64,000 nt of DNA from contig JAGVXK010000018.1 in the NCBI GenBank assembly GCA_018303825.1, positions 17,028-81,027 on the forward strand, written 5' to 3'. Shown piece after piece: positions 1 to 64,000 of the stretch; positions within the stretch are counted from its first letter, which is position 1; every line of letters begins with the position of its first letter. This DNA comes from Candidatus Pacearchaeota archaeon (GTDB lineage Archaea; Nanobdellota; Nanobdellia; Pacearchaeales; GW2011-AR1). A program made the position numbers and the translations under genes. The notes under the pieces were generated by a model, which saw only the letters and a list, made by a program, of their open reading frames with translations, had not been told where the DNA came from and made no database searches.

Positions 1-17
1 TAACTCGAGGTATATAG

Positions 18-2300
18 TTGTTCTTGAAAATGGTGTTTAAAGAGGATGCTCCTGTTGGGGCTTTTGAAATTGAAAAGAAACAGGGGGAAGAGGTGTTATA
101 TGCTAATTATCTTAGAGCCAGCTTTGTTCCAAGCATAGCAGATAACCCCGCGATAATGGATTATGTCATAACCGTACTGGCAGACAATCCAAACATCTCC
201 AGGATGGTATTTGTTCAGCAGAGGAATTACAACTATCCCTCTGAGCAAGTATTGATGCTTTCAGAGATAGCCGGAATTTATGTTTTCCTGACAAAACAAG
301 AGAATATATTGTCTCCTGAAAAATTGAGCGTGTTTGGAAATGTACCCCAAATTTACCAGGAGATTAATTATTTTTTGACATTGCTAAGGCAAGACCCAAT
401 TGGCTCTTATTTTGAGCTAAAGAGAAGAATTAAGGAGGGAAGAGAGCAGATGGAAAAAAGTATGATGGGAAAATCAAGTTTTATGAATTATGTAAGGCTT
501 TTAGAAAGAATTGTTCTTCTTTTGGAAAATTCAAAATTAATAAGATATGTCCTTGCAAATAATGAAACGTATATTCCCAATAGCAGGGAGATTTATAAAA
601 AAATTTTTAGGTATGATATTCTTCCTAATTTTAGCTTCACAAGATTAGTTGCACAGATACCCAAAGATGCCGAATTGATTGATCAGTATGAAATAGAAGA
701 TGATATGGAAAATATAACTGTTACAATATTAAAGAGAAAGAATGAGGGCAAGTATTTTTATCATATTATGCCTCCAGAATACTCCTTATCAGAGGAGCAG
801 CATATGCTTCTTACTCTTGCTAGAAATGTTCTTGTCGAGCATAGGCCCAAGGCGGAGGAATTCACAGACCCGGAGAAGACAAGAAACGTTTTCATGAATG
901 TTTCAAAAGGATTGTTAACAGAATTATCTAATAGCAAAGGGATAAGCTTGAATTATCGTGAATTGAATAAATTAGCTTCTATTCTTGTCAGGCACACTCT
1001 TGGATTTGGTTTGATAGAAGTTTTGTTGAAGGATAATAAATTGCAGGACATTGTCCTTAATGCTCCTATCGCCCTGAATAATGTTTTTGTAAGACATGAA
1101 AAATATGATGAATGTGTAACTAACATAGTGCCCAGCTTTGAAGATGCTGATTCATGGGCAGCAAAATTAAGACTGCAATCTGGGAGGCCATTAGATGAGG
1201 CGAATCCTGTTCTTGACACAGAACTATTGTTTGGGAATACAAGAGCGAGAGTTGCCGCAATAAAGGAGCCATTATCTCCGAATGGATTAGCATACGCAAT
1301 CAGAAGGCACAGGGATGCTCCTTGGACTCTGCCATTATTTATAAAAAACAAGATGATTAATTCTTTTACAGCAGGTTTATTTAGTTTTCTTGTTGATGGA
1401 AGCAGAACTTTGCTTGTCGCAGGAACAAGGAGCTCAGGAAAAACTTCTCTGCTTGGAGCACTAATGCTCGAAATAATGCCCAAGTTCAGGGTTATTTTAA
1501 TTGAAGACACTCTTGAACTTCCTGCTGATTCTTTGAGAAAAAATGGATACGATATATTAAGGATGAAAGTTAGGTCTGCTCTTGTGCAGGGAACAACCGA
1601 AGTAGAAGCAAGCGAAGGAATAAGAACAAGTTTGAGACTGGGAGATTCTGCGCTGATAGTTGGGGAAGTAAGAAGCGAGGAGGCAAAGGCGTTGTATGAG
1701 GCAATGAGAGTAGGAGCGTTGGCAAATGTTGTCGCAGGAACAATACACGGAGATTCGCCTTATGGAGTGTTTGACAGAGTGGTTAACGATCTTAATGTTC
1801 AGCCCACAAGCTTTAAAGCGACTGATTTAATTATTGTAGCTAATCCGGTAAAGACTCCCGATGGATTGCATTCATTAAGAAGAGTAGTGCAGGTAACAGA
1901 AGTAAGAAAACACTGGCAAAAAGATCCATTGGAAGAAAGAGGATTTGTTGACTTGTTGAGATATAATGTGGAGAAAGATGAATTGGAGCCAACGCCTGAA
2001 CTGATAAATGGAGATTCTGAAATAATAAAGGCTATAGCTGCAAGTGTCAAGGGATGGGCTGGAAATTGGGACGCTGTTTATGATAATATTATTCTTAGGG
2101 GGAAAATAAAGCAGGAAATTATAAATATTGCAGAGAAACTGAACAAGCCAGAAATGTTGGAAGCTCCTTTTAACACTATCTCAAACAATGCATTTCATTC
2201 TATAAGCGAAGAAGTAATGAAAGAATTTGGGCTTCCAGTAAGCGAGGAAATCTTTCCACGATGGAGAAAGTGGGCTTTGGACGAGGCTAAGAAATTTTAA
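18..2300 (+). CDS. Type II/IV secretion (FlaI/TadA/VirB11-like) ATPase with long N-terminal extension
   Basis: Walker A AGTRSSGKT, Asp box IEDTLEL, Walker B LIVGEVR, His box TIHG; 760 aa; ATG at 30 is an alternative start. Confidence 0.93.
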   Translation: MFLKMVFKEDAPVGAFEIEKKQGEEVLYANYLRASFVPSIADNPAIMDYVITVLADNPNISRMVFVQQRNYNYPSEQVLMLSEIAGIYVFLTKQENILSPEKLSVFGNVPQIYQEINYFLTLLRQDPIGSYFELKRRIKEGREQMEKSMMGKSSFMNYVRLLERIVLLLENSKLIRYVLANNETYIPNSREIYKKIFRYDILPNFSFTRLVAQIPKDAELIDQYEIEDDMENITVTILKRKNEGKYFYHIMPPEYSLSEEQHMLLTLARNVLVEHRPKAEEFTDPEKTRNVFMNVSKGLLTELSNSKGISLNYRELNKLASILVRHTLGFGLIEVLLKDNKLQDIVLNAPIALNNVFVRHEKYDECVTNIVPSFEDADSWAAKLRLQSGRPLDEANPVLDTELLFGNTRARVAAIKEPLSPNGLAYAIRRHRDAPWTLPLFIKNKMINSFTAGLFSFLVDGSRTLLVAGTRSSGKTSLLGALMLEIMPKFRVILIEDTLELPADSLRKNGYDILRMKVRSALVQGTTEVEASEGIRTSLRLGDSALIVGEVRSEEAKALYEAMRVGALANVVAGTIHGDSPYGVFDRVVNDLNVQPTSFKATDLIIVANPVKTPDGLHSLRRVVQVTEVRKHWQKDPLEERGFVDLLRYNVEKDELEPTPELINGDSEIIKAIAASVKGWAGNWDAVYDNIILRGKIKQEIINIAEKLNKPEMLEAPFNTISNNAFHSISEEVMKEFGLPVSEEIFPRWRKWALDEAKKF

Positions 2301-2304
2301 ATAA

Positions 2305-4473
2305 CTATCCAACTAAACCTGAAAGAGAGATTGCTGCTAGCAAGGTCAGGGCTAAGATTGATATTAATGCAGTTGCAAGATAAAGATAAATTCCTCTTTT
2401 CAGGTATCTGGAAAGGTCATATTTTTCTCTCAAAGGGTCTTTTCCCGAATCTACTGTTACCAATGCAGCCGTAAGGATGAATATTATTTCAATAAGGTAG
2501 ATTCCAATTGAAACCTGGACATAGTATGGAGGAATCATTTTAGTTATGTCAAATATTGACAAGATGTTGCCTATATTTCCAAATTCTCCGGCAGCACTTG
2601 TGCCTCCAGCAAGCTCGGAAATAGCCTGAAGTTTGTTTAGAATAGTGGCTATCATTGAGGAAAGGCCGACAATTATTCCAGCGAGCAATGGTGCAAGGAA
2701 AGTCATGTTTGATTTCATGTCTGAAACTATCTCTGCTAACAAATCTCTAAGTCTCTGGTTTATTTTTTGGATGTTCTTCACGTATTCTGATATTGACATT
2801 AAAGATCTTGCTGCAATCTGTAGACCTTTCTTTACAGATTCAACCAGGATTTTCATAGAAGTTGAAATCAATGAAGATGGATAGTATGAAAGAGCGCCTC
2901 TTTGTCTGTTGAATATAGCTTCTTCCAGGGACATTCCAGTGCCTTGAATATTATGATTAACAAGAGAGAAGAAGCTGGAAGTTGTTTGTCCTGTTGTAGA
3001 TTCTGCCACTTTGCTAAAAGCAATTTCCGCTGGAATTCCATCCCCAATTCTATTGCCAAGCTGAAATAATGAGTTTGTGAATTCTTCTTCCAGCTTTGCT
3101 GTTCCATCTCTTGCTTTTATTAATTCACGGGTTTTCAATTTATAAGCAATTGAGAAGAATAATGCTATGGACAGAGGGATGAAGAGACCGAGAATCATGG
3201 CAATTGGACCGAATGGACCCACTGTTCCAGTGCCGACTGACTTAAAGTCAAACATTTTTGTGTCACCAAGAAGCTGAATGCCTAATTGAGTGAAACTGTA
3301 ATCTTTTGCTAGCCCTAACCCCGATAGAATTCCTGATTGGAAGACGAAAGGAATTATTCCTATTATTAATAATGGGAATGAAACTAAGAATGCAATTAAC
3401 CAGGGTCTTTTTGAGGCAAACTTATAATAATTTGGATTTAATTCCAAGACAGAGGTTTCACCATATCCTCCGGGTCTTTTTAGCAGGACTTCTGAAGTAA
3501 GGTAGAAGACAAAAAATGGAATTATTATGTTAAAAATCAAGAATATATGCTGCCATCTTAAAATTCCCTGAAGCAGAGTTGATGCCAAAGGAAGAAGAGC
3601 AAGACCAAGAGTAGGAAGAACTATTCCCAACATATAAATATTTGTCAATGGAGAGCGGATTTCACGGGAATATTTCAACATCTTTTCATAAACCCCATCA
3701 AGAATTATCTGAAGAGACTTTTCCAATATTTGGACTCTTCTTGACTCACTTGGCTCGAACAAAGAGGATTCTATTAAATGGAAAGATTCGATAAATTCGG
3801 GAGCATAATCTCTCCAGTTTTCTAAGTAATTGTCCATTGAGGATTTGATTGTTGAAAATTTTCCAATTTCTACATCATAAAATACTTTTTTGAAATCAAG
3901 AGCTAGAGGGCCTTCAAGATGTTCTGAAGCAAATTCTATTGCTTTTTCTAAATTAGATGTATGCTTCATGTAAACTACCATGTATAAAATTGCAGGAATC
4001 ATTTGGGAGGAGGCTTTTAATCTCCAGGAATTTGCAATTCTTTGAGGAAGGGTATATGCGTAGTAAAAGATGAATACTCCGGTTATGATTCCTAGGAAGG
4101 CAAATAACAATATATTTCCTATATCTGTATCAGGGTTTATCAGATAGATAGACAGGGAAGACAAGAGGGTTAAGAAGAAAACAACAATTAAAGATAACAA
4201 CGCAAGAGTCATTGCTTGACTTGCGGTTACATCTAAATGGGCTATTTTTAGGGATTTTTCTGTTCTTATTCTGTCTTTTTCAGAAGGTTTTATCTTTATT
4301 ATGCCGCCAAGAGATTTCGCCCAGCGTTCATATTTTGTAAGTTTAGGAATCATTTCTTGCTTGAATTTTTCATAATCTCTGGAAGAGTTTGTTCTTTTCA
4401 AGCCCAGTTCAGATTCTATCTTTTCTCCATATTTTTTCAAGATGTCTTCTGCTGAATTGGGTTTTATTTCCAT
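2305..4473 (-). CDS. Type II secretion system F / TadC-FlaJ-like membrane platform protein (double-length)
   Basis: 722 aa, many TM helices, two T2SSF-like soluble segments (LEKAIEFASEHLEGPLALDFKK; LFQLGNRIGDGIPAEIAF...GMSLEEAI); adjacent to the ATPase. Confidence 0.85.
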   Translation of the reverse strand: MEIKPNSAEDILKKYGEKIESELGLKRTNSSRDYEKFKQEMIPKLTKYERWAKSLGGIIKIKPSEKDRIRTEKSLKIAHLDVTASQAMTLALLSLIVVFFLTLLSSLSIYLINPDTDIGNILLFAFLGIITGVFIFYYAYTLPQRIANSWRLKASSQMIPAILYMVVYMKHTSNLEKAIEFASEHLEGPLALDFKKVFYDVEIGKFSTIKSSMDNYLENWRDYAPEFIESFHLIESSLFEPSESRRVQILEKSLQIILDGVYEKMLKYSREIRSPLTNIYMLGIVLPTLGLALLPLASTLLQGILRWQHIFLIFNIIIPFFVFYLTSEVLLKRPGGYGETSVLELNPNYYKFASKRPWLIAFLVSFPLLIIGIIPFVFQSGILSGLGLAKDYSFTQLGIQLLGDTKMFDFKSVGTGTVGPFGPIAMILGLFIPLSIALFFSIAYKLKTRELIKARDGTAKLEEEFTNSLFQLGNRIGDGIPAEIAFSKVAESTTGQTTSSFFSLVNHNIQGTGMSLEEAIFNRQRGALSYYPSSLISTSMKILVESVKKGLQIAARSLMSISEYVKNIQKINQRLRDLLAEIVSDMKSNMTFLAPLLAGIIVGLSSMIATILNKLQAISELAGGTSAAGEFGNIGNILSIFDITKMIPPYYVQVSIGIYLIEIIFILTAALVTVDSGKDPLREKYDLSRYLKRGIYLYLATALISILALTLLAAISLSGLVG

Positions 4474-4709
4474 GAATTGCCTCTTTATTAAACAAAGATT
4501 AGAACAAAAAGGATATTATAAATTATACGTTTTATTCGCATAAACTTCTATTAAACCAAGGGGCGATAACTGATTTTGCCATTGATATTTTATAATGTTA
4601 GCTTAACGAATTTTTATAGTTTATCATCGGTATTTTAATTTTTATTATCTTTTAAGTTGATAGAATTACATATAAATAGATTTAATAATCCATTTGATTT
4701 TGAATCTCA

Positions 4710-4865
4710 ATGAAGAAAAAAGGGGAAATTAGCACAGAGATGGTAGTCTGGATAGTAATAGCCATTCTTGTCCTGATTATATTTGTCGTGCTTTCCATTT
4801 ATCTGAGGGCAAAGGGAATTGGAGCTATCGAGTTTGTGAAAAATATATTTAGGTTTGGGAGCTAA
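4710..4865 (+). CDS. Micro-pilin-like protein, 51 aa, class III signal peptide (not in ORF track)
   Basis: Hand translation MKKKG|EISTEMVVWIVIAILVLIIFVVLSIYLRAKGIGAIEFVKNIFRFGS*; first gene of the array. Confidence 0.8.
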   Translation: MKKKGEISTEMVVWIVIAILVLIIFVVLSIYLRAKGIGAIEFVKNIFRFGS

Positions 4866-4866
4866 A

Positions 4867-5409
4867 ATGATAAAAATGAAAAAGATGAATAGGAGGGGAG
4901 AATCATCGGGAAATGCGGTAATTTTAGGGCTGATTGTAGGTTTACTGGTTATAGTTATTGTCGGCATATTTTTTTTCAGAAATAATATTATTGAGCTGAT
5001 TAGGAACATTCCCGGATATAGCGTTGATACGAGAGACAAGGAGGTTTCTGTCGATGTCCCTGCTTTAACCGGAGATAGTTTACTGTGTAATGCGGCTGCA
5101 GTGATTGCGACAATAGACGGCGCAACCAGGGAGATTATATTCAAAATAGATGGGAAGGATGTTCGCCCAGGATTTAAAATCGACAATAAAAGGTATCAAT
5201 GGACTGCTAATTGGGATAATCTTCTTTACATTAAATATACGAAAGGGATTGACAGTACTGTTGCTGTTTTGTCAGTTTATAAAAATGCAAAATTGATAAA
5301 GATTACGGAGTATCCTTCGGATATTGTTGCTGCAAATTATCTTCAACAGCTGGAAAATACTTTTATCGCATATAATACTCCGAATTATATTTGCAGGATA
5401 AAAATATGA
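4867..5409 (+). CDS. Pilin-like protein with class III signal peptide
   Basis: MNRRG|ESSGNAVILGLIVGLLVIVIVGIFFF; start could be 4867, 4876 or 4885. Confidence 0.8.
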   Translation: MIKMKKMNRRGESSGNAVILGLIVGLLVIVIVGIFFFRNNIIELIRNIPGYSVDTRDKEVSVDVPALTGDSLLCNAAAVIATIDGATREIIFKIDGKDVRPGFKIDNKRYQWTANWDNLLYIKYTKGIDSTVAVLSVYKNAKLIKITEYPSDIVAANYLQQLENTFIAYNTPNYICRIKI

Positions 5410-6101
5410 ACAAGAAGGGAATTCTTATGCCTGAGGTGATGAAGATTATTATTGCGGTAGTCTGCATTCTTTTTTTGGTTATTCTTTCAGTTCAGTTGTA
5501 TAATTTGTTTAATTCAAAAACAAGAATTGAGCAGGCGAAAACAAATGCGGAAAATATTGCTTTGAGAATGAATGCTCTTGAAGAAGGAGAAAGCTTTACC
5601 TATCAATTGCTTTCTCCTTCTGGATATATTCTGACAGGATGGCCTATTGATTCAAAGCTCCCAAGCCAGTGTCTAAGCAAGGGATGGACGAATTGCATTT
5701 GCTTTTGCAAATATTCAAAAGATGCTAATTCTAATTTGAGGAGCGCAGCTCATGCATTCTTTGAAAATAATATTCTTACAAATTGGCTGGCAGAGATTAA
5801 ATTAATTATCACTTTAGGGCAAAGCCTTGACCCTGTTGGGGGTGTTTATGACAGCTGTCAAAGTAACCATGTCTGTACGGAAGTCAAGGGAAAGACTAAT
5901 GTCAACAGTGCGAAGTTCAACGATGAATTGACTATCATGGAAGTGCTCAAGAAGATTAGAAAGTCCCAAAACGACCTTATTGAGTTTATTGTCAGAATGT
6001 CTGAGAGAAAGATTTCCATAAGTGTAAATGATTTAATGCAATATAAGAAAGCAATCATAGTTTCACTAAAGGGAGGGGTTTACACAATAGAGCCCGAATA
6101 A
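5406..6101 (+). CDS. Pilin-like protein with class III signal peptide
   Basis: MNKKG|ILMPEVMKIIIAVVCILFLVIL (E+5); ATGA overlap with upstream gene; Cys pairs in the globular part. Confidence 0.82.
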   Translation: MNKKGILMPEVMKIIIAVVCILFLVILSVQLYNLFNSKTRIEQAKTNAENIALRMNALEEGESFTYQLLSPSGYILTGWPIDSKLPSQCLSKGWTNCICFCKYSKDANSNLRSAAHAFFENNILTNWLAEIKLIITLGQSLDPVGGVYDSCQSNHVCTEVKGKTNVNSAKFNDELTIMEVLKKIRKSQNDLIEFIVRMSERKISISVNDLMQYKKAIIVSLKGGVYTIEPE

Positions 6102-6102
6102 C

Positions 6103-6255
6103 ATGAAAATATTTGATTTTTTTAGAGATTGTTTTGGGAGAAATAGAAAAGGAGAGGGGCACTTTGACACTTTCTTCAAGATTATTTTATGGCTGATTGT
6201 ATTTGCAGTCTTGATTGTTGCTTTATACTTTCTTTTGAAGAGATTGACTGGATAA
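6103..6255 (+). CDS. Micro-pilin-like protein, 50 aa (not in ORF track)
   Basis: Hand translation MKIFDFFRDCFGRNRKG|EGHFDTFFKIILWLIVFAVLIVALYFLLKRLTG*; starts 1 nt after the upstream stop. Confidence 0.72.
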   Translation: MKIFDFFRDCFGRNRKGEGHFDTFFKIILWLIVFAVLIVALYFLLKRLTG

Positions 6256-6282
6256 AAATAAAAAGGAAGAATAATTAACAAA

Positions 6283-7428
6283 ATGATAAAGATGAGCAAA
6301 ATGAATAGAAAAGGGGAATTGACAACAGGACAGATAATAAGTATCATACTTATCATCATAGGTTTTCTTGCTCTGCTTTGGTTTGTGGTTTATCAGCTTG
6401 GATTCTCTGGGAGGATAGACAAGGATACCTGTCATACAAGTGTTGTTTTAAGGGGCACTTTGCCGTCATTGGGCGGGGCAGAGCAATATGCTCCATTGAA
6501 ATGCAAGGCTGAAAAAATATGCATCACAGCAGGATTTATCGGGGGAAATTGTGAGAGTGATTATGGGAATGAGAAAGGAATTACAAAAGTCAAAGTTAAT
6601 GATATTGAACAAATCCAGCAATTCATTGCGCAGGATATTGTTGAATGCTGGAATATAATGGGGCAGGGAAAGGTTAATTTATTCTCACAATGGATTGCTG
6701 GCACATATGGGATAGGGAGTGTTTATCCTACTTGTGTTGTCTGTTCTAGAATTGCCTTTGATAGGGAGAAATTGAGCAATATTGGAATTAATTTAGGAGA
6801 TATGGATTTGAATAAGTATATGAGCACGCATTTAATTCCCGGGAAGACTATTACTTACACAGACTTTTTTGCTGGAGAAAATTCAAAGGTAAAAATTAGC
6901 GATACAATAACTTTGCCAAAAGGAACAACTATAAATGGAAAAACGAGTTTAATTGCTAGTGATGAAAATGTTCCGGTGCAAGAGCTTACACAAGAGGAAA
7001 TAGATGCTCAAATTGCAGAAGAGAGAAAAAATGCAGATTTGCAGTCAAGAGCATTTGCTATTTTATTTATGCAGATTAGCGCACCAACTCAATTTGGAAG
7101 CGCGGCTAACATTGGAAAGACATTATTTGTTGGAGGAGTAAGTTCATTTGTATTGGCTCCTGGAGTCACCACTTCAGCTGTTAAAAGCGGAGCGAAGTTG
7201 TGCACTTCAGGAGGATGGGTTGGTCCTGCGGTATGCGGCGGATTATTGGCTTTAGTAGGAATTGCACAGCAGACAAATGTTGCGATAAACAGACAAGTGA
7301 CTGCAGGGTATTGCGGGGATGTTTCGGTTGGAACAGATGCCAGAAATGGATGCTCTGCTGTAAGAACAGTTCATTACGATGTAAGTGAAATAAGCAATTA
7401 TTGTTCTATAATAGAAGGTATTCCTTAA
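6283..7428 (+). CDS. Large pilin-like protein with class III signal peptide, Cys-rich
   Basis: MNRKG|ELTTGQIISIILIIIGFLALLWFVV; 381 aa with a second Gly/Ala-rich hydrophobic segment near the C-terminus. Confidence 0.82.
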   Translation: MIKMSKMNRKGELTTGQIISIILIIIGFLALLWFVVYQLGFSGRIDKDTCHTSVVLRGTLPSLGGAEQYAPLKCKAEKICITAGFIGGNCESDYGNEKGITKVKVNDIEQIQQFIAQDIVECWNIMGQGKVNLFSQWIAGTYGIGSVYPTCVVCSRIAFDREKLSNIGINLGDMDLNKYMSTHLIPGKTITYTDFFAGENSKVKISDTITLPKGTTINGKTSLIASDENVPVQELTQEEIDAQIAEERKNADLQSRAFAILFMQISAPTQFGSAANIGKTLFVGGVSSFVLAPGVTTSAVKSGAKLCTSGGWVGPAVCGGLLALVGIAQQTNVAINRQVTAGYCGDVSVGTDARNGCSAVRTVHYDVSEISNYCSIIEGIP

Positions 7429-7553
7429 TTAATTAAATGTATTTCTGTTAAGAAGTATGGTTAATTTTATTATTGCTATTTTATGATTTTTCATCTATTG
7501 AGTTAATAATTAAAAATAAGTAAATTTATAACCTGAAAGTGATTGGATAGGAA

Positions 7554-7976
7554 ATGAACAAAAGAGGAGAGATGATTGGTCTGGAAACTTTGCTGTTTTT
7601 CCTGCTTAATCTCGCATTTATGGTGGTTTTAATGATATTTATTTTGAATTCCAGCTATGGTGCATTGGTTTACGAGCAGACTTATGCAAAACAAATCGTG
7701 CTGTTAATAGATGGGGCAAAAACAAATACAGATTTAGGAATTGATATGACTAATGCTATTGAAGTTGCTAGGAAATATATTTCCACAAATAAAGCAGAGA
7801 CGAGCGATGAAATATTGAAAAGAGCAATTATAATTGATAAGGAAAAAGGCACGATAACTGTCAGCTTGAGTGGCCGAGGAGGTTATAGCTATAAGTATTT
7901 TTCAGGATATGATGTGAATCTTGAAACTGCAGGAGTTATATTGAAAATAAATGTGAGAGAAAAGGAAAATGCTTAG
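7554..7976 (+). CDS. Pilin-like protein with class III signal peptide
   Basis: MNKRG|EMIGLETLLFFLLNLAFMVVLMIFI. Confidence 0.82.
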   Translation: MNKRGEMIGLETLLFFLLNLAFMVVLMIFILNSSYGALVYEQTYAKQIVLLIDGAKTNTDLGIDMTNAIEVARKYISTNKAETSDEILKRAIIIDKEKGTITVSLSGRGGYSYKYFSGYDVNLETAGVILKINVREKENA

Positions 7977-8505
7977 TGTGAATAAAATGAACAAGAGGGG
8001 GGGAGAGAAGCTTCTTGCTATTTGGTGGTTTTTTGTCTTAATTGTCATTGGGGTGGGAATTGTTGCCGGAGTTCTGATATTTTATAATGCTAATGTTGAT
8101 GCGAGGACCTTAGAAGCACAGGTTCTTTCAGAAAGGATATTCTCTTGTATTGTGAAAGATAACTTTTTTGATAAGGAAGTTATGAATAATTTTGATGCGA
8201 TATACAAAAAATGCGGATTAAATGATAAATTATTTACTGGAGACGGAGTTTTTTATTTTAAGATTAGTTTGTACGATGGAGATAATTTATTTTACGAAAA
8301 AAGCAGCGATTTGAAATCTTTTGAGACTGATTGTGCGATTGCTTCGGAGATGAAAAAGGCAGACTATTTTCCTCGATGTGTAAAAAGCAGCGAGAATGTT
8401 TTGTTTTATGATAATAATGAATTGAAATCACTCAGACTTGAAGTTCTCGCTGGAAGCAATCAATTTGGAAGGAGGGTAAGTTTAGCAGAAAATGACAAAA
8501 ATTAA
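7969..8505 (+). CDS. Pilin-like protein with class III signal peptide
   Basis: MNKRG|GEKLLAIWWFFVLIVIGVGIVAGVLIFY; overlaps upstream gene. Confidence 0.82.
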   Translation: MLSVNKMNKRGGEKLLAIWWFFVLIVIGVGIVAGVLIFYNANVDARTLEAQVLSERIFSCIVKDNFFDKEVMNNFDAIYKKCGLNDKLFTGDGVFYFKISLYDGDNLFYEKSSDLKSFETDCAIASEMKKADYFPRCVKSSENVLFYDNNELKSLRLEVLAGSNQFGRRVSLAENDKN

Positions 8506-9094
8506 AAACAATAGCAAAACTAACAAAAGAGGGCAGATAGCAAGCACAATGACATGGATGACTGCGTTCATAATAATCTTTTTCATAATGATTTTATTTA
8601 TTACATCAGTTATTATTTTTTCCGGAACGAAAAAAATTCCAGTTGTGGGAAGTGGCGGAAATCAAATTGAAGTTGAGAAATATGCTGCGGGTGGTTATGC
8701 TTTGCAAAGACAGCTCAACAATTTTATAGTATCTGGGATCTCTTATAATAATGCCAAATCGGCCGTGTTAGACTTCCTTTTGAATATGAAAAGCCTGGAG
8801 GGAGAAGAAGCTAAGGTTTTGAAAGACTTCACTCTTTCCTATTTCAATACCATATCTTCCCAATGCCATGTGGTTTGTGTTAGTTATTATAAAAATAATG
8901 AATTAGACAATGCATTGTTTATGAATACTAAAAAATGCCCGGGCAATGATAAAAATTCTTTGGGAACATCTGTTGTTTCAAAATACGAATGCAAATATTT
9001 AGAAGATACATACAGCAAGGAGAACATACTTTATACAAGTTTCACAAAAGATAATCTTAAAGTGAGTTTGTTTGAGGGGGCAGCAAATGGCTAA
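8492..9094 (+). CDS. Pilin-like protein with class III signal peptide
   Basis: NKRG|QIASTMTWMTAFIIIFFIMILF. Confidence 0.82.
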   Translation: MTKIKNNSKTNKRGQIASTMTWMTAFIIIFFIMILFITSVIIFSGTKKIPVVGSGGNQIEVEKYAAGGYALQRQLNNFIVSGISYNNAKSAVLDFLLNMKSLEGEEAKVLKDFTLSYFNTISSQCHVVCVSYYKNNELDNALFMNTKKCPGNDKNSLGTSVVSKYECKYLEDTYSKENILYTSFTKDNLKVSLFEGAANG

Positions 9095-9830
9095 ATTTGG
9101 CAGTTTTAATAGAATTGGGATGAACAAGAAGGGAGATGTTTCTGTGACTCTTCTCATCTTTATGGCTTTGTTTTTGGTTATAACCGCCTTGTATAGTTTT
9201 ATGGTTTACAGCAGAATTAATACAAGCATTGCTGACCCAAGATTTTTGGAAAAAAGCTACCAAAAGGAAGAAATGTATAAAATTGAGATATTCACAAAAG
9301 GATATGAAAATATAGTAAAAGATTATTATGATAAAACTCAAGATTATCTGTCCGGAAATGAATTAGAAGTGTCTGGCTTTCAAATCAAGGATGAAAATGG
9401 AAATGTTAAAAACATAGATGCTAACAAGGACAAAGAAATGGTTAGTTTCATATCTAAGGAAGACTTTCCTATTTTTGACGAGATAACAATCAAAGACAAG
9501 CAATCAAGATGGTATTGGAGGATTGTTCCTGAATCTGTCAAAGATCAGCAGATAAAGGTTTTGATTAATTCTATTTACAAGCCGAAAATAGATGTCAAAA
9601 TAAATCTTACTGAAATGGGGTTGCATGACTTTGATGAGATTGATTCTGCAGTTAATCAATGTAAGGATTCTGATAATGATAAAATAAGATATTGTTTATC
9701 TGAAAGATTGGGCAATTTCGATGTTTCAATAGATGTAAAAGATAATGTTAAAACTGCTTTATTCAATACAAAGAAGAAGTTTTACATAGACAACCAGTTA
9801 AGAAAGATAGAGATTAGCGTAAAGTTATAG
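9087..9830 (+). CDS. Pilin-like protein with class III signal peptide
   Basis: MNKKG|DVSVTLLIFMALFLVITALY; ATG 9087 overlaps the upstream stop. Confidence 0.8.
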   Translation: MAKFGSFNRIGMNKKGDVSVTLLIFMALFLVITALYSFMVYSRINTSIADPRFLEKSYQKEEMYKIEIFTKGYENIVKDYYDKTQDYLSGNELEVSGFQIKDENGNVKNIDANKDKEMVSFISKEDFPIFDEITIKDKQSRWYWRIVPESVKDQQIKVLINSIYKPKIDVKINLTEMGLHDFDEIDSAVNQCKDSDNDKIRYCLSERLGNFDVSIDVKDNVKTALFNTKKKFYIDNQLRKIEISVKL

Positions 9831-9844
9831 GCTTAGCACTGGTG

Positions 9845-9974
9845 GCAAAAAGGTTTGTAAGCGTTTTTGGAAAGACCTCGAGGAAGTTAAGGTTTTTGCT
9901 TTCGCAAAAAGGTTTATAATAAGATTTAGAAAATCTTAAGAAAGTCAAGGTTGCTAACGCAAAAGGTTTATAAA
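9845..9974 (+). promoter_or_regulatory. Three tandem BRE/TATA-like motifs GCAAAA(A)GGTTT(A/G)TAA
   Basis: Copies start at 9845, 9904 and 9959 (59 and 55 bp apart); the last lies about 25 nt before ATG 9996. Confidence 0.55.
9918..9957. repeat. Dispersed intergenic repeat, copy with TAAGATTT-AGA-AAATCTTA palindrome
   Basis: 34 of 41 aligned positions identical to 63041-63080 by eye. Confidence 0.6.
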
Positions 9975-9995
9975 TAAGTATTTGCTTTAAGAAAC

Positions 9996-10571
9996 ATGCT
10001 TAATAAAAGAGGACAGGAAGGCGGCGGAGGCACTAGCCTTGGAATGATTATAAGTATAGTCTTATTGGTATTGATTCTCATCTTCGCAGCTTATGCTCTT
10101 ACTTCCAGCGGGAGAGAGTTTCTCGCAAAAGTTTTCAACTTTAAGGGCGGCACCACATTAGATTCCGTAGTTTCTGGATGTGCACTTTCTGCTGATTCGC
10201 AGGCAACAGACAGTTTCTGCTCTGAATTGAAGTATGTCAATCTTGATGGAAAGGATCAGTATGTTACATGCGATTATCTCCGTTCTATTAATAAGCTGGA
10301 TAAGAGTCTTGTGTGCCTCGGATTAAGCAAGGACCTCGCCAATAACTGTCTTGCTTTAAAGAAGACAGGGATTATGGTCAATGGAATTACTATTGTTGGG
10401 TTGGAAGTTTGTGTAAAGGATCCTAAACTGGGAGGTTCTACTTGTGAGCAGTTTGGTGGTGCTCAGAAGCTTGCTACCGAATGCACTACTCTTAAAGGGA
10501 CAGTAATCTATTCTATGCTCGGTGCAGATAATAAACCTACGGGTTCTGTTTGTTGCAAACTTGTAGTTTAA
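9996..10571 (+). CDS. Pilin-like protein, separately promoted (candidate major pilin), Cys-rich
   Basis: MLNKRG|QEGGGGTSLGMIISIVLLVLILIFAAYAL; ends CEQFGG...EC...VCCKLVV. Confidence 0.82.
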   Translation: MLNKRGQEGGGGTSLGMIISIVLLVLILIFAAYALTSSGREFLAKVFNFKGGTTLDSVVSGCALSADSQATDSFCSELKYVNLDGKDQYVTCDYLRSINKLDKSLVCLGLSKDLANNCLALKKTGIMVNGITIVGLEVCVKDPKLGGSTCEQFGGAQKLATECTTLKGTVIYSMLGADNKPTGSVCCKLVV

Positions 10572-10629
10572 TTTAGTTTTATTTTTTGTTATTCATTAAT
10601 TATTTAAAGGTGTTTTTTCTTTTCTATTA

Positions 10630-10773
10630 ATGGATTACGGGTTTTCTGAAAGAAGGAAGAATAAGAATGATAAAAGGGCTAAGTCCAGGTTTAACAAATT
10701 TAAAAGAGGCGGACGGTTCAGAACTAGTAATGTTAATAATATTAATTCAACTGAGAATAAGGGTGAGAAATGA
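10630..10773 (+). CDS. Small basic protein, 47 aa (not in ORF track)
   Basis: MDYGFSERRKNKNDKRAKSRFNKFKRGGRFRTSNVNNINSTENKGEK*; its TGA overlaps the peptidase ATG (ATGA). Confidence 0.5.
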   Translation: MDYGFSERRKNKNDKRAKSRFNKFKRGGRFRTSNVNNINSTENKGEK

Positions 10774-11627
10774 ATGAGTATTATTTCTTGTTTGCATTAG
10801 TATTAGTTTATGCACTGTTTGCTGTTGTTCAGGATTTAAAGAAAAAAGAAGTGGCTAATTGGCTTAATTTGTCTTTGATTGCTTTTGCCCTTGCCTATAG
10901 GGCCCTTTACTCGCTTTACATAAAAGATATGAACTTTTTCGTTTTTGGATTAGTTGGATTGATTGTGTTTTACATAGTTGGTTCAATATTCTACTATTCT
11001 AAGGCATTTGGAGGGGGGGACGTAAAATTATTGGCTGGAGTAGGGGTTATACTGCCTTTCAAGAGCTATTCTGGCGTTCTCTTTGTTTTATTGGAGTTTC
11101 TAATAATCTTGTTTTTTATCGGAGCAGTTTATACTTTGATTTATAGCATTGTTCTTGCATTTAAGAACAGGAAGATATTCAAGAAAGAATTTTCTTTATT
11201 ATTTAAAAGATATTGGAGATTTCTTCTAATTATAGCTACTTTTGCCATTCTTTTAGGGTTTTTCATAGGGGTTTTTAACTCGGGGGGGTTGGGAGTGGGA
11301 GTTGCGGTATTTTTTGTTCTTATTTCTATTTTATATGTTTATTTGAAGGCCTTAGATAAAGGAATGATAATTAAAATAAAACCAGACAAATTAACAGAAG
11401 GCGACTGGATATTGCAGGATATAAAATTGAATGGATATATTGTTAAAAATACAGTTCATGGACTTACATTAAAAGATATTCAAATGTTGAGGAAGGCTAA
11501 AAAGGAGGTTTATGTCAAGACAGGAATTCCTTTTGTTCCTGCCGTGTTTTTTGCTTTGTTAGTTATGGTATTCTTCTCTCTAGTTTTAAAGTCAGACCTT
11601 CTGATTTTGCTTTTTTCCCGATTTTAA
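10770..11627 (+). CDS. Prepilin peptidase, A24 family (FlaK/PibD/EppA-like)
   Basis: Catalytic Asp motifs QDLKKKEV and GGGDVKLLAG; multi-TM; C-terminal soluble insert (LTEGDWI) and GIPFVPA. Confidence 0.92.
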   Translation: MNEYYFLFALVLVYALFAVVQDLKKKEVANWLNLSLIAFALAYRALYSLYIKDMNFFVFGLVGLIVFYIVGSIFYYSKAFGGGDVKLLAGVGVILPFKSYSGVLFVLLEFLIILFFIGAVYTLIYSIVLAFKNRKIFKKEFSLLFKRYWRFLLIIATFAILLGFFIGVFNSGGLGVGVAVFFVLISILYVYLKALDKGMIIKIKPDKLTEGDWILQDIKLNGYIVKNTVHGLTLKDIQMLRKAKKEVYVKTGIPFVPAVFFALLVMVFFSLVLKSDLLILLFSRF

Positions 11628-12192
11628 TTTTTTTTATTCTTTTTTTTACTATTTTTAATTTCTGCTCTAGTTCTTGGAGTTGCTTTTCATTTGCATCTGT
11701 TCTTGGAGATAGAAGATTTAGGGATTTATCATAAATAGGAATGACATTTATTATCATCTCTCCGAATTTGTATTCTGTCTGGATTTCAGATGATTTCGCC
11801 TCTAATTTTTTTGATATTCTTTTTGCTATCTTCTTGGAAAGGTTAAAGCACGAATTGGGAAGAGATTTTGCTTCAGTTACTGGTTTTTTTGGAATGATGA
11901 CAATATGAGCATTTGAAACTGGCTTAATGTCCAGAACAGCCAGGGCATCTTTGTTTTCCGCAATGACATATGCCTTGATATCTCCGTCGACGATTGAACG
12001 AAAAACTCCCTTCTGTGGTTTATTTGTGTTTCCAGATTTTTCCTGCTGCTGTTTTATCATGGCTTCCAATGCTTGCGGAGAAAGAGAGGCAATTTGGTTT
12101 AGTGCAGCTTCTTTTTGCTGTTGTGGAAGATCTTTAACCTGCTCTCTGAGCTGTTCTTTCAGTTCTTCTATCTGTTCGGGTGTTAGTGCCAT
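11563..12192 (-). CDS. HIT-fold protein lacking the histidine triad, with N-terminal helical Q/E-rich domain
   Basis: FRSIVDGDIKAYVIAENKDALAVLDIKPVSNAHIVIIPKK is HIT-like; HxHxHxx position reads EMIINVIP. Confidence 0.7.
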   Translation of the reverse strand: MALTPEQIEELKEQLREQVKDLPQQQKEAALNQIASLSPQALEAMIKQQQEKSGNTNKPQKGVFRSIVDGDIKAYVIAENKDALAVLDIKPVSNAHIVIIPKKPVTEAKSLPNSCFNLSKKIAKRISKKLEAKSSEIQTEYKFGEMIINVIPIYDKSLNLLSPRTDANEKQLQELEQKLKIVKKRIKKIKIGKKAKSEGLTLKLERRIP

Positions 12193-12266
12193 TTTATTCA
12201 TAGAAATGTGGGTTTTATATAGGTTACTAGGAGATGGTCATTACTTTGATTTAATCAGAATGATAA

Positions 12267-12542
12267 TTATCCGAAGGCTCTGCGGTAGTCTTCAATTGTG
12301 ACCGATGAGACTTCTTTGATTGTTGACAATATTGATTCAATCGTGTCAGTGCCTTTTTGCTCATCCAAGGCGAATTTGATATATAATGCTTTAAGTCCAA
12401 AGGCAATTGGCTTTTCTTCGAATGAAAGATTTTTTGCTTCCTCTTTTTCCAATCTTGATTTTGCCTCCGTTTTTATGGTTTCCAAGTCAGAACTAGGGGA
12501 TTCAGGCATCAATTTTACTATTATAGAGACCACTGCAGCCAT
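12267..12542 (-). CDS. ef1b: Elongation factor 1-beta
   Basis: VKLMPESPSSDLE...EEKPIAFGLKAL...GTDTIE...V. Confidence 0.93.
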   Translation of the reverse strand: MAAVVSIIVKLMPESPSSDLETIKTEAKSRLEKEEAKNLSFEEKPIAFGLKALYIKFALDEQKGTDTIESILSTIKEVSSVTIEDYRRAFG

Positions 12543-12558
12543 AGGCTGAATTGATTTT

Positions 12559-12576
12559 TTAGGTTTATAAACCTAA
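12559..12576. promoter_or_regulatory. Perfect 18-bp palindrome containing a TATA box upstream of ef1b
   Basis: TTAGGTTTATAAACCTAA is its own reverse complement. Confidence 0.5.
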
Positions 12577-12638
12577 TTAGTAAAAACTCTCCTAGCAAAA
12601 AAATAAAGTTAAAAATTAAAAAGATAAATTATGGAATT

Positions 12639-12818
12639 TTACTTCTTGAATAGGGCAATTAGCTCCCAGATGCCTGCCAATCCAACTAGTGCATAGATAA
12701 TTGTTGTTACGATTCCTAAACCACCTAAAACTCCCCCTCCATCGTTGAATGCTCCGATTCCCCAGTTAAGCGCACCAATTATGACTAGTATTCTTGCTAC
12801 CCAATCAATTGTGTTCAT
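12639..12818 (-). CDS. DUF378-like small membrane protein, 59 aa (not in ORF track)
   Basis: MNTIDWVARILVIIGALNWGIGAF...IIYALVGLAGIWEL; GGAGG RBS upstream. Confidence 0.85.
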   Translation of the reverse strand: MNTIDWVARILVIIGALNWGIGAFNDGGGVLGGLGIVTTIIYALVGLAGIWELIALFKK

Positions 12819-12954
12819 TTTTAATAACCTCCTTTCAATACAATAAGTTATCTAAATTAATATTAATGGGTATTTAAAGGTTTTTGAAATATGTTTATCG
12901 AACATATCTTTGAGGTATCAAAATACTTTTAAAGAGGCGTTTTTTAGACATTGG

Positions 12955-13890
12955 ATGAACAACTATGGGCAACTGATTGCTAAGATTTCTGAATATGCAA
13001 AACTGAATAGTGATGAGATTGAGAGAAGGGTGGAGGCAAAAAGAGCAAAGTTATCCGGATTGGTAAGCAAAGAGGGAGCAGCGCAGATAGTTGCAGCTGA
13101 ATTGGGGATTAATTTTGACAAGGAAAAAATGAAAATCTCTGAATTGGTTCAGGGAATGAAAAGGGCGAATATATTGGGAAAGATAATAGATGTTTCTCCG
13201 GTCAGGGAGTTTAATAAAAACAACCGGCAGGGGAAGGTTGTTAATTTGCTTGTTGCGGACGAGAGTTCAAATGTAAAGGTAGTTTTATGGGATACAAATC
13301 ATATTAATTTAATTGAAACTGGAAAGTTAAAGACAGGAGACATAGTTGAAATATCAAATGGAAATGTCAGAAACGGGGAATTACATTTGAGTTCATTTTC
13401 AGATATAAAACAGAGCAAACAAGAAGTTGGAAATGTTGTGACGAAGAAGATGTTCAATCAGAAAAAATTAATAGAAACTAAGGTCGGGGAGAGCCTGAAA
13501 ACGAGGGCATATATTGTCCAGGTGTTTGACCCTCATTATTTTGAAATATGCCCTGAATGCAGAAGGAAAGCCAATGAGGGAGAATGCAGCGTGCACGGCA
13601 AGATAAATCCTATTAAAAGAGCAATAATGAACATAATCTTAGATGACGGAACAGAGACAATAAGATCTGTCATAGTTGGGGAAAATATTAACCTTCTTGG
13701 CTTGGACGATGAGCAGATATTTTCATTGGAAAAGTTTGCAGAAAATAAAAATTCTCTTTTAGGAGAAGAAAAAATATTCTCGGGAAATGTACGGACAAAT
13801 ACTATGTTTAATAATGCAGAGTTCAGCATAGAAAAAGTGGAAGGTGTTTCTGCAGATGAGCTGATTAAAGAGCTGCAGGCTAAGCAATAA
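12955..13890 (+). CDS. rpa: Replication protein A / SSB (OB folds plus Zn finger)
   Basis: OB-fold GKVVNLLVADESSNVKVVLWD; CPECRRK...CSVHG Zn finger. Confidence 0.85.
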   Translation: MNNYGQLIAKISEYAKLNSDEIERRVEAKRAKLSGLVSKEGAAQIVAAELGINFDKEKMKISELVQGMKRANILGKIIDVSPVREFNKNNRQGKVVNLLVADESSNVKVVLWDTNHINLIETGKLKTGDIVEISNGNVRNGELHLSSFSDIKQSKQEVGNVVTKKMFNQKKLIETKVGESLKTRAYIVQVFDPHYFEICPECRRKANEGECSVHGKINPIKRAIMNIILDDGTETIRSVIVGENINLLGLDDEQIFSLEKFAENKNSLLGEEKIFSGNVRTNTMFNNAEFSIEKVEGVSADELIKELQAKQ

Positions 13891-14086
13891 GTTTAAATTT
13901 AATGTTTTCTTTCTTTGGGAATGTTAATGAAAGTTCTTAGAAATAGGGCTTGGGAAGTCTTAGGCAAGATAAGGGTTGTTGGAGCAACTAGAACAAAGAC
14001 CTTGGAGAGGATAAGGTTTTTACCGAGGTAAAAATGTTAATTATATTTAAAAAACATAAGAAAAGTAGGGTTCACAAGGTGAAAAG

Positions 14087-14536
14087 ATGTTAATGAAAAC
14101 ACATTTGGCGATAGGGGTTTTTCTTTTGGCTTTGTTTCTTCCGCATGTCAATTATGAATTTATCTTTTTGCCAGTTATTTTAATAGCTTCAATACTTCCA
14201 GACATTGACAGTGCATTTTCCACAGTTGGAAAGAATAGAATCTTTAGATTTTTGCAATGGGTGACAAAACACAGGGGAGTAATACACAGTTTTACACTAT
14301 GCCTTATCATTTCAGTTATTTTTGCCATAATATATCCGCCTTTGGCATTTCCTTTCTTTTTAGGGTATGGAATACATTTGTTTGTTGATAGTTTTACAGT
14401 TGATGGGATAAGGCCTTTCTGGCCCTGGGGTGCAACCGTAAATGGAAAAGTAAGAACTGGAGGGAGTATAGAGTATTTAATCTTCGTAATATTTTGCGTT
14501 ATTGATGTTGCAATGATAATCAATTGGTTTTTGTAA
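14087..14536 (+). CDS. Membrane-bound metal-dependent hydrolase (YdjM/DUF457-like)
   Basis: KTH, LPDID, HRGVIHS, HLFVDSFTVDGI motifs. Confidence 0.85.
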   Translation: MLMKTHLAIGVFLLALFLPHVNYEFIFLPVILIASILPDIDSAFSTVGKNRIFRFLQWVTKHRGVIHSFTLCLIISVIFAIIYPPLAFPFFLGYGIHLFVDSFTVDGIRPFWPWGATVNGKVRTGGSIEYLIFVIFCVIDVAMIINWFL

Positions 14537-14833
14537 TTATCTCTCAGCCTTGTAGTTTTTTCTATGAGAAGTTTCAGAATTTAGCCGTAATTCATATTTT
14601 TCTTCCTTTTGCATAAGTTCAATAATTGAAGCAGACTCAAATCTCGCTAAAGGTTCATTACAAGGGGCATCTATGTATCCTACGAATTCTTCTAAGTGCA
14701 TTATTGACGCCTTTTTCATATAAATAATATTATTTTCTAATTTATAATATTTTGTTTTATTAAAATAATATCTTTTTAGAAGTGTATTTTTGAGTAGTAT
14801 AATCTTTATAAATGAAGACATTGTGAAATTGGA

Positions 14834-15835
14834 ATGGCTAAAGAGGAAGAAGACAAAGAGGAAAAGAGAAAAGAAGGTAAAAAAGAGGAGGTGGGCCTTA
14901 CAGATGTTCCTGGAATAGGCCCCGGCATTGCTGCGAAGCTTGAAAATGCAGGAGTTTATGATTTAATGGGCTTGGCTGTAATGAGTCCGGCGGTTTTGGC
15001 AGATACAGCCGGGGTAGGAGAGGCTGTTGCCAGAAAGGCAATTCAGGCAGCTAGAAATATGCTTAAACTTGGATTTGTTTCTGGAGATGAATTTGCAAAA
15101 AACAGGGAAAATGTAAATAATGTTACAACTGGAAGTGTTAATTTGAACAATCTTCTGGGAGGAAAAGGGATAGAAACAAAAGCGATAACTGAGGCGTATG
15201 GTGCATATGGTAGTGGAAAGACACAGCTGGGTTTATGCCTGGCTGTGAACGTCCAGCTGCCAAAAGAACAAGGGGGGGCAAATGGAAAAGCAGTATTTAT
15301 CGATACGGAAGGAACATTCAGGCCGAGCAGAATAAGGCAGATTGCAGAAGGAATAGGGGCAAATTCTGAAAAAGTGCTAAAAAATATTCTGGTTGCGAGG
15401 GCATTTAATTCAGACCATCAGATTTTATTATTGGATAAAGTAGGAGAGTTAATAAGGGATGGGGAACCTATTAAGTTGGTTATTATAGACTCTTTAACTG
15501 CGCATTTCAGAGCAGAATTCACAGGAAGAGGACAGCTGGCAGACAGACAGCATAAATTGAACAAGTATTTACATAGTTTGATGAAGCTGGCAGAGCAGTA
15601 TAATCTTGCGATTTATGTTACAAATCAGGTAATGGCAAATCCTGCAATGATGTTTGGAGACCCCACAACTCCTGTCGGGGGCAACATTTTAGGGCACGCC
15701 TCAACATATAGGGTATATTTAAGAAGGGGCAAGCAAGGTTCAAGAGTAGCAAAAATGATTGATTCTCCTAATCTTCCTGAAAATGAGTGCCAGTTTTGGC
15801 TAACAGAAAAAGGTTTGAAAGACGAAGAGGAATAA
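14834..15835 (+). CDS. radA: DNA repair and recombination protein RadA
   Basis: N-terminal HhH, Walker A GAYGSGKTQ, FIDTEGTFRP, IIDSLTAHFRAE; no intein. Confidence 0.97.
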   Translation: MAKEEEDKEEKRKEGKKEEVGLTDVPGIGPGIAAKLENAGVYDLMGLAVMSPAVLADTAGVGEAVARKAIQAARNMLKLGFVSGDEFAKNRENVNNVTTGSVNLNNLLGGKGIETKAITEAYGAYGSGKTQLGLCLAVNVQLPKEQGGANGKAVFIDTEGTFRPSRIRQIAEGIGANSEKVLKNILVARAFNSDHQILLLDKVGELIRDGEPIKLVIIDSLTAHFRAEFTGRGQLADRQHKLNKYLHSLMKLAEQYNLAIYVTNQVMANPAMMFGDPTTPVGGNILGHASTYRVYLRRGKQGSRVAKMIDSPNLPENECQFWLTEKGLKDEEE

Positions 15836-16260
15836 TGCCAACTTTAGAACGAATAACGAAATGGAAAGAGGAAGCGGCTAGAAGGCAAAGTATACTTTAC
15901 GAAAGAGTTTCTCAAATAAAGATGAATGAAACTTCTCAACAAGCTTCAAAAAGAAAATTAATGGGTTTAGAATGGAGTGAATTTCCAGTTTTATTGAAAG
16001 CCAGATGGCATATTGATAACTGCTGGCATGATGGTAAACCTTTGAGGGAAGCTAAAATGAGTTGTTTTGAAAGCAGTTATGTTGGAGGAATGGATTTAAA
16101 TCCAGGGTTTATAAGATATCGAGAGGCAGCCATGCAGCATGAAATTCATTTTGAACAATGTCTCAAATGCAAATTGTTATATGCATTGCCTCCAAGTCCG
16201 AAGGATTTGGAGAGAAGAAGGAAGGTCAGAGAGATCATTTATGCCGGAAGTGGAAAATAA
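15835..16260 (+). CDS. Hypothetical protein
   Basis: 141-aa ORF coupled to the radA stop (TAATG); contains CLKC. Confidence 0.5.
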   Translation: MPTLERITKWKEEAARRQSILYERVSQIKMNETSQQASKRKLMGLEWSEFPVLLKARWHIDNCWHDGKPLREAKMSCFESSYVGGMDLNPGFIRYREAAMQHEIHFEQCLKCKLLYALPPSPKDLERRRKVREIIYAGSGK

Positions 16261-16269
16261 ATTTATAAT

Positions 16270-17421
16270 TTAATTAATTCTCTTTGAGTTTTCAAATATT
16301 TTTATATTTCTTTTTTTAAGTTCTTTGAAAAATATTTCTGGCGGGATTCCTATTTCTGGGGAAAAAGCACCCTTTTCAGTTATGTCTCCCTTTTTCACTA
16401 ATTGTGCAAGAATACTTGCGGGCATTCCAGTATCTATATTACAACCTGCGCTTTCCCAATGGTGCAATGTTGGAACAATGCTTTCCATTTGGATAAATTT
16501 CTTTTTTCCATTTTTTGTTCCATATATTCTTACCCAAAGATTTTCTTTTTCTTTGTATCCTTTAGGATATTTTATTCTTTTTAGCATTTGAGTTAAAAAG
16601 TTTATCGGCTTTATTTTATTTCCATTAAAATTGATTTCTTCTTTGTCAGCAAATCCCAGTTTTATCAAATCTACTATCATTCTAAAGGAATGTTCCGGGA
16701 ATCCTGCATAGAATTTAATGTTTTTCAATCCTTTATTTGAAAAATAATGCAGAAAAGTATATTGTTCCGGATGTCTTACATACATTTCAGTTTCCTTTCC
16801 AATGGTGCGATGATATTCTTTCATAGTAGTCTTAAGTGGTGTTTTGAACTCAAAATGCCTGTTTTTGACTACTGGGGCTGGGCTTGTAAATTCTTCAATT
16901 ACACTCTCAATTGAGAAAGGAACGACAAATTCTTTTATATTAGAATCCCAGGCGAAACCTACATGAATTTCATTTATTTTATCAAATTTCTCTGAAGCAT
17001 ATCTTAGCATTATGTTTCCTATTCCAGGAACAGAGCCTATACCTGTTATGCCAACAATATTTTTCTTTTTCATTTTTTTATTCAATGAAAATTGCTTTTT
17101 TGTCATTGGAATTTCAGAACCAAGATCAATGCAATTTACTTTCAGTTTTGTGCACAGCTTAAATACTTGATAATTCCAGTCTCCTTCCATACAGTTGAGG
17201 ACCACATTTGCTTTTGAGAATTTTATCGCTTTTCTTATCGTGTTAATTTTTGTAGCTTCGATATATCTAAATGCTGTTTTTTTATATTTTTTCAGTATAT
17301 GTTCTATTCTAGATTTGTCTCTTCCGCACAAAAGAACCGAATAATTACTTTCTAAAAGATCTCTTGTAGCTATTTTTCCCTGCATTCCTGTTGCGCCCAA
17401 AACAATAAAATCAAAACTCAA
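16270..17421 (-). CDS. Saccharopine dehydrogenase-like NAD(P)-dependent oxidoreductase
   Basis: Rossmann motif VLGATGMQG; GIGSVPGIGN; PFSIESVIEEF; C-terminal GAFSPE. Confidence 0.82.
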   Translation of the reverse strand: MSFDFIVLGATGMQGKIATRDLLESNYSVLLCGRDKSRIEHILKKYKKTAFRYIEATKINTIRKAIKFSKANVVLNCMEGDWNYQVFKLCTKLKVNCIDLGSEIPMTKKQFSLNKKMKKKNIVGITGIGSVPGIGNIMLRYASEKFDKINEIHVGFAWDSNIKEFVVPFSIESVIEEFTSPAPVVKNRHFEFKTPLKTTMKEYHRTIGKETEMYVRHPEQYTFLHYFSNKGLKNIKFYAGFPEHSFRMIVDLIKLGFADKEEINFNGNKIKPINFLTQMLKRIKYPKGYKEKENLWVRIYGTKNGKKKFIQMESIVPTLHHWESAGCNIDTGMPASILAQLVKKGDITEKGAFSPEIGIPPEIFFKELKKRNIKIFENSKRIN

Positions 17422-17487
17422 TTTATCACCTTTCCAGTATATGTAAAATAAGGTATATAAATTTTGTTTATGACCTAGAAAAAATTA

Positions 17488-18334
17488 TTAATTATTAGTT
17501 AAACTTTCTGGAGGGCTTTCAGGAGGTGTTTCCTGTGATGTTTCTTCTGATGCTTCATTATTGAAAAAGCCACTGAAGAAATTTCCAATTGATTCGAAAA
17601 CATTTCCTATGGCATCCCCAATTTTTGCTGTAATAACTCCCGAACCTGTTCCAGGATTGTCTCCAAACTCCGCTGATGCATCAGCACATTCAATACTGAC
17701 TATACATTCATAACCTTCTCCAGAATCTCCCATTATAGGTTTTTCATAACAGTGCTCGCAGGTATTGCAGGCGCTTTTTGCCTCCTCAAGTTTTATTTCT
17801 GTTAAACAAGGCCCCGCGTATAAGTATTTGCATGACTTAGCACAGCTTTGGCATATTTCATTTCCTTTTTTTCTGCCCTCTCCTGCTTGGCAGATTAATC
17901 CCGGACTTTTGGAATTAACACAGTCTCTAATGCATTGTTCTTCTTCAGATTTTGCTTTAGGCTCTTTTATCATCCCGCATTCTTTATCGCATATAGCTTG
18001 ATTTTTTTGCTGGCAGGGGAAATCAAACTCTCCGCATCCTTTTTGTACGCAAGTTTCAACACAGCTTTCTTCAGATGTCTGCTCAGGTTTGACTACGTTG
18101 CACTGCTGCTGGCATTTATTGCCATTAGCTTCCTTGCATGCCATATCATTGCTATCACATCCAACGCTGACACAAGACATCATACATGCTTGTTCTACTG
18201 CACTTGGACCTATGCCTGAAATTTCGGAAGAGACTTTTCCAGTTAATCTGTTAAAGGTGCCATTATAGAAAAAAAGAGTTAAAACAATCAAAAACAAGAT
18301 TAACCCTGTTAATGATTAACAACCTTTTTTGCAT
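17488..18334 (-). CDS. Membrane-anchored Cys-rich repeat protein (24 Cys), apparent +1 frameshift near the 5' end
   Basis: Two repeats C-x3-C-x4-C-x6-C-x7-C-x3-C; ATG at 18334 gives MQKRLLII-TGLILFLIVL only if one A is removed near 18310. Confidence 0.65.
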
Positions 18335-18427
18335 TCTAGTTTAGAGATTTTGGTCTTTAAAGATTTTTTCCTTTGCGATACATGCTGCTATAATGAATTG
18401 AACATCACTCTTAACTTTGAAAGTCAA

Positions 18428-18501
18428 CGCGTCCACGAGGAATTGCACCTCGAACCTTTTCCTCCGCAAGGAAATGCTCTATCTAATTGAGCTATGGACG
18501 C
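18428..18501 (-). tRNA. tRNA-Arg(GCG)
   Basis: GCGTCCA...TGGACGC acceptor; anticodon arm TTTCC-TTGCGGA-GGAAA. Confidence 0.92.
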
Positions 18502-18535
18502 ATATCAGAATTAAAATTAAAGGGTTAATAAATTA

Positions 18536-19276
18536 TTAGAAGTGACGTTCAAGCTCTTTCTTATATGAATGAAGTTCCTCTTTATTAAACCAGAGGGCAA
18601 TTTCTTTTTCTGTTGTTTCTCTATTATCAGAGGCGTGCACAAGGTTTCTTATGACTCTTTTCTTTTTGTCTGCTACAGCATAACTTTCAACAGAGATAAA
18701 ATCTCCTCTTATGGTTCCAGGGATGGCTTGTCTTGGTTCAGTATGGCCTAGAAGCTTTCTGGCTATTTCAATTGCGTGAGGTCCCTCAAGGACAAAGGCA
18801 ATCACAGGACCTTCTTTTAAAAATGAGATTAACCAAGATTGGACAGCTTTTCCTAGCTCTTCTGGATTTTTATATTCCATAGGTTTATTGTCTTTATCGT
18901 GAACTGCTTTTGTTTTTGCAAATATATTTTTTGCCCATTCCATCTCAAATTCATTGCTTTTGACAAACTTCTCCTTTCCAGTTCCCTGAAAAGCCCATAC
19001 ATGCACTATCTTCCCACTCTTCCTTCTCACGCTCCCAATATCAATCAGATTTTCTTTCTTAGTATTCATTTCCATTCCTGTTTCTTCCTTAAATTCTCTT
19101 AAAGTTGTTTCCAACAGCTTTTCATTATCTCCTTTTCCATCTATTTCCACTCCTCCTTTTGGAATCCCATAATGGTCTTTATTCTTCCAATATGGTCCTC
19201 CGGGATGAGCTAAGAAAACCTTTATCTTTCCGCTATCGATGTAATACATTAGCAGTCCAGCTGATACTTCGACCAT
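18536..19276 (-). CDS. Chimera of a NUDIX hydrolase N-terminus and a nucleoside diphosphate kinase C-terminal half
   Basis: SAGLL..HPGGPYW..PKGG..REFKEETG, then GPVIAFVLEG..PGTIRGDF..RNLVHASD; NDK N-terminal IKPD segment absent. Confidence 0.8.
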   Translation of the reverse strand: MVEVSAGLLMYYIDSGKIKVFLAHPGGPYWKNKDHYGIPKGGVEIDGKGDNEKLLETTLREFKEETGMEMNTKKENLIDIGSVRRKSGKIVHVWAFQGTGKEKFVKSNEFEMEWAKNIFAKTKAVHDKDNKPMEYKNPEELGKAVQSWLISFLKEGPVIAFVLEGPHAIEIARKLLGHTEPRQAIPGTIRGDFISVESYAVADKKKRVIRNLVHASDNRETTEKEIALWFNKEELHSYKKELERHF

Positions 19277-19309
19277 CCTAAACTTTAAAGTTACATATTA
19301 ATAAACTTT

Positions 19310-19699
19310 TCATGTGAACATACTAACTGAAAAGTAAGCAATTACACTTGCCAATACACCTATAAGAATACCAATTGCTCCTTTCTTCCAGCCTTTATCT
19401 AGATAATATGAACAAACTACAAGCCCTATTAGTACTACAGAAGCAAAATAGGTATAAATTAAACTATCATAAAACAAAATGGTAAAAACAACAAGAACAA
19501 GTCCCCTTGCTAAATAACTGTTATATTTCCTGTAAACAAGTCCTAAAATCAGCAAAATTATTCCAGCAATCAAAAGTTGATAAACGAACTCCCAGTAAGG
19601 TCCAATCAAAGCCCTTCCAATAACAAGTGCATAAAAAATCCAGCTTCCAAGGGCAATAAAATCGCGTGCAGTTTCAATCTTCCAGCTTTGGGCAACCAT
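19310..19699 (-). CDS. Hypothetical multi-pass membrane protein
   Basis: 129 aa, about four hydrophobic helices. Confidence 0.7.
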   Translation of the reverse strand: MVAQSWKIETARDFIALGSWIFYALVIGRALIGPYWEFVYQLLIAGIILLILGLVYRKYNSYLARGLVLVVFTILFYDSLIYTYFASVVLIGLVVCSYYLDKGWKKGAIGILIGVLASVIAYFSVSMFT

Positions 19700-19751
19700 T
19701 TAAAACACAAAAACCACAACTTTATTAACCTTCCTTAAACCTTTATTTATC

Positions 19752-21113
19752 ATGTTAGAAAAGCTGTCAAATGTATTAAAGAAAACAACAGATAAGATAG
19801 CTAATGCCATCTTTTTGGATAAAAACCTTGTTGATAGCATTGTTAAAGACCTTCAGAGAGCATTAATAGAAGCAGATGTAAATGTCTCCCTCGTCCTTGA
19901 ATTAACTAAAAAAATCAAGCAGGCAGCCTTGGGTGAAAGAATAAAAGGAATAGAAAAGAAGGAGCACATAATCAAGCTCCTTCATGATGAATTAATCTCA
20001 ATTCTAGGTCAATCAAGAGAGATCAAACTTCAAAAAAAGAATACTTTTCTTTTTGTTGGGCTTTACGGACAAGGAAAAACAACAACAATCTCAAAAATAG
20101 CATCTTACTACGCAAAAAGAGGAAGTAAAGTCTGCGCAATTGGCCTCGATGTCCATAGACCTGCGGCACCAGAGCAACTAAAACAATTATGTGATAAATT
20201 AAACATTAAATGTTTTATAAACAAAGAAGAAAAAAATCCCATAAAAATATGGAATCAATATAGGGATGAATTAAAAGATTATGACCTTGTTCTAATAGAC
20301 AGCGCAGGAAGAGACGCATTAAGCAAAGATTTAATCAAAGAAATAAAAGACATCTCGAAATTAACAAAACCAACAGAAACTTTTCTTGTAATGGCTGCTG
20401 ATGTCGGTCAAGCTGCGAAAAAACAAGCCCAAGCTTTCAAGGAATCATGCAATATTACAGGAGCCATAATAACAAGAATGGACAGCACTGCAAAAGCAGG
20501 TGGTGCTCTCACTGCTTGTGCAGAAGTCAGGGCCCCTGTTGTTTTTCTTGGCGTTGGTGAAAAATCTGCTGACCTTGAAACATTTGACCCTGAATCATTT
20601 TTATCAAGACTTCTGGGCATGGGTGATTTAAAAGCACTGATAGAAAAAATTCATTCAGTTGTTGACAAAGACAAAATGGAAAAGACGCAAAAAGCCTTAG
20701 AAGAAGGCAAGTTCACCTTAGATACCTTCTCCGAACAACTAGACTCAATGTCTGAGATGGGTTCATTTGACAAGCTTCTCGGTATGGTCCCTGGTCTTGG
20801 AAATGTCAAAGACAAAATTCCACAAGAACAATTAGAATTACAACAAGAAAAAGTAAAACACTGGAAAGCCGCAATCAAATCAATAACAAAAGAAGAAAAA
20901 GAAAATCCTGAATTATTGGAAAAAGAAACTTCAAGAATGGCAAGAATAGCCAAAGGCTCAGGCACCCACACATCAGATATAAGAATGCTTCTAAAACAAT
21001 ATAAAATGCTCAATGAACTTATAAAGTCTCAGTCAACAATCGCGGAAAAAGGCCTTGACCAAAAAACAATGATGAAGCTAGCCAGAAAATTCGGCCGGAA
21101 GATGAAATTCTAA
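19752..21113 (+). CDS. srp54: Signal recognition particle protein SRP54
   Basis: NG GTPase GLYGQGKTTT, DVHRPAA, DSAGR, TRMD; Met-rich M domain. Confidence 0.97.
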   Translation: MLEKLSNVLKKTTDKIANAIFLDKNLVDSIVKDLQRALIEADVNVSLVLELTKKIKQAALGERIKGIEKKEHIIKLLHDELISILGQSREIKLQKKNTFLFVGLYGQGKTTTISKIASYYAKRGSKVCAIGLDVHRPAAPEQLKQLCDKLNIKCFINKEEKNPIKIWNQYRDELKDYDLVLIDSAGRDALSKDLIKEIKDISKLTKPTETFLVMAADVGQAAKKQAQAFKESCNITGAIITRMDSTAKAGGALTACAEVRAPVVFLGVGEKSADLETFDPESFLSRLLGMGDLKALIEKIHSVVDKDKMEKTQKALEEGKFTLDTFSEQLDSMSEMGSFDKLLGMVPGLGNVKDKIPQEQLELQQEKVKHWKAAIKSITKEEKENPELLEKETSRMARIAKGSGTHTSDIRMLLKQYKMLNELIKSQSTIAEKGLDQKTMMKLARKFGRKMKF

Positions 21114-21120
21114 AATCAAC

Positions 21121-21723
21121 ATGAAACAAATAATAGACAGGGGAGCAGAAGCCATTCTAATAAAACAAGGAAAAAACTTAATCAAAGACAGAATAAAAAA
21201 ATCCTATAGACTTCCAATCATTGATGAGAGATTGAGAAAGCAAAGAACAAAGAAAGAATCTCGCCTCTTAATCAAAACTTCAAAGTTAATTCCAGTTCCA
21301 AAACTGATAAAGTCCGATGACAAAGAAAAAATAGAAATGGAATTCATCAATGGTAAAAAACTCTCAGATAATTTGGGTAAATTAAAAAATGCTGATGAAG
21401 TATGCAAAAAAATAGGGGAAAACATTGCAAAACTCCACGATAATAATATTGTCCACGGAGATTTGACAACATCAAATATGATTTATTCAAATGATAAAGT
21501 TTATTTTATTGATTTTGGCCTTTCATTTGAATCTTCAAAGATAGAAGACCGTGCAGTAGATTTGCATTTAATAAAACAAGCTTTAGAAGCAAAACATTTT
21601 GATCATTACAATGAATTTTTCAAAGCAATCCTAGAAGGATACAAACAATCAAAAGACCATAAATTGACTCTGAAAAGATTGGAAGCCGTTGAAAAACGAG
21701 GAAGATACAAACGAGCTTATTGA
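21121..21723 (+). CDS. bud32: KEOPS complex kinase Bud32
   Basis: RGAEA, KSYR, HGDLTTSN, IDFGL, EDRAVDL. Confidence 0.95.
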   Translation: MKQIIDRGAEAILIKQGKNLIKDRIKKSYRLPIIDERLRKQRTKKESRLLIKTSKLIPVPKLIKSDDKEKIEMEFINGKKLSDNLGKLKNADEVCKKIGENIAKLHDNNIVHGDLTTSNMIYSNDKVYFIDFGLSFESSKIEDRAVDLHLIKQALEAKHFDHYNEFFKAILEGYKQSKDHKLTLKRLEAVEKRGRYKRAY

Positions 21724-22608
21724 ACAATAGTATAGCTGGTCAATCAGTAGATTTATATATTTCTTCATCTTCATTTAATCGTGAGATTAGTATCCAAAAA
21801 AAAAAGAAACAAAGAGAATTAATCGACAAAGAAAAAAATACTTTAAACCTTAGCTTTCCAAAGCTAGCGAAAAGATTAAACATAAAACCAGGTAAGTTGA
21901 CAGGATTTTACTATGATAATGTTCTCATGCCAGAAGACCTATTTCAAAAATTTATCCTAAAATAAAAATATAAAAAATTCATCATCGATAAAAAAGATGA
22001 AAATTGGGGAAGATCAAAAGGGGGCAAAAATTCTCAAGGAAGGTATATTAAAAAAATAGAATTACCACCAGAATCGGTGAAGTTGGCAGAATTTTTTGGA
22101 ATTATGCTCGGAGATGGAAACCTAACTAAAATAAAAAAGTACAAAATAGCTAACTATCAAATAAGAGTTGTTGGAGACTCTCGATATGACAAAGAATATC
22201 TAATAAACTACGTTCAACCCCTGATAAAACAACTATTTGGAGGAGTTAAAGTCAACATCAAAAAACAAAATTTTAAGAATGGTCTAAATGTTACAGCATA
22301 TGGATTAAGATTAGTCGAATTTTTAGAAAGTAAGGGATTTAAACCTGGAGATAAAATAAGAAATCAAACAACAATTCCAAGTTGGGTAAAAACAAATCCA
22401 AAATTTCTTAGAGCTTGTTTATGCGGATTATATGATACTGACGGTTCTGTTTACAAATTGACTAATCAAAATTCTTTTCAATTTAGCTTCAGAAACTACA
22501 ATTTCACCCTTATCAATGATGTACGAAATAGCCTTCTTTCCATGAATATCAATTGCTCAAAAATCTCGAAAGGCAATGAGATAACTATAACCAAAAAGTC
22601 TGAATTAC
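21720..22608 (+). pseudogene. Free-standing LAGLIDADG homing endonuclease, 5' part (internal TAA at 21963, cut by IS6)
   Basis: LAEFFGIMLGDG and CLCGLYDTDGS motifs; ORFs 21720-21965 and 22077-22619 share one frame separated by a single TAA. Confidence 0.85.
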
Positions 22609-22653
22609 GGTTCTGTTAAATTAAAAGGTGATATTTTGTCTAAACAAAATATC

Positions 22654-23484
22654 TTACCTTGACTGAATTATCATAGGAATCTGCTCCCATTCTATCTTGA
22701 CTTCTTCTTTCTCTCCGTGTGGCATGAGATAATTGTAGTGCATCGCAAAGAAATCAATCCAAATATTTGCTGTCTTAAAACTTTTTAACCCTCGACAAAC
22801 GTGAAGCCAGAGAGCAAAAAATCCGTTTATTCTTTCTATTTTGTTGTTGCTCAACAACAAAATTCTTTTATCTATTACAACTCCCTTCTTTTCAAAATGT
22901 GCAACAACATGTTTAACATTTCTTCTAAAAATCTTTGTTGCAGATTTATATCCCTGTAAACCATCTGTAACAATAACTCTTGGATTAAATCCGGTTCTTT
23001 CTCTTGCTTTTCTCAAAACTATCTTCGCACTTTCAGCATCTCTTCCATTGCTGACGTGAACAGCAATGATGTTACTGTCCGAATCAGAAACAACCCATAA
23101 ATAAGCAAAGTCATCTTTGCTTTTTCTAACTCTGATAAATTTTTCATCAACATGCCAAATATCTGTGAAATTAATCAGTTTTTTCTTTTCAATCTCGGAA
23201 AGCTTTGGATAAAATTTCATTATCCAATTGTAAACTGAAACGTGAGTCGTTTTGTAAAATTTTAGTTTTTTAATTACTCTCTTTACATCTCGTAAAGAGA
23301 GAGTATATGAACGCAAATATAGTGCATTCATAATAATATTTTTTGGGGTTCTCATTCTTGCGAATATTCCTTTTTCGCAAAATCTTCTTTTACAATCTTT
23401 ACATTTATAACGCTGAATACTCTTATTATCATGTCCATTCTGGACAAAATTGGAAGAGGAGCAGTAGGTGCAACAATCTATCAT
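22654..23484 (-). CDS. IS6-family DDE transposase with N-terminal Zn ribbon
   Basis: CTYC..RYKCKDC; WHVDEKF, IVTDGLQGY, NNKIERING. Confidence 0.93.
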   Translation of the reverse strand: MIDCCTYCSSSNFVQNGHDNKSIQRYKCKDCKRRFCEKGIFARMRTPKNIIMNALYLRSYTLSLRDVKRVIKKLKFYKTTHVSVYNWIMKFYPKLSEIEKKKLINFTDIWHVDEKFIRVRKSKDDFAYLWVVSDSDSNIIAVHVSNGRDAESAKIVLRKARERTGFNPRVIVTDGLQGYKSATKIFRRNVKHVVAHFEKKGVVIDKRILLLSNNKIERINGFFALWLHVCRGLKSFKTANIWIDFFAMHYNYLMPHGEKEEVKIEWEQIPMIIQSR

Positions 23485-23496
23485 CCTCTTCTAATT

Positions 23497-23652
23497 TTAT
23501 TCTACTATCACAAGGTAAACATCTTTTCCAAGATGTTCTTTAGGGCAATCCACTTTGGCACTCGTGCCAAATGGAGTAACTTTCCTCTTTAGAAAACCCC
23601 GGATATTCTTTACGTTCAGTTCTGTTTTTGGATTTAATTTAATTATCTTCAT
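23497..23652 (-). CDS. DUF2080-like transposase-associated protein, 51 aa (not in ORF track)
   Basis: KRKVTPFGTSAKVDCPKEHLGKDVYLVI; inside the IS, directly upstream of the transposase. Confidence 0.8.
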   Translation of the reverse strand: MKIIKLNPKTELNVKNIRGFLKRKVTPFGTSAKVDCPKEHLGKDVYLVIVE

Positions 23653-23722
23653 ATATCTTATAGATATCTCATATATTTAAGCTTTTCTGTGCTTATTCAT
23701 CACCCGTTAACTTTACAGAACC

Positions 23723-23807
23723 TGAATTACGAAAGTTTTTAAATGAAGTAGGTTTTCACAACTCTAAGCACCTTAACAAAATAAAGATGTGGAATTTAGC
23801 CCTGTAG
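23723..23807 (+). pseudogene. LAGLIDADG endonuclease, 3' remnant
   Basis: After the TSD the frame resumes ELRKFLNEVGFHNSKHLNKIKMWNLAL*; stop lies inside tRNA-Gln. Confidence 0.85.
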
Positions 23808-23870
23808 TCTAGCGGTCTAGGATTCGACCCTTTGGCGGTCGAGACCCCGGTTCGAATCCGGGCGGGGCTA
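23798..23870 (+). tRNA. tRNA-Gln(TTG)
   Basis: AGCCCTG/CGGGGCT acceptor; CGACC-CTTTGGC-GGTCG anticodon arm. Confidence 0.92.
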
Positions 23871-23878
23871 TTCATAAA

Positions 23879-24297
23879 ATGAAAATAAGAAGAGGAAAAA
23901 TCGCGGATTTAAATGAATGCATCAAGATAGGAAAAGTTCCAGAACTTCATTATTTATATAAAAGTTCAGATAAAATGGCCAAGAGATATTTAAAAGAATA
24001 TATTGTTAAGGGGGATCTGGTTTTAGCAGAAGAAAATGGTAAAATCGCAGGGTTTATCAGTGGAGAACCAATGAGAGATAATCATTACTGGATTGATGCA
24101 CTTGTTGTAAAAAAAGAAATGTGAAGAAAAGGTATAGAAAAAAACTTATTAATAAATTTAAAAAAATAGTGAAAAAGAAGGGTGCTAAGAAAATATATCT
24201 CATGGCTGCTTTATTTAATAAAAAAACCATAAAATTCTATGAATCTATTAGAATGATTAAAGGAAAAGAATTTATTGAGTTTTCAAAATATATTTAA
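23879..24297 (+). pseudogene. GNAT acetyltransferase pseudogene
   Basis: LVLAEENGKIAGFI..WIDALVVKKEM*RKGI; TGA at 24122, frameshift in an A7 tract near 24140, then GAKKIYL..N..TIKFYES. Confidence 0.8.
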
Positions 24298-24447
24298 TTA
24301 TATCTGTATACCTGAATCCTTAACATTCTTGCTATGCTGGTCCATTTCTCCCCTCATCAAGCAATCCCAGCACGGCCTAATAGTTCCATCTGCTTGTTTT
24401 ATTCTCTTCGTCCCATGACATTTAGGGCATTTCTCTCCAAATTCCAT
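24298..24447 (-). CDS. Small Zn-finger-like protein, 49 aa (not in ORF track)
   Basis: MEFGEKCPKCHGTKRIKQADGTIRPCWDCLMRGEMDQHSKNVKDSGIQI*. Confidence 0.7.
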   Translation of the reverse strand: MEFGEKCPKCHGTKRIKQADGTIRPCWDCLMRGEMDQHSKNVKDSGIQI

Positions 24448-24521
24448 GCATACTTAATTAATTTGCAATATTAAAGCTTTATTATACTAAATAACAACAG
24501 GCAAAGAATAAGATGTATAAG

Positions 24522-25067
24522 TTAAATAATTTCAAAAACTCTTATCTCGCACAAAGCCAGGGGATAAACCTTTTTTAACTTAAGAGAAAGTTCTTTCTGC
24601 ACCTTATTGGACATTATATCTCCAAAGATTTCTTTTGTGGTTCTTGCTTTTGCATATCCGTCTAAGAATTTTTTTGCTTCAACTCTTATAGAATTTCTTA
24701 TAGCTCTTGAAACTTTATTTCTGGTTATCATGAATGGTTTTATTCTTGCCTTCCCATCTCTTGATTCTGTTTCAAAAGAGTCCTCAATATAATCTGTTCC
24801 TGTTCTAATCATTCTTCTTATATAAGAACCTGTAAGAGATAATGAAATAGGTTCTCCGACGAGAGCATTATTCTCAACTTTAACCCTTAATTTTAATTCT
24901 AAGCTCTTTCCCCTTAAATTCCTGGTCAAATCAAGTTTGATTATCTTTCCATTCAACTCTTCTATTGTTGTTCCATAAAGCTGCATCTTTGCATTTGTGA
25001 GACCTGATTTCACATCAAAAAACTGTTTCTTTACATTTTTCTTTGCTTTTACTTGTTCAGTTGCCAT
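24522..25067 (-). CDS. rps3ae: 30S ribosomal protein S3Ae (eS1), short form
   Basis: KKQFFDV..LTGSYIRRMIRTGTDYIEDSF..KKVYPLALCEIR. Confidence 0.9.
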   Translation of the reverse strand: MATEQVKAKKNVKKQFFDVKSGLTNAKMQLYGTTIEELNGKIIKLDLTRNLRGKSLELKLRVKVENNALVGEPISLSLTGSYIRRMIRTGTDYIEDSFETESRDGKARIKPFMITRNKVSRAIRNSIRVEAKKFLDGYAKARTTKEIFGDIMSNKVQKELSLKLKKVYPLALCEIRVFEII

Positions 25068-25068
25068 T

Positions 25069-25395
25069 TTACTTTGATATTTTCTCCCCTATTTCAATTC
25101 TTGATGATCTTATTGCGCTTCTAAGCCCTTTCATTTTTCCACACACCTTGCATTTATATAATAAACTAATTCTCTTTGTAATTTTCGCCTTCATTTTCCA
25201 GTCTTTTGTTCCTTTCTTGCTTCTCTTCCCCCAATTTCCAATTCCCTGTAAGCTCCTTAATTTGATTCTCGTTGGTGAACCTCTTGATAATGGATGAGAA
25301 GAAGATCTGGATTTCTGCTTAGCAGTAGCTATCGTTTGTATAGTATGTTTTCTACAATAAGGACAATATCTTTTGGTTTCTTTCGGTAACTTCAT
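25069..25395 (-). CDS. rpl44e: 50S ribosomal protein L44e (eL42)
   Basis: MKLPKETKRYCPYCRKHT..KITKRISLLYKCKVCGK. Confidence 0.93.
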   Translation of the reverse strand: MKLPKETKRYCPYCRKHTIQTIATAKQKSRSSSHPLSRGSPTRIKLRSLQGIGNWGKRSKKGTKDWKMKAKITKRISLLYKCKVCGKMKGLRSAIRSSRIEIGEKISK

Positions 25396-25792
25396 AGCGA
25401 TTGTTCTCCAGAGCTATGAAGCCCAAAAATTCTTAATTTTTGTTGTTTCATGTTAATTGGCCAAATTAGCTAACCTTCCCTTGGCCAGAAAAGGGTGTGC
25501 TATTGCTTTATCAAAACTTAAAGTAATTCAAGAGACAAAAGATAGTTTAAAAAGCTTACTATAACGCTAGTATCTCCGATAGACCTGAAATTATGATAAA
25601 CGAGAGATAAATAGAAGTTAAAAGGTTCTTGTTAAGATAATAATGATAATAAAAATCGCCAGAATATATGAATTTTTTGTCAAATATGTCTTTCCATTAA
25701 TTAGTGACTAAAACTCATCAGAGATACTGAACGCAAAAAAATTGCAAGCCGCAAACCGCAAGCTTTTTAATGTCCCTTTTCAAGATACGTCT

Positions 25793-26149
25793 ATGAATGA
25801 GACGGAAAAACTAGAAAAACCAGGCTGGCTGAAAACAAAACCTGTAGAATTAGAAAAAACAATAATCGAATTCGCTAAACAAGGGAAAACCTATTCTAAG
25901 ATAGGAATTATTTTAAGAGACCAACATGGAATTCCAAAATCGAAATTACTCGGAAAGAGGATATCTGAAATAGTTAAAGAAAATAAAATAACAATAAAGG
26001 CAGAAGAAGAAAGAGTAAAAAATAAAATTTCAGGACTGAATTCTCATATAGAAAAGCATAAGCATGATAAAAAGGCAAAAAAATCTTTGATGAAAAATTC
26101 TTGGATAATGCACAAGGAAGAAGTAGCCAAAGCCATAATGCAAAATTAA
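25793..26149 (+). CDS. rps15: 30S ribosomal protein S15 (uS15), N-terminally shortened
   Basis: KPGWL..LEKTIIEFAKQG..SKIGIILRDQHGIP..KHKHD. Confidence 0.88.
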   Translation: MNETEKLEKPGWLKTKPVELEKTIIEFAKQGKTYSKIGIILRDQHGIPKSKLLGKRISEIVKENKITIKAEEERVKNKISGLNSHIEKHKHDKKAKKSLMKNSWIMHKEEVAKAIMQN

Positions 26150-26226
26150 ACAGCGAATTTTGTAACTCTACAGAGTAACTAAATCTTTTTAAGCTAACTA
26201 AATTTTACTTCAAAGTAAAAAAGAAG

Positions 26227-27549
26227 GTGAAAATGTTAAATGCAATTAAAACAGCCATTGAAAGCTTGGATAATCTAAGCAAAGAAAAGCCTATTAAAGT
26301 AATAAGCCATTATGATGCTGATGGCATCACCTCGGCAGCCATTTTCTCAAAGGCATTGCAAAGATGGCATAAACATTTTTCCATGCAAATAGTCAAGGGA
26401 TTAGAAGAAGATTTCATAAAAAATCTTCCAGAGGACCATATTCTTATCTTTCTTGACCTCGCCTCGAATAGCTTGGAATATTTAAAAGAAAAGAAAACAA
26501 AAATATTTATTTTGGACCATCATGAAATAACACAAAATATTCCAGAAAACACCACAATAATTAATCCCTTGTTACAAAAAAGAGAAATGATCTCCTCAGC
26601 CGGGATATGCTATTTATTTGCAAAGACCATTTCTCGGGAAAACCTGGATCTTGCCAGTCTTGCAATCATAGGGATGATTGGTGATATCCTAGAAAAAAAT
26701 ATAGGAAAAACATACAATGAAATTCTCAGAGATGCAGAAACATTAATTAGAAAGGGTCCATTGATTTATCCTTCTACAAGACCATTAGACAAAGCCTTGG
26801 AATACTCATCAAACCCATATATTCCAGGGGTTACTGGCTCCTATCGCGGCGCCCTAGAACTTCTAAGAGATTCTAACATAATCAAAACTGGCAGCACATA
26901 CAAAGCATTATACGAGCTTACGGAAGAAGAAATGTCCAGATTAATAACAGCCATAATGTTGAAAATCCATTCAATACAAGATTCGGAAAAGATGCTTGGA
27001 AACATATATCTAATAAAATTCTTTAATAGAATGGAAGATGCCAGAGAATTATCTGCATTGATAAATGCCTGCTCAAGAATGAATCATTCTTCAGTAGCCC
27101 TTGGTTTTTGCCTTGGCAATAAATCATGCAAAGAAAGAGCAGAAAAAATATATGTAGAATACAGGCAGCATCTCGTTTCTGCATTAAGATTCGTTGAAGA
27201 ATCAGAAAAAATATCTGGAGAAAATTATACCATCATAAATGCAAAAGATTCTGTCAAAGACACTATAATCGGCACAGTAGCCTCCATATTATCTCATTCA
27301 CCTATATACAAAGAGGGCACCATTATAATTGCCCTTGCCTATGACCAGGATAAAATAAAGGTTTCAGCTAGAATCGCTGGAAAACAAGGCAGAAATGTCC
27401 GGGATGTCCTCAATCAAGTAGTTGTTCCCCTTGGGGGAGAAGTCGGAGGGCATCCAAATGCTGCGGGATGCCTGATTTCCAAAGAGAAAGAAGCCCTGTT
27501 CATCTCCGAGTTAAGAAAAGTCCTGGATATTGAACTTGTAAAGATTTAA
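26227..27549 (+). CDS. DHH/DHHA1 phosphoesterase (RecJ-like)
   Basis: HYDADG, LDL, LDHH, GMIGD, KVSAR, GGHPNAAG. Confidence 0.93.
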   Translation: MKMLNAIKTAIESLDNLSKEKPIKVISHYDADGITSAAIFSKALQRWHKHFSMQIVKGLEEDFIKNLPEDHILIFLDLASNSLEYLKEKKTKIFILDHHEITQNIPENTTIINPLLQKREMISSAGICYLFAKTISRENLDLASLAIIGMIGDILEKNIGKTYNEILRDAETLIRKGPLIYPSTRPLDKALEYSSNPYIPGVTGSYRGALELLRDSNIIKTGSTYKALYELTEEEMSRLITAIMLKIHSIQDSEKMLGNIYLIKFFNRMEDARELSALINACSRMNHSSVALGFCLGNKSCKERAEKIYVEYRQHLVSALRFVEESEKISGENYTIINAKDSVKDTIIGTVASILSHSPIYKEGTIIIALAYDQDKIKVSARIAGKQGRNVRDVLNQVVVPLGGEVGGHPNAAGCLISKEKEALFISELRKVLDIELVKI

Positions 27550-27573
27550 AACCTCATTCTTTCATTCATTTTT

Positions 27574-27747
27574 ATGGTAAAGGGAAAATTCCTAAAAGTA
27601 GAATGTCCTAGATGCAAAAAAAAATATACTATATACAACAAACCTTCCATGACGGTAAGATGCAGCAAATGCAATTACATTATAAGCAGACCAAGCGGGG
27701 GAAAAGCTAGGCTAAGAGCTCTGGTGAAAAAAGTATTATGGCGTTGA
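27574..27747 (+). CDS. rps27e: 30S ribosomal protein S27e, 57 aa (not in ORF track)
   Basis: GKFLKVECPRCKK..TVRCSKCN..PSGGKARL. Confidence 0.95.
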   Translation: MVKGKFLKVECPRCKKKYTIYNKPSMTVRCSKCNYIISRPSGGKARLRALVKKVLWR

Positions 27748-28439
27748 AAACAGGGGATTTAGTTTTGTGCACTGTTGCAAAAATAGAAGGTACAACTGTA
27801 TTTGTAAATGTAGAAGAAGAAAATATGCAGGGAACCATTGTCTTTTCTGAAATAGCTGCAGGAAGAATTAGAAACATAAGAGAATATGCAGTTCCAAACA
27901 AAAAAATAGTTTGCAAGGTTCTAAAAATATATCCGGATCATACTGAACTCACTTATAGGAGGGTAACTGGAAGCGAAAGAGAGGCAATTATGGAAAAGCA
28001 CAAGCAGGAGCAGACTTTCAAGACAATGTTAAAACAAGTCACCAAAACTCCAGAATCAATAATAACAAAGATAAAAGAAAATTACACAATTCAGGATTTT
28101 CTAGCAAAAGTAAAGGAAGACATTAAATTAATCGAACAATTCTTCAAAAAAGAAGAGTCTCTTATTCTTTCAAAAATGCTCACTGACAAAAAAGAAAAGC
28201 CGAAAGAAGCAAAGAAAAAATTTATATTAAGATCTGATTCAGATTCTGGAGTAAATGATATAAAATCAATTTTGAATGTAAAAGATGTAAAAATTTCCTA
28301 CCTTGGCTCCTCGCAATTCGCAATTTCATGCATCGGCAGGGATTTCAAGGAAGCCAATCAAAAGCTAGACAAAGCGATAGAAGAAATAAAAGCAAAAGCC
28401 AAGGACAAAAAAGCCTTTTTTGAATTGAAAGAAAAATGA
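27738..28439 (+). CDS. eif2a: Translation initiation factor 2 subunit alpha
   Basis: N-terminal S1 domain GDLVLCTV..FSEIAAGRIRNI; C-terminal YLGSSQF..DFKEA; follows rps27e. Confidence 0.9.
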   Translation: MALKTGDLVLCTVAKIEGTTVFVNVEEENMQGTIVFSEIAAGRIRNIREYAVPNKKIVCKVLKIYPDHTELTYRRVTGSEREAIMEKHKQEQTFKTMLKQVTKTPESIITKIKENYTIQDFLAKVKEDIKLIEQFFKKEESLILSKMLTDKKEKPKEAKKKFILRSDSDSGVNDIKSILNVKDVKISYLGSSQFAISCIGRDFKEANQKLDKAIEEIKAKAKDKKAFFELKEK

Positions 28440-28458
28440 TAATTAAATAAAATCAAAG

Positions 28459-28593
28459 ATGAATCTAAAATTCTACATCAATAAAGAAGGCGGGAAAGTT
28501 TACACATTAAAAGAATCAATAGAAGGCAAGAAAACAGAAGACGCACATTATAAATTTATTAAAATAAAATCCTTGAAGGAATTCAAATCTTAA
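28459..28593 (+). CDS. nop10: Degenerate Nop10-like protein, 44 aa (not in ORF track)
   Basis: KVYTLKE..GKKTEDAHYKF; syntenic after eif2a; no Zn-ribbon Cys. Confidence 0.6.
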   Translation: MNLKFYINKEGGKVYTLKESIEGKKTEDAHYKFIKIKSLKEFKS

Positions 28594-29180
28594 ATTAAAC
28601 TCTTTTGAGCAATTTCTTTTTTGACAATTTCCATATCCTTGTCCCATTCAGCAATCAAAGTTCTATTGTATATAATTGCTGCAGGATGAAATAAAGGTAT
28701 TAATTTTATCTTCAAGCCAAGAAAATCAAGAATCTTCACTTTCCCATGAACACTTGTAATCCCTAGTTGAGAATCCATCTTGTCAACCTCGCCATTCGCA
28801 AGAAAAAATTTAGTAGCATAATTTCCCAAAGAACATATTACTTTTGGCTTCATCTCCTTTATCTGTTTGATAAGCCAGGGAGTATGCGCCTTTATCTCAT
28901 CAATCAAAGGATTTCTGTTTTCAGGAGGGCGGCACTTCAATATATTTGTAATATAAATATCATTCAAAGAAAGACCTACTTCCTCAAGTAATTTATCAAG
29001 ATTTTTTCCGGCAACGCCGATAAAAGGCAGCCCTTGCTCATCTTCATTCCTTCCAGGGGCCTCCCCAATGAAAAGAATTTCTGCTTTCTCATTCCCTTTT
29101 CCTATAACAACATTCTTGCAATTCTTGCATATTTCAGTTGCCTTTGCAAGAGCAATTGGATCAATTCCGCTGTCTTCCAT
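28590..29180 (-). CDS. udg: Uracil-DNA glycosylase, family 4
   Basis: GEAPGRNEDEQGLPFIG, TNILKCRPPENRNP, FHPAA. Confidence 0.93.
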   Translation of the reverse strand: MEDSGIDPIALAKATEICKNCKNVVIGKGNEKAEILFIGEAPGRNEDEQGLPFIGVAGKNLDKLLEEVGLSLNDIYITNILKCRPPENRNPLIDEIKAHTPWLIKQIKEMKPKVICSLGNYATKFFLANGEVDKMDSQLGITSVHGKVKILDFLGLKIKLIPLFHPAAIIYNRTLIAEWDKDMEIVKKEIAQKSLI

Positions 29181-29214
29181 CCAAATTCTATAAATAAGAT
29201 ATTAATAAAATTTG

Positions 29215-29421
29215 CTATCTCACAACATTAGAACTTTCCCCTATTTTTCCCTTTTCTCTGTAGGGATTTCCCAATCTTCGCGAAGCTTCAAGAATACCAT
29301 AATAATTTTTAATATTGATTCCAGGACAAGTTCTCCGTATAGCTTCATGAACTGTAAACTCCTTATTGAAGTCGTATTCGACAGCTTCCAATTCTTTCTC
29401 GACACTGATAATCCTTGTCAT
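29215..29421 (-). CDS. Hypothetical protein
   Basis: 68-aa ORF without a recognised motif. Confidence 0.4.
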   Translation of the reverse strand: MTRIISVEKELEAVEYDFNKEFTVHEAIRRTCPGINIKNYYGILEASRRLGNPYREKGKIGESSNVVR

Positions 29422-29458
29422 TCAATTTCAGAAATATACTGGTATATAAAATATTATC

Positions 29459-29498
29459 GTGACATCCTCCTAGCCCTAAACGGCTAGGAGGATGTCAC
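29459..29498. repeat. Perfect 17-bp inverted repeat, IS200/IS605-end-like palindrome
   Basis: GTGACATCCTCCTAGCC-CTAAAC-GGCTAGGAGGATGTCAC. Confidence 0.8.
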
Positions 29499-29583
29499 TT
29501 AACATATTTAATCGCTAATTTATTCCTTGCTCTGCAACAGACGTTTTAGATATCTTTAAGAACTTTGTTTTTGATTTTATTTT

Positions 29584-29931
29584 ATGATTGTTGGGTATTT
29601 TGACAGAGATTTTTTTTACAGATTAGGCAATAAACACCCTGTGGTGAGGTTAAAGGCATTTGAGTTAAAAGACAGAATACCTTTTATGGTTGCTGAAGGA
29701 AGGTTTTATCGTTTTAGAACTAAAGATGAGCTAATGGAAACTGCTGTAGGGTTAAAGGCTAATGTAATTGCTTCGGGAGCAGGGGGAGATGTTGGGAGCT
29801 ATTTTTATTTCTTTAAAAAAGAAGGTATAATTGGGGCTGAAGATGATGAGGGGTCTCTTGATGCGCTTCTTGATGGAGCAGGAAGGCCAGGACTGAAGAA
29901 AGTTGTTGCTGGAAATGTGGTTCTTATTTGA
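29584..29931 (+). CDS. Hypothetical protein
   Basis: 115-aa ORF filling the gap before ftsY. Confidence 0.5.
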   Translation: MIVGYFDRDFFYRLGNKHPVVRLKAFELKDRIPFMVAEGRFYRFRTKDELMETAVGLKANVIASGAGGDVGSYFYFFKKEGIIGAEDDEGSLDALLDGAGRPGLKKVVAGNVVLI

Positions 29932-29955
29932 TTAAATGTTCATGAAGAATTGATA

Positions 29956-31266
29956 TCACAATCCTAGTTTTTCCAATACCTTCCTTGGATTAAATATTTC
30001 CAAATCATCATAGCCTTGTCCGATACCCAAGTAATATATTGGTTTTTTGGTAACATAGCTAACAGAAAGTATGGCTCCGCCTTTTTCATCAATGTCACTC
30101 TTTGTCAAGATCGAACCATCAATACCAATAGCGTCGTTAAAAGTTTGCGATTGGGAGATAACGTCATTTCCAGTAATTGATTCACCGACAAAAATCTTGA
30201 GGTCTGGTTTGGAGACTCGGACAATCTTTTCCATTTCTTTGAGAAGATTTGTTTTGGTATACATCCTTCCAGCAGTATCTATCAGCACCACATCAACTTT
30301 ATGTTGTTTAGCATACTTTATTGTGTCAAATGCGACTGATGCTGGATCACCCCCATAATCATGCATTATAATTGGGACATTTATTTTTTCAGCATGTGTC
30401 TTTAATTGCTCTATTGATGCTGCTCTGAATGTATCCCCTGCTGCAAGAACAGAAGAGATACCATCTTTCTTTAGTTTATGCGCTAATTTTGCTATGCTTG
30501 TTGTTTTGCCTGAGCCATTGATACCGAAAAAGAGGATTACATATGGCTCATTATTCTTATTTTTTTCTTTTATTTGCTCAATTAGATTTGGAGGTTCAAT
30601 TAAAACTGATAGGATTGCATCTTTAAGAGATTGGACTATTGTTTCTTGGATTTTATTTTTCTTTATTTCCTTATTTACCAAGGATGCTCTTAATGATTCA
30701 CGGATTTTGTCTACTGCTTCTAAGGCGGTGTTGTTCTCTAATAAGGTTATTTCAAGGTCTTGGAAGGCGTCATCAAAGTCTTCTTCTTTTAACTTTGAAG
30801 TTGAAAGTTTGTTCGCTAATTTTGTGAAGAAATTTTCTTTCTTTTCGATATCTGTTATAATGATTTGCTCTTCTTTTTCTCCCTTTTTCTTTTTGCCGAA
30901 AGACCACCATGATTTCTTTTTTTCTCCTTTTTCTTGTTCCTCTTTTTGTTCTAGTTCTATATTTTCCTCTTCTATTTTTGTCTCTGCCTCTTCTTGCTTT
31001 ATTTCTTCTATTGCTGCCTGAACTTTGACATCTGGGGATGTTGTGTCTATGCCTTCTTGTTTAATATCTTGCATGACTTTTTCTGTTGTTTCCCTTTCTT
31101 GTGTTATTTCTTCGATAGACTTTTCTTTTTTAACGTGCTTTTGTCTGACTTGTTTTTTAGCCTTGGCTGGCTTTGCCTTTTTTTCCTTCTCTTTCTTCGT
31201 TTTTTTTGGTTTTTCTTCTTCTTTTGCAAGCCAAGAAGAGAACTTTTTCTTTAAAGATTCAAACAT
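29956..31266 (-). CDS. ftsY: SRP receptor FtsY
   Basis: K/E-rich N-terminus; GINGSGKTT, GDTFRAA, DTAGR, TKSD, GQGYDDL. Confidence 0.97.
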   Translation of the reverse strand: MFESLKKKFSSWLAKEEEKPKKTKKEKEKKAKPAKAKKQVRQKHVKKEKSIEEITQERETTEKVMQDIKQEGIDTTSPDVKVQAAIEEIKQEEAETKIEEENIELEQKEEQEKGEKKKSWWSFGKKKKGEKEEQIIITDIEKKENFFTKLANKLSTSKLKEEDFDDAFQDLEITLLENNTALEAVDKIRESLRASLVNKEIKKNKIQETIVQSLKDAILSVLIEPPNLIEQIKEKNKNNEPYVILFFGINGSGKTTSIAKLAHKLKKDGISSVLAAGDTFRAASIEQLKTHAEKINVPIIMHDYGGDPASVAFDTIKYAKQHKVDVVLIDTAGRMYTKTNLLKEMEKIVRVSKPDLKIFVGESITGNDVISQSQTFNDAIGIDGSILTKSDIDEKGGAILSVSYVTKKPIYYLGIGQGYDDLEIFNPRKVLEKLGL

Positions 31267-31317
31267 AATTATTGTAGAAATATCAAGGTTATAAAGGTTA
31301 TTTTTGGGCTTGTTTGA

Positions 31318-31893
31318 TCAGACTCTTAGATTGTATACAAAGACTTTGTCATAAGGGATAAACCAGCTTGTTGTTTCTCTTATTGAAGATTTTTCCATTA
31401 TTTTTCTGAATAATCTAATCGAATTACCATGAGCTGAGATGGCTACATTAATTTTGTTTTTTTTCATATATATTTTTAGGAATTTTATGAATGATGCAAC
31501 ACGGGTTTCTACCATTGCGAAAGATTCTCCTTTGGGTGGCGGAACATAGAATGAGCGATGCCATATTTCAAATTGTTCATTTCCATATTTTTTTATAATT
31601 TTATCATGAGAAAGCCCCTGTAATTTACCATAACCTCTTTCAATCATCCTGTCGTCTTTGATGAGAGTTTTGCATTCAGGATGATATTTAAGAACTTTTT
31701 TGAGGGTTTGCTTTGACCTTTTTAATCTTGTATAAAACGCAACTTGGAATTTCCTATTTTTTAATATTTTTGCTATCTTTTGCGCTTGTTTTTTTCCTAA
31801 ATTGGTTAAACCAGGATTGTGAAAGCCGGTAAATTTTTTATCTCTGTTGTATGTTGTCTGCCCGTGCCTAAATAGATATATTTTAAGATTCAT
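31318..31893 (-). CDS. Histidine phosphatase (phosphoglycerate mutase family)
   Basis: RHGQT, ERGYG, PPKGES, SAHGNSIR; start taken at MNLKIY. Confidence 0.9.
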   Translation of the reverse strand: MNLKIYLFRHGQTTYNRDKKFTGFHNPGLTNLGKKQAQKIAKILKNRKFQVAFYTRLKRSKQTLKKVLKYHPECKTLIKDDRMIERGYGKLQGLSHDKIIKKYGNEQFEIWHRSFYVPPPKGESFAMVETRVASFIKFLKIYMKKNKINVAISAHGNSIRLFRKIMEKSSIRETTSWFIPYDKVFVYNLRV

Positions 31894-31995
31894 ATTGTTC
31901 CCTTTTAATTGGATAATCTTTTGGGATATATAATAGTTATGATTAGTTTTTTGGAGAATAATCATTTTTATAAACTACTTTTGTGCTGTATTTTT

Positions 31996-32553
31996 ATGCT
32001 AGGCTATAATGATTTGTATGAAATATTAAGAAAAGAGAAATATTCCGAGGTTCTGCAGCAATTGCCGAAAGATTTTGTTGGCGATTTTTCTGAATATGTA
32101 ACAGATAAAATACGCGAATCTAATAAAGAAGATGATTTATTTCAGGAGAACGTTATAAAGAGCAAGAAACAGCTTGAGAATTCGGTTGCTATTTTTAAGG
32201 AACTTATGAGGTTAAGGAAGAGAAAAATTCTTAGCTTGGTTTTTGTCGCTACAGAGACCGGAATAATGAAAAGAGATTATGAAAATATGCTTCAGACAGA
32301 AAGAGAAATTTTTGATAAGTTAGTTAAGGCATTTGAAGATGGAGATAAAGAGATGAATTCTATTTTAAACGGGAGAAAGAAACATGAGGAAAAAAACAGG
32401 ATGATAATGTTCATCAATGATGTTGAGCAGTTTGTTGACTTAAACGGAAAAGTTATGGGGCCCTTTAGCGCCGGGGAGCTTGTTAACTTGGAATCAGAGG
32501 TTGCAGATATATTTGTGCAGAGCGGGAAAGCAAGTTTTGTTGATGAAGCGTAA
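31996..32553 (+). CDS. gins: GINS complex subunit (Gins51/GINS15-like)
   Basis: YNDLYEILRKEK..LQQLPKDF..RLRKRKI; C-terminal B-domain GPFSAGELVNL. Confidence 0.82.
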   Translation: MLGYNDLYEILRKEKYSEVLQQLPKDFVGDFSEYVTDKIRESNKEDDLFQENVIKSKKQLENSVAIFKELMRLRKRKILSLVFVATETGIMKRDYENMLQTEREIFDKLVKAFEDGDKEMNSILNGRKKHEEKNRMIMFINDVEQFVDLNGKVMGPFSAGELVNLESEVADIFVQSGKASFVDEA

Positions 32554-32589
32554 TCAATAAGTAAGGTTTTTATAGGGGTTTTTCTTCAA

Positions 32590-32922
32590 TTGTCTATGGC
32601 AAAAAGAGCTGGTAAAAAAGAAGATGACTCTAAGCTGTATGCTTTTCTAAGTATTTTATTGACTGTAATAGGATTTATTATTGCATATGCTGTCAAGAAG
32701 AATGACAAATATGTAATGTTTTATGCTAAACAAGGGCTTGTACTTTTTATAGGTTCAGTTATTATTTGGGTTGTATCTATGATTCCGATTATTATGTTTA
32801 TCGCCTGGATTGCCTGGATAGGATGGCTTGTTTTGTGGATAATTGGAATAGTATATTCTTTGAGTGGGGAAATGAAAGATATTCCTATCGTTGGAGTTTA
32901 CGCTGATAAGTTTAATTTCTGA
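32590..32922 (+). CDS. DUF4870-like membrane protein
   Basis: FYAKQGL..GIVYSLSGEMKDIPIVG. Confidence 0.8.
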   Translation: MSMAKRAGKKEDDSKLYAFLSILLTVIGFIIAYAVKKNDKYVMFYAKQGLVLFIGSVIIWVVSMIPIIMFIAWIAWIGWLVLWIIGIVYSLSGEMKDIPIVGVYADKFNF

Positions 32923-33490
32923 GAATCCATAGATTTCTTTGTCTGTATTCTCTTTGAATGATTTTAAAGTGTCTTTGGTTTTCTAGGACTTTTTTGGCTT
33001 TTTTAAATTTCTTTAGTTTTGTTTCCTATCGTTGCTTATCAAATTCTTTGGAATTTATGTTCAGTCTTGGATCTCGATAGTTTAGGGGCTTTAATGATGG
33101 TTCCAAAATTATGATTAAGCTGTCTTTTTTTGAAATTCTTATCAACTCTTCAAGGGCTATATTGTGGTCTTTTACAAAGTGCCAAGAAAATGAATAGAAT
33201 ATTATATCAAATTTCTTGTCAAAAGGGATTTTTTCAGCTTTTCCTACTTTGAATTTAACATTAGGTATTTTTATCTTTTTTGCAAGCGAAATATATTCTT
33301 TGTCTAGATCTATACCATAATACTGTTTCACAAAGGGAGACAATAAGACTGCAAATCTGCCGTTTCCGCAACCAATATCTAAAAAGTTGCATTGGGGCAA
33401 GTTCTTATATTTACTCATTATTTTAATTAAATGGTTTCTAAGAATAATGTTGTTCTTATCAAGTTTTGTCGAAAAAAGAATATTGTTCAT
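32912..33490 (-). pseudogene. Class I SAM-dependent methyltransferase with in-frame TAG at 33026-33028
   Basis: LDIGCGNG, GIDLD, GKAEKIPF; frame stays open for 37 codons past the TAG. Confidence 0.7.
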
Positions 33491-33592
33491 ATAAAAGCCT
33501 CTAACAGGCTGAGAACTTTTTCTAAATCCCCTTATGGGATTTGAACTCACGTTCTTTTACAAGTATAGTTTTATTTATGTTTTCCTCTTTAT

Positions 33593-33823
33593 TTACTTTG
33601 CTATTTTGTAGTGTTTAGGTTTTTGCCCTCTTTCTGAGCGATCCGTATTAACATATTGTGCGTAAGCTCTTCTTCTTAGTTGTGGCATGGTATGCCCTTT
33701 CCTGTGGGCAATTTCCTGCAGATCTGCTACTAGTTCACTATCAACATCAATACATTTTTTTGAGAATAGTTTCCATAGATCTGACTCTATAAAGAAACTA
33801 ACCTGCCTCTTTGGTACTGCCAT
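33593..33823 (-). CDS. Ribbon-helix-helix-like small protein (possibly a fragment)
   Basis: KRQVSFFIESDLWKLFSKKC, an RHH beta-strand/helix pattern. Confidence 0.45.
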   Translation of the reverse strand: MAVPKRQVSFFIESDLWKLFSKKCIDVDSELVADLQEIAHRKGHTMPQLRRRAYAQYVNTDRSERGQKPKHYKIAK

Positions 33824-33895
33824 GTAGTTATCTACAAATCTTTATATATAAGTAAATACTAGAAACCTACATATCTACATTAGTAGAGAGGTACC

Positions 33896-34675
33896 ATGAC
33901 TAAATTAAGTTACGAGAAAAATATTCACGAAGATTACTATGTTAGAGAAAATATGGGGCAAGCTATAAGATACAAATGGTTTGCTGATAAATATTTTAAT
34001 AATACTAAAGGTAAAAAGATTCTTGAAATAGGATGTGGTGACGGTGGTGTTGTTCAATTTCTAAAAAAAGATAATGATATCTATGCAGCAGATATATCAA
34101 AAAAAGGAGTTGAATTTCTAAAGAGAAAAGGAATAAAAGCTTATTTAGTAGATATTAGTGAAGAAAAACTACCTTTTGAAGATGGTAAATTCGATTGCGT
34201 AATAATTTTAGAAACTTTAGAACATCTAAAGTCGCCTCAATTTGCGATAGAAGAAATACAAAGAGTGTTAAAAAGAAATGGTATGATGATCGCTTCAACA
34301 CCGAATCCCAGAACAACGCATAAACTTATGTATCCGTCATTATTTAGGTTTAGAAATTTTAGAAATTATCTTGAGAATAATAGATTTTATATAAAAGAAA
34401 CAACAACTTATGGCATATGTCCCCCATTTTGGAAGTATTTGAGGTCTACTGTTGAAAAGAAATATCTTAAAGATAAATCTAAATTAGTAAGTAAAGATGA
34501 CAGCAATGTGACGATTTTATCTAAGTTAGCAAGGTTATTATCTAGTGATTTTTTCGGGATGATAAAACCAAAAATTTATGGATGGAGCTTTATTTTTGTT
34601 TGTATTAACATTAATCCTATGGGTGCTAAGGCACTGTATACTGAAATTGCAAATGAAACAAAAAAGGCTTATTGA
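33896..34675 (+). CDS. Class I SAM-dependent methyltransferase
   Basis: ILEIGCGDG, AADIS, LPFEDGKFDCV, LEHL, IASTPN. Confidence 0.9.
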   Translation: MTKLSYEKNIHEDYYVRENMGQAIRYKWFADKYFNNTKGKKILEIGCGDGGVVQFLKKDNDIYAADISKKGVEFLKRKGIKAYLVDISEEKLPFEDGKFDCVIILETLEHLKSPQFAIEEIQRVLKRNGMMIASTPNPRTTHKLMYPSLFRFRNFRNYLENNRFYIKETTTYGICPPFWKYLRSTVEKKYLKDKSKLVSKDDSNVTILSKLARLLSSDFFGMIKPKIYGWSFIFVCININPMGAKALYTEIANETKKAY

Positions 34676-34742
34676 TTAATCTTTAATGTAATTATAAACC
34701 TCAATTTCTCTTCTAAAAATAAGAACGAAAGGTTTTTAAGAT

Positions 34743-35039
34743 TTAGTTATGTATGATAGTTATATACTCCCCAGTATTGCTTCGGTAAGACTGGGCTTTT
34801 AATACTCTTTCTTTTATATCTATTAATTGTAAAATAAAACCTTTATGATATCTGTCATGAAAATATTTCATAGAAATTGCTTGATTAATGAACTGTGAAC
34901 GGATCTTTCCATTCTTCAAGCTTCTAAGATATCCTAAAGTCTCGCCATCCAAGCTGCACCTAAAACTTATTGTTGGTTGTAGTCTCATGCTGTTGGGCTT
35001 TTCCCTTTTTCTTCTGCCTCTGTATGCGTCTCTAAACAT
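34743..35039 (-). CDS. Hypothetical protein, RHH-like segment
   Basis: TISFRCSLDGETLGYL..RSQFINQAI. Confidence 0.4.
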   Translation of the reverse strand: MFRDAYRGRRKREKPNSMRLQPTISFRCSLDGETLGYLRSLKNGKIRSQFINQAISMKYFHDRYHKGFILQLIDIKERVLKAQSYRSNTGEYITIIHN

Positions 35040-35190
35040 TGTATTACACTGCTCCCCTTTCAGAAGTTACTTTTTTCTGCAATGAATTTTTTTCTTTGAT
35101 TTTCATTGTTTTTCGTTCTTTAACGTTCATTTTTTATCGTTCTCTTGAATAGGACTAGAATTCTATTCCAATCCTAAAAAAAGAAGAAAA

Positions 35191-35433
35191 CTACAAGTCA
35201 AATCTCCCCTGCGTAATATGAGAACTCATTCCAGTCCTAAACTTGCAAGCAGCCCACAAGTCCTTTAGCAGTTGCTGCTTCGGACTGAAGCTTATGCAAG
35301 GAAGTCGAGAAACCCCTTCTTTCTTACATTTAATTAAATATGAAGAATTATCGTCTTTACAGACAGGGCAAATTGTAACTCCAATTATGCACCCGTATTT
35401 TCTGCACTTTATTATTGATCTGCTCTTTTGCAT
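35191..35433 (-). CDS. Hypothetical Cys-containing protein
   Basis: 80 aa with CRKYGC..CPVC. Confidence 0.35.
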   Translation of the reverse strand: MQKSRSIIKCRKYGCIIGVTICPVCKDDNSSYLIKCKKEGVSRLPCISFSPKQQLLKDLWAACKFRTGMSSHITQGRFDL

Positions 35434-35497
35434 TTAGCCTCTTTTTGCAAAAGAACATATAGTTCACATCCCACTTTGGGTTTTAGAAATTTCTCAA

Positions 35498-35588
35498 AGC
35501 CTCCAGAGGGGATTGAACCCTCGACCCTCAGTTCGTTTGGTCTTTGCGGACGTACAAAACTGATGCTCTACCACTGAGCTATGGAGGC
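35498..35588 (-). tRNA. tRNA-Thr(TGT) with 19-nt intron at 37/38
   Basis: GCCTCCA/TGGAGGC acceptor; TCAGT-TTTGTA[CGTCCGCAAAGACCAAACG]A-ACTGA forms a bulge-helix-bulge. Confidence 0.9.
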
Positions 35589-35671
35589 ATAATAGAACCT
35601 TAGTTCTATTATTTCTATAAAAGGCAAACGGTTAAAAAGCTTTTGTTTCTCTTAATTTTGCAGTTTATCAT

Positions 35672-35742
35672 GGCCTTATGGTTCAGTGGCAAAACACCTC
35701 TTTGACGTGGAGGGGTCCGCGGTTCGATTCCGCGTAAGGCCA
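35672..35742 (+). tRNA. tRNA-Val(GAC)
   Basis: GGCCTTA/TAAGGCC; CCTCT-TTGACGT-GGAGG. Confidence 0.92.
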
Positions 35743-35847
35743 TTTATTCTCTTTTTTCCTTTTTTGTTTTGTTATCATTCTAAAGTATATAATAAGATTT
35801 ATATAATTGTAATATATAGTTTGCATTGTATATATCAGAGGATAATT

Positions 35848-36318
35848 ATGAGACTAATAGTTTTAATTCTTTTCTTGTCTTTGATTTTTATAGGCTCACT
35901 TGTTATTGTTAATGCAAATGATATTCTTACAGTGGAAGCGAATATTTTTGGTTTAGAACCTCCAAGAATAAGCGTAAATGTGCCCGATTATATTTTTGTA
36001 GGAAATGCTTCGAAAGAAACTGAAACAGATAAAGTAAGAGTCGATATTAATAATACTGGCAATGTGGCGATTGTAATCAGTCCGGAATTAGTCAATGAAA
36101 GTGATGAGATATTTAGTAATTTATATTTTGCAAGAAGGGCTGCTGATAGCTATAAGAGGATTGGAAGCTGGAGCATGAATGTATCTGCCCCAACTGCTGG
36201 AGGAGTTGAGTCTGATTATATGTACATGAAATTAGATCTTAGGAATTTTGATGGGAATATAACTGAAGACAGGATTGGGAAAAGGGCAGATGTAAGATTC
36301 ATTGCAACAGCACAATAA
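35848..36318 (+). CDS. Secreted beta-rich protein
   Basis: Signal peptide MRLIVLILFLSLIFIGSLVIVNA; beta-strand-like pattern with N-x-S/T sites. Confidence 0.72.
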   Translation: MRLIVLILFLSLIFIGSLVIVNANDILTVEANIFGLEPPRISVNVPDYIFVGNASKETETDKVRVDINNTGNVAIVISPELVNESDEIFSNLYFARRAADSYKRIGSWSMNVSAPTAGGVESDYMYMKLDLRNFDGNITEDRIGKRADVRFIATAQ

Positions 36319-36361
36319 ATAATATAAATTAGTAAATTGTGACTATTCAAAGGTTGATTCA

Positions 36362-36970
36362 ATGGGGGAAATTAAAAATATTAAATTGATATTTATTTCT
36401 TTATCAATTTTATTCTTCTTTTTATTGCTTTTTGAATATGTTGATGCATTTGAAATGAGCGTTTCTCCCCCTTCAATTGACTTTAGCTTGGGAATTGCTC
36501 AAAGAGAGTGTATGACAATTGATATTTCTCTTAGTAAGCCAGGATTTGTATATGTTGGTGATTATTGGAGCGAAGAAGATATAAAGGATTTAGACTTTTA
36601 TGTTTTTAATGCAAGGGAAATGAATCTTCTGCCTAATTACACTGAAAGGATGTTCATCAGCAGCAATAGAAGTGTTAATTTTTGTATTCTAGGAGCAGAA
36701 AATGGAATTTATCGCGGTGTTTTAACTGTTGAGCCAGAAAATAGAAATCTCAAAGTTGGAATCTGGCTGAATGTTAAGATTAGCACAGAGAAGGATAACA
36801 ATATTAGTGAGCAGAATTTTAAGAGTATAACTGGCAGTATAGTTAGTGGTGATAATAAATTGGATTTTGGCATCATTATGCTTTTCGGGATGATAATTGT
36901 GAATCTTCTTCTGCTTATTCTTTTGTTTTTATTGTTTAGGCTGAAGAAAAGAAGAATAGAAGAAGTGTAA
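36362..36970 (+). CDS. Secreted protein with C-terminal membrane anchor (Ig-like candidate)
   Basis: Signal peptide ..EYVDA|FEMSVSPPSI; C-terminal TM followed by KKRR. Confidence 0.72.
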   Translation: MGEIKNIKLIFISLSILFFFLLLFEYVDAFEMSVSPPSIDFSLGIAQRECMTIDISLSKPGFVYVGDYWSEEDIKDLDFYVFNAREMNLLPNYTERMFISSNRSVNFCILGAENGIYRGVLTVEPENRNLKVGIWLNVKISTEKDNNISEQNFKSITGSIVSGDNKLDFGIIMLFGMIIVNLLLLILLFLLFRLKKRRIEEV

Positions 36971-37078
36971 AAGGTATAAAATAGCAAGATATAGTTTAGT
37001 TAGTTACTAAGTAATTAATTTAATAAGAAAGGTTTTTATACTAATTTATCCAGTATTTTCAGGACAAAAGAGGCCCAA

Positions 37079-37213
37079 ATGAAGAAATATCTGCTTTTAA
37101 TTGAAGATGAAAGCCTATGGGAAAGATTTAAAGAAATAATTGACCGAGATATAAATAGTGAAATAATGAATTTAATCAAAATCAAGATAAAAAATGGCAA
37201 GGAGAGGAAATGA
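37079..37213 (+). CDS. Small RHH-like protein, 44 aa (not in ORF track)
   Basis: MKKYLLLIEDESLWERFKEIIDRDINSEIMNLIKIKIKNGKERK*; ATGA overlap with the next gene. Confidence 0.6.
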   Translation: MKKYLLLIEDESLWERFKEIIDRDINSEIMNLIKIKIKNGKERK

Positions 37214-39045
37214 TAAATAATAAAAGAGCACAGCTGGCAATATTTGTTATTATTGCAATAGTATTGGTCGCCGGGATAGGAGCTTACTTTTTGATAAAAG
37301 GCAAGATTGGACCTGGTGCAGTCAGTTCTGAGTTTTCAAGTGTTTATGAATATTATTCTTCATGCATTCAGGAAAAGACCTCTCAAGCTGTTGATATAGC
37401 GGGAAGCCAGGGCGGGAAAATAGATGTTGGCAATTACATTCTTGGAAGCGAGTATGCTCCATTTTCTTCCCATTTGAACTTTTTGGGTTTTCCAGTCCCC
37501 TATTGGTTTTATGTTTCTGGAAATGGGGTTGTAAAAGAGAATGTCCCTTCTAAGGGCGATATACAGAATGAAATTGCTGATTACATAGAGAATAATATTG
37601 GAAATTGTGATTACGAATCTTTTTATGCAAAAGGTATAACTATTAAATTTGGAAATCCTGTTGTAAAGGCAACTATTAATGATAACAGCGTTTCTGTTAG
37701 TGTGAGTGCAAAAGTTGTAGTTAGCAAAGGTGGTCAGACTTCCAGCAAAAACTCGTATAGTGTTAATGTGAACAGCAAATTTGGAAAGTTTTATGATATC
37801 GCCCAAAATATTTATAATAAAGAAAAGATTGATGCATTTTTGGAAAATTACACAGTTGATGTTTTAAGATTATATGCTCCTGTTGATGGTGTTGAAACAA
37901 GCTGTAGCCCTAAGGTCTGGAAAACATTGGATGTTGAAAATGATTTGAAAGATGGTTTAGAGGCAAACATTGCCGCGATTAAGTTCAGGAGTACAGGGGA
38001 CAAGTATTTTGTTGCCGGAAATGTTGATGAGAATGTTAATTTGATTTATTCAAGGAATTGGCCGACCAAACTGCAGATTATCGGAAATAATGTTGATAAT
38101 GCTTTGATGATTGCACAGCCTCTTGGAAGCGAGCAGGGATTGAATTTGATGGGATTCTGCTATATTCCATATCATTTTGTTTATGATTTAAGTTTCCCAG
38201 TAATGGTGCAGATTTATGATGATAACGAAATCTTCCAGTTTCCAGTGGTTGTTATAATAGATAAGAATGTTCCCAGAACAGCAGAACTTGTTAATTATTC
38301 ACAAGAACAAGATTTTGATCTGTGTGTATTTAAAACGCAGGATGCCACAATTGGAATTTACAATGTTGATTTGAATAGAGTTAATGCAAATCTTACCTAC
38401 AAGTGTTTGAATCAGGAATGCAATCTTGGAGAAACAACCAATGGGGAGTTTACAGGGAAGGTTCCTGCTTGTGTAAATGGACTGGTGGTTGCAAGAGCAA
38501 ATGGATATGCTGAGAAGAAACAAATATTCTCAACTAATTCTGAATCTAGCACACAATTAATTTTAGACAGGGAATATAATGTAGAAGTCAGTGTAGATGT
38601 TGGTTTAAAGGAATTCAATCAAAATGCCATTATTGCTTTTGAAAATAACGATACAGGGCAGATAGTAAGTGCTATTCTTCCAGGTGTTAAAAATGTCAAA
38701 TTGACAGAAGGCAATTATCTTATCAAGGTTTATGCTTACGGGAATTCAAGCATAGTTATTCCAGAAAGCAAGAAGACAGAATGCAGAGATATTCCTAAAC
38801 CAGGTATATTTGGATTCTTTGGAGGCACTGAGGAGAAATGCTTTGATGTGACCATTCCAAGTACAAGAGTAGATTCTGCTCTGATTGGTGGTGGAAAAGT
38901 ATATACATATTTCTTGACAAGTGATTTGGAAAAAGGAAAAATAAAATTAAAAGCAGATGAATTGCCGAAACCAACAACCATTGAACAACTACAATACAAT
39001 TTTGAAAGTTTCGATTCATTAAATTTGGGGGTTGAATTTGAATAA
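37210..39045 (+). CDS. Large pilin-like surface protein, 611 aa, class III signal peptide
   Basis: MINNKRA|QLAIFVIIAIVLVAGIGAYFLI; beta-rich with Cys pairs. Confidence 0.82.
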   Translation: MINNKRAQLAIFVIIAIVLVAGIGAYFLIKGKIGPGAVSSEFSSVYEYYSSCIQEKTSQAVDIAGSQGGKIDVGNYILGSEYAPFSSHLNFLGFPVPYWFYVSGNGVVKENVPSKGDIQNEIADYIENNIGNCDYESFYAKGITIKFGNPVVKATINDNSVSVSVSAKVVVSKGGQTSSKNSYSVNVNSKFGKFYDIAQNIYNKEKIDAFLENYTVDVLRLYAPVDGVETSCSPKVWKTLDVENDLKDGLEANIAAIKFRSTGDKYFVAGNVDENVNLIYSRNWPTKLQIIGNNVDNALMIAQPLGSEQGLNLMGFCYIPYHFVYDLSFPVMVQIYDDNEIFQFPVVVIIDKNVPRTAELVNYSQEQDFDLCVFKTQDATIGIYNVDLNRVNANLTYKCLNQECNLGETTNGEFTGKVPACVNGLVVARANGYAEKKQIFSTNSESSTQLILDREYNVEVSVDVGLKEFNQNAIIAFENNDTGQIVSAILPGVKNVKLTEGNYLIKVYAYGNSSIVIPESKKTECRDIPKPGIFGFFGGTEEKCFDVTIPSTRVDSALIGGGKVYTYFLTSDLEKGKIKLKADELPKPTTIEQLQYNFESFDSLNLGVEFE

Positions 39046-42000
39046 TGGCCTTTAGAAAAGCCCAGGGAAAGCTAAGGTTCATTAGTGAAAGGACGATGGT
39101 CAATAAATTGTTGATGTTGATGTTAATTGTTATAATTGGATTGGTACTTGGAGCTAATTATGTGGGTGCGGATTATACTTCTTCATTCGCAGGATATGGC
39201 AGCAGCTATTCAAGCGCAAGTTATCAATACCAACCAAGCTTTCAGACTTACTATGGAAATGATGTGAATACTTATTGGCCCATATTAAATGATAAAGATG
39301 TCTGCAAAGCAAGGCAGGATATGCTTTTACAAGTATCACCTGCAGGATGCCAGCCAATGGTTGTGAGAAGCGATTTATTGGCTGATCAGAATGTGCCGGT
39401 ATTTTGCCAGATTGATGCACTGCAGGTTAATCCTTTGATTGACATAAAAGAAATCAAAAACATAAATTTCAGAGGAAATTATCCCAAAGAAGTTGCAGGA
39501 GTTGGATTTCATCCAGCAAGGGCTGCATTGAATACAAGAGACAGGCTTCTAGGAAGTCCATTAATAAATAACATTGGATATGTGGTAGTTATCCTTAAAC
39601 AAACTAAGAACGAGAGCTCATTGCCTAAATTCGTTAATCTGACTTTGACTGGAAAGTTAGAATATAATGCAGGAAATGCATATGGAATAGGCACAAATGA
39701 ATTTTATCTTGAGCCTACAGATGATAATCAATGGGAAAATGCGAAGATCGCGAATAGTTTTTGGAATGGAAGATATTTCATAAGATTATATGATGTCGAT
39801 GAAACTTCTGCTTTAGTCTCGATATATGATGGGGACAGGGAAATTTCTAAGACGAGAATAAAACTTGGAGAGACTTCAGCTCCAATGTATCTTCCTGGAA
39901 GTTACTGTTCTTTTGGTCTGACGACAACTTATACAGGGCTTGCACAGTCTGATAAAAAAGCCAGAATAGAGATAAGCGATGAAAAAGGAACAAATAATCT
40001 TGATGTTTATCAGGGAAGCGAGTTTTTGAATGGAAGATGCAGAGTGAGCGAGATATTAGTAGATTCACAGACAGGAAGCACGGGAAGTGTAAAGATTGCA
40101 TGCGATAGTGATTTGATAAAATTGGAAATGAGGCCAAATCTATATGTTGAGAATCTGCCGTATGGAAGAACAAGTTTCAATGACATAGGAGCGAATAAGC
40201 AGGAATGCAAAGTTGATTTCAACGATGAAAAGAGTTATAGAATAACAAGAGATGTGGTTAAGGAAGCCAGCGGTGATTCTTATAGTTCCTGGACTACTTT
40301 GGAGATTTACAGTAATGATAAAAAAGATTGGACAAGTAGTTTCAGCTTGGATGATGCAACTAAAGACAAGATAAGGAATGCACTTGCGAATGCATGTGAT
40401 TTCAGAGATGATAAATTCTTGACTTCTGATGGAAAAACAGTCAATGATGTTGCAGAGAAAGCGTTCAATGATGCAATTGATTCATATGAAGAAGTTGCGA
40501 AGGATTATACTTCTGAGAGACAGGCTGCTACAGAGGGAGTTGCCAGATATGGAGAACTGGCATTAAGAGCTGCTCTTGATTTGGTTCAAGAGGCAACTTC
40601 AAAGAATTACGCAAAGAAGGAAACAAAATCAAGGTTATTGAATTTGTTCATTAGTTTATATCCTGAGAGTGCAAAGTTATATCAGAGCCAGAGGGATGCA
40701 CTATATCAATTAGATTCTAGTATCTCAACTAAATCTGTGAATGTCGATAATAAGTTCAGGACAATAAGACTTGTAAGCTTAAATAATCCTGAAAGCGCAA
40801 ATGAAAAGGCGAAGGCTAAGTTTACTTATGGCGGCAGAATTCTTGAATTAGTTAAAGGAGAAGCTAAGCCATTAAAGACAAATGCAATGATTAATGTCAC
40901 AAGCTTCGATGCTTTGCATGCAACTATAAGAACCAACTGCGTTACAAAGGATAATGGATATGAAATAAAGACTGAAAGCGGGAAGCCAGTCTATCAGTCT
41001 TCTATAACTCTCAGCCTTGGAGAAAGCGAGAATGTGTGCGGAGAGCCTCTTGTCTTCAAAGATACTGATTTGAAGAAAGTTGCTAAGATAAGAATCAGCC
41101 CTACTGCGTATGGCCCTGAAACAGAGACAAATATATCTGTCAAGATTGGAATTGAAAAGAGAGCAATACAATTGAGTCCTGAAAAGACAAAAGATATGAT
41201 TCTTAATATAAATAAGAGCATACAAAAATGGGAAAGCATTTCAAAGAGTTTAGTAAAGGTAGAAACAGGGTTGAAGGCAGCTTGTTTTGCAACTTCTGCT
41301 GTGCTGACTGTCAAGACTTTCCTTTATGGGATAGATGGAACTGCCACCGCAAGACAGAAAGTGATGACTGGAGATTATGGGTGGAACAAGAGATGCAACG
41401 ATGCGATAACTAAGAAGTGGCTTGATGTAAATGCAAATGGTGGAGAATTTGAACAGGGAATAGACAAGAATGTTAATTATGGAAGCATAATACAATGCAT
41501 AAATGATAATACTGCATCAATTGAAAAGGATGTTCAAACTACGAAGAATGCTCTGGTAGATACAAATAAAGTTGTGAAGGTTGCTCAGGATAGCGCCACC
41601 ACTAAGGGAATATTAAATCAAGATTTGGCTACCAAGGCAATGATAGATAAAATAGGAGCAGACTGCAAGCAATTTATAGAATTGCTTCCTGCAGTTGTTA
41701 GAGATTCAAAGACTACAATTTATCCAGTTACATTATCTCAATCTAGAGATATTTATGCGAATTGCCTGATGCTGAAACAGAATCCGAATGATCAGAATGC
41801 TCTTCTTTCTATGAAATCATTTTCAGAAAATGCGAAAAATACAATGACAGATTATGAGAAATTTGCAAGGTCTCAGGCATCAAATGATATTCTCCCTATA
41901 AATACTGGAACTGGAACAGCATTGAAAGGGAAGTTCTACCCAATTGTAGGAAATACCATTGGAGAAATACCAGTAAGCGGGGCGAGCATACCAGCAGGAG

Positions 42001-45000
42001 CAACTCATGCAGTAAGATTAGATAATCCCGCAACTATAGAATATGATAATGGCATCTGGGGCAAAGTATCTATTGGAGCACCATTTATAGTTGTTGGAAC
42101 AGAATTGAATGGGAAGTTGCGACCTCTCGATGTATTCAAGTATGAACCTAAGTTTGAAAATGGAAAAGTGACTTCTGCAGTTATTTCTCAGATACCAAGT
42201 GAGAGTTATCAGGGTTCTAGTGGTGCTAGTTTGTTTATGTCAAAAAATGGCTATACAGGATTTGAAGAATTCGGGCAAGGACTTTATGGAAATACTATAA
42301 GAGAACAGGACAGAGCAGTATTATATTTTATATCTGGGCCCGATAAGGATTTGCCAAGCCAGGTTCCATTTGATGTTAACAATGGATGGTATGTAAAGGT
42401 TCAGGCGAGTTCATTTAGTCTTGGGAGCAATGCAGTAAAGAGTTATGATGCTTCTGGATTGCCTAAAGACTGGCAGATATGCAATGTTGGAAGCGATGGA
42501 ATGATAGGAAGTAATGATGATTGCCAGGCATTTAATCAGGCTTCTCTTGGAGCTACTATTCTTGGATTAGATGCAAAAACTTCGCAGGATTTGGTGCAGA
42601 AGTCCCAAAAAGCAATTTTGGATGCTGCTTCTCAAAAGAATACAAATACAAAACAAGTGAGCATATTTGGGCAGCCAATGAGAGTTGATTTCCAGAATCC
42701 AATGGAGAATGTACAATGCTCTAACTTTATGACTGCCGGAGATTGTAAATTATTATTCAATGTCTGCGACCCAGTTATATGTCCTGCGAGCAGATGCAAT
42801 CTTGGAGGGGCTTATAGGGTAGCGAATGTTCAACAGACAGGAATTGTGGGCTCTGCATTATTGTGTTTGCCAAATGCAAGAGAAGGAATTCTTCTTCCTG
42901 TTTGCGTTTCGGGAATTAGAAATGGAATCGATGCTTATGTTTCTTTATTGAAACAACATAGAGATTGTTTACAGCAGAATTTAGACACTGGAGAATTAGT
43001 TGGAGTTTGCGATGAAATACAATCTATTTATACTTGCGAGTTCTTCTGGAGACAGGTGGCTCCTATTGCTAGTATGTTATTGCCTAAATTGGTTGAAAAT
43101 GTTTATTCTGGAGGACAGGGAACAGGTGTTAATGGGGGAGGAGAATATTTATTCGTTCCTCAAGCATGGGATAATGCAAAGAATAGCATGGACTACTTTA
43201 CTAATTATTATGCGGAGAATACATTTAAAGCATTCCAAATAAGAAGTGTTGAAGAAGCAGGAACAGAAGTTTGCAGAGGATTTGTTTCTTTGAAAGCTCC
43301 AACATCTATAAAGACTTTATTAGAACCGGATAGTCCTCCTCAGTTTTATGCAAGATTTGATTCAACCACTTTCTCGACGGTAACTGTGCCTGCCACTGCA
43401 CAGTATAAAGTATTTTACTTTATCAATGCAGGAAATGATGCAGGAGTTTATTATTCAGTTTATTTGAAGAGTCCTCCTGAATCAGGATATTATTATTCAA
43501 ATCCAACAATTCAGATAGCAAATGGATATATTTCTAAAGGACAAAGTTCGAGTCAGACTTTGGATAAGACTGCTCCTGAAGGATATAAAGAGCTATGTGT
43601 AAGAATAAATAATGAAGAAGAATGCGGGTTCAAACAGGTTTCAACAGACTTCAGCGTAAATTATCTTAGAGACCAGTACGCAAAAGACCAGCTTACTAAC
43701 ACAAATATTCAAACTCAGGCAGAATGTGTATCTGGAACATCTAGTCTTGCAGCTGTTGGGGCTAATTTGAACTTGCAGTCTGCCGCTCAGGAGGCGGCAA
43801 TGCCTGATATTTCTCAGAGAGGGATAGTAAGAATATGTGCAACATTGAATCCTGGAGGTAGCACAGACCCTACAAGATATATTCCTGTTGGAATTTGCGG
43901 CGATGCTAATTTGAAGTGCTGGCTCGACAAGACAAGTGTAAACAATGCAATAACTGATGCTAATCTCGGAGTGAAGAATGCAACCTTACAAGAGTTAGAG
44001 CAAACGAATATTGATGCTCTTATTGCACAAGGAGAAATTCTAAATAATGAAGTGGCTGTTTCAAGCATAAAAGAAATAAATAACAGAAAAGATATTTTAA
44101 GGGCGAATTTAGATTCTAATAAGAATATTATCAGCGATGCACAAGCCTTGGAATTGTCAATTAATGATTTGTATGGCAAGCTGGTATTGAATAATCATAA
44201 GGCATGGCTGTTGCTTATAAGGGCTGAGGTAAAAGCAATGGAAGCTGAATATTATATGAAGAATATAGCTACAAAGACATTACCTTTAAGCAGAGTCAGC
44301 AGCACAACAACCGCTGGAATAACACAAACACATAGCATAAGTTTTGCCCAGGATATAGATGCTGCAACAGGAATGGATGTCACAAGAATATTTATAGATA
44401 GAAACCCTGACAGTTATTATTATATCTATAATGATCCTGAAAGAGGAAATATATTATACACTAATAAAATAAGTGGACCAAATACTCAAGAAGATAATCA
44501 GGTTGGAACAGTAGACAGAAGCAATATAATACAAGTTTATGCGAGTTATGCAGGAGATACAGATTTAAGCGTAATAAATGGGCAGAGATTAACATTTGAT
44601 AATTCTGGAATTCCGCAAGCATTAACAGTGAAAACAACTGCTCCTGCGGCGTCAGCAGCTGCAACAACTGCAAATGAATTAGTATTTACTTTCCAAGATG
44701 GCACAATTTCTTGGAACTTAGAATATAGATTTCACAATGGTAAATGGCAGGCTACAAATGGGGGTGTACTTACAACAATACCTAATCCTTTACCACAAAG
44801 TTATAGAGATGCGTTTACTGCTACCACTGTTGCAAGTATGGAAAAACTTTCTAAAGCAAGTTCGCTTCAGGAAGGATTGAAGATATTAATAGATAGAACA
44901 TTGGCAAATAATGAAGGAGGATGGTTTGCAAATACTGATTTACTTGCTGGCAAATTCGATTTGGATAGTAAGGGAGAGTTTACAAGTTCTTCTATTAGTG

Positions 45001-45200
45001 GGATTAATTCCATTTATCGATATGGTTCGAATGGGTGGGAATATTATGCTTCAGGCACAAATCGTGTCTGGATTCCGGTAAAGGATTTAGTTATTTCTAA
45101 GGATAAGATGAATCTTGTTTTTGACAGTGATAAGACTCTTGTTAATCAATTATCAAATCAAGATTTCTATGGTGGTGCGTTGATATTGTTTAGTTCTTAA
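39045..45200 (+). CDS. Giant secreted Cys-rich protein, 2051 aa
   Basis: N-terminal signal MVNKLLMLMLIVIIGLVLGANYVGA; Cys clusters (CSNFMTAGDCKLLFNVCDPVICPASRC); TAATG coupling to the upstream gene. Confidence 0.85.
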   Translation: MAFRKAQGKLRFISERTMVNKLLMLMLIVIIGLVLGANYVGADYTSSFAGYGSSYSSASYQYQPSFQTYYGNDVNTYWPILNDKDVCKARQDMLLQVSPAGCQPMVVRSDLLADQNVPVFCQIDALQVNPLIDIKEIKNINFRGNYPKEVAGVGFHPARAALNTRDRLLGSPLINNIGYVVVILKQTKNESSLPKFVNLTLTGKLEYNAGNAYGIGTNEFYLEPTDDNQWENAKIANSFWNGRYFIRLYDVDETSALVSIYDGDREISKTRIKLGETSAPMYLPGSYCSFGLTTTYTGLAQSDKKARIEISDEKGTNNLDVYQGSEFLNGRCRVSEILVDSQTGSTGSVKIACDSDLIKLEMRPNLYVENLPYGRTSFNDIGANKQECKVDFNDEKSYRITRDVVKEASGDSYSSWTTLEIYSNDKKDWTSSFSLDDATKDKIRNALANACDFRDDKFLTSDGKTVNDVAEKAFNDAIDSYEEVAKDYTSERQAATEGVARYGELALRAALDLVQEATSKNYAKKETKSRLLNLFISLYPESAKLYQSQRDALYQLDSSISTKSVNVDNKFRTIRLVSLNNPESANEKAKAKFTYGGRILELVKGEAKPLKTNAMINVTSFDALHATIRTNCVTKDNGYEIKTESGKPVYQSSITLSLGESENVCGEPLVFKDTDLKKVAKIRISPTAYGPETETNISVKIGIEKRAIQLSPEKTKDMILNINKSIQKWESISKSLVKVETGLKAACFATSAVLTVKTFLYGIDGTATARQKVMTGDYGWNKRCNDAITKKWLDVNANGGEFEQGIDKNVNYGSIIQCINDNTASIEKDVQTTKNALVDTNKVVKVAQDSATTKGILNQDLATKAMIDKIGADCKQFIELLPAVVRDSKTTIYPVTLSQSRDIYANCLMLKQNPNDQNALLSMKSFSENAKNTMTDYEKFARSQASNDILPINTGTGTALKGKFYPIVGNTIGEIPVSGASIPAGATHAVRLDNPATIEYDNGIWGKVSIGAPFIVVGTELNGKLRPLDVFKYEPKFENGKVTSAVISQIPSESYQGSSGASLFMSKNGYTGFEEFGQGLYGNTIREQDRAVLYFISGPDKDLPSQVPFDVNNGWYVKVQASSFSLGSNAVKSYDASGLPKDWQICNVGSDGMIGSNDDCQAFNQASLGATILGLDAKTSQDLVQKSQKAILDAASQKNTNTKQVSIFGQPMRVDFQNPMENVQCSNFMTAGDCKLLFNVCDPVICPASRCNLGGAYRVANVQQTGIVGSALLCLPNAREGILLPVCVSGIRNGIDAYVSLLKQHRDCLQQNLDTGELVGVCDEIQSIYTCEFFWRQVAPIASMLLPKLVENVYSGGQGTGVNGGGEYLFVPQAWDNAKNSMDYFTNYYAENTFKAFQIRSVEEAGTEVCRGFVSLKAPTSIKTLLEPDSPPQFYARFDSTTFSTVTVPATAQYKVFYFINAGNDAGVYYSVYLKSPPESGYYYSNPTIQIANGYISKGQSSSQTLDKTAPEGYKELCVRINNEEECGFKQVSTDFSVNYLRDQYAKDQLTNTNIQTQAECVSGTSSLAAVGANLNLQSAAQEAAMPDISQRGIVRICATLNPGGSTDPTRYIPVGICGDANLKCWLDKTSVNNAITDANLGVKNATLQELEQTNIDALIAQGEILNNEVAVSSIKEINNRKDILRANLDSNKNIISDAQALELSINDLYGKLVLNNHKAWLLLIRAEVKAMEAEYYMKNIATKTLPLSRVSSTTTAGITQTHSISFAQDIDAATGMDVTRIFIDRNPDSYYYIYNDPERGNILYTNKISGPNTQEDNQVGTVDRSNIIQVYASYAGDTDLSVINGQRLTFDNSGIPQALTVKTTAPAASAAATTANELVFTFQDGTISWNLEYRFHNGKWQATNGGVLTTIPNPLPQSYRDAFTATTVASMEKLSKASSLQEGLKILIDRTLANNEGGWFANTDLLAGKFDLDSKGEFTSSSISGINSIYRYGSNGWEYYASGTNRVWIPVKDLVISKDKMNLVFDSDKTLVNQLSNQDFYGGALILFSS

Positions 45201-45229
45201 TGATATTGTTGAATATATTAAAAGTGTGA

Positions 45230-45242
45230 GATGCGGGGACTA
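45230..45242. repeat. att-like copy of the tRNA-Leu 3' end
   Basis: Identical to 51776-51788. Confidence 0.75.
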
Positions 45243-45327
45243 AACCCTGCATTGGTTGGCATTTTAATGGGTTTGATTTTCTCTTGTGATAAGTAAGGTT
45301 TAAATAGCATATGTATTATTTTTACAT

Positions 45328-45702
45328 ATGCTACAAAGATACATATTAGAGCATGCTCATAAACATGGATTGTCTGAGAATGAGATTTATTTCACATATA
45401 AAATCTTTTTTGGCACGCTTGTTTCAGAGTCGAGATTAAGGATAATCAATCTTTTGAGAAGTGGGGAAAAGAATGTCTCAGAGATAATAAAAGAATTGAA
45501 TATGAATCAATCAAATGTATCGCATGATCTTTTCAGGCTAAAAAAATGTGGTTTTGTACTCGTTGAGGCTAAAAAGCAATATAGATATTATAAGCTTAAT
45601 GAAAAGACAATTAGACCACTTATGGCTTTGATAGATAAACACATGGCCGAATATTGCATCCACATATTCAGAGCAGACAAGGAGACTAAAAATGGAGAAT
45701 AA
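45328..45702 (+). CDS. ArsR/SmtB-family transcriptional regulator
   Basis: SRLRIINLL..KNVSEI..QSNVSHDLFRLKKCGFV..RYYKL; C-terminal HMAEYC. Confidence 0.9.
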   Translation: MLQRYILEHAHKHGLSENEIYFTYKIFFGTLVSESRLRIINLLRSGEKNVSEIIKELNMNQSNVSHDLFRLKKCGFVLVEAKKQYRYYKLNEKTIRPLMALIDKHMAEYCIHIFRADKETKNGE

Positions 45703-46183
45703 AAATGTTGGATGGATGTTATTAGGAATATCTGTTGTAATAGGAGTATTTATCTTTTTATTCAATAGCACATTGATGGGGGCTGTAAAAAATGCCTGTT
45801 TTATACAGCACGGAGATTTCAAATCTTGCGAGATGTATGACAGTGTGAATTATCAGACTTATTTTGCTCTTGGTATCACGGGTATAATGGTAATTGTCAG
45901 TTTGTTTCTGATATTCTCGAAGTCGAACGAAAAGATAATAGTCAAGAAAGTAAAAGAGAAGAAGATTCAAAAAGAAGTCAATCTTTCATCTTTTAGACCT
46001 GAAGAAAAGCAAGTTTATAATCTTGTCAAAGAAAATGGTGCTATTTTTCAGGGAGATTTAATTGAAAAGACTGAATTTAGCAAAGCCAAAATGACAAGGA
46101 TTGTTGACAAACTTGAGGGCAGCGGTCTTGTGGAAAGAAAAAGAAGGGGCATGACGAATGTTGTCGTGCTAAAGGAAGATTAA
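45692..46183 (+). CDS. Membrane-anchored winged-HTH (MarR-like) protein
   Basis: Two TMs flanking CFIQHGDFKSC; C-terminal GAIFQGDL..SKAKMTRIVDKLEGSGLVERKRRGMTN. Confidence 0.82.
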   Translation: MENKNVGWMLLGISVVIGVFIFLFNSTLMGAVKNACFIQHGDFKSCEMYDSVNYQTYFALGITGIMVIVSLFLIFSKSNEKIIVKKVKEKKIQKEVNLSSFRPEEKQVYNLVKENGAIFQGDLIEKTEFSKAKMTRIVDKLEGSGLVERKRRGMTNVVVLKED

Positions 46184-46198
46184 TAAGATGGAGAAATC

Positions 46199-46441
46199 AT
46201 GAAAGAAAAAGAAAGCAATATTGTCCTTGCAGTAGTGATTGTTTTAGTTATCTTGTTATTTTTTGGAGGATTTGGCATGATGGGTTTTTGGGGAGCAGGA
46301 ATGATAAGTGGATTTTTTGGTGGATTTGGGTTTATGTGGATATTTGGATGGATGATTACGATATTAATATTAGTGGCTCTAATCCTATTCATTTTGTGGT
46401 TAGTTAAACAGTTACAAGGAGGTAAAAAGAAAAATGGGTGA
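46199..46441 (+). CDS. Small Gly/Met/Phe-rich membrane protein
   Basis: FGGFGMMGFWGAGM..GGFGFMWIFG between two TMs. Confidence 0.72.
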   Translation: MKEKESNIVLAVVIVLVILLFFGGFGMMGFWGAGMISGFFGGFGFMWIFGWMITILILVALILFILWLVKQLQGGKKKNG

Positions 46442-46697
46442 TAAATTAGATGCGAAAAAGGCAGGATTAGCTTTGGCTATTGTAGCAGGTATTGCTTATA
46501 TTGCCTGTGCGATATTAGTTGCAGTTGCGCCGCTGGGAACAGTCAATGTGCTCGGGGCCTTATTTCATGGGATAGATATAAGCGAGATAGCAACTACACC
46601 AACTCTTGGAAGAACATTTTTGGGATTGATTGAGATATTTGTACTTGGTTATATTCTCGGCTGGTTGTTCGGAGTTATTTACAATAAAATAAAGTAG
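46434..46697 (+). CDS. DUF5676-like membrane protein
   Basis: AYIACAILV..LFHGID..GWLFGVIYN. Confidence 0.72.
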   Translation: MGDKLDAKKAGLALAIVAGIAYIACAILVAVAPLGTVNVLGALFHGIDISEIATTPTLGRTFLGLIEIFVLGYILGWLFGVIYNKIK

Positions 46698-46741
46698 TTT
46701 TGCGAACATTTATATTTGTTATTTTTTATATATTTGCAAAG

Positions 46742-47455
46742 ATGACAGAATTAAGTAATTTTTTTAATCCTTGGATGGTATTTAGCATGATATTTTTACT
46801 AATTTGGATTATATTTTTTGTTTTCGCTAAAAAATCGAGGAAAGAGATGTTTTTGACAAGCATTCTAACAGCTCCATTTGGTTTAACAGAGATTTTATTT
46901 GTTCCCGAATATTGGAACCCTCCATCTTTATTCAATCTCGCAGCAAAAACACGATTTGATATAGAAAGCATAATATGGTGTTTTGCTGTCGGAGGAATTG
47001 CAGCAATTTTATTTGAATCTATATTCAAAGTAAGACACATTAAAATGAAGGACAAAGAGAGGCATAAAACAAGGCATAAATGGCACTTATTTACTTTAAT
47101 ATTGCCAATTCCAGTATTTTTAATTTTATTTTTCACTACATCACTAAATCCTATCTATACTTCAAGCATTTCAATGCTTGCTGGTGCAATTGGCTCACTC
47201 TATTGCCGTCCTGATTTAAAGAGAAAAATACTTTTTGGAGGTTTGTTATTTTTAGTTTTGTACTTTATAGCTTTCTTTTTGCTCGTTTTATTTTATCCAG
47301 GAATAGTAGAAAGTGTCTGGAACTTAAATGCTATATCTGGAATTCTTGTTCTTGGAGTGCCGTTAGAAGAATTAATATTTGCATTTACTTTTGGCATGAT
47401 GTGGAGCAGCGTTTATGAGCATATTAGATGGTATAAATTATTGAGTTACCATTAA
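46742..47455 (+). CDS. Lycopene cyclase-domain membrane protein
   Basis: PEYWNP..DIESIIWCF..GVPLEELIFAF. Confidence 0.75.
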   Translation: MTELSNFFNPWMVFSMIFLLIWIIFFVFAKKSRKEMFLTSILTAPFGLTEILFVPEYWNPPSLFNLAAKTRFDIESIIWCFAVGGIAAILFESIFKVRHIKMKDKERHKTRHKWHLFTLILPIPVFLILFFTTSLNPIYTSSISMLAGAIGSLYCRPDLKRKILFGGLLFLVLYFIAFFLLVLFYPGIVESVWNLNAISGILVLGVPLEELIFAFTFGMMWSSVYEHIRWYKLLSYH

Positions 47456-47543
47456 ACTATTTGTGACTAATTTCTTCTTTTAAAATGTATGGTGGAACTA
47501 GTTCCGCAAAAGTGCATATATAATTCAATTTCTTGGAAAAGTC

Positions 47544-48266
47544 ATGGAACACGAAAAATATCATGCTGAAGAGCATGACGATATGAAAGGAGGAAAAAAG
47601 TCCAACACTGAGACTACAGTCCAGTATGTTATAATTGCGGTGCTTGTGATCTTACTTATTTACAGTGGAGTAAAGATATACGGAGCGGGCAGTTCTAGCA
47701 TATCAGGAAATGTCGCTATGGATTTAGGCACAGTTTCTGCTTTAGATGTATTGCCAAAGGGAACACCTGCTGTTTATGGAAAAGAGCTTGGAGTATCATA
47801 TAATGATGTCTCTGTAAGCAATCCGCAATTAGCAGATGCTACAATGCAAAAACTGGCAAAATATGAGGATATGCAATTAAATAGCGCGCAAATGGAGAGA
47901 TACATAAGAATTGGGAGCTCGATTGCATGTGAGTATTGTTGCGGTGCTCAAACACTTGTCTTTGAGAATGGAGAAAGAGCTTGTGGATGTGCTCATAGTT
48001 ATGCTATGAGAGGATTAGCAAAATATTTGCTAACTAAGCATCCCGATATAAGTGATATAGAAATCCTAAACGAACTAGGGAAATGGAAAGTTTTGTTCTT
48101 CCCAGGAGTTCACGAGCAAAAAGCTGAAGTTTTGAAAGCAAATGGAATTGACTACACAAATCAAACTGTAGGATATATCTATCTTGCCTCAAACATATAC
48201 CGGGGCGCAGAAAATCAGGCAACTGCAAGTTCAAGCGGAGGTAGTCAGATGGTTGGCGGATGCTAA
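47544..48266 (+). CDS. Single-pass Cys-motif protein ending MVGGC
   Basis: His/acidic N-tail, TM, CEYCCG..CGCAHS, Ser/Gly linker, QMVGGC*. Confidence 0.85.
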   Translation: MEHEKYHAEEHDDMKGGKKSNTETTVQYVIIAVLVILLIYSGVKIYGAGSSSISGNVAMDLGTVSALDVLPKGTPAVYGKELGVSYNDVSVSNPQLADATMQKLAKYEDMQLNSAQMERYIRIGSSIACEYCCGAQTLVFENGERACGCAHSYAMRGLAKYLLTKHPDISDIEILNELGKWKVLFFPGVHEQKAEVLKANGIDYTNQTVGYIYLASNIYRGAENQATASSSGGSQMVGGC

Positions 48267-48326
48267 TAGGGGCTTTTATTTTTTTATTTTTCCCTTAGCA
48301 TACAATTAAATAAAACAAGAGAAAAA

Positions 48327-48575
48327 ATGGATTGCTGTAATACAAAACAAAACACAAAGAAAGAAAACAGAGAAGAAAACATGAAAGGAGGTAGGGACAT
48401 GACAAAGATTAACAAAAATGTTCTGCTGTGGATTATAATTGGAGCACTAGTGATAGCCACAATATTCCTGACATTTAAAGCTTCATCGATAGGTACAAGT
48501 TCCGCACAAGCGACAGCGTCAGCTGCCAGAACCGTAGCATCAACTGCATCTAGTGGAATGGTCGGAGGTTGCTAA
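48327..48575 (+). CDS. Small single-pass protein ending MVGGC
   Basis: MDCC start at 48327, or ATG 48399 after a GGAGGT RBS; TM; Ser/Ala/Thr linker; SGMVGGC*. Confidence 0.82.
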   Translation: MDCCNTKQNTKKENREENMKGGRDMTKINKNVLLWIIIGALVIATIFLTFKASSIGTSSAQATASAARTVASTASSGMVGGC

Positions 48576-48582
48576 AATTAAT

Positions 48583-48834
48583 ATGGAAATAAGAAAAAGC
48601 ACATTATTATGGATTGCAATCGGAGTATTGTTTTTAGCAGTGCTTTTTTTGATGTATAAAGCATCAACTATCTCTGGAAACGCAGTTTCTAGTTCTGGAA
48701 AGCTAGATACAAGTAGTTGGTCAGAAAATGAAAAGATGAATTATGAGATGCATGGAACAATTCCTGCAAGACTGCAAGGAAAAGTAGCATCATCTAGTGC
48801 ATCAAGCGGAGCGGGAATGGTCGGAGGATGCTAA
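48583..48834 (+). CDS. Small single-pass protein ending MVGGC (paralogue of the previous gene)
   Basis: LLWIAIGVLF..YKAS; NEKMNYEMHGTIP; AGMVGGC*. Confidence 0.82.
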   Translation: MEIRKSTLLWIAIGVLFLAVLFLMYKASTISGNAVSSSGKLDTSSWSENEKMNYEMHGTIPARLQGKVASSSASSGAGMVGGC

Positions 48835-48900
48835 CAAAATTTAAACTTTTTATTTTTATTTTTTAATTTAATATTGAGAATTAAACACAAAATGATAAAG

Positions 48901-49449
48901 ATGAACATACGAAATAAGCAAGATAAAAACTATAAATTATTTGGATTTTTAATTTTAATACTATTCGGGATAATCACAGTTATACCTGGTGTTATGGCTC
49001 ATTGCCCTCTTTGCACTGCAGCTACGGTCATTGGTGTAGGGGTAACAAGATCACTAGGATGGGATGATTCTATTGTAGGAGTATTTATAGGAGCAATGAT
49101 AGTCTCTTTAGCTTTATGGGTGAATAATCTGCTAAAAAAGAAAAATATTGGAGGAGGCAATGCCATTCTAAGAATAATTAGCATAGTATTGCTTACCATT
49201 GCTCTTACCTTTTTGAGCTTTTATTATGCAGGAATATTCGGTCCAGCTAACATTTATAGGATATTCGGTATGGAGAAGATTACTTTTGGTGCAATATCCG
49301 GAGGCGTCGTAAGCTTGGCTACTTTTTGGATTAGCAATGAAATAAAGAGAAAGAACAATGGAGATGTTTTGTTCAATTATCAGACTATGGCTATTACATT
49401 TAGTGCATTGATACTTAACGCTTTAATATTTTGGATGGTGTTCAGATGA
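48901..49449 (+). CDS. Multi-pass membrane protein with HCPLC motif
   Basis: MAHCPLCTAA followed by several TMs. Confidence 0.78.
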   Translation: MNIRNKQDKNYKLFGFLILILFGIITVIPGVMAHCPLCTAATVIGVGVTRSLGWDDSIVGVFIGAMIVSLALWVNNLLKKKNIGGGNAILRIISIVLLTIALTFLSFYYAGIFGPANIYRIFGMEKITFGAISGGVVSLATFWISNEIKRKNNGDVLFNYQTMAITFSALILNALIFWMVFR

Positions 49450-49943
49450 AAACTAAAAACTTCATTAAAATAATACTTAAGATAAAAGAAAAGAATGAAC
49501 TAGATTTATCAGCAGGAGAAGATTTAAGCATAGCCTTAATGAATCTTGTAAGCCTGGAAGAGCATTCTTTCTTTAGTTATGTCAAAACAAAAGATGAAAA
49601 GTTTCTTGAGATACTTGAAACATGCAGAGAATTAAGAAAAAGACTGCTTGCTAAATTAGTCAACAAAGATGAGAGCGAGACATGGTGCATGAGCAAGCAC
49701 TTACTTGCTTCCAGCATGAGGATGTATGAAATCGGGAACAGACTCTTACATGAAAATAATATTGAAGAAGCTAAAAAATTATATACGGATGCAGCAGAAC
49801 TATATGCTCTATTTTGGAAACTTAATTTTGATAAAAATATGAGCAAGAAAGATACAATAAAGAGTTATGTGAGCTATAAAGATAAAGAAAAGAAGAGTGT
49901 TTTCTCTGGAATTAAAAAACTGTTGGAGTGTTGTAAAGAATGA
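49446..49943 (+). CDS. Helical protein with EEH, WCMSKH and C-terminal ECCKE motifs
   Basis: LMNLVSLEEH; ETWCMSKHLL; LLECCKE*. Confidence 0.75.
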   Translation: MKTKNFIKIILKIKEKNELDLSAGEDLSIALMNLVSLEEHSFFSYVKTKDEKFLEILETCRELRKRLLAKLVNKDESETWCMSKHLLASSMRMYEIGNRLLHENNIEEAKKLYTDAAELYALFWKLNFDKNMSKKDTIKSYVSYKDKEKKSVFSGIKKLLECCKE

Positions 49944-50395
49944 AAGAACATCACTATAATTATTTGTGGGCTGGAATTATATTAATATCTATACTCGGAA
50001 CTTTCTTTCTAATTAAGATGACTTATGCCAATCCTCTCAATCTGCCAAATTATGCATTTACTAAACAGGCTATAAAGGAAGCTTATTCGTATGCAAAATT
50101 AAATGAAAGTGAACTTGACGGATTGCCTTGCAATTGCGGATGTATGATTGACGTAGCAGGTCATAGCGATGGATTACATTCAAGAGGATTGATAGATTGC
50201 TTTATGCAGGGAGATATAAACAATGGAGGCAAATGGGATAGTCATGCAAGTGAATGCGGATTATGTTATGAAGATGCGCTTTATGCAAAAAATCTGTATG
50301 AACAGGGAAAAGCCAAAGAAGATATTAAGCAAGCATTAGAAGCAAAATATGTGGCACAGACAATAAGCAACAACACAGTTTATGGGACAAAATAA
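49940..50395 (+). CDS. PCYCGC-motif-like membrane-anchored protein
   Basis: LPCNCGC..GH..H..LIDCF..HASECGLC. Confidence 0.82.
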   Translation: MKEHHYNYLWAGIILISILGTFFLIKMTYANPLNLPNYAFTKQAIKEAYSYAKLNESELDGLPCNCGCMIDVAGHSDGLHSRGLIDCFMQGDINNGGKWDSHASECGLCYEDALYAKNLYEQGKAKEDIKQALEAKYVAQTISNNTVYGTK

Positions 50396-50396
50396 A

Positions 50397-50597
50397 ATGA
50401 ATCATAAAGAAAAACACAATCATGGTATTGGGCATATGATAAAAATGGCTTTAGCCTGCATTATACCTTTCGCAATTATCCTTATACTCCTGCTTTTTGG
50501 CGTATCAAGTAAATGGACAACAATTTGGGCTATCGGACTCATGATATTTCTTCATGTCTTGATGATGAAAGATCATTTTAGAGGAGACCCAAAGTAA
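50397..50597 (+). CDS. Small His/Met-rich membrane protein (DUF2933-like)
   Basis: HNHGIGHMIKMALACIIP..FLHVLMMKDH. Confidence 0.68.
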   Translation: MNHKEKHNHGIGHMIKMALACIIPFAIILILLLFGVSSKWTTIWAIGLMIFLHVLMMKDHFRGDPK

Positions 50598-50600
50598 AAA

Positions 50601-51026
50601 ATGGAAATTAAGAAATCTATTGTGTATGGAATATTGTCTGGATTAGGAATACTTTTATTCTTCCTTGCTATTTTAACTACATTTAAAGGTTATGGAATTG
50701 CAGTATATGAATTCAAAAGATTATGGTATTGGCTTATCCCTTTGGCAATAGGTTTTGGAACTCAGATTGGCTTATATTTCTCAATAAAACACGATGCCAT
50801 TATGAAAGCAGGAGTTAAGGCATCTGGGACAGTTTCTGGAGGTTCTATGGTTGTTTGCTGTAGCCATTATCTATTAAGCATAATTCCTATAATTGGCGTA
50901 ACAGGGCTAACAGAGTTTTTAATGGCTTATCAAAAAGGATTTTTTGCCATAGGAATTACTTCAAGTATAGCTGGAATTCTCTTGATGTTAAATCATAAAA
51001 GAAAGATGAAAGGAGGATTATGCTAA
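50601..51026 (+). CDS. Multi-pass membrane protein with CCSH motif
   Basis: GTVSGGSMVVCCSHYL. Confidence 0.78.
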   Translation: MEIKKSIVYGILSGLGILLFFLAILTTFKGYGIAVYEFKRLWYWLIPLAIGFGTQIGLYFSIKHDAIMKAGVKASGTVSGGSMVVCCSHYLLSIIPIIGVTGLTEFLMAYQKGFFAIGITSSIAGILLMLNHKRKMKGGLC

Positions 51027-51317
51027 ATGGAAGAGAAAGAGACAATACATATCAATGGAAAAGTAATCGGCGTAATAGTTATTTTATTGCTTCTTGTATC
51101 AGGCACTTTTTGGATATTCATTCTTCAAAAACAAGCTCATACCTCGCCAAATACGGGCGGAAACAGCAATACTGGTTTGACAACTGCTCCAGCGGATGAT
51201 AAATATAGTAATTTACCTGAGAAATGCAGACCACCGGCAGGAACAGATATAACCCAATGGAAAGAACATTTAGGGCATCATGCGGAATTTCAAGAGTGTT
51301 TAAAATATTTCCCATAG
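51027..51317 (+). CDS. Single-pass protein with C..HLGHH..C motif
   Basis: LPEKCRPP..WKEHLGHHAEFQECL. Confidence 0.72.
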   Translation: MEEKETIHINGKVIGVIVILLLLVSGTFWIFILQKQAHTSPNTGGNSNTGLTTAPADDKYSNLPEKCRPPAGTDITQWKEHLGHHAEFQECLKYFP

Positions 51318-51326
51318 AAATTTAAA

Positions 51327-51548
51327 ATGCATAAACTAAAAATAAAAATAACTGGCTTGTATTGCGCAAGATGTGCTGAACAAATCTCTAAAATGATGTA
51401 TGAGAAATTCAAAATAAAAAGGATAAACTTAGAAATGCAAGACCATATAATGGTTATATCCTCAAATTCAAGTATATTGCGGGGCAGATTAAATAAAGAG
51501 ATAGAAAAGATGGGTTACGGCCCGATTAGCTTTTTGAAAGTTGACTGA
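51327..51548 (+). CDS. Heavy-metal-associated (HMA/CopZ-like) domain protein
   Basis: IKITGLYCARCAEQI..IEKMGY. Confidence 0.82.
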   Translation: MHKLKIKITGLYCARCAEQISKMMYEKFKIKRINLEMQDHIMVISSNSSILRGRLNKEIEKMGYGPISFLKVD

Positions 51549-51777
51549 AAAAATTTCTATAAAAGAGTATTTTAGTGCCTTTAAAGAGTTAGTGATTAGC
51601 CCATTTATCAGTCAGTGTGAATATTGCAAAAAGAGATTAAAAAAGGCCAATGTATAGAAAGAGTTGTTTTAGTTTACTGGGCAAGAGTAAACAGAAAAAA
51701 ATACTTTTGTAATTTAAAGCATGCAGATTTATACGAAAAAAGTAAGGGCTTATTGGGGTACAGATAAACCAGCCGGA

Positions 51778-51861
51778 TGCGGGGACTAGGATTCGAACCT
51801 AGGAAGGCACTAAGCCATCAGGTCCTAAGCCTGACCCGTTAGACCGCTCCGGCATCCCCGC
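51778..51861 (-). tRNA. tRNA-Leu(TAG)
   Basis: GCGGGGA/TCCCCGC; TCAGG-CTTAGGA-CCTGA; long variable arm. Confidence 0.95.
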
Positions 51862-51970
51862 ACACATATGCGGGGTTTAGATGTTATAAAAAGCTTTTCT
51901 TTATCAACGAGCTGTAAAGTTAACGACACCCATTAGATAGATTTTTATAGGCAGAAAGAAGGAATTTGAG

Positions 51971-52540
51971 ATGGCTAAAGGCAATAATCAAGATAGTGTT
52001 GTTTCTGATGAAGAGAATGAAAGAATAGCAGAATTAATTAGATATTCTGAGAATCTTGGATGTTATTTTGAAAAAAATTCTTTAGATTACGACACTATTA
52101 ATTTTCTTGCTGTTGGAAAGGTAATTGCCTGCTTAAATCAATATCGGGGAAGAAATGGTGCGGATATTAGGACTATGCTACGCACAGCGGTATATAGGGG
52201 ATTTATTGATGTTCATAGAAGAAGAAGTAGGGAAGTGAGCCTTGATGAAGTTGATTCTGATGGAAGAAAAAAATTTGATTTTGACGAGGAATCTCGTTTA
52301 GATCAAAGAAGGGATTCATATCAGAGAGATTTTCTTTTAGAAAATGTGATAAGGGAAGCGATGTCAAAATTACCTCAAAGGCATAGAACTATCTTAGAAT
52401 TAAGATTTTATCAGGGAATGACTTATTCTGAAATTGCCAGACTATTAGGTAGGAAGCAGTCAACTATAGGAACAAATATCTATTATGGTATAAAAAATCT
52501 TAAGAGGATATTAGCTGGTAAAATTGATTTTAGAAGTTAA
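51971..52540 (+). CDS. Sigma-70 (ECF-like) family protein with region 2- and region 4-like segments
   Basis: TMLRTAVYRGFIDVHRRRSRE (region 2-like); AMSKLPQRHRTILELRFYQGMTYSEIARLLGRKQSTIGTNIYYGIKNL (region 4). Confidence 0.82.
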   Translation: MAKGNNQDSVVSDEENERIAELIRYSENLGCYFEKNSLDYDTINFLAVGKVIACLNQYRGRNGADIRTMLRTAVYRGFIDVHRRRSREVSLDEVDSDGRKKFDFDEESRLDQRRDSYQRDFLLENVIREAMSKLPQRHRTILELRFYQGMTYSEIARLLGRKQSTIGTNIYYGIKNLKRILAGKIDFRS

Positions 52541-53476
52541 TTATTTCTTGGCAGATGCCTTCTCTGTGGCTGCAACTTTTGCCTTTAATTTATCCTCAAA
52601 GCCAAGCCTGTCTATAAGTTCTTTGTATCTATTTCTGATTGTGACTTCTGTTATGCCTGCTACGTCTGCTACTTCTCTCTGTGTTTTCTTTTCATCATTC
52701 ATCAATGCTGCTACATATAATGCGGCTGCTGCAATGCCCGCCGGACCTCTTCCTGATGTCAACTCTGAGATATCTGCTTTCTTTAGAATCTTAAGAGCTT
52801 CATTCTGTGTTTTTGGAGAAAGGTGAAGGATAGATGAAAATCTTGAAATATAATCTTTTGGACTTGAAGGAGTTACTTTTATTTTCAATTTTCTTACGAT
52901 AAATCTATATGTTCTTCCAATTTCTTTTCTTTCAACATCTGAGGCATTTGCAATCTCATCTAAGGTTCTTGGAATGTTGTATGACCTACATGCTGCGTAA
53001 ATACATGCTGCGATGACTGATTCCATTGATCTTCCACGAACAAGACCTCTTTGTAAGACATAATTGTAAACTCTTGAAGCTTCATCCCTTACAACTGATG
53101 GAAGATTTAAAAATGATGCAACTCTTCTAAGCTCAGCCATTGCCAACCTGAGATTTCTTTCAATTGAAGTGGAGACTCTTTCCTGCCACTTTTTCAATCT
53201 TAAGAACTTACGGGTTTGCCCTGCTTCTAATTTATATATATCTGAAATCTCCCCGACGTTTGTTGTTAGTCCTTTATCGAACTTTTGCATGGACATTGGC
53301 GCTCCTGAACGTCCTCTTTTGTCAGATTTATCAAATTGACCTCCAGCATCCTGTCCAGAGTCAACCATTTTTTCTTCGACGATAAGACCGCATTCGTTAC
53401 AGATAACTTCTCCCCTTTGTTCATCATAAGTTAAGTCAACAGAGCCACATTCGGGACAGCGTTTTACGTATACCAT
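52541..53476 (-). CDS. tfb: Transcription initiation factor IIB
   Basis: CPECGS..GEVICNECG Zn ribbon; two cyclin repeats; GITEVTIRNRYKE. Confidence 0.97.
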   Translation of the reverse strand: MVYVKRCPECGSVDLTYDEQRGEVICNECGLIVEEKMVDSGQDAGGQFDKSDKRGRSGAPMSMQKFDKGLTTNVGEISDIYKLEAGQTRKFLRLKKWQERVSTSIERNLRLAMAELRRVASFLNLPSVVRDEASRVYNYVLQRGLVRGRSMESVIAACIYAACRSYNIPRTLDEIANASDVERKEIGRTYRFIVRKLKIKVTPSSPKDYISRFSSILHLSPKTQNEALKILKKADISELTSGRGPAGIAAAALYVAALMNDEKKTQREVADVAGITEVTIRNRYKELIDRLGFEDKLKAKVAATEKASAKK

Positions 53477-53566
53477 TTTATTTTGAAGTAGTTTTTGGGG
53501 AAAGATTTATAAAGGTTTCCCAAGAAGAGTATATAAACCTTTCTATTTGATTTTTTTGTCGACGAG

Positions 53567-53584
53567 TAAGAACCGAGGTTCTTA
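53567..53584. promoter_or_regulatory. Palindrome TAAGAACC-GA-GGTTCTTA upstream of tfb
   Basis: 8-2-8 perfect inverted repeat; same TAAGA/TCTTA arms as at 9920 and 63043. Confidence 0.4.
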
Positions 53585-53639
53585 TTAATTCCTATAAACT
53601 CCTATAAATAAATGAATTCCTACGAAATATAAAGAGGTA

Positions 53640-53993
53640 TTAAATTAAAGAGGCATTAACTTGGCCTTCTTGTGTCGGTCTGTTTGTTATTCTTGCTTTT
53701 CCTAAGCTTGTATCAATTATGGCCCCCTTTAACAGTCTATTTTGTCTGGCCAAGAATCTGTTCTGCGGGGTTTCAACAACGTTGACTATATCTGCTCTTT
53801 GCATCTTGCCAGCTTTTGTCAGGACGTTTGCTTTATTCGACCTTAGAAGGATTGTTTTTGAATTCCCCCCTTTGACACGAAGAGCTTTTGTCTTGGTTTC
53901 ACCTAAGACTGTGAAATTTTCCTTGTTTCTATTTTCGAATAATTTTCTTTTTCTTAATTTGTGGTATTTTCCACCAGTAATCTTTCTACCCAT
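53640..53993 (-). CDS. rps8e: 30S ribosomal protein S8e
   Basis: GRKITGGKY..RVKGGN..LKGAIIDTSLGKARITNRPTQEGQVNA. Confidence 0.95.
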   Translation of the reverse strand: MGRKITGGKYHKLRKRKLFENRNKENFTVLGETKTKALRVKGGNSKTILLRSNKANVLTKAGKMQRADIVNVVETPQNRFLARQNRLLKGAIIDTSLGKARITNRPTQEGQVNASLI

Positions 53994-54372
53994 TCTCATA
54001 ATTATGTTTGAAAAAGGTGCTTTATAAATCTTATTGGAAATTTGGAAAGCCATCAAGGTTGGCAGGCTTATGGAAAATTGGCAAATTCGTTTAGTCTTAT
54101 AAAGAGAATATTAAAAGAGATTCATAAAGTCAAAGAAGAAAGATTAAAGCAAATTGCTATTTTTAAGCTCAATTAGGAAGATTTAAGTTCCGTAGACGCA
54201 ACAATAATATGGAAATAAGATTTACATTGTGTATCATGATAACATTTAAATGAGCCTTTAGAAAAGCCTCGGGAAAGGTAGGTTGTTACACAAAAGTCAA
54301 ATATAGCTCTTAGGAAGACTTCGGAGAAGATTAGGTTGCTATCGCAATGTTTAAATAGCAAAAATCAAAGAG

Positions 54373-54621
54373 ATGAGTATGGCGAACACGATTGAAAGAC
54401 CTTTAGACCTTTTGAATATGTCAAAGGGAAAAGAAGTCTTAGTGCAGGTAAAGAGTGACAGGCAGTTTGTCGGGACTCTTAAGGCATTTGACATCCACAT
54501 AAACGTGGTGTTGGATAATGCCAAAGAGCTAGAGAATGGAGAGGTGAAGAAGAGCATTGGTCTGACCTTTTTGAGAGGAGATACAATTATCTTTATATCT
54601 CCTGCTTCGACATCCAAGTGA
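54373..54621 (+). CDS. Sm-like (Lsm) protein
   Basis: ERPLDLL..GTLKAFDIHINVVL..LRGDTIIFISP. Confidence 0.93.
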   Translation: MSMANTIERPLDLLNMSKGKEVLVQVKSDRQFVGTLKAFDIHINVVLDNAKELENGEVKKSIGLTFLRGDTIIFISPASTSK

Positions 54622-54906
54622 TTCTTGGCCTTTTGCATTTTTTAATTTAGGCATTCAGAAAAAATTAAACTTGCTTGGAAGTATGTTATTTTTTATATAA
54701 ATATTTTAAAGCTATTAGGACTGGTTTATCTAATGAAGCAGGTCCAAGCCTATTTTTATGAATTATGCAGAAAGTTTGATTTTGGAGATGAAGGGGCAAA
54801 GAGGATTAAGGTTCGCGAGCAAATTCCTTTGAAAGGTATTTGCACTTCTCTTAATGGTCTGCTTGTTTCTTTGCATGATGACTAATATAGTGTTTTTAGG
54901 CAAACG

Positions 54907-55215
54907 ATGTATTCTGACGAATTTCATACAGCTTTATATATTTGGAACAATTTTTTTAAAAATACTTTAAAGTTAAATGATTTTCCAAAGGACCTGATAA
55001 ATTCATTAAGGAGAATTATTGATGTTGACCGAGGATTTTCTGCAAGAGATATTGTTCTCGGGGGCATTGGTGTTGGTCCAGTTCTTGATGATCGCAGAGT
55101 TCTTTCGATTAGAGAATTTAATGATGTTTCTGAAAAGCTAAGGATAAAATATCCGGAGCTGTTTGCAGAGACTGAATTTCATAGAGTTCTTCATTATAGA
55201 GGTAGAAAAGAATAA
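54907..55215 (+). CDS. Hypothetical protein
   Basis: 102-aa ORF whose stop abuts the rnz stop. Confidence 0.5.
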   Translation: MYSDEFHTALYIWNNFFKNTLKLNDFPKDLINSLRRIIDVDRGFSARDIVLGGIGVGPVLDDRRVLSIREFNDVSEKLRIKYPELFAETEFHRVLHYRGRKE

Positions 55216-56118
55216 TTATATTTCAACAACATCAAGGTCGTTTGGGACTTTGGTATTCTTGAAAACTTTTTTTGCTTGTTTTTCTATCAATTGTTGATTG
55301 TGCTCATATCTTTGCGATAAATGGACTAAGTAAAGGGCTTTTGCCTTTGCCTTCTTTGCTATATTTGCTGCCTGCTTTGATGTGAGATGGTTGTACTCAT
55401 AGGCTTCTTTTTCTAATTCGGAGGCATGCGAAGCTTCTACAATGACAATGTCAGAATCTTTAGCTAATTCAGAGGCTTTGTTGTTCATTTTTGTATCTAA
55501 GATAATAGTAATCTTTCTTCCTTTCTGTTTGTAAATCACAGATTTTGCTTTTATTGTCTTTCCATTTAATTTTATATCCTTGCCATGCTGGAGATCTTTC
55601 ATTAATGGACTATTTGGAACCTTGAATTTTTTTAATTTCTTTTTATCAAGCCGAATTTTTTCCTTTTCAATGAATGAATATGCCAAGCAGTGAGTGCCGT
55701 GAGCCATTTCCTCTGCTTGAATTGTAAAATCTTCATTCTCAAATACTTTTCCAGGAGAAACTTCATGAATTTTTATATCAATTTTGCCCCAGAAGACGAA
55801 GGTTTCAAACATCTTTGACATAAAATGCTCTGTTCCTCTTGGGCCATATATGTGAAAGGTTTTTTGATAGTTATTTAATGCCATGGTTTGCAATAATCCT
55901 GGAATTCCAAGGATGTGGTCTCCATGCCAATGTGTAATAAAGAGCCTTGTCAGTTTCGTTGTACTTATTTCTTTATATCTGAATTGTCTTTGAGTGCCTT
56001 CCCCGCAGTCGAACAAGAGATTTTCATTTTTATAATTAAGCAAAAAGGCTGAATGGTTGCGCCTTTTTGTTGGAATTGCACTTCCTGTTCCTAGAAATGT
56101 TAATGTTATCGGTTCCAT
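55216..56118 (-). CDS. rnz: Ribonuclease Z
   Basis: LGTGSAIP, DCGEGTQ, THWHGDH, H245-type NHLT, VHLSQRY. Confidence 0.96.
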   Translation of the reverse strand: MEPITLTFLGTGSAIPTKRRNHSAFLLNYKNENLLFDCGEGTQRQFRYKEISTTKLTRLFITHWHGDHILGIPGLLQTMALNNYQKTFHIYGPRGTEHFMSKMFETFVFWGKIDIKIHEVSPGKVFENEDFTIQAEEMAHGTHCLAYSFIEKEKIRLDKKKLKKFKVPNSPLMKDLQHGKDIKLNGKTIKAKSVIYKQKGRKITIILDTKMNNKASELAKDSDIVIVEASHASELEKEAYEYNHLTSKQAANIAKKAKAKALYLVHLSQRYEHNQQLIEKQAKKVFKNTKVPNDLDVVEI

Positions 56119-56290
56119 AAAGTGATTAGATAAGAGGTATTTAATAAGCTTTTGAATTGGTTATTAATGAATAATAAATTATCATTTTCCTTATAGATTA
56201 AAGTTTTTTATGTTAATATTGTTTAGGAAAGTGTTTAAATAGCTTATTGGATAGTTAGTTTTATAAGGCAATTTTTTGTTTTATATTTGT

Positions 56291-56365
56291 GCACCCGTAG
56301 CTCAGCCTGGATAGAGCAAATGGTTTCTAACCATTAGGTCGCACGTTCAAATCGTGTCGGGTGCG
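56291..56365 (+). tRNA. tRNA-Arg(TCT)
   Basis: GCACCCG/CGGGTGC; AATGG-TTTCTAA-CCATT. Confidence 0.94.
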
Positions 56366-56377
56366 CTTTAAGAAAAA

Positions 56378-56773
56378 ATGAGAATTTTGTTTATATGCAA
56401 ACATAATAGATTCAGAAGTAAAGTAGCAGAGGCATTTTTTGTTAATTATAATAAGAATAAGGAAAATCATGTTAAAAGTGCAGGAGTGATGCTGGATATG
56501 CTAAACATGTATGTTTCCCCAAATGTAATAAAAGTATTGGAAGAGAAGGGTGCAAGAGTTGTAAATGAAAAGGCTCAGGAAGTGAATGAACATTTAATTA
56601 AATGGGCTGATAGAATAATTATTGTTGCAGATAATGTAGATAAAAAGATATTTGATAGGGAAAATGTTTTTCAATGGAAAATAGCAGATATTAGCCAAAG
56701 TGATATTGAAGGAATCAGAGAAAGAGTCGAGAAAATAGAAAAGAAAGTCAAGGAATTGATTAAAAAGTTGTAG
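56378..56773 (+). CDS. Low-molecular-weight phosphatase / ArsC-like protein
   Basis: ILFICKHNRFRS (Cx5R), VKSAG, WADRI, WKIAD. Confidence 0.88.
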   Translation: MRILFICKHNRFRSKVAEAFFVNYNKNKENHVKSAGVMLDMLNMYVSPNVIKVLEEKGARVVNEKAQEVNEHLIKWADRIIIVADNVDKKIFDRENVFQWKIADISQSDIEGIRERVEKIEKKVKELIKKL

Positions 56774-56818
56774 TTTTAGCACATAAATCTTTTAATAGTA
56801 AGTTGCAGAGAAATTTGA

Positions 56819-57301
56819 ATGGCATATAAGAGGCCGAGCTGGGATGATTATTTTATGGAAGTGGTTCATGCAATTGCCAAAAGAGGCACTTGTGACCGGG
56901 GAAGAGTAGGGGCTGTTATTGTAAAAAACAAAGAAATACTTGCCACAGGCTATGTCGGCTCGCCTTCAGGATTTCCGCATTGCGATGAGGTTGGGCATCA
57001 GATGAAAAAAATAGTTCATGAAAATGGAGAAACAACCCAACATTGTGTTAGAACATTACATGCCGAACAGAATGCAATCTGCCAGACCGCCAAGAATGGA
57101 GTTTCTATAAATGGTTCTGTCTTGTATACAATGATGACTCCTTGCAGGACATGTGCCATGTTAATTATCAATTCTGGAATTAAAAGGGTTGTCTGCGAGA
57201 AAAGGTATCATGCAGGAAAAGAATCTGAATGGATGTTCAGAAAAGCTGGTGTTAAGCTGGAATACATGAGTAAATCCTTGATGGAATATCCTAACCAATA
57301 A
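56819..57301 (+). CDS. dCMP/cytidine deaminase family protein
   Basis: RPSWDDYFM, TCDR..GAV, HAEQNAI, PCRTC. Confidence 0.93.
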   Translation: MAYKRPSWDDYFMEVVHAIAKRGTCDRGRVGAVIVKNKEILATGYVGSPSGFPHCDEVGHQMKKIVHENGETTQHCVRTLHAEQNAICQTAKNGVSINGSVLYTMMTPCRTCAMLIINSGIKRVVCEKRYHAGKESEWMFRKAGVKLEYMSKSLMEYPNQ

Positions 57302-57610
57302 CTAACAGTAGCCTTTGTAAAAATTATTCAAAACTGCTCTGGATTTTGTTTCAAAACAAGCAAGATCTGTTGCATTTATTTGGCTTGCAATGGCGCATAT
57401 GCATGGGTAGTAAATTTTTTTTAAGACTGAGCCTACATATAACGTGCCCTCTGGACAGCCAAGGTTTATACAAGCCTCTTTGTTTTCTGTGCTGTTTGCT
57501 GTTGGAAGATTTTGTTTTTCTGCCCAGGTTGATAGAAGAAAAATAAGACCAATACCTATAATAACAATAACCCCCAGAATAACATACATAGCATTCTGCA
57601 TTCCCATCAT
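57302..57610 (-). CDS. Membrane-anchored protein with Ada metal-binding-like domain
   Basis: YVGSVLKKIYYPCICAIASQINATDLACF resembles the YVGS..YH..C..A..I..N..F pattern. Confidence 0.6.
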   Translation of the reverse strand: MMGMQNAMYVILGVIVIIGIGLIFLLSTWAEKQNLPTANSTENKEACINLGCPEGTLYVGSVLKKIYYPCICAIASQINATDLACFETKSRAVLNNFYKGYC

Positions 57611-57720
57611 AATTCATAGGTTTTGGTGTTTAAAATTGTTTTTATCAATATCTTTAAATAAGAGAGTTATATGATAGTTTTGTCTGTGCAGAGACTTTTC
57701 TTTGTATAGATATAATGAAT

Positions 57721-57792
57721 GCGCACGTCGCATAATGGCTATTGCAACTGGCTGCAGCCCAGTTTGTCCAGGTTCGATTCCTGGCGTGCGCT
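57721..57792 (+). tRNA. tRNA-Cys(GCA)
   Basis: GCGCACG/CGTGCGC; ACTGG-CTGCAGC-CCAGT. Confidence 0.93.
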
Positions 57793-57893
57793 TGTTTTTT
57801 ATTTTAATAAAATTTATTATTATTTAGTTTTTGATTAACCAAACATAAGTTTATAAAGGAAGGATTTTATAATGAAAAATAAGGAGGATTAAA

Positions 57894-58040
57894 ATGGTAC
57901 AAGGATATTGTGTTAAGGACAAGAAAATGGTAGAGATGAAAAACCCTGTGGAGTCCCTTACTAAAAAGGGAACAAAGATTGCAAAGGGTAAATGTCCAAA
58001 CTGCGGCACAACGGTGTGCAGAATGGGCGGATTGAAGTAA
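57894..58040 (+). CDS. DUF5679-like small Zn-ribbon protein, 48 aa (not in ORF track)
   Basis: GYCVKDKKMVEMKNP..KGKCPNCGTTVCR; AGGAGG RBS. Confidence 0.85.
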   Translation: MVQGYCVKDKKMVEMKNPVESLTKKGTKIAKGKCPNCGTTVCRMGGLK

Positions 58041-58175
58041 TTACTCCGGTTTTTTATTTTATTGTTTTGGAGGTAATTTTCTGTTTTAAATAGTTATGAT
58101 GTCTGCGCTTGGAATTGATTAACGAGAATTTTTAATTCTAGGAGAATTTAAATATCTAAAATATTGAGAATAGGT

Positions 58176-59666
58176 ATGGTTGGGAAAAAAGAAGGAAGGG
58201 AAAAAAAGCTGACAATCGATGAAATGACTGCTTTCTGCAAAAGAAAAGGGTTTGTATATCAATCAGGGGAAATATATGGGGGGATGGCTGGATTCTGGGA
58301 CTTTGGTCCATTAGGAGTTGAATTGAAGAATAATCTTAAAAGAGAATGGTGGAAATATCATGTTTACCAAAGGGATGATATGACTGGAATTGATGGAAGT
58401 ATTATTACTCATCCAAAAGTGTGGGAAGTAAGCGGGCATGTTTCCAACTTTTTAGATATATTTGTTGTATGCAAGAAATGCAAGAAACCAAATAAAGTTG
58501 ATAAAAATGAACTTGGAAAAGCTAGATGCCCCAATTGCGGAGGAGAATTTGATGTTGCAACAGCCAAGGGATTCAAATTAATGTTCAAGACAGATATAGG
58601 GGAGAAGGGATTTGGGTATTTGAGGCCCGAGACAGCGCAGTTAATATTTGCAGATTTTAAATATGTTCAAGAAAATGCTAGAATGAAACTTCCTTTTGGA
58701 ATTGCTCAAATAGGAAAGGCATTTAGAAATGAAATTGCCCCCAGAGATTTTCTATTCAGATGCAGGGAGTTTGAACAGATGGAAATAGAATATTTTGTTG
58801 ACCCCGAAGAAAAATGTCCTTATGAGATTGGAAATAGCGAGATATTAGTTTATTCAGCTGAGATGCAGGAAAAGAATGAGAAGGCAAAAAAGATGAAATT
58901 CAAGGATGCTTTCAAGAAGGGAATAATAAAAACAGATTGGCACGCTTATTGGCTTGAACAGGAATTCTTGTGGTTTGGCAAACTTGGTGCAAATCCCGAT
59001 AAATTTAGGATAAGGCAACATTTGAAAGAAGAAAAGAGCCATTACGCTTTGGATACTTGGGATTTACAATACGAGTTTCCTTTTGGATGGAGTGAATTAC
59101 AAGGTTTGGCAAACAGAACAGATTATGATTTAAAACAGCATGAGAAGTTTTCAAATACAAATATGAGCATAGTAAATGAAAAAAATGGGAAAGCAGAGAA
59201 AATACTACCCCATGTTGTATGCGAGCCAAGCCAGGGGGTGGAGAGAGCATTATTAGTGTTTATGTTTGACGCGTATGAATATGATAAAAAAAGAGATAAT
59301 ATTGTTCTGAAATTAAATCCTAAACTTGCTCCGATAAAGGCAGCAATATTGCCTATTGTCAAAGATGAGAAGATGATTAAGATTGCACATGAAATTAAAA
59401 ATAAACTAAGAGAAGAGTGGAATGTTGAATATGATGAATCAGGCTCGATTGGAAGAAGATATTCCAGGAATGATGAGGCAGGAACTCCATTGTGCATTGC
59501 TGTTGACCAGGATAGTGTGAAAGATAAAACAATTACTATTCGTGATAGAGATACAACGAAGCAGGTCAGAGTTAAAATTTCTGAATTGAAAGAGATTGTC
59601 AGGAAAGTTTTGAATGGAGAATCTATCCTTAAATTGGGCAAGTTGGTTGAGACAAGAGTTAAGTGA
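58176..59666 (+). CDS. glyS: Glycine--tRNA ligase (archaeal/eukaryotic type)
   Basis: EIYGG..DFGPLG, LRPETAQ, FRNEI, REFEQME, EPSQGVER. Confidence 0.97.
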   Translation: MVGKKEGREKKLTIDEMTAFCKRKGFVYQSGEIYGGMAGFWDFGPLGVELKNNLKREWWKYHVYQRDDMTGIDGSIITHPKVWEVSGHVSNFLDIFVVCKKCKKPNKVDKNELGKARCPNCGGEFDVATAKGFKLMFKTDIGEKGFGYLRPETAQLIFADFKYVQENARMKLPFGIAQIGKAFRNEIAPRDFLFRCREFEQMEIEYFVDPEEKCPYEIGNSEILVYSAEMQEKNEKAKKMKFKDAFKKGIIKTDWHAYWLEQEFLWFGKLGANPDKFRIRQHLKEEKSHYALDTWDLQYEFPFGWSELQGLANRTDYDLKQHEKFSNTNMSIVNEKNGKAEKILPHVVCEPSQGVERALLVFMFDAYEYDKKRDNIVLKLNPKLAPIKAAILPIVKDEKMIKIAHEIKNKLREEWNVEYDESGSIGRRYSRNDEAGTPLCIAVDQDSVKDKTITIRDRDTTKQVRVKISELKEIVRKVLNGESILKLGKLVETRVK

Positions 59667-59694
59667 CAATAATAATGCTTAAATAGCTCTTTGA

Positions 59695-59907
59695 ATGATT
59701 TGTTTTATGGTTGATGCAAATTATGTCTGGGAAATGGTTGATAATGTTGTTTATATCGGTGTAATAGTAGCTGCTTGCGCTGTTTTAGAAAATAGATTTC
59801 AGCAGAGGGAGAAATATTTGAATAGTCTGCCTTTGGATAAAAGATTAGCGGCAGAAAATGGTCTTGAGAGAGCTATCAGAAAGATTGCGGAATGGGGAAG
59901 CGATTAA
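59695..59907 (+). CDS. Hypothetical small membrane protein
   Basis: 70 aa with one TM. Confidence 0.4.
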   Translation: MICFMVDANYVWEMVDNVVYIGVIVAACAVLENRFQQREKYLNSLPLDKRLAAENGLERAIRKIAEWGSD

Positions 59908-60039
59908 TTAGATTTGAACTTGTATAAATTTAAAGCTATTTAATAAATCTGATTGCAACCATTATATAAATTCTATGAGTTCTGAATATTTGTGAGTTTT
60001 TTTAATAAAGTTTAAATATAGTATTCTTTTGAATATTAG

Positions 60040-60279
60040 ATGATGAGTGTATTGTGGTGGCCCATTATTGCAGGTTTGGGTGCGTTTGCCATGCTAATTG
60101 CATTGCTAGTTTTTCTGTTCTGGATTTGGATGATTGTTGATGTGGCAAAGAGACATTTCAAGAACGATGCTGAGAAAATAGTTTGGATATTGGTTGTTGT
60201 GCTTGCAGGCTGGCTTGGAGCCTTAGTTTATTTTATTATCATTAGAAGCACAAATCCTAATGGTCTGATGAGAAAATAA
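60040..60279 (+). CDS. PLDc N-terminal-like membrane protein
   Basis: WIWMIVDVAKR..EKIVWILVVV..GALVYF. Confidence 0.8.
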   Translation: MMSVLWWPIIAGLGAFAMLIALLVFLFWIWMIVDVAKRHFKNDAEKIVWILVVVLAGWLGALVYFIIIRSTNPNGLMRK

Positions 60280-60451
60280 GAATTGGTTCCATAAAACTAA
60301 TAGGTAACAAACTTATAATTGTCGATGATATATCATAAATGTTCTTTTAATATAGTCTCTCAAAATACTAGAGATAAAATTAATTATTACCTTTTAATTA
60401 AGCGGCATCATAGAATGTTAGATTTAAAAAGCTGATTCGTTTTTTCCATGC

Positions 60452-61198
60452 ATGAATCAGATTTGGAGTTATTCTTTAGTGTCTGTGGCAATTGTTAGCT
60501 TGATTTCTTTGATTGGAATCTGGACATTAAGCATTAAATTAGAGAAAATGAGGAAGTTCCTGATATTCATGCTTGCTTTTTCTGCTGGAGCTTTGTTGGG
60601 AGATACATTTATTCATATTTTTCCAGAGATGAGTGACTTTGGATTTACTTTGAGTTCTGCAATCTATGTCCTGCTTGGGATTGTTATATTTTTTATCATA
60701 GAGAAATTCATTAACTGGCAGCATTGTCACATGCCCATAACAAAACAACATGCACATCCTTTTGCCTACATAAACTTGATAGGGGATAGCCTACATAATT
60801 TCATAGACGGACTAATAATTGCTGCCAGCTATCTAGTTAATATTCCACTCGGAGTTGCAACTACTTTAGCAGTTGTTTTGCACGAGATTCCCCAGGAAAT
60901 AGGGGATTTCGGAATTATGATTCATGGGGGCTTTTCTAAAGGAAAAGCTTTATGGTTGAATTTTGTAACTGCTCTTACTGCTATTTTAGGAGCAATAGTT
61001 GCTTTACTAATTGGAAATAATGTTGGAAATATTTCATCTATTCTCCTGCCAATTGCTGCCGGGGGATTCATATACATTGCAGGAGCTGATTTGATTCCAG
61101 AATTGCATAAAGAGACTGCAATAAAGAGAAGTCTTATGCAATTATTCGCTTTCCTGCTGGGAATCACTGTAATGGTTTTGTTGCTTTTGATAGAATAA
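60452..61198 (+). CDS. ZIP family zinc transporter
   Basis: HCH loop, GDSLHNFIDG, HEIPQEIGD, DLIPEL. Confidence 0.95.
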   Translation: MNQIWSYSLVSVAIVSLISLIGIWTLSIKLEKMRKFLIFMLAFSAGALLGDTFIHIFPEMSDFGFTLSSAIYVLLGIVIFFIIEKFINWQHCHMPITKQHAHPFAYINLIGDSLHNFIDGLIIAASYLVNIPLGVATTLAVVLHEIPQEIGDFGIMIHGGFSKGKALWLNFVTALTAILGAIVALLIGNNVGNISSILLPIAAGGFIYIAGADLIPELHKETAIKRSLMQLFAFLLGITVMVLLLLIE

Positions 61199-61229
61199 TT
61201 TATAATATCTGTTTATTGAGTTTTGATAC

Positions 61230-61300
61230 GGGCCAATAGGATAGTGGTAATCTGCATCCATGGCATGGATGAGATTCGAGTTCGATTCTCGATTGGTCCA
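61230..61300 (+). tRNA. tRNA-Ala(GGC)
   Basis: G3-U70 acceptor GGGCCAA/TTGGTCC; CATCC-ATGGCAT-GGATG. Confidence 0.9.
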
Positions 61301-61371
61301 TTTTAGGGTAATGTTTTTAAGCTCTGGTTATTATAAACATGGATAAAAGAGGAGTTCAATGAATTGAAAAG

Positions 61372-62193
61372 ATGGGAAAGACAATAGGAATCATATCAAT
61401 AAAGGGAGGGGTGGGAAAGACGACAATAGCGGCTAGTATGGCTGCTGATTTGGTTAATTACTACGGAAAGAAGGTGATGTTGGTAGATGCTAATTATTCT
61501 GCGCCTAATCTCGGATTGCATATGGATATAATTGAACCTGGGAAGACAATTCATGATGTTCTTTCAGGAAGGGCAAGAGTTGAAAGTGCTATTCATAAGA
61601 GGTTTGGGGTGGATGTTGTTCCTGGAAGCTATGTTTACAGCAAGGATTTGAATTTATTAAAATTAAAGGATAAACTTGCGAAAGCTAAGAATGAATATGA
61701 TTTTATTATTATTGATTCAAGCCCAAGCTTGAATGATGAGGTTCTTTCGGCTATGCTTGCTTCAGATCATTTATTTGTTGTCACAACTCCAGATTATCCA
61801 ACGCTTTCATGTTCATTAAAGGCAGCAAAACTCGCAAGGCAAAGAGGAAAGAATGTTTCAGGTGTAATTATTAATAAAATAAGAGATCCAAAATATGAAG
61901 TTGATTTGGATAACATAGAAGCGTCACTAGGAATACCTGTAGTGGCCAAGATAGCAGATGATAAAAATAGTGTTCGAGCCTTGTTTAATAAAACCCCTGT
62001 CAGCGTTTATAATAATAAATCTGCATTTGCAAAAGAGATAAACAAATTAAATGCGGCTTTGACCTATCATGTTGAGCCAGTTCCTTTGTGGAGATATTTA
62101 TTCGGGAAGAATTTCAAGAGGGAAGAGGTCAATAGGAGTTTATTAAAGGAAGGATTTTACACAAGCTTGTTTTCGAATAATGGGCGCAGGTAA
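61372..62193 (+). CDS. minD: MinD/ParA-family ATPase
   Basis: KGGVGKTT, VDAN..PNL, IIDSSP, VTTPD. Confidence 0.9.
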   Translation: MGKTIGIISIKGGVGKTTIAASMAADLVNYYGKKVMLVDANYSAPNLGLHMDIIEPGKTIHDVLSGRARVESAIHKRFGVDVVPGSYVYSKDLNLLKLKDKLAKAKNEYDFIIIDSSPSLNDEVLSAMLASDHLFVVTTPDYPTLSCSLKAAKLARQRGKNVSGVIINKIRDPKYEVDLDNIEASLGIPVVAKIADDKNSVRALFNKTPVSVYNNKSAFAKEINKLNAALTYHVEPVPLWRYLFGKNFKREEVNRSLLKEGFYTSLFSNNGRR

Positions 62194-62339
62194 GTTAGAA
62201 TTGTAGTATAATGCTTTTGTTACATATTAGCAATAACTTTTAACGATAATCCTTGGCTTATATTTTTGCCCTTATAAATATTTGAAGGCAATATGAACAA
62301 TATCGATATTCTTTTATACTGTGGTTGCTTTTTTTGGAG

Positions 62340-62699
62340 ATGAGTAAACGAGAAGATGACTGCATATTTTGCAGGATTGCAAAAGGAGAGATAAAAAGCG
62401 AGAAAGTATTGGAAAGCAACAATTTTTTTGCTGTTTTAGATATTCATCCTAAATCAGAGGGGCATACATTGATTATTCCAAAAAAACATTTCGTTACTTT
62501 ATTGGATATCCCAAATAATCTTGGGCAGGAATTGCTGGAGTTTATCAAGAAAGTTGCCTCAAATCTAATGGACCAAAAGAGAGCGGATGGCTTTAATATA
62601 GTGATGAATAATCTGGAATGCGCTGGGCAGATTGTCAGACATGCTCATATCCATGTAATTCCTAGAAATGAAGGCGATGGAATAATTGGAATGGTTTAA
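62340..62699 (+). CDS. HIT family hydrolase (intact)
   Basis: DCIFCRI..GHTLIIPKKH..HAHIHVIPR. Confidence 0.95.
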   Translation: MSKREDDCIFCRIAKGEIKSEKVLESNNFFAVLDIHPKSEGHTLIIPKKHFVTLLDIPNNLGQELLEFIKKVASNLMDQKRADGFNIVMNNLECAGQIVRHAHIHVIPRNEGDGIIGMV

Positions 62700-62897
62700 C
62701 TACCATTTATTTAGAATTCTTAATAAGGTAACGATGAATACGACGACTAGTGCAAAGATTAGGACATTTGTTCCAAATTGTGTTTTCAAGAGTGTGCTGG
62801 AAAGGGCGATAATCAGTAAGGAGACAAAGGCATCAAGGAAAATTGTTATTGTAGATAAAGACGTTTCAGCTCTCTTTTTCATTTTCAAATAAATCAA
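62700..62897 (-). CDS. Small two-TM membrane protein
   Basis: 65 aa hydrophobic ORF. Confidence 0.55.
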   Translation of the reverse strand: MIYLKMKKRAETSLSTITIFLDAFVSLLIIALSSTLLKTQFGTNVLIFALVVVFIVTLLRILNKW

Positions 62898-62917
62898 AAG
62901 ATGTTAATAAATGTTTA

Positions 62918-62990
62918 TGGCTGCTCCGGGAATTGAACCCGGGACCTATACCTCATGAGAGTATCGCTCTGCCAACTGAGCTAAGCAGCC
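62918..62990 (-). tRNA. tRNA with CAT anticodon (Ile2 more likely than elongator Met)
   Basis: GGCTGCT/AGCAGCC; ATACT-CTCATGA-GGTAT; G1-G2 start and no initiator A1-U72 pair. Confidence 0.85.
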
Positions 62991-63040
62991 GTAATTAAAG
63001 GAGTTTTAACGGGTTTAAAAAGATTAATATAAGCTTTAGG

Positions 63041-63080
63041 AATAAGACTTAGAAAGTCTTAAGGAAGCGAGGTTCGCTAA
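63041..63080. repeat. Dispersed intergenic repeat, copy with TAAGACTT-AGA-AAGTCTTA palindrome
   Basis: Matches 9918-9957 with a compensatory change in the stem. Confidence 0.6.
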
Positions 63081-63155
63081 AGTGAATGAACGAAAGCTTG
63101 GGAAAGTCAGGTCACAAAATGAAAGATTAATAAAACCTTGTTTCTTTGAATATCA

Positions 63156-63377
63156 ATGGCAGTAGAAGGGGTGATAAATGCTTCGGGGGATATAATTGCA
63201 ATAATAGGGCAAGTGGGGTTATGGGTCAAGGCAGCAGGAATTTTTATTATATTATGGGTTATATTTCAATCTATTGTTTTATGGTTTAATTGGAGAAGGA
63301 TAAGAGAAATCTATAAGATAAAGGCAGATATGAAAAGGATGGAAAGCAAGCTTGATATGCTGTTAGAGAAGAAATGA
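63156..63377 (+). CDS. Small membrane protein with coiled-coil tail
   Basis: One TM then IKADMKRMESKLDML. Confidence 0.65.
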   Translation: MAVEGVINASGDIIAIIGQVGLWVKAAGIFIILWVIFQSIVLWFNWRRIREIYKIKADMKRMESKLDMLLEKK

Positions 63378-63442
63378 GCGTATAAATCCCCAAAGCAAGA
63401 TTCTGAAGCAAAGTTTAAAAAGGATATTTCTGAATGATATGA

Positions 63443-63685
63443 ATGGGAAGAATAAAATCATTGATGATTAAAAGAGCGGGCAAGCAGCTGCTTGTTGCTG
63501 ATAATGAAAGGTTTAATGAGAATTTTCAGGACAATAAAGTTGCTCTTGGAAAGAATAATCTACCTAGCAAATCGACACGAAATAAGATAGCAGGTTATAT
63601 TGCTAGAAAGAAGATGGCTGAAAAGTATCCAAGAATAAAGAAAGTTAAAGTAGAAGAAGTTCCTGTTGAAGATTACAGATATTGA
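63443..63685 (+). CDS. rps17e: 30S ribosomal protein S17e
   Basis: MGRIK..F.ENFQDNK..SKSTRNKIAGYI. Confidence 0.93.
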   Translation: MGRIKSLMIKRAGKQLLVADNERFNENFQDNKVALGKNNLPSKSTRNKIAGYIARKKMAEKYPRIKKVKVEEVPVEDYRY

Positions 63686-63725
63686 TTGCCATAATTCTTA
63701 AAAAGCCAGCAGGGTCGTTTATGCT

Positions 63726-63914
63726 ATGAGTTGGATTATTGTTGATAGATCGGGTTATTTTGGAGAGAAGAGAGACGAACTTCAAGCAGGATTTGATAGA
63801 CAATATGGGGCTGGCAAGTGGAGAATTGCCTGGCAATGGGGGGAGCAAATAGTAGAAAGGTCACAGGCTTTGCAGTTTTATGAAGACGGGTATTATGAAT
63901 ATTTTAAATGTTAG
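63726..63914 (+). pseudogene. Hypothetical protein, probably 3'-truncated
   Basis: 62 aa ending at TAG exactly where an IS200/IS605-like hairpin begins. Confidence 0.4.
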
Positions 63915-63952
63915 CAAGAAATCCGTTAAGCTTTAGCTAACGGATGAATTGC
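63915..63952 (+). mobile_element. IS200/IS605-like left-end hairpin (tentative)
   Basis: TTAG|CAAGAA ATCCGTTA-AGCTTTAGC-TAACGGAT GAATTGC. Confidence 0.4.
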
Positions 63953-64000
63953 GTACTTATTTATTCTAAAAAATATTACTTTCAGGGAGAGTTTGTTGCA

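Follow-up and report, generated by a model that had tools for sequence, protein, structure and literature searches.

Closest described systems

In System I cytochrome c maturation, CcmH serves as a non-thioredoxin thiol oxidoreductase. MerA and related disulfide-relay enzymes capture a thiophilic ligand with a flexible C-terminal cysteine tail and pass it to a buried cysteine site, other enzymes with C-terminal cysteine arms use a shuttle or resolving cysteine, and SoxY of the Sox thiosulfate-oxidising system has a GGCGG motif. The MerP-MerT-MerA relay has cysteine pairs on both sides of the membrane and, in Salmonella, the Scs (suppressor of copper sensitivity) envelope CxxC proteins, which are members of the thioredoxin and DsbD families, link thiol redox maintenance with copper tolerance. 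The redox CXXC of CcmH is positioned in the loop joining helices 1 and 2, and CcmH forms mixed disulfides with a cysteine-containing peptide (PMC3884852). The cysteine on the SoxY arm shuttles intermediates, bound to it covalently, from one partner enzyme to another (PMC5336275), and the CxCC motif of CopG, together with methionine, binds a tetranuclear copper cluster with bridging cysteines (PMC7558416).

The locus described here, within a window of 64,000 nucleotides (the whole stretch of DNA analysed), encodes three proteins with a common C-terminal tail, designated BIG, MINI-2 and MINI-3. Like CcmH (CcmH/NrfF/CycL; PF03918; PDB 2HL7), BIG is predicted to have a single anchor and an outward domain, and its model suggests a three-helix core in which the loop joining helices 1 and 2 contains a CxxC, but it has five cysteines and a histidine where CcmH has LRCxxC, extra N- and C-terminal subdomains and the C-terminal cysteine tail. 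BIG also has arm-only satellite proteins whereas CcmH has none. As in SoxY, the cysteine of the tailed proteins is located on what would be a glycine-rich C-terminal swinging arm, but SoxY is a soluble beta-sandwich protein paired with SoxZ, in which Gly-Gly follows the cysteine, whereas here the cysteine is last and the proteins are predicted to be helical and membrane-anchored. CopG (DUF411, PF04214), a copper-resistance protein, is extracytoplasmic, as is predicted for BIG, and both have a vicinal-cysteine motif; CopG is, however, thioredoxin-like and has no C-terminal arm, whereas the BIG model is helical. MerA-type tails differ in having two cysteines and in belonging to cytosolic flavoenzymes and, unlike the Scs proteins, the three tailed proteins match neither the thioredoxin nor the DsbD family.

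Three adjoining genes with the same C-terminus

The MVGGC-stop tails are at the ends of three adjoining open reading frames (ORFs):

47544..48266, + strand: BIG, 240-aa type-II membrane protein with a predicted transmembrane (TM) helix at approximately residues 22-47 (ORF, AF2 model)
48249-48266, + strand: BIG tail DNA, ATGGTTGGCGGATGCTAA, end of the 240-aa ORF
48327..48575, + strand: MINI-2, 82 aa when read from the first ATG; anchor followed by a Ser/Ala linker and MVGGC
48558-48575, + strand: MINI-2 tail DNA, ATGGTCGGAGGTTGCTAA, end of the 82-aa or 58-aa ORF
48583..48834, + strand: MINI-3, 83 aa, same anchor, Met/His body, linker and MVGGC
48817-48834, + strand: MINI-3 tail DNA, ATGGTCGGAGGATGCTAA, end of the 83-aa ORF

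As the sequence-only reading had stated, the MVGGC-stop is exactly the same in all three consecutive ORFs, with the tail codons differing synonymously, and each tail is preceded by a single N-terminal hydrophobic helix and a Ser/Ala/Gly-rich linker. These are the only MVGGC ORF ends in the entire genome (6,125 ORFs with 30 aa or more; 805,733 bp), which is 86% complete. MINI-2 and MINI-3 have a common anchor region (BLASTP E 2e-10) and, based on sequence comparison, BIG is unrelated to either except for the tail. The earlier remark that no named family has this tag was borne out, as profile scans revealed no Pfam or NCBIfam family that covers the tailed proteins, and a literature search for the MVGGC pentapeptide and for DPANN copper systems returned nothing relevant. 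The proposed MVGGC cysteine-arm module of DPANN archaea is previously undescribed in the database families and literature searched.

Conservation of the tail and of the cassette

The genes are real and conserved. There are 2,268 homologues of BIG and 134 of MINI-3 and, in each case, 116 of the best 120 end in MVGGC. The proposal that the tag is under selection at the protein level is upheld, and the tag, whose loss from orthologues had been set beforehand as the result that would count against it, is conserved in them. In 150 representatives of BIG clusters (35-66% identity), 123 have a C-terminal cysteine and 96 end in [M/Q]VGGC; most of the others are fragments, and ...GCG ends are present only as rare variants. 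Across 113 diverged BIG relatives, C240 and G238 are invariant, as are C129, C132, C133, C147, C149 and H151, which puts the terminal cysteine on a par with the five core cysteines in its invariance. The glycine that precedes the terminal cysteine can be replaced by Ala, Ser, Asp or Glu, but the cysteine stays. A degenerate DNA pattern for the tail had 25 matches in 61 relatives, as opposed to 1 match for the reversed control. A looser pattern, in which the first codon was widened to MWR so that QVGGC ends were also caught, had ~153 matches in 86 genomes versus ~16 control matches when applied to 401 genomes of the phylum. The looser-pattern matches are mostly adjoining same-strand pairs or triplets, and the cassette is kept in about a fifth of the sampled DPANN genomes. 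The MVGGC tail is not the product of chance and, as judged from these sequences, is kept by protein-level selection.

A search with an alignment of 24 BIG sequences identified 80 loci in Pacearchaeota, Woesearchaeota, Aenigmatarchaeota and Micrarchaeota which, being related, do not provide independent counts. At 74 of the 80, BIG is adjoined on the same strand by at least one small protein with the same tail, and the exceptions are truncated BIG copies or are positioned at or near the end of a contig. The context of the tail also matches inside cassettes, with LPxMVGGC accompanied by LPxMVGGC at two loci (L008 and L009) and QVGGC by QVGGC in three cassettes, but the M/Q match between BIG and the small partners is not strict, and loci L006 and L038 are mixed. 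The mutual information of tail positions with core columns came mainly from high-entropy columns and was uninformative.

The small proteins have additional conserved features. The long, 82-aa form of MINI-2 starts with MDCC, which is predicted to be located in the cytosol. There is an internal Shine-Dalgarno-like sequence, AAAGGAGGT, at 48384-48392, followed by an ATG at 48399, and initiation at this ATG would generate a 58-aa short form. The N-terminal CC extension is present at 32 of the 80 loci and, because the TGT/TGC variation within it is synonymous, the extension is presumably coding. KGG is encoded by AAAGGAGGN in some 58 of 64 cases and, in the small proteins, there is an in-frame ATG one to four codons downstream. 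A second cysteine is absent from 74 of 111 small-protein ORFs. The MINI-3 ORF is also open from a GTG at 48553. Its body is nearly invariant (W-x-ENE-x-MNYEMHG-x-x-PAR), with residues D42, W46, N49, E50, M52, N53, M56, H57 and T59 invariant. Met/His motifs are present in MINI-3 and in one further small-protein subtype, and we take these to be of the kind used by extracytoplasmic Cu(I) sites.

Predicted structure of BIG

The layout of BIG is a TM helix, a helical ectodomain with a cysteine cluster, a Ser/Gly linker and the terminal MVGGC. The cluster (C129, C132, C133, C147, C149 and H151) has the motif CE[YF]CCG-x13-CGCxH and is located in the loop between the first two helices. The fold, a predicted and not a solved structure, is confidently modelled by AF2, with a pLDDT of 87.7 for the full protein and a pLDDT of 94.1 and pTM of 0.91 for the ectodomain. 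In this model, C129-x-x-C132 is flanked by helix 114-124 and helix 150-165. CcmH (2hl7_A) was the sole chain of 48,161 with a Z score of at least 5 (Z 6.2-6.3, rmsd 2.2 A), although a Z score below 8 can reflect a common arrangement and Z 6 is under the safe level of the tool. Two independent models both align 73 of 82 residues with 2hl7, and the next best Z scores were 3.9-4.1. The BIG ectodomain is modelled with a candidate CcmH-like three-helix core, a likeness that is structural only, without a significant sequence link. Foldseek searches of the PDB with the full and domain models of BIG returned nothing at E <=0.001, and searching PDB sequences by profile yielded no meaningful match. When BIG was aligned with CcmH by hhalign, using a low-diversity, exclusively enterobacterial CcmH alignment, the result was not significant (probability 0.6%, E 0.1); the sole segment obtained aligns C129-x-x-C132 with the CPKC motif of CcmH. 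The cluster of five cysteines and histidine could, instead of being a reactive site, be a structural zinc site or form disulfides.

Membership of described families was evaluated by profile searches and gene content. By profile, motif and gene content, BIG does not group with the CcmH family: hmmscan gave no PF03918 match in BIG or in the 113 relatives, a PF03918 search of its own genome misses the BIG gene, the motif is CE[YF]CC and not LRCxxC, and neither Ccm genes nor PF01578 (CcmC/CcmF/CcsA) were found in the 86%-complete genome. It has no match to PF04214, nor to any Pfam or NCBIfam model, and cannot be assigned to CopG/DUF411, which is encoded by a separate neighbouring gene at 38 of the 80 loci. 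Similarly, PCYCGC (PF13798)/CYCXC (NF041379) models match only the separate gene at 49940-50395, and there is no profile-level relation between BIG and this neighbour (hhalign probability 0.4%). The tailed proteins are not SoxY, as the model combines a helical fold with a TM helix at the N-terminus and cysteine is the last residue in 123 of the 150 representatives; sox genes were not seen among the nameable recurrent neighbours at the 80 loci. A Pfam scan of longer, fused BIG relatives revealed one FKBP fusion and nothing else informative, and the ESM Atlas matches were to unnamed clusters only. Complex prediction for the BIG ectodomain, without its tail, and the MINI-3 ectodomain gave 0.22 in both runs, under the mark of 0.32, a score that speaks neither for nor against contact between them.

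Gene neighbourhood

The tailed genes are located within a row of genes on the same strand:

45328..45702, + strand: ArsR-family regulator (PF01022, E 2.6e-14), at the head of the row; near BIG at 22-23 of 80 loci
45692..46183, + strand: membrane-bound MarR/DUF7343 winged-helix protein (PF24034, E 2.7e-11); 65-67 of 80 loci
48892..49449, + strand: polytopic membrane protein with an ...A|HCPLCT motif, no family match; 59-60 of 80 loci
49446..49943, + strand: soluble helical protein ending (E/D)CC-x-E; 32 of 80 loci, with the C-terminal CC kept in 28 of these 32
49940..50395, + strand: anchored PCYCGC-domain protein (PF13798, E 5e-16; NF041379, E 5.8e-14); 21 of 80 loci
50601..51026, + strand: four-TM protein, vicinal CC(S/T)H(F/Y) within a TM segment, no family match; 51 of 80 loci
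51027..51317, + strand: anchored small protein, C...W(K/R)EH(L/M)xHH...C; 43-53 of 80 loci
51327..51548, + strand: HMA-like protein with CxxC (PF00403, E 0.0035, under the family cut-off)

No neighbour accompanies the cassette more constantly than the MarR/DUF7343 protein, whose two TM helices are joined by a loop with two cysteines, one histidine and one methionine. In the protein encoded at 48892..49449, the HCPLCT motif is invariant and directly C-terminal to a segment that resembles a signal peptide; if this signal is cleaved, the mature protein begins with an N-terminal histidine followed by CxxC. The product of 49446..49943 has neither a signal peptide nor a TM segment and so is presumably cytosolic. 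The HMA-like protein also scores weakly with MerTP and CopZ models.

Copper and thiol companions at the 80 loci include DUF411/CopG (38), cupredoxin (29), HMA (20-25) and DsbA-like thioredoxin (23) genes, together with a P-type ATPase at 19 loci, a representative of which scores above the cut-off for copper-translocating TIGR01511. In these relatives, copper and thiol genes accompany the cassette. The 64-kb window contains no CopA, CopG or cupredoxin gene, and the CopA, cupredoxin and DsbA-like genes of this genome are on other contigs. The link to copper at the window itself consists of the weak HMA match and the PCYCGC protein, with the remainder provided by the relatives. A promoter and terminator scan used a sigma-70 type model and, for this archaeal host, was uninformative.

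Possible functions of the tail

The reading that we consider best, and to which we would give an even chance of being correct, is that the tail is a tethered thiol arm that, outside the cell, handles Cu(I), mixed disulfides or both. BIG would be anchored by its one N-terminal helix with the ectodomain facing outward, and the flexible linker that follows its core would end in [M/Q]VGGC-COOH; one or two satellites would present the same kind of anchor, linker and tail, with one subtype adding the Met/His motif. At the end of a long tether, the terminal cysteine would place a thiol beside the free carboxylate, four residues after a methionine. Such a swinging arm would most likely take up Cu(I) and/or form mixed disulfides, and exchange these with BIG's cysteine cluster and with the island's other membrane proteins that have Cys/His/Met motifs. 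On the outer side of the membrane, the module would then act as a buffer or relay for copper and for thiol oxidation damage. What we infer in this scheme is its topology, whether the ligand is copper or a disulfide, and which way transfer runs. A Met/Cys relay arm, with the Cys-motif neighbours as its partners, was one of three alternatives offered by the sequence-only reading and survives as the best fit, given that copper and thiol genes recur beside the cassette. Copper, another thiophilic metal and pure disulfide exchange would fit the putative arm alike.

A thiol-disulfide relay pure and simple is somewhat unlikely. BIG would then be a CcmH-like oxidoreductase with the tail cysteine in a shuttle or resolving role, the small proteins would be tethered redox partners or substrates, and copper would be only the stress that makes repair necessary. 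The identification of CcmH as the sole structural neighbour, with a CxxC in the equivalent loop, is consistent with this, as are the DsbA-like thioredoxins at 23 of the 80 loci and the short forms of the small proteins, whose lone cysteine could participate only in intermolecular bonds. However, no recognisable DsbD/CcdA electron supply is present among the nameable recurrent neighbours, CopG, cupredoxin, the copper ATPase and Met/His motifs are commoner companions than redox enzymes, and the likeness to CcmH has no significant counterpart in sequence. A relay of the mercury-import type, in which an outer thiol arm delivers to a membrane cysteine pair and then to a cytosolic cysteine pair, as in MerP-MerT-MerA, is very improbable. 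There are vicinal cysteine pairs in the TM segment of the 50601-51026 protein, the long MINI-2 N-terminus and the C-terminus of the helical protein, and the HMA-like protein weakly matches a MerTP model, but the neighbours in relatives are of the copper type and no MerA was found in the 86%-complete genome, with the best match to TIGR02053 scoring 53 bits relative to a cut-off of 454.

The remaining two readings were both anticipated by the sequence-only reading. That the tail is not itself a working arm but a recognition tag, for modification of the C-terminal cysteine, for cleavage after Gly-Gly, or for covalent attachment to a surface structure or lipid, is rather improbable. A near-invariant five-residue extreme C-terminus on otherwise unrelated bodies does resemble sorting and modification tags, and the matched tail variants within cassettes would fit recognition by one shared enzyme, but no candidate for this enzyme is present among the nameable recurrent neighbours, no hydrophobic segment follows the motif and the proteins already have an N-terminal anchor. 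Disulfide crosslinking, which the sequence-only reading named beside sorting and lipidation, is a possible role. A signal for sorting or lipidation, including one of the PGF-CTERM type, in which a TM helix and a basic tail come after a short motif, finds no backing here, as nothing follows the cysteine, no NCBIfam sorting-signal model matches the three proteins, and no exosortase/archaeosortase gene (PF09721) was found in the 86%-complete genome. It is scarcely credible that the small proteins are RiPP precursors or Gly-Gly-X pro-forms of the ubiquitin-like or sulfur-carrier kind, readings for which the Gly-Gly-Cys ending is the only support. The tailed proteins are helical type-II membrane proteins by prediction, BIG being helical and not beta-grasp and the small proteins having a TM helix and low-complexity linker, and so do not belong to the ThiS/MoaD type. 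JAMM, E1-like, radical-SAM, YcaO and flavin decarboxylase genes, and RiPP-modifying enzymes in general, are not present among the nameable recurrent neighbours, and it is the glycine before the cysteine that varies (Ala, Ser, Asp, Glu) while the cysteine is constant.

The tethered thiol arm could also be part of something larger, although we think this unlikely, namely a self-contained relay that matches no described system and moves copper or reducing power across and along the membrane. The components would be the arm-only proteins, with a reactive C-terminal cysteine outside and, in the long isoform, a vicinal-cysteine N-terminus in the cytosol, the CcmH-like five-cysteine domain and the membrane proteins with cysteine pairs. 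The host organisms have no periplasm and, to our knowledge, no small-molecule thiol buffers. A tail that does function as a cysteine arm would constitute a new and very compact means of handling copper or thiol oxidation at the surface of periplasm-free cells, and a CcmH-like redox scaffold would be at work outside cytochrome c maturation. DPANN archaea keep the cassette despite their tiny genomes. As MVGGC is short, invariant and easily synthesised, the proposal can be tested with peptides and one recombinant ectodomain.

Three adjacent genes with one C-terminal tail

Three consecutive + strand ORFs terminate in MVGGC, at the positions that the sequence-only reading had given: an ATG at 48249, 48558 and 48817 is followed in each case by GTN GGN GGN TGC TAA.

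47544-48266, +, BIG, 240 aa, type-II membrane protein with a Cys-cluster ectodomain
48327-48575, +, MINI-2, small anchored protein, 82 aa counted from the first ATG
48583-48834, +, MINI-3, small anchored protein, 83 aa; reading frame also open from GTG 48553

The genome (806 kb, 35% GC) has an archaeal TFB gene and is therefore that of a DPANN-type archaeon. Among its 6,125 ORFs, these three are the only ones with this ending and, as the tail codons differ synonymously, recent DNA duplication of the tail is excluded. MINI-2 and MINI-3 are separated by only 7 bases, and there are oligo-T-rich stretches 3' of BIG (48267-48326) and of MINI-3 (48835-48873), possibly archaeal terminators that would split the gene row into sub-units.

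Conservation and pairing of the tailed proteins

A degenerate DNA pattern for the tail gave 25 matches in 13 of 61 relatives versus 1 for the reversed control. A looser pattern, which had MWR as its first codon and so also recognised QVGGC ends, was run on 401 genomes of the phylum; it gave ~153 matches, spread over 86 genomes, versus ~16 control matches, and nearly all were same-strand neighbours spaced 200-1,400 bases apart. A chance origin of the tail is excluded. The related loci carry the labels Pacearchaeota, Woesearchaeota or Nanoarchaeota.

Orthologues keep the tail, as had been anticipated: BIG has 2,268 homologues at E <= 1e-3 and MINI-3, a separate family, has 134 matches, and 116 of the best 120 in both sets end in MVGGC. 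An exhaustive HMMER search with BIG of 1.84 billion cluster representatives returned 274 clusters, of which the best 150 (35-66% identity) include 123 with a terminal Cys and 96 with [M/Q]VGGC; those without are mostly fragments. Invariant columns in a 113-sequence alignment of BIG are C129, C132, C133, G143, C147, C149, H151, G157, P187, G238 and C240, so that the last residue is under the same constraint as the core cluster, CE[YF]CCG-x13-CGCxH. Variants tolerated in the tail of BIG relatives are Ala, Ser, Asp or Glu for the Gly preceding the Cys, and Gln or Trp for the Met. The MINI-3 body, W-x-ENE-x-MNYEMHG-x-x-PAR, is almost invariant among its homologues. MINI-2 and MINI-3 have a common anchor (E 2e-10); with BIG they share the tail alone. 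One MINI-3 homologue (P0157), 78% identical to the MINI-3 of the window, bears the label of a CPR bacterium, Candidatus Levybacteria; either it was binned wrongly or DPANN archaea and CPR bacteria have recently exchanged the gene.

BIG relatives were compared at 80 genome loci (Pacearchaeota, Woesearchaeota, Aenigmatarchaeota and Micrarchaeota). In 74 of these, BIG is adjoined on the same strand by one or more small tailed proteins, with two tailed ORFs in 40 loci, three in 33 and four in 1; in the six loci without a pair, the BIG copy is truncated, or at or near a contig end. The small proteins are of the plain anchor, linker and tail type, the MNYEMHG type, the MM-x-x-MHP type, or a type in which NLQNLP precedes the tail. 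Tail contexts tend to match within a cassette. LPxMVGGC is present on both BIG and the small protein in L008 and L009, and QVGGC is paired with QVGGC in L074, G199:C6 and G455:C25; M and Q tails are mixed in L006 and L038. Adjacent pairs in the phylum scan, counted by hand, are 52 M-M, 2 Q-Q and 0 mixed. The matching is real, if not strict, and, as the genomes are related, serves as a hint rather than a statistic.

Predicted fold of BIG and known systems

That the proteins belong to no named family holds: BIG, MINI-2 and MINI-3 are without a Pfam or NCBIfam match, and a literature search found the motif absent from papers. AlphaFold2, given the 113-sequence alignment, predicts the fold of BIG confidently (pLDDT 87.7 for the full protein; 94.1, with pTM 0.91, for residues 60-240) as a helical ectodomain that follows a TM helix (22-47); with scores of 74-88, the linker and tail are not predicted to be fully disordered. 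Foldseek found no match to the BIG models in the PDB. VIA-align, run exhaustively on 48,161 chains, gave, for each of two models, one match with Z >= 5, the periplasmic domain of Pseudomonas CcmH (2hl7_A; Z 6.3/6.2, rmsd 2.2 A, 73/82 residues), with runners-up at Z 4.1 and 3.9. CcmH, a thiol oxidoreductase of non-thioredoxin type with a single anchor, has its redox motif, LRCPKC, in the helix 1-2 loop and forms a mixed disulfide with the apocytochrome c CXXCH peptide (PMC3884852). C129-x-x-C132 of BIG occupies the corresponding loop, and a single hhalign segment, not significant at a probability of 0.6%, aligns it with the CPKC of CcmH. The PF03918 model does not match BIG, and Ccm genes were not found in this 86%-complete genome. 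Our reading is that BIG may work like a CcmH-type scaffold, outside the CcmH family.

Among known systems, CcmH is the closest in its scaffold, SoxY in its Gly-rich Cys swinging arm (PMC5336275) and CopG/DUF411 in its Cys-bridged Cu cluster (PMC7558416). The Scs system and the Cys tails found on MerA-type enzymes are close as well. By the defining tests of each compared family the module falls outside it. Three of its features are absent from all of these systems: a Cys that is strictly terminal, satellite proteins that are arm only, and a loop with five Cys plus His. The module is undescribed in databases and literature.

Gene neighbourhood

The tailed genes lie in a same-strand row (45328-51548) that begins with an ArsR regulator and a membrane-bound MarR/DUF7343 protein, followed by a small Gly-rich membrane protein, a DUF5676 protein, a lycopene-cyclase-domain protein, and then BIG, MINI-2 and MINI-3. 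Downstream come a ...A|HCPLC membrane protein and a soluble helical protein with ECCKE at its end, next a PCYCGC protein and a small His-rich membrane protein, and lastly a CC(S/T)H-in-TM membrane protein, a small anchored Cys/His protein and a weak HMA-like protein.

Among the 80 related loci, the most constant neighbour is the MarR/DUF7343 protein (65-67 loci), followed by the HCPLC (59-60), CC-in-TM (51) and Cys/His small proteins (43-53), DUF411/CopG (38), the ECCKE protein (32), DUF5676 (28-30), cupredoxin (29), HMA (20-25), ArsR (22-23), a DsbA-like thioredoxin (23), PCYCGC (21) and a P-type ATPase (19), a representative of which passes the copper-translocating model TIGR01511.

The loop between the TM helices of the winged-helix MarR/DUF7343 protein (45692-46183) contains two Cys, a His and a Met; as a candidate one-component sensor, this protein would detect whatever the cassette deals with. 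The polytopic HCPLC protein (48892-49449), of no Pfam or NCBIfam family, has an invariant ...(M/S/F)A|HCPLCT directly past a signal-peptide-like segment; cleavage of the signal, if it occurs, would leave a mature protein starting His-Cys-Pro-Leu-Cys, a possible metal site of N-terminal His plus CxxC. Of 32 relatives of the ECCKE protein (49446-49943), 28 end in (E/D)CC-x-E, a further conserved vicinal-Cys motif at a terminus within this island. Directly upstream of the row is a Cys-rich secreted giant protein of 2,051 aa (39045-45200), which has a homologue near BIG in 0 of 80 related loci and so is not part of the cassette. Beyond the row, a sigma-70 region-4/ECF-like ORF (PF08281, E 3.4e-13) is tail-to-tail with an archaeal TFB gene (51971-52540, 52541-53476).

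A proposed tethered cysteine arm

In the best-supported reading, a general mechanism to which we give about an even chance, the tail would be a tethered cysteine arm on the membrane's outward side, exchanging Cu(I) and/or disulfide. The analysis establishes the tail's conservation, the pairing of the genes, a confidently predicted fold and the neighbourhood; topology, ligand and transfer direction are what we infer. Only at the C-terminus does a Cys place its thiol next to a free carboxylate; flexibility would come from the invariant Gly-Gly, and a ligand could be added by Met or Gln at the fourth position before the Cys. The arm that reaches the five Cys and the His of the BIG cluster could be BIG's own (in cis) as well as that of a small protein (in trans), and exchange might extend to other motif-bearing proteins of the island.

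CopA, cupredoxin and the DsbA-like gene of this genome are on other contigs, so the copper link in the window is indirect. A disulfide relay that is free of metal is rather unlikely, and a role for the tail as a processing or attachment tag more so. An import relay resembling Mer is very improbable, as MerA was not found in this 86%-complete genome, and a ubiquitin-like or RiPP role for the tail is hardly credible.

Putative long and short forms of MINI-2

The N-terminal extension of the long MINI-2 (48327-48401) begins with MDCC and is present in 32 of the 80 loci (L026-L105), in many relatives as MDCC-x6-8-(G)CCKD. Its Cys codons vary between TGT and TGC, so the extension is truly coding and under protein-level selection. 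The extension would be cytosolic, and this small protein would then have cysteines both inside and outside the cell. An apparent (M/L)KGG peptide motif ahead of the TM helix (48384-48392 and 47586-47594 in the window) has AAAGGAGGN as its coding sequence in ~58 of 64 cases, and an ATG lies in frame 1-4 codons past it in the small proteins. At the DNA level the motif looks like a Shine-Dalgarno-like AAAGGAGG that marks an internal start and hence a short isoform. In BIG, the Shine-Dalgarno-like element (47586-47594) is without a start codon after it, and AAAGGAGGA is also located inside the end of the gene at 50601-51026 (~51005-51015), ahead of the point where the following gene starts.

Follow-up and report, generated by a model that had tools for sequence, protein, structure and literature searches.

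A highly divergent ECF-like sigma-70-family gene in a variable slot between tfb and tRNA-Leu of a Pacearchaeota archaeon

Archaea initiate transcription with TBP, TFB and TFE, and most of their gene-specific regulators are bacterial-type helix-turn-helix (HTH) proteins. In sigma-70 and ECF sigmas, region 2.2 mediates binding to the core enzyme and aromatic residues of region 2.3 mediate promoter melting. A co-transcribed anti-sigma factor together with an autoregulated promoter is typical of the ECF group without strictly defining it. That sigma-70-family genes occur in DPANN archaea is already known, as they have been described as protein family fam00359 (Castelle et al., 2021; PMC8204110). 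Such genes of bacterial type have remained an unexplained oddity of DPANN. The locus analyzed here, from a tiny groundwater Pacearchaeota archaeon, narrows this puzzle without solving it, as one DPANN sigma-like gene is found to be native, to have an archaeal promoter and to be inherited in place. The new observation is that, in roughly one in six related species, sigma-like genes of very divergent sequence are found in the gap between tfb and tRNA-Leu.

In the 64-kb stretch of DNA that was analyzed (the window), the sigma-like gene occupies positions 51971..52540 of the forward strand and encodes 189 aa. It stands alone between tRNA-Leu (anticodon TAG; 51775..51862, reverse strand, located with ARAGORN), from which it diverges, and tfb (52541..53476, reverse strand), and there is no co-transcribed anti-sigma factor. 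The product of tfb, transcription factor B with 311 aa, was identified by NF001658 (378 bits), its TFIIB repeats (164 bits) and a Zn ribbon; the second cyclin repeat of this TFB also obtained 23.9 bits with Pfam Sigma70_r4, just below the cut-off of 24.1. Rps8e (53640..54056, reverse strand; Pfam Ribosomal_S8e, 101 bits) forms part of a conserved S8e-TFB synteny, and profile searches identified an LSm protein and tRNase Z as further neighbors. An earlier interpretation made from the letters of this stretch (the sequence-only reading) had delimited the same 189-aa ORF between archaeal core genes, and both its coordinates and its assignment of tRNA-Leu, tfb and rps8e hold. The sigma-like ORF and tfb are convergent, with directly abutting stop codons (gap 0). 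We do not consider this a special feature, because convergent pairs without any gap are frequent in this genome: 4 of the 13 in the window likewise have a gap of 0 (median 9 nt).

The sigma-like gene is located in a genuine archaeal chromosome and is no binning artefact. The DNA of positions 48971-55540 (6.6 kb) was identical across three independently deposited assemblies, and all 14 contigs with the gene encode the exact protein. Both junctions in the region 51900-52600, for which the sequence-only reading had asked for read support, were bridged by contigs from three studies: in three runs, a single contig extended from inside tRNA-Leu (51786-51811) to position 52648 inside tfb with zero differences. 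A low-depth contig from run X1 joined 51861 to 52608 and skipped the gene, with a shorter side of only 26 letters; at best it hints weakly that a relative lacking a gene in the slot co-occurs. The closest tfb loci belong to MAGs named Pacearchaeota, Woesearchaeota or Nanoarchaeota.

The encoded protein is a member of the sigma-70 family with an ECF-like two-domain architecture, consisting of a sigma2-like domain, an acidic linker and a sigma4 HTH. Residues 126-178 were recognized as region 4 by two Pfam models, Sigma70_r4_2 with 49.5 bits against a cut-off of 25.7 and Sigma70_r4 with 46.3 against 24.1, and the NCBIfam model of the sigma70-ECF superfamily, TIGR02937, matched residues 50-180 with 64.7 bits (cut-off 42.9; model positions 38-164 of 165). 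Only this superfamily model passed among the ECF-type models of NCBIfam, and the specific ones were all far under their cut-offs (48.9 of 126.4 bits for Sig70_bacteroi1, 44.4 of 148 for SigM and 32.9 of 209 for SigW). Profile-profile alignment of residues 26-184 to ECF sigmas with hhalign yielded a probability of 99.85% (E 7.6e-31). Pfam Sigma70_r2 gave no match, though the same model finds the other sigma of this genome, and no Pfam match to region 1 or region 3 was obtained. A layout of sigma2 and sigma4 with a short linker, lacking regions 1.1 and 3, is that of ECF sigmas. The proposal that the protein is a bacterial-type, ECF-like sigma with a region 4 HTH and a region 2-like segment is supported by TIGR02937, hhalign and the fold; against a region 2 homologous to that of known sigmas stand the silence of Pfam Sigma70_r2 and the dependence of the structural model on an alignment rich in ECF sigmas. 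Of the two Pfam domains that had been suggested as a check, Sigma70_r4_2 was found and Sigma70_r2 was not. Neither a generic HTH lacking region 2 nor unsupported junctions, which had been named as evidence against the proposal, were observed.

An AlphaFold model based on a multiple sequence alignment reached a pLDDT of 83.6, with three helices (residues 13-29, 39-55 and 66-87) ahead of a sigma4 made up of four helices, while a single-sequence prediction was unusable (pLDDT 40). All top structural matches were to sigma factors in full length, with alignments that spanned the two domains, and Mycobacterium tuberculosis SigL scored best (6dv9_F; Foldseek E 2e-5, VIA-align Z 11.9, 174 of 174 residues aligned); the model cannot independently prove the sigma2 fold, because the underlying alignment consists mostly of ECF sigmas. 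The sigma4 domain with its HTH (residues 110-182; 52298..52516, forward strand) was modeled with pLDDT values of 92-98 and superimposed on the sigma4 of SigL (3hug_C) with a VIA-align Z of 11.6 and an rmsd of 2.4 Å over 76 residues. It retains the motif LPxxxRxxxxLxFxxGxxxxEIA. The recognition helix reads STIGTNIYYG, compared to GTVKSRLxRA in ECF sigmas, and has lost the basic residues found there, with G and N in place of K and R. The acidic linker of approximately 22 residues (88-109; 52232..52297, forward strand) was predicted with low confidence (pLDDT 57-78). For the sigma2-like domain (residues 13-87; 52007..52231, forward strand), the model shows three helices. In the alignment to 69 ECF sigmas, the motifs of both functional regions are degenerate: the region 2.2 consensus DAEDxxQExF is replaced by DYDTINFLAV, and F.TWL of region 2.3 by IRTML. 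Judged from this alignment, the core-binding (2.2) and melting (2.3) residues of bacterial sigmas are not kept. The Trp of region 2.3 is Met in all five subfamily members, and a subfamily-specific loop, YRGRNG...TML, is present, with G60, G63, T68 and M69 being invariant within the subfamily.

Upstream of the gene, an archaeal TATA box (TTTTTATAG; 51942..51950, forward strand) was found, in which the TTTATA hexamer begins at -27 from the ATG, implying a leaderless or near-leaderless mRNA. This position is typical of the window, where TATA hexamers before the ATG are most frequent between -29 and -27 (15 of about 60 genes), and 8 of 11 sigma-like genes from the slot carry a hexamer of TATA type between -28 and -24. 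The sigma-like gene is thus preceded by an archaeal TATA promoter in place of an autoregulated ECF promoter.

Comparison of related loci showed that rps8e is beside tfb in nearly all of them and that, in 55 of 80, a tRNA-Leu follows on the downstream side of tfb within 1.8 kb. S8e-TFB-tRNA-Leu is an ancestral synteny with a variable slot between tfb and tRNA-Leu, the tRNA gene marking its outer boundary. Nine of 56 species have a sigma-like gene in this slot, always convergent to tfb, and tRNA-Leu was next to it in eight of the nine sigma-bearing loci scanned for tRNAs. This occupancy contradicts a one-off accident, by which the adjacency to tfb might have been explained; a functional link is putative. 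The occupants include two sigma types, ECF-like and Sigma70_r2 type, the latter exemplified by the ORF L208. When other convergent ORFs from the slot were tested for diverged sigmas, only L208 matched a sigma domain, Sigma70_r2, and the remainder were a histidine phosphatase, NAD kinase, amino-acid kinase, nucleotidyltransferase or belonged to no family. In a tree of the sigmas, tfb adjacency was clustered, yet six changes were required, and the gene is lacking in most relatives, among them the one whose tfb sequence is closest. Of 61 close relatives, 29 had sigma-70-family genes above the curated cut-off; for the phylum, the figure was 131 of 301 genomes (approximately 44%). The distribution survey that the sequence-only reading had suggested thus revealed a widespread family, and the notion that a sigma gene in an archaeal chromosome is a rarity is no longer tenable, also in view of the published DPANN cases (PMC8204110).

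The slot gene itself is extremely divergent. No relative with more than 32% identity was detected among 1.8 billion representatives, and a word-index homologue search with the protein returned only itself. Between the host genome (G000) and a genome of another genus (G009), the sigma-like gene had the lowest identity of ten syntenic orthologue pairs (32%, compared to a median of 57% and 93% for TFB), and the N-terminus of Rpo1 was 87% identical. Besides the gene in G009 (219 aa), positional orthologues were found on the metagenome contigs P0002 and P0022, all convergent to tfb and, in G009 and P0002, adjoining tRNA-Leu; the closest orthologues are about 30% identical. Since these positional orthologues occur in other genera, we conclude that the gene was inherited vertically and diverged fast inside the lineage. 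Of the earlier suggestion of a horizontally acquired sigma, the bacterial-type family stands, whereas a recent transfer does not agree with this pattern. When the nearest ECF-like relatives were looked up by cluster, only generic names without taxonomy were obtained, and no donor was named. The slot copies examined, 189-306 aa in length, are without exception uninterrupted ORFs despite a mutual identity of only 24-32%, and fold-forming positions, hydrophobic core and sigma4 core are kept across the lineages of the subfamily. Deep divergence without stop codon or frameshift, together with the conserved core, sigma4 motif and promoter, indicates purifying selection on fold and expression. Nine species and additional metagenome contigs, with two sigma types at one genomic address, thereby provide a small, comparable set of natural variants.

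TBP, TFB and TFE were all detected in the host genome, the cell has an RNA polymerase of archaeal type, and no rpoA and no bacterial rpoB above cut-off was found in this 85.7%-complete assembly. A function of the sigma-like protein as replacement for a missing TFE was therefore rejected. The protein is predicted to be unable to act as a classical sigma, because a bacterial core RNAP is not detectable and the core-binding and melting residues are lost. Taken together, an intact, divergent ECF-like gene with its own archaeal promoter, inherited in the slot, most likely codes for an accessory DNA-binding regulator, a role that we infer with about even confidence. The gene would be transcribed from its own archaeal BRE/TATA promoter into a near-leaderless mRNA; in several Pacearchaeota genera it is passed on at the same site, with very rapid change of its sequence. 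Its product would be a dispensable, lineage-specific transcription regulator that contacts DNA via the well-kept sigma4 HTH, possibly with help from the GRNG loop conserved in the sigma2-like domain, and its targets would be promoters served by the normal archaeal machinery. DNA binding by sigma4 is plausible because isolated sigma4 is known to bind -35 DNA (e.g. PDB 2h27, which was among the structural matches). On the other hand, sigmas in full length are usually poor DNA binders when core enzyme is absent, and the loss of basic residues from the recognition helix could weaken DNA binding. The patchy distribution and the fastest evolution in the neighborhood, as seen in the sequence comparisons, would equally fit relaxed constraint.

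Under relaxed constraint, the gene could be an evolutionary leftover, a sigma gene acquired once and drifting under weak or no selection, which is still open by chance and because only a short time has passed since loss of function. The lowest identity among syntenic genes, the lack of any relative above 32% identity among the searched representatives, the failure of the Pfam region-2 model together with loss of the melting Trp and the region 2.2 motif, and the absence from most relatives are all in line with this. We nevertheless regard such drift as unlikely, since none of the slot copies examined is interrupted despite their low mutual identity, and retention of hydrophobic core, sigma4 motif and canonical promoter indicates purifying selection. 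Fast evolution might also reflect conflict, if the gene were cargo of a mobile element or virus in the tRNA-Leu neighborhood, or an effector or decoy directed against the RNAP of a bacterial partner. The slot beside the tRNA gene is variable and shared by two sigma types and several unrelated genes, PHROG sigma families match the protein (phrog_1740, 60.5 bits), and a gene for a giant secreted-type protein is found nearby (39045-45200) and, in G009, directly beyond the tRNA. In support of a viral connection, rpoS-like genes were reported in two DPANN viral genomes, one of them from a DPANN prophage (PMC12647753). However, no integrase was seen, and a direct-repeat search over 45000-52700 detected no tRNA-derived or other att-like repeat flanking the gene. 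Integrative elements usually insert at the 3' side of tRNA genes, whereas the sigma-like gene is on the 5' side. It is moreover a lone gene whose promoter is of host type and which different genera have inherited at the same site, the hydrophilic N-terminus of its product gives no sign of a signal sequence, and the degenerate core-binding residues argue against bacterial RNAP as a target, so that we consider mobile cargo or an effector rather improbable.

The protein could also act on the archaeal apparatus itself, by binding to the clamp coiled-coil of RNAP or to the TFB/TBP promoter complex as accessory or alternative initiation factor, in which case the linkage to tfb would be functional. 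In bacteria, sigma2 binds the beta' clamp helices, to which the archaeal clamp coiled-coil is homologous. The coiled-coil segment of archaeal Rpo1 hardly varies within the order, which means that a surface for docking is available. Conservation of the two-domain sigma architecture over long divergence, the recurrence of two sigma types beside tfb in invariably convergent orientation, the clustering of tfb adjacency on the sigma tree (even with six changes needed) and the presence of sigma-family genes in some 44% of the phylum genomes, which argues for some use, are compatible with this. A complex prediction of the protein with Rpo1 residues 1-330, which comprise the clamp and its coiled-coil, used alignments for both partners; it had a score of 0.00 and is uninformative either way. 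Against such docking speak the lack of conservation of the core-binding residues of region 2.2 in the subfamily, the fast evolution of the protein next to nearly static supposed partners (TFB and the Rpo1 N-terminus) and the absence of the gene from most relatives, including that with the closest tfb. In addition, the slot may simply be permissive, because it is also occupied by unrelated genes such as NAD kinase. For the protein of the present genome, we judge binding to the archaeal apparatus to be very unlikely, and the broader proposal that the sigma-like proteins of the slot in general dock on the RNAP clamp or the TBP-TFB complex as lineage-specific alternative or modulating initiation factors, with a functional tfb linkage, seems highly improbable. 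If true, bacterial and archaeal initiation systems would be combined there into a functioning hybrid. Among the roles put forward by the sequence-only reading (a DNA-binding regulator, contact with archaeal RNAP, or an effector aimed at a bacterial partner), an accessory DNA-binding regulator is the reading that we prefer.

Like the sigma-70 homologues of fam00359, the present protein is a bacterial-type sigma in a verified Pace-/Woesearchaeota genome beside TBP, TFB and TFE, and for both there is neither an anti-sigma factor nor a known mechanism (Castelle et al., 2021; PMC8204110). It differs in being a short, ECF-like, divergent subfamily with at most 32% identity and no Pfam r2 match, and in having a defined position, in the slot between tfb and tRNA-Leu, convergent to tfb and with an archaeal promoter at -27; the published passage on the family is silent on genomic position. 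With group 4 (ECF) sigmas, such as SigL (6dv9_F, 3hug) and SigH of M. tuberculosis, sigmaE of Escherichia coli (1or7, 2h27) and SigW of Bacillus subtilis (5wuq), it shares the succession of sigma2, linker and sigma4 in about 190 aa without regions 1.1 or 3. In contrast to these, it resides in a genome without detectable bacterial core RNAP, has an archaeal TATA promoter where ECF genes typically have an autoregulated one, is accompanied by no co-transcribed anti-sigma, and has lost the QE motif of region 2.2 and the Trp of region 2.3 (TWL to TML), with a less basic recognition helix. The second sigma of the host (contig C20 of G000, 239 aa) belongs to the same superfamily and is likewise a single gene in archaeal context, but possesses Pfam regions 1.2, 2 and 4 (48.6 bits for r2) and reaches 107.5 bits with TIGR02937. 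The slot protein matched a profile of the C20 type with an E of 3.6e-16 and the ECF profile with 7.6e-31, a comparison that favors ECF because the ECF set was picked from its own best matches. With its neighbor TFB, finally, the sigma-like protein has in common that, by family, it is a promoter-recognition factor with an HTH, whereas the folds and origins of the two are unrelated overall, and TFB is 82-95% identical across the family in which the sigma-like protein has diverged to 24-32%.

The 189-aa ORF that the sequence-only reading had described as abutting the stop codon of tfb is real: it occupies 51971-52540 (+) and ends directly at the stop of the convergent tfb gene (52541-53476, – strand; NF001658, 378 bits), with tRNA-Leu(TAG) 108 nt upstream on the opposite strand. 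The archaeal core flanks named in that reading, tRNA-Leu, TFB and ribosomal protein S8e, are likewise present and extend to an LSm protein and tRNase Z, and no break in base composition was found across the sigma-like gene. In a genome as compact as this one, stop-to-stop contact with tfb is ordinary. The exact protein is present on 14 contigs, and the DNA of 48971-55540 is identical in three independently deposited assemblies. In three runs of three studies, a single contig begins in the interior of the tRNA and reaches 108 nt into tfb with zero differences, bridging both sides of the gene. The sigma-like gene is thus a genuine part of the organism's DNA and did not arise from misassembly. 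One low-depth contig of the X1 run joins the tRNA-Leu end (51861) to the tfb 3' end (52608), skipping the sigma-like gene, and several contigs part from the window sequence at approximately 52610, which suggests that the same samples also contain related populations whose slot, as we call the gap between tfb and tRNA-Leu, is empty or differently filled. Elsewhere in the window, ARAGORN reported a 91-nt tRNA (35498-35588, anticodon listed as 'gt'), to which it assigned no amino acid, adjoining tRNA-Val; this tRNA may be intron-bearing or unusual.

Region 4 of the sigma-like protein is unambiguous, with 49.5 bits for Pfam Sigma70_r4_2 and 46.3 bits for Sigma70_r4, both far over the cut-offs. The Pfam region-2 model gave no match, although it does detect the genome's other sigma. 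Other comparisons point towards the region 2-like segment of the sequence-only reading. TIGR02937, the NCBIfam model of the sigma70-ECF superfamily, passed its cut-off of 42.9 with 64.7 bits, the match covering residues 50-180 of the protein and positions 38-164 of the 165 in the model, and a subfamily profile aligned residues 26-184 with an ECF-sigma profile (probability 99.85%, E 7.6e-31); none of the specific ECF subfamily models of NCBIfam came near its own cut-off. The AlphaFold model (pLDDT 83.6, 77-sequence alignment) contains helices 13-29, 39-55 and 66-87, after which come an acidic linker of low confidence and a sigma4 made of four helices. Its leading structural matches are all sigma factors with both domains aligned, headed by SigL (6dv9_F; Foldseek E 2e-5, VIA Z 11.9, 174/174 residues) and including SigH, AlgU, SigK, SigW and sigmaE, though the model carries information from its input alignment, mainly ECF sigmas, and middling Z scores come easily with helical bundles. 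The second cyclin repeat of TFB itself reaches 23.9 bits with Pfam Sigma70_r4 (cut-off 24.1) and also triggers the sigma superfamily model in archaeal control genomes; it gives rise to false sigma calls among archaea.

Column-by-column comparison with the ECF alignment showed that the sigma4 core LPxxxRxxxxLxFxxGxxxxEIA is retained, whereas three motifs are altered: region 2.2 (DYDTINFLAV against the consensus DAEDl.QetF), region 2.3 (IRTML against F.TWL, the aromatic Trp being Met in 5/5 subfamily members) and the recognition helix (STIGTNIYYG against GTVKSRLxRA). The host genome (805 kb, 23 contigs, 85.7% complete) encodes TFB, TBP, TFE and archaeal RNAP; no bacterial rpoB reaching the cut-off was detected in it, nor was rpoA found. 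Since a bacterial core enzyme was not detected in the genome and the residues for core binding and melting have degenerated, a classical sigma role in this cell is excluded. The largest archaeal RNAP subunit is usually split into A' and A''. In this genome, Rpo1 is not divided into two genes but forms one ORF of approximately 1145 aa on contig C22 (L099:1113-4550), and most relatives in the order searched (loci L101-L129) have open frames of 1133-1203 aa.

The new and useful fact is a fixed address beside tfb that is repeatedly occupied by sigma-like genes. The genome G009 represents a different genus within the family and shares the window's gene order: giant ORF, tRNA-Leu, sigma-like gene, tfb, rps8e, LSm and tRNase Z. 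The giant ORF (39045-45200, 2051 aa; 1980 aa in G009, 51% identical across 697 aligned residues) is similar to giant surface proteins of other Pacearchaeota; it directly adjoins the tRNA in G009, whereas in the window a block of approximately 6.4 kb (45300-51700) intervenes, with ArsR-type and MarR-type regulators, a lycopene-cyclase-domain protein, a PCYCGC protein, small membrane proteins and an HMA-like protein. The block may have been acquired as an islet 3' of the tRNA; an att-like repeat was looked for there and not found. The homologs P0002 and P0022 come from short metagenome contigs, each terminating in a tfb 3' end (91-98% protein and approximately 80% DNA identity) to which the sigma-like gene is again convergent; tRNA-Leu is upstream on the P0002 contig and was not found on the short P0022 contig. 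Among the best 80 tfb loci of GTDB species, the nearest being MAGs named Candidatus Pacearchaeota, Woesearchaeota or Nanoarchaeota, rps8e-tfb is retained almost always, and in 55 of them a tRNA-Leu follows tfb within 1.8 kb. The slot is empty (190 nt or less) in 21 of these 55 loci, holds small ORFs only in 10, a NAD kinase gene in 8 (mutual identity 57-75%) and a sigma-like gene in 8, the last two classes overlapping in L144 and L171; other loci have a histidine phosphatase, an amino-acid kinase or a nucleotidyltransferase there. With the window included, 9/56 species carry a slot sigma, in every case on the strand opposite tfb. Five are ECF-like (the window, G009, L144, L165 and L171), and four (L149, L150, L157 and L208) resemble the second sigma of the window's genome on contig C20, their region 2 being Pfam-detectable or near threshold. 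The sigma-like genes of L144 and L171 (G231) are mutually nearest relatives, and the reversed order of NAD kinase and sigma-like gene indicates local rearrangement inside the slot. In G096 (L050:1756-2148; also L165), the sigma-like gene and tfb are separated by the gene of a 130-aa protein that has two CxxC pairs and a C-terminal membrane helix; in this one species it could act as an anti-sigma-like partner.

Adjacency to tfb is clustered on the sigma tree (6 changes against 9.2 in shuffles, 0/500 as low) and does not form one clade, on a tree with long branches and weak support. On the tfb DNA tree, all sigma-bearing loci fall into one of two main clades and are scattered inside it; in L137, the window's nearest neighbour on this tree, NAD kinase fills the slot instead. 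These patterns fit either of two histories: a single ancient gene that diverged fast and was lost many times, or repeated arrivals at a permissive place. A TTTATA begins at -27 relative to the sigma-like ATG, and the window's TATA hexamers peak between -29 and -27 relative to the start codon (15 of approximately 60 genes), the geometry of leaderless archaeal mRNAs. TATA-type hexamers at -28 to -24 precede 8/11 slot sigma genes. The 10-mer GGTTTTTA(T/A)A, common to four slot genes, two per sigma type, occurs only twice in the 64-kb window (1.2 expected by chance), which hints at a promoter inherited in common.

We give an about even chance to the reading that the sigma-like protein is a dispensable, lineage-specific DNA-binding regulator. 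Its sigma4 HTH would contact DNA, and it would regulate promoters that TBP, TFB and archaeal RNAP serve; that the fold means DNA binding, and DNA binding regulation, is our inference. A drifting relic would fit the divergence, as the sigma-like gene is the lowest (32%) of ten syntenic orthologue pairs with G009 (32-93%, median 57%; TFB 93%). All slot copies are open frames of 189-306 aa with fold-forming positions retained, however, which speaks for selection on fold and expression with rapid surface change, and we consider a relic unlikely. A gene next to a tRNA could be imagined as cargo of a mobile element or virus, or as encoding a factor directed at a bacterial partner, but this gene is located 5' of the tRNA and its flanks contain no integrase and no att-like repeat; such an origin or target appears decidedly unlikely. 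Docking on archaeal RNAP or TFB, both of which the cell encodes, also seems decidedly unlikely for a protein with degenerate core-binding residues.

The observation of a sigma in an archaeal chromosome was confirmed and its interpretation supported in part, but the class was already known: TIGR02937 exceeded its cut-off in 29/61 close relatives and in 131/301 genomes of the phylum (129/299 excluding the unpublished genomes G560 and G561), and contig C20 of the window's own genome carries another sigma, more complete than this one. The gene is therefore not unusual as a class, but it is an outlier as a sequence. An exhaustive HMMER search of 1.84 billion representatives returned, besides itself, only one match below 1e-10. 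The nearest relatives, P0002, P0003 (the G009 protein) and P0009, are 28-32% identical, and approximately 1,580 generic ECF-like sigmas follow in the same pass. The window's protein, these three nearest relatives and P0022 make up a five-member subfamily with the signature (Y/W)(R/E)GRNGA..TM(L/V) in the loop joining the second and third sigma2 helices. Sigma-70 genes of DPANN archaea are reported by Castelle et al. (2021; PMC8204110), where anti-sigma factors were not found and the mechanism is left open. The sigma-like gene beside tfb is a very divergent addition to these known, unexplained sigma-70-like genes of DPANN archaea.
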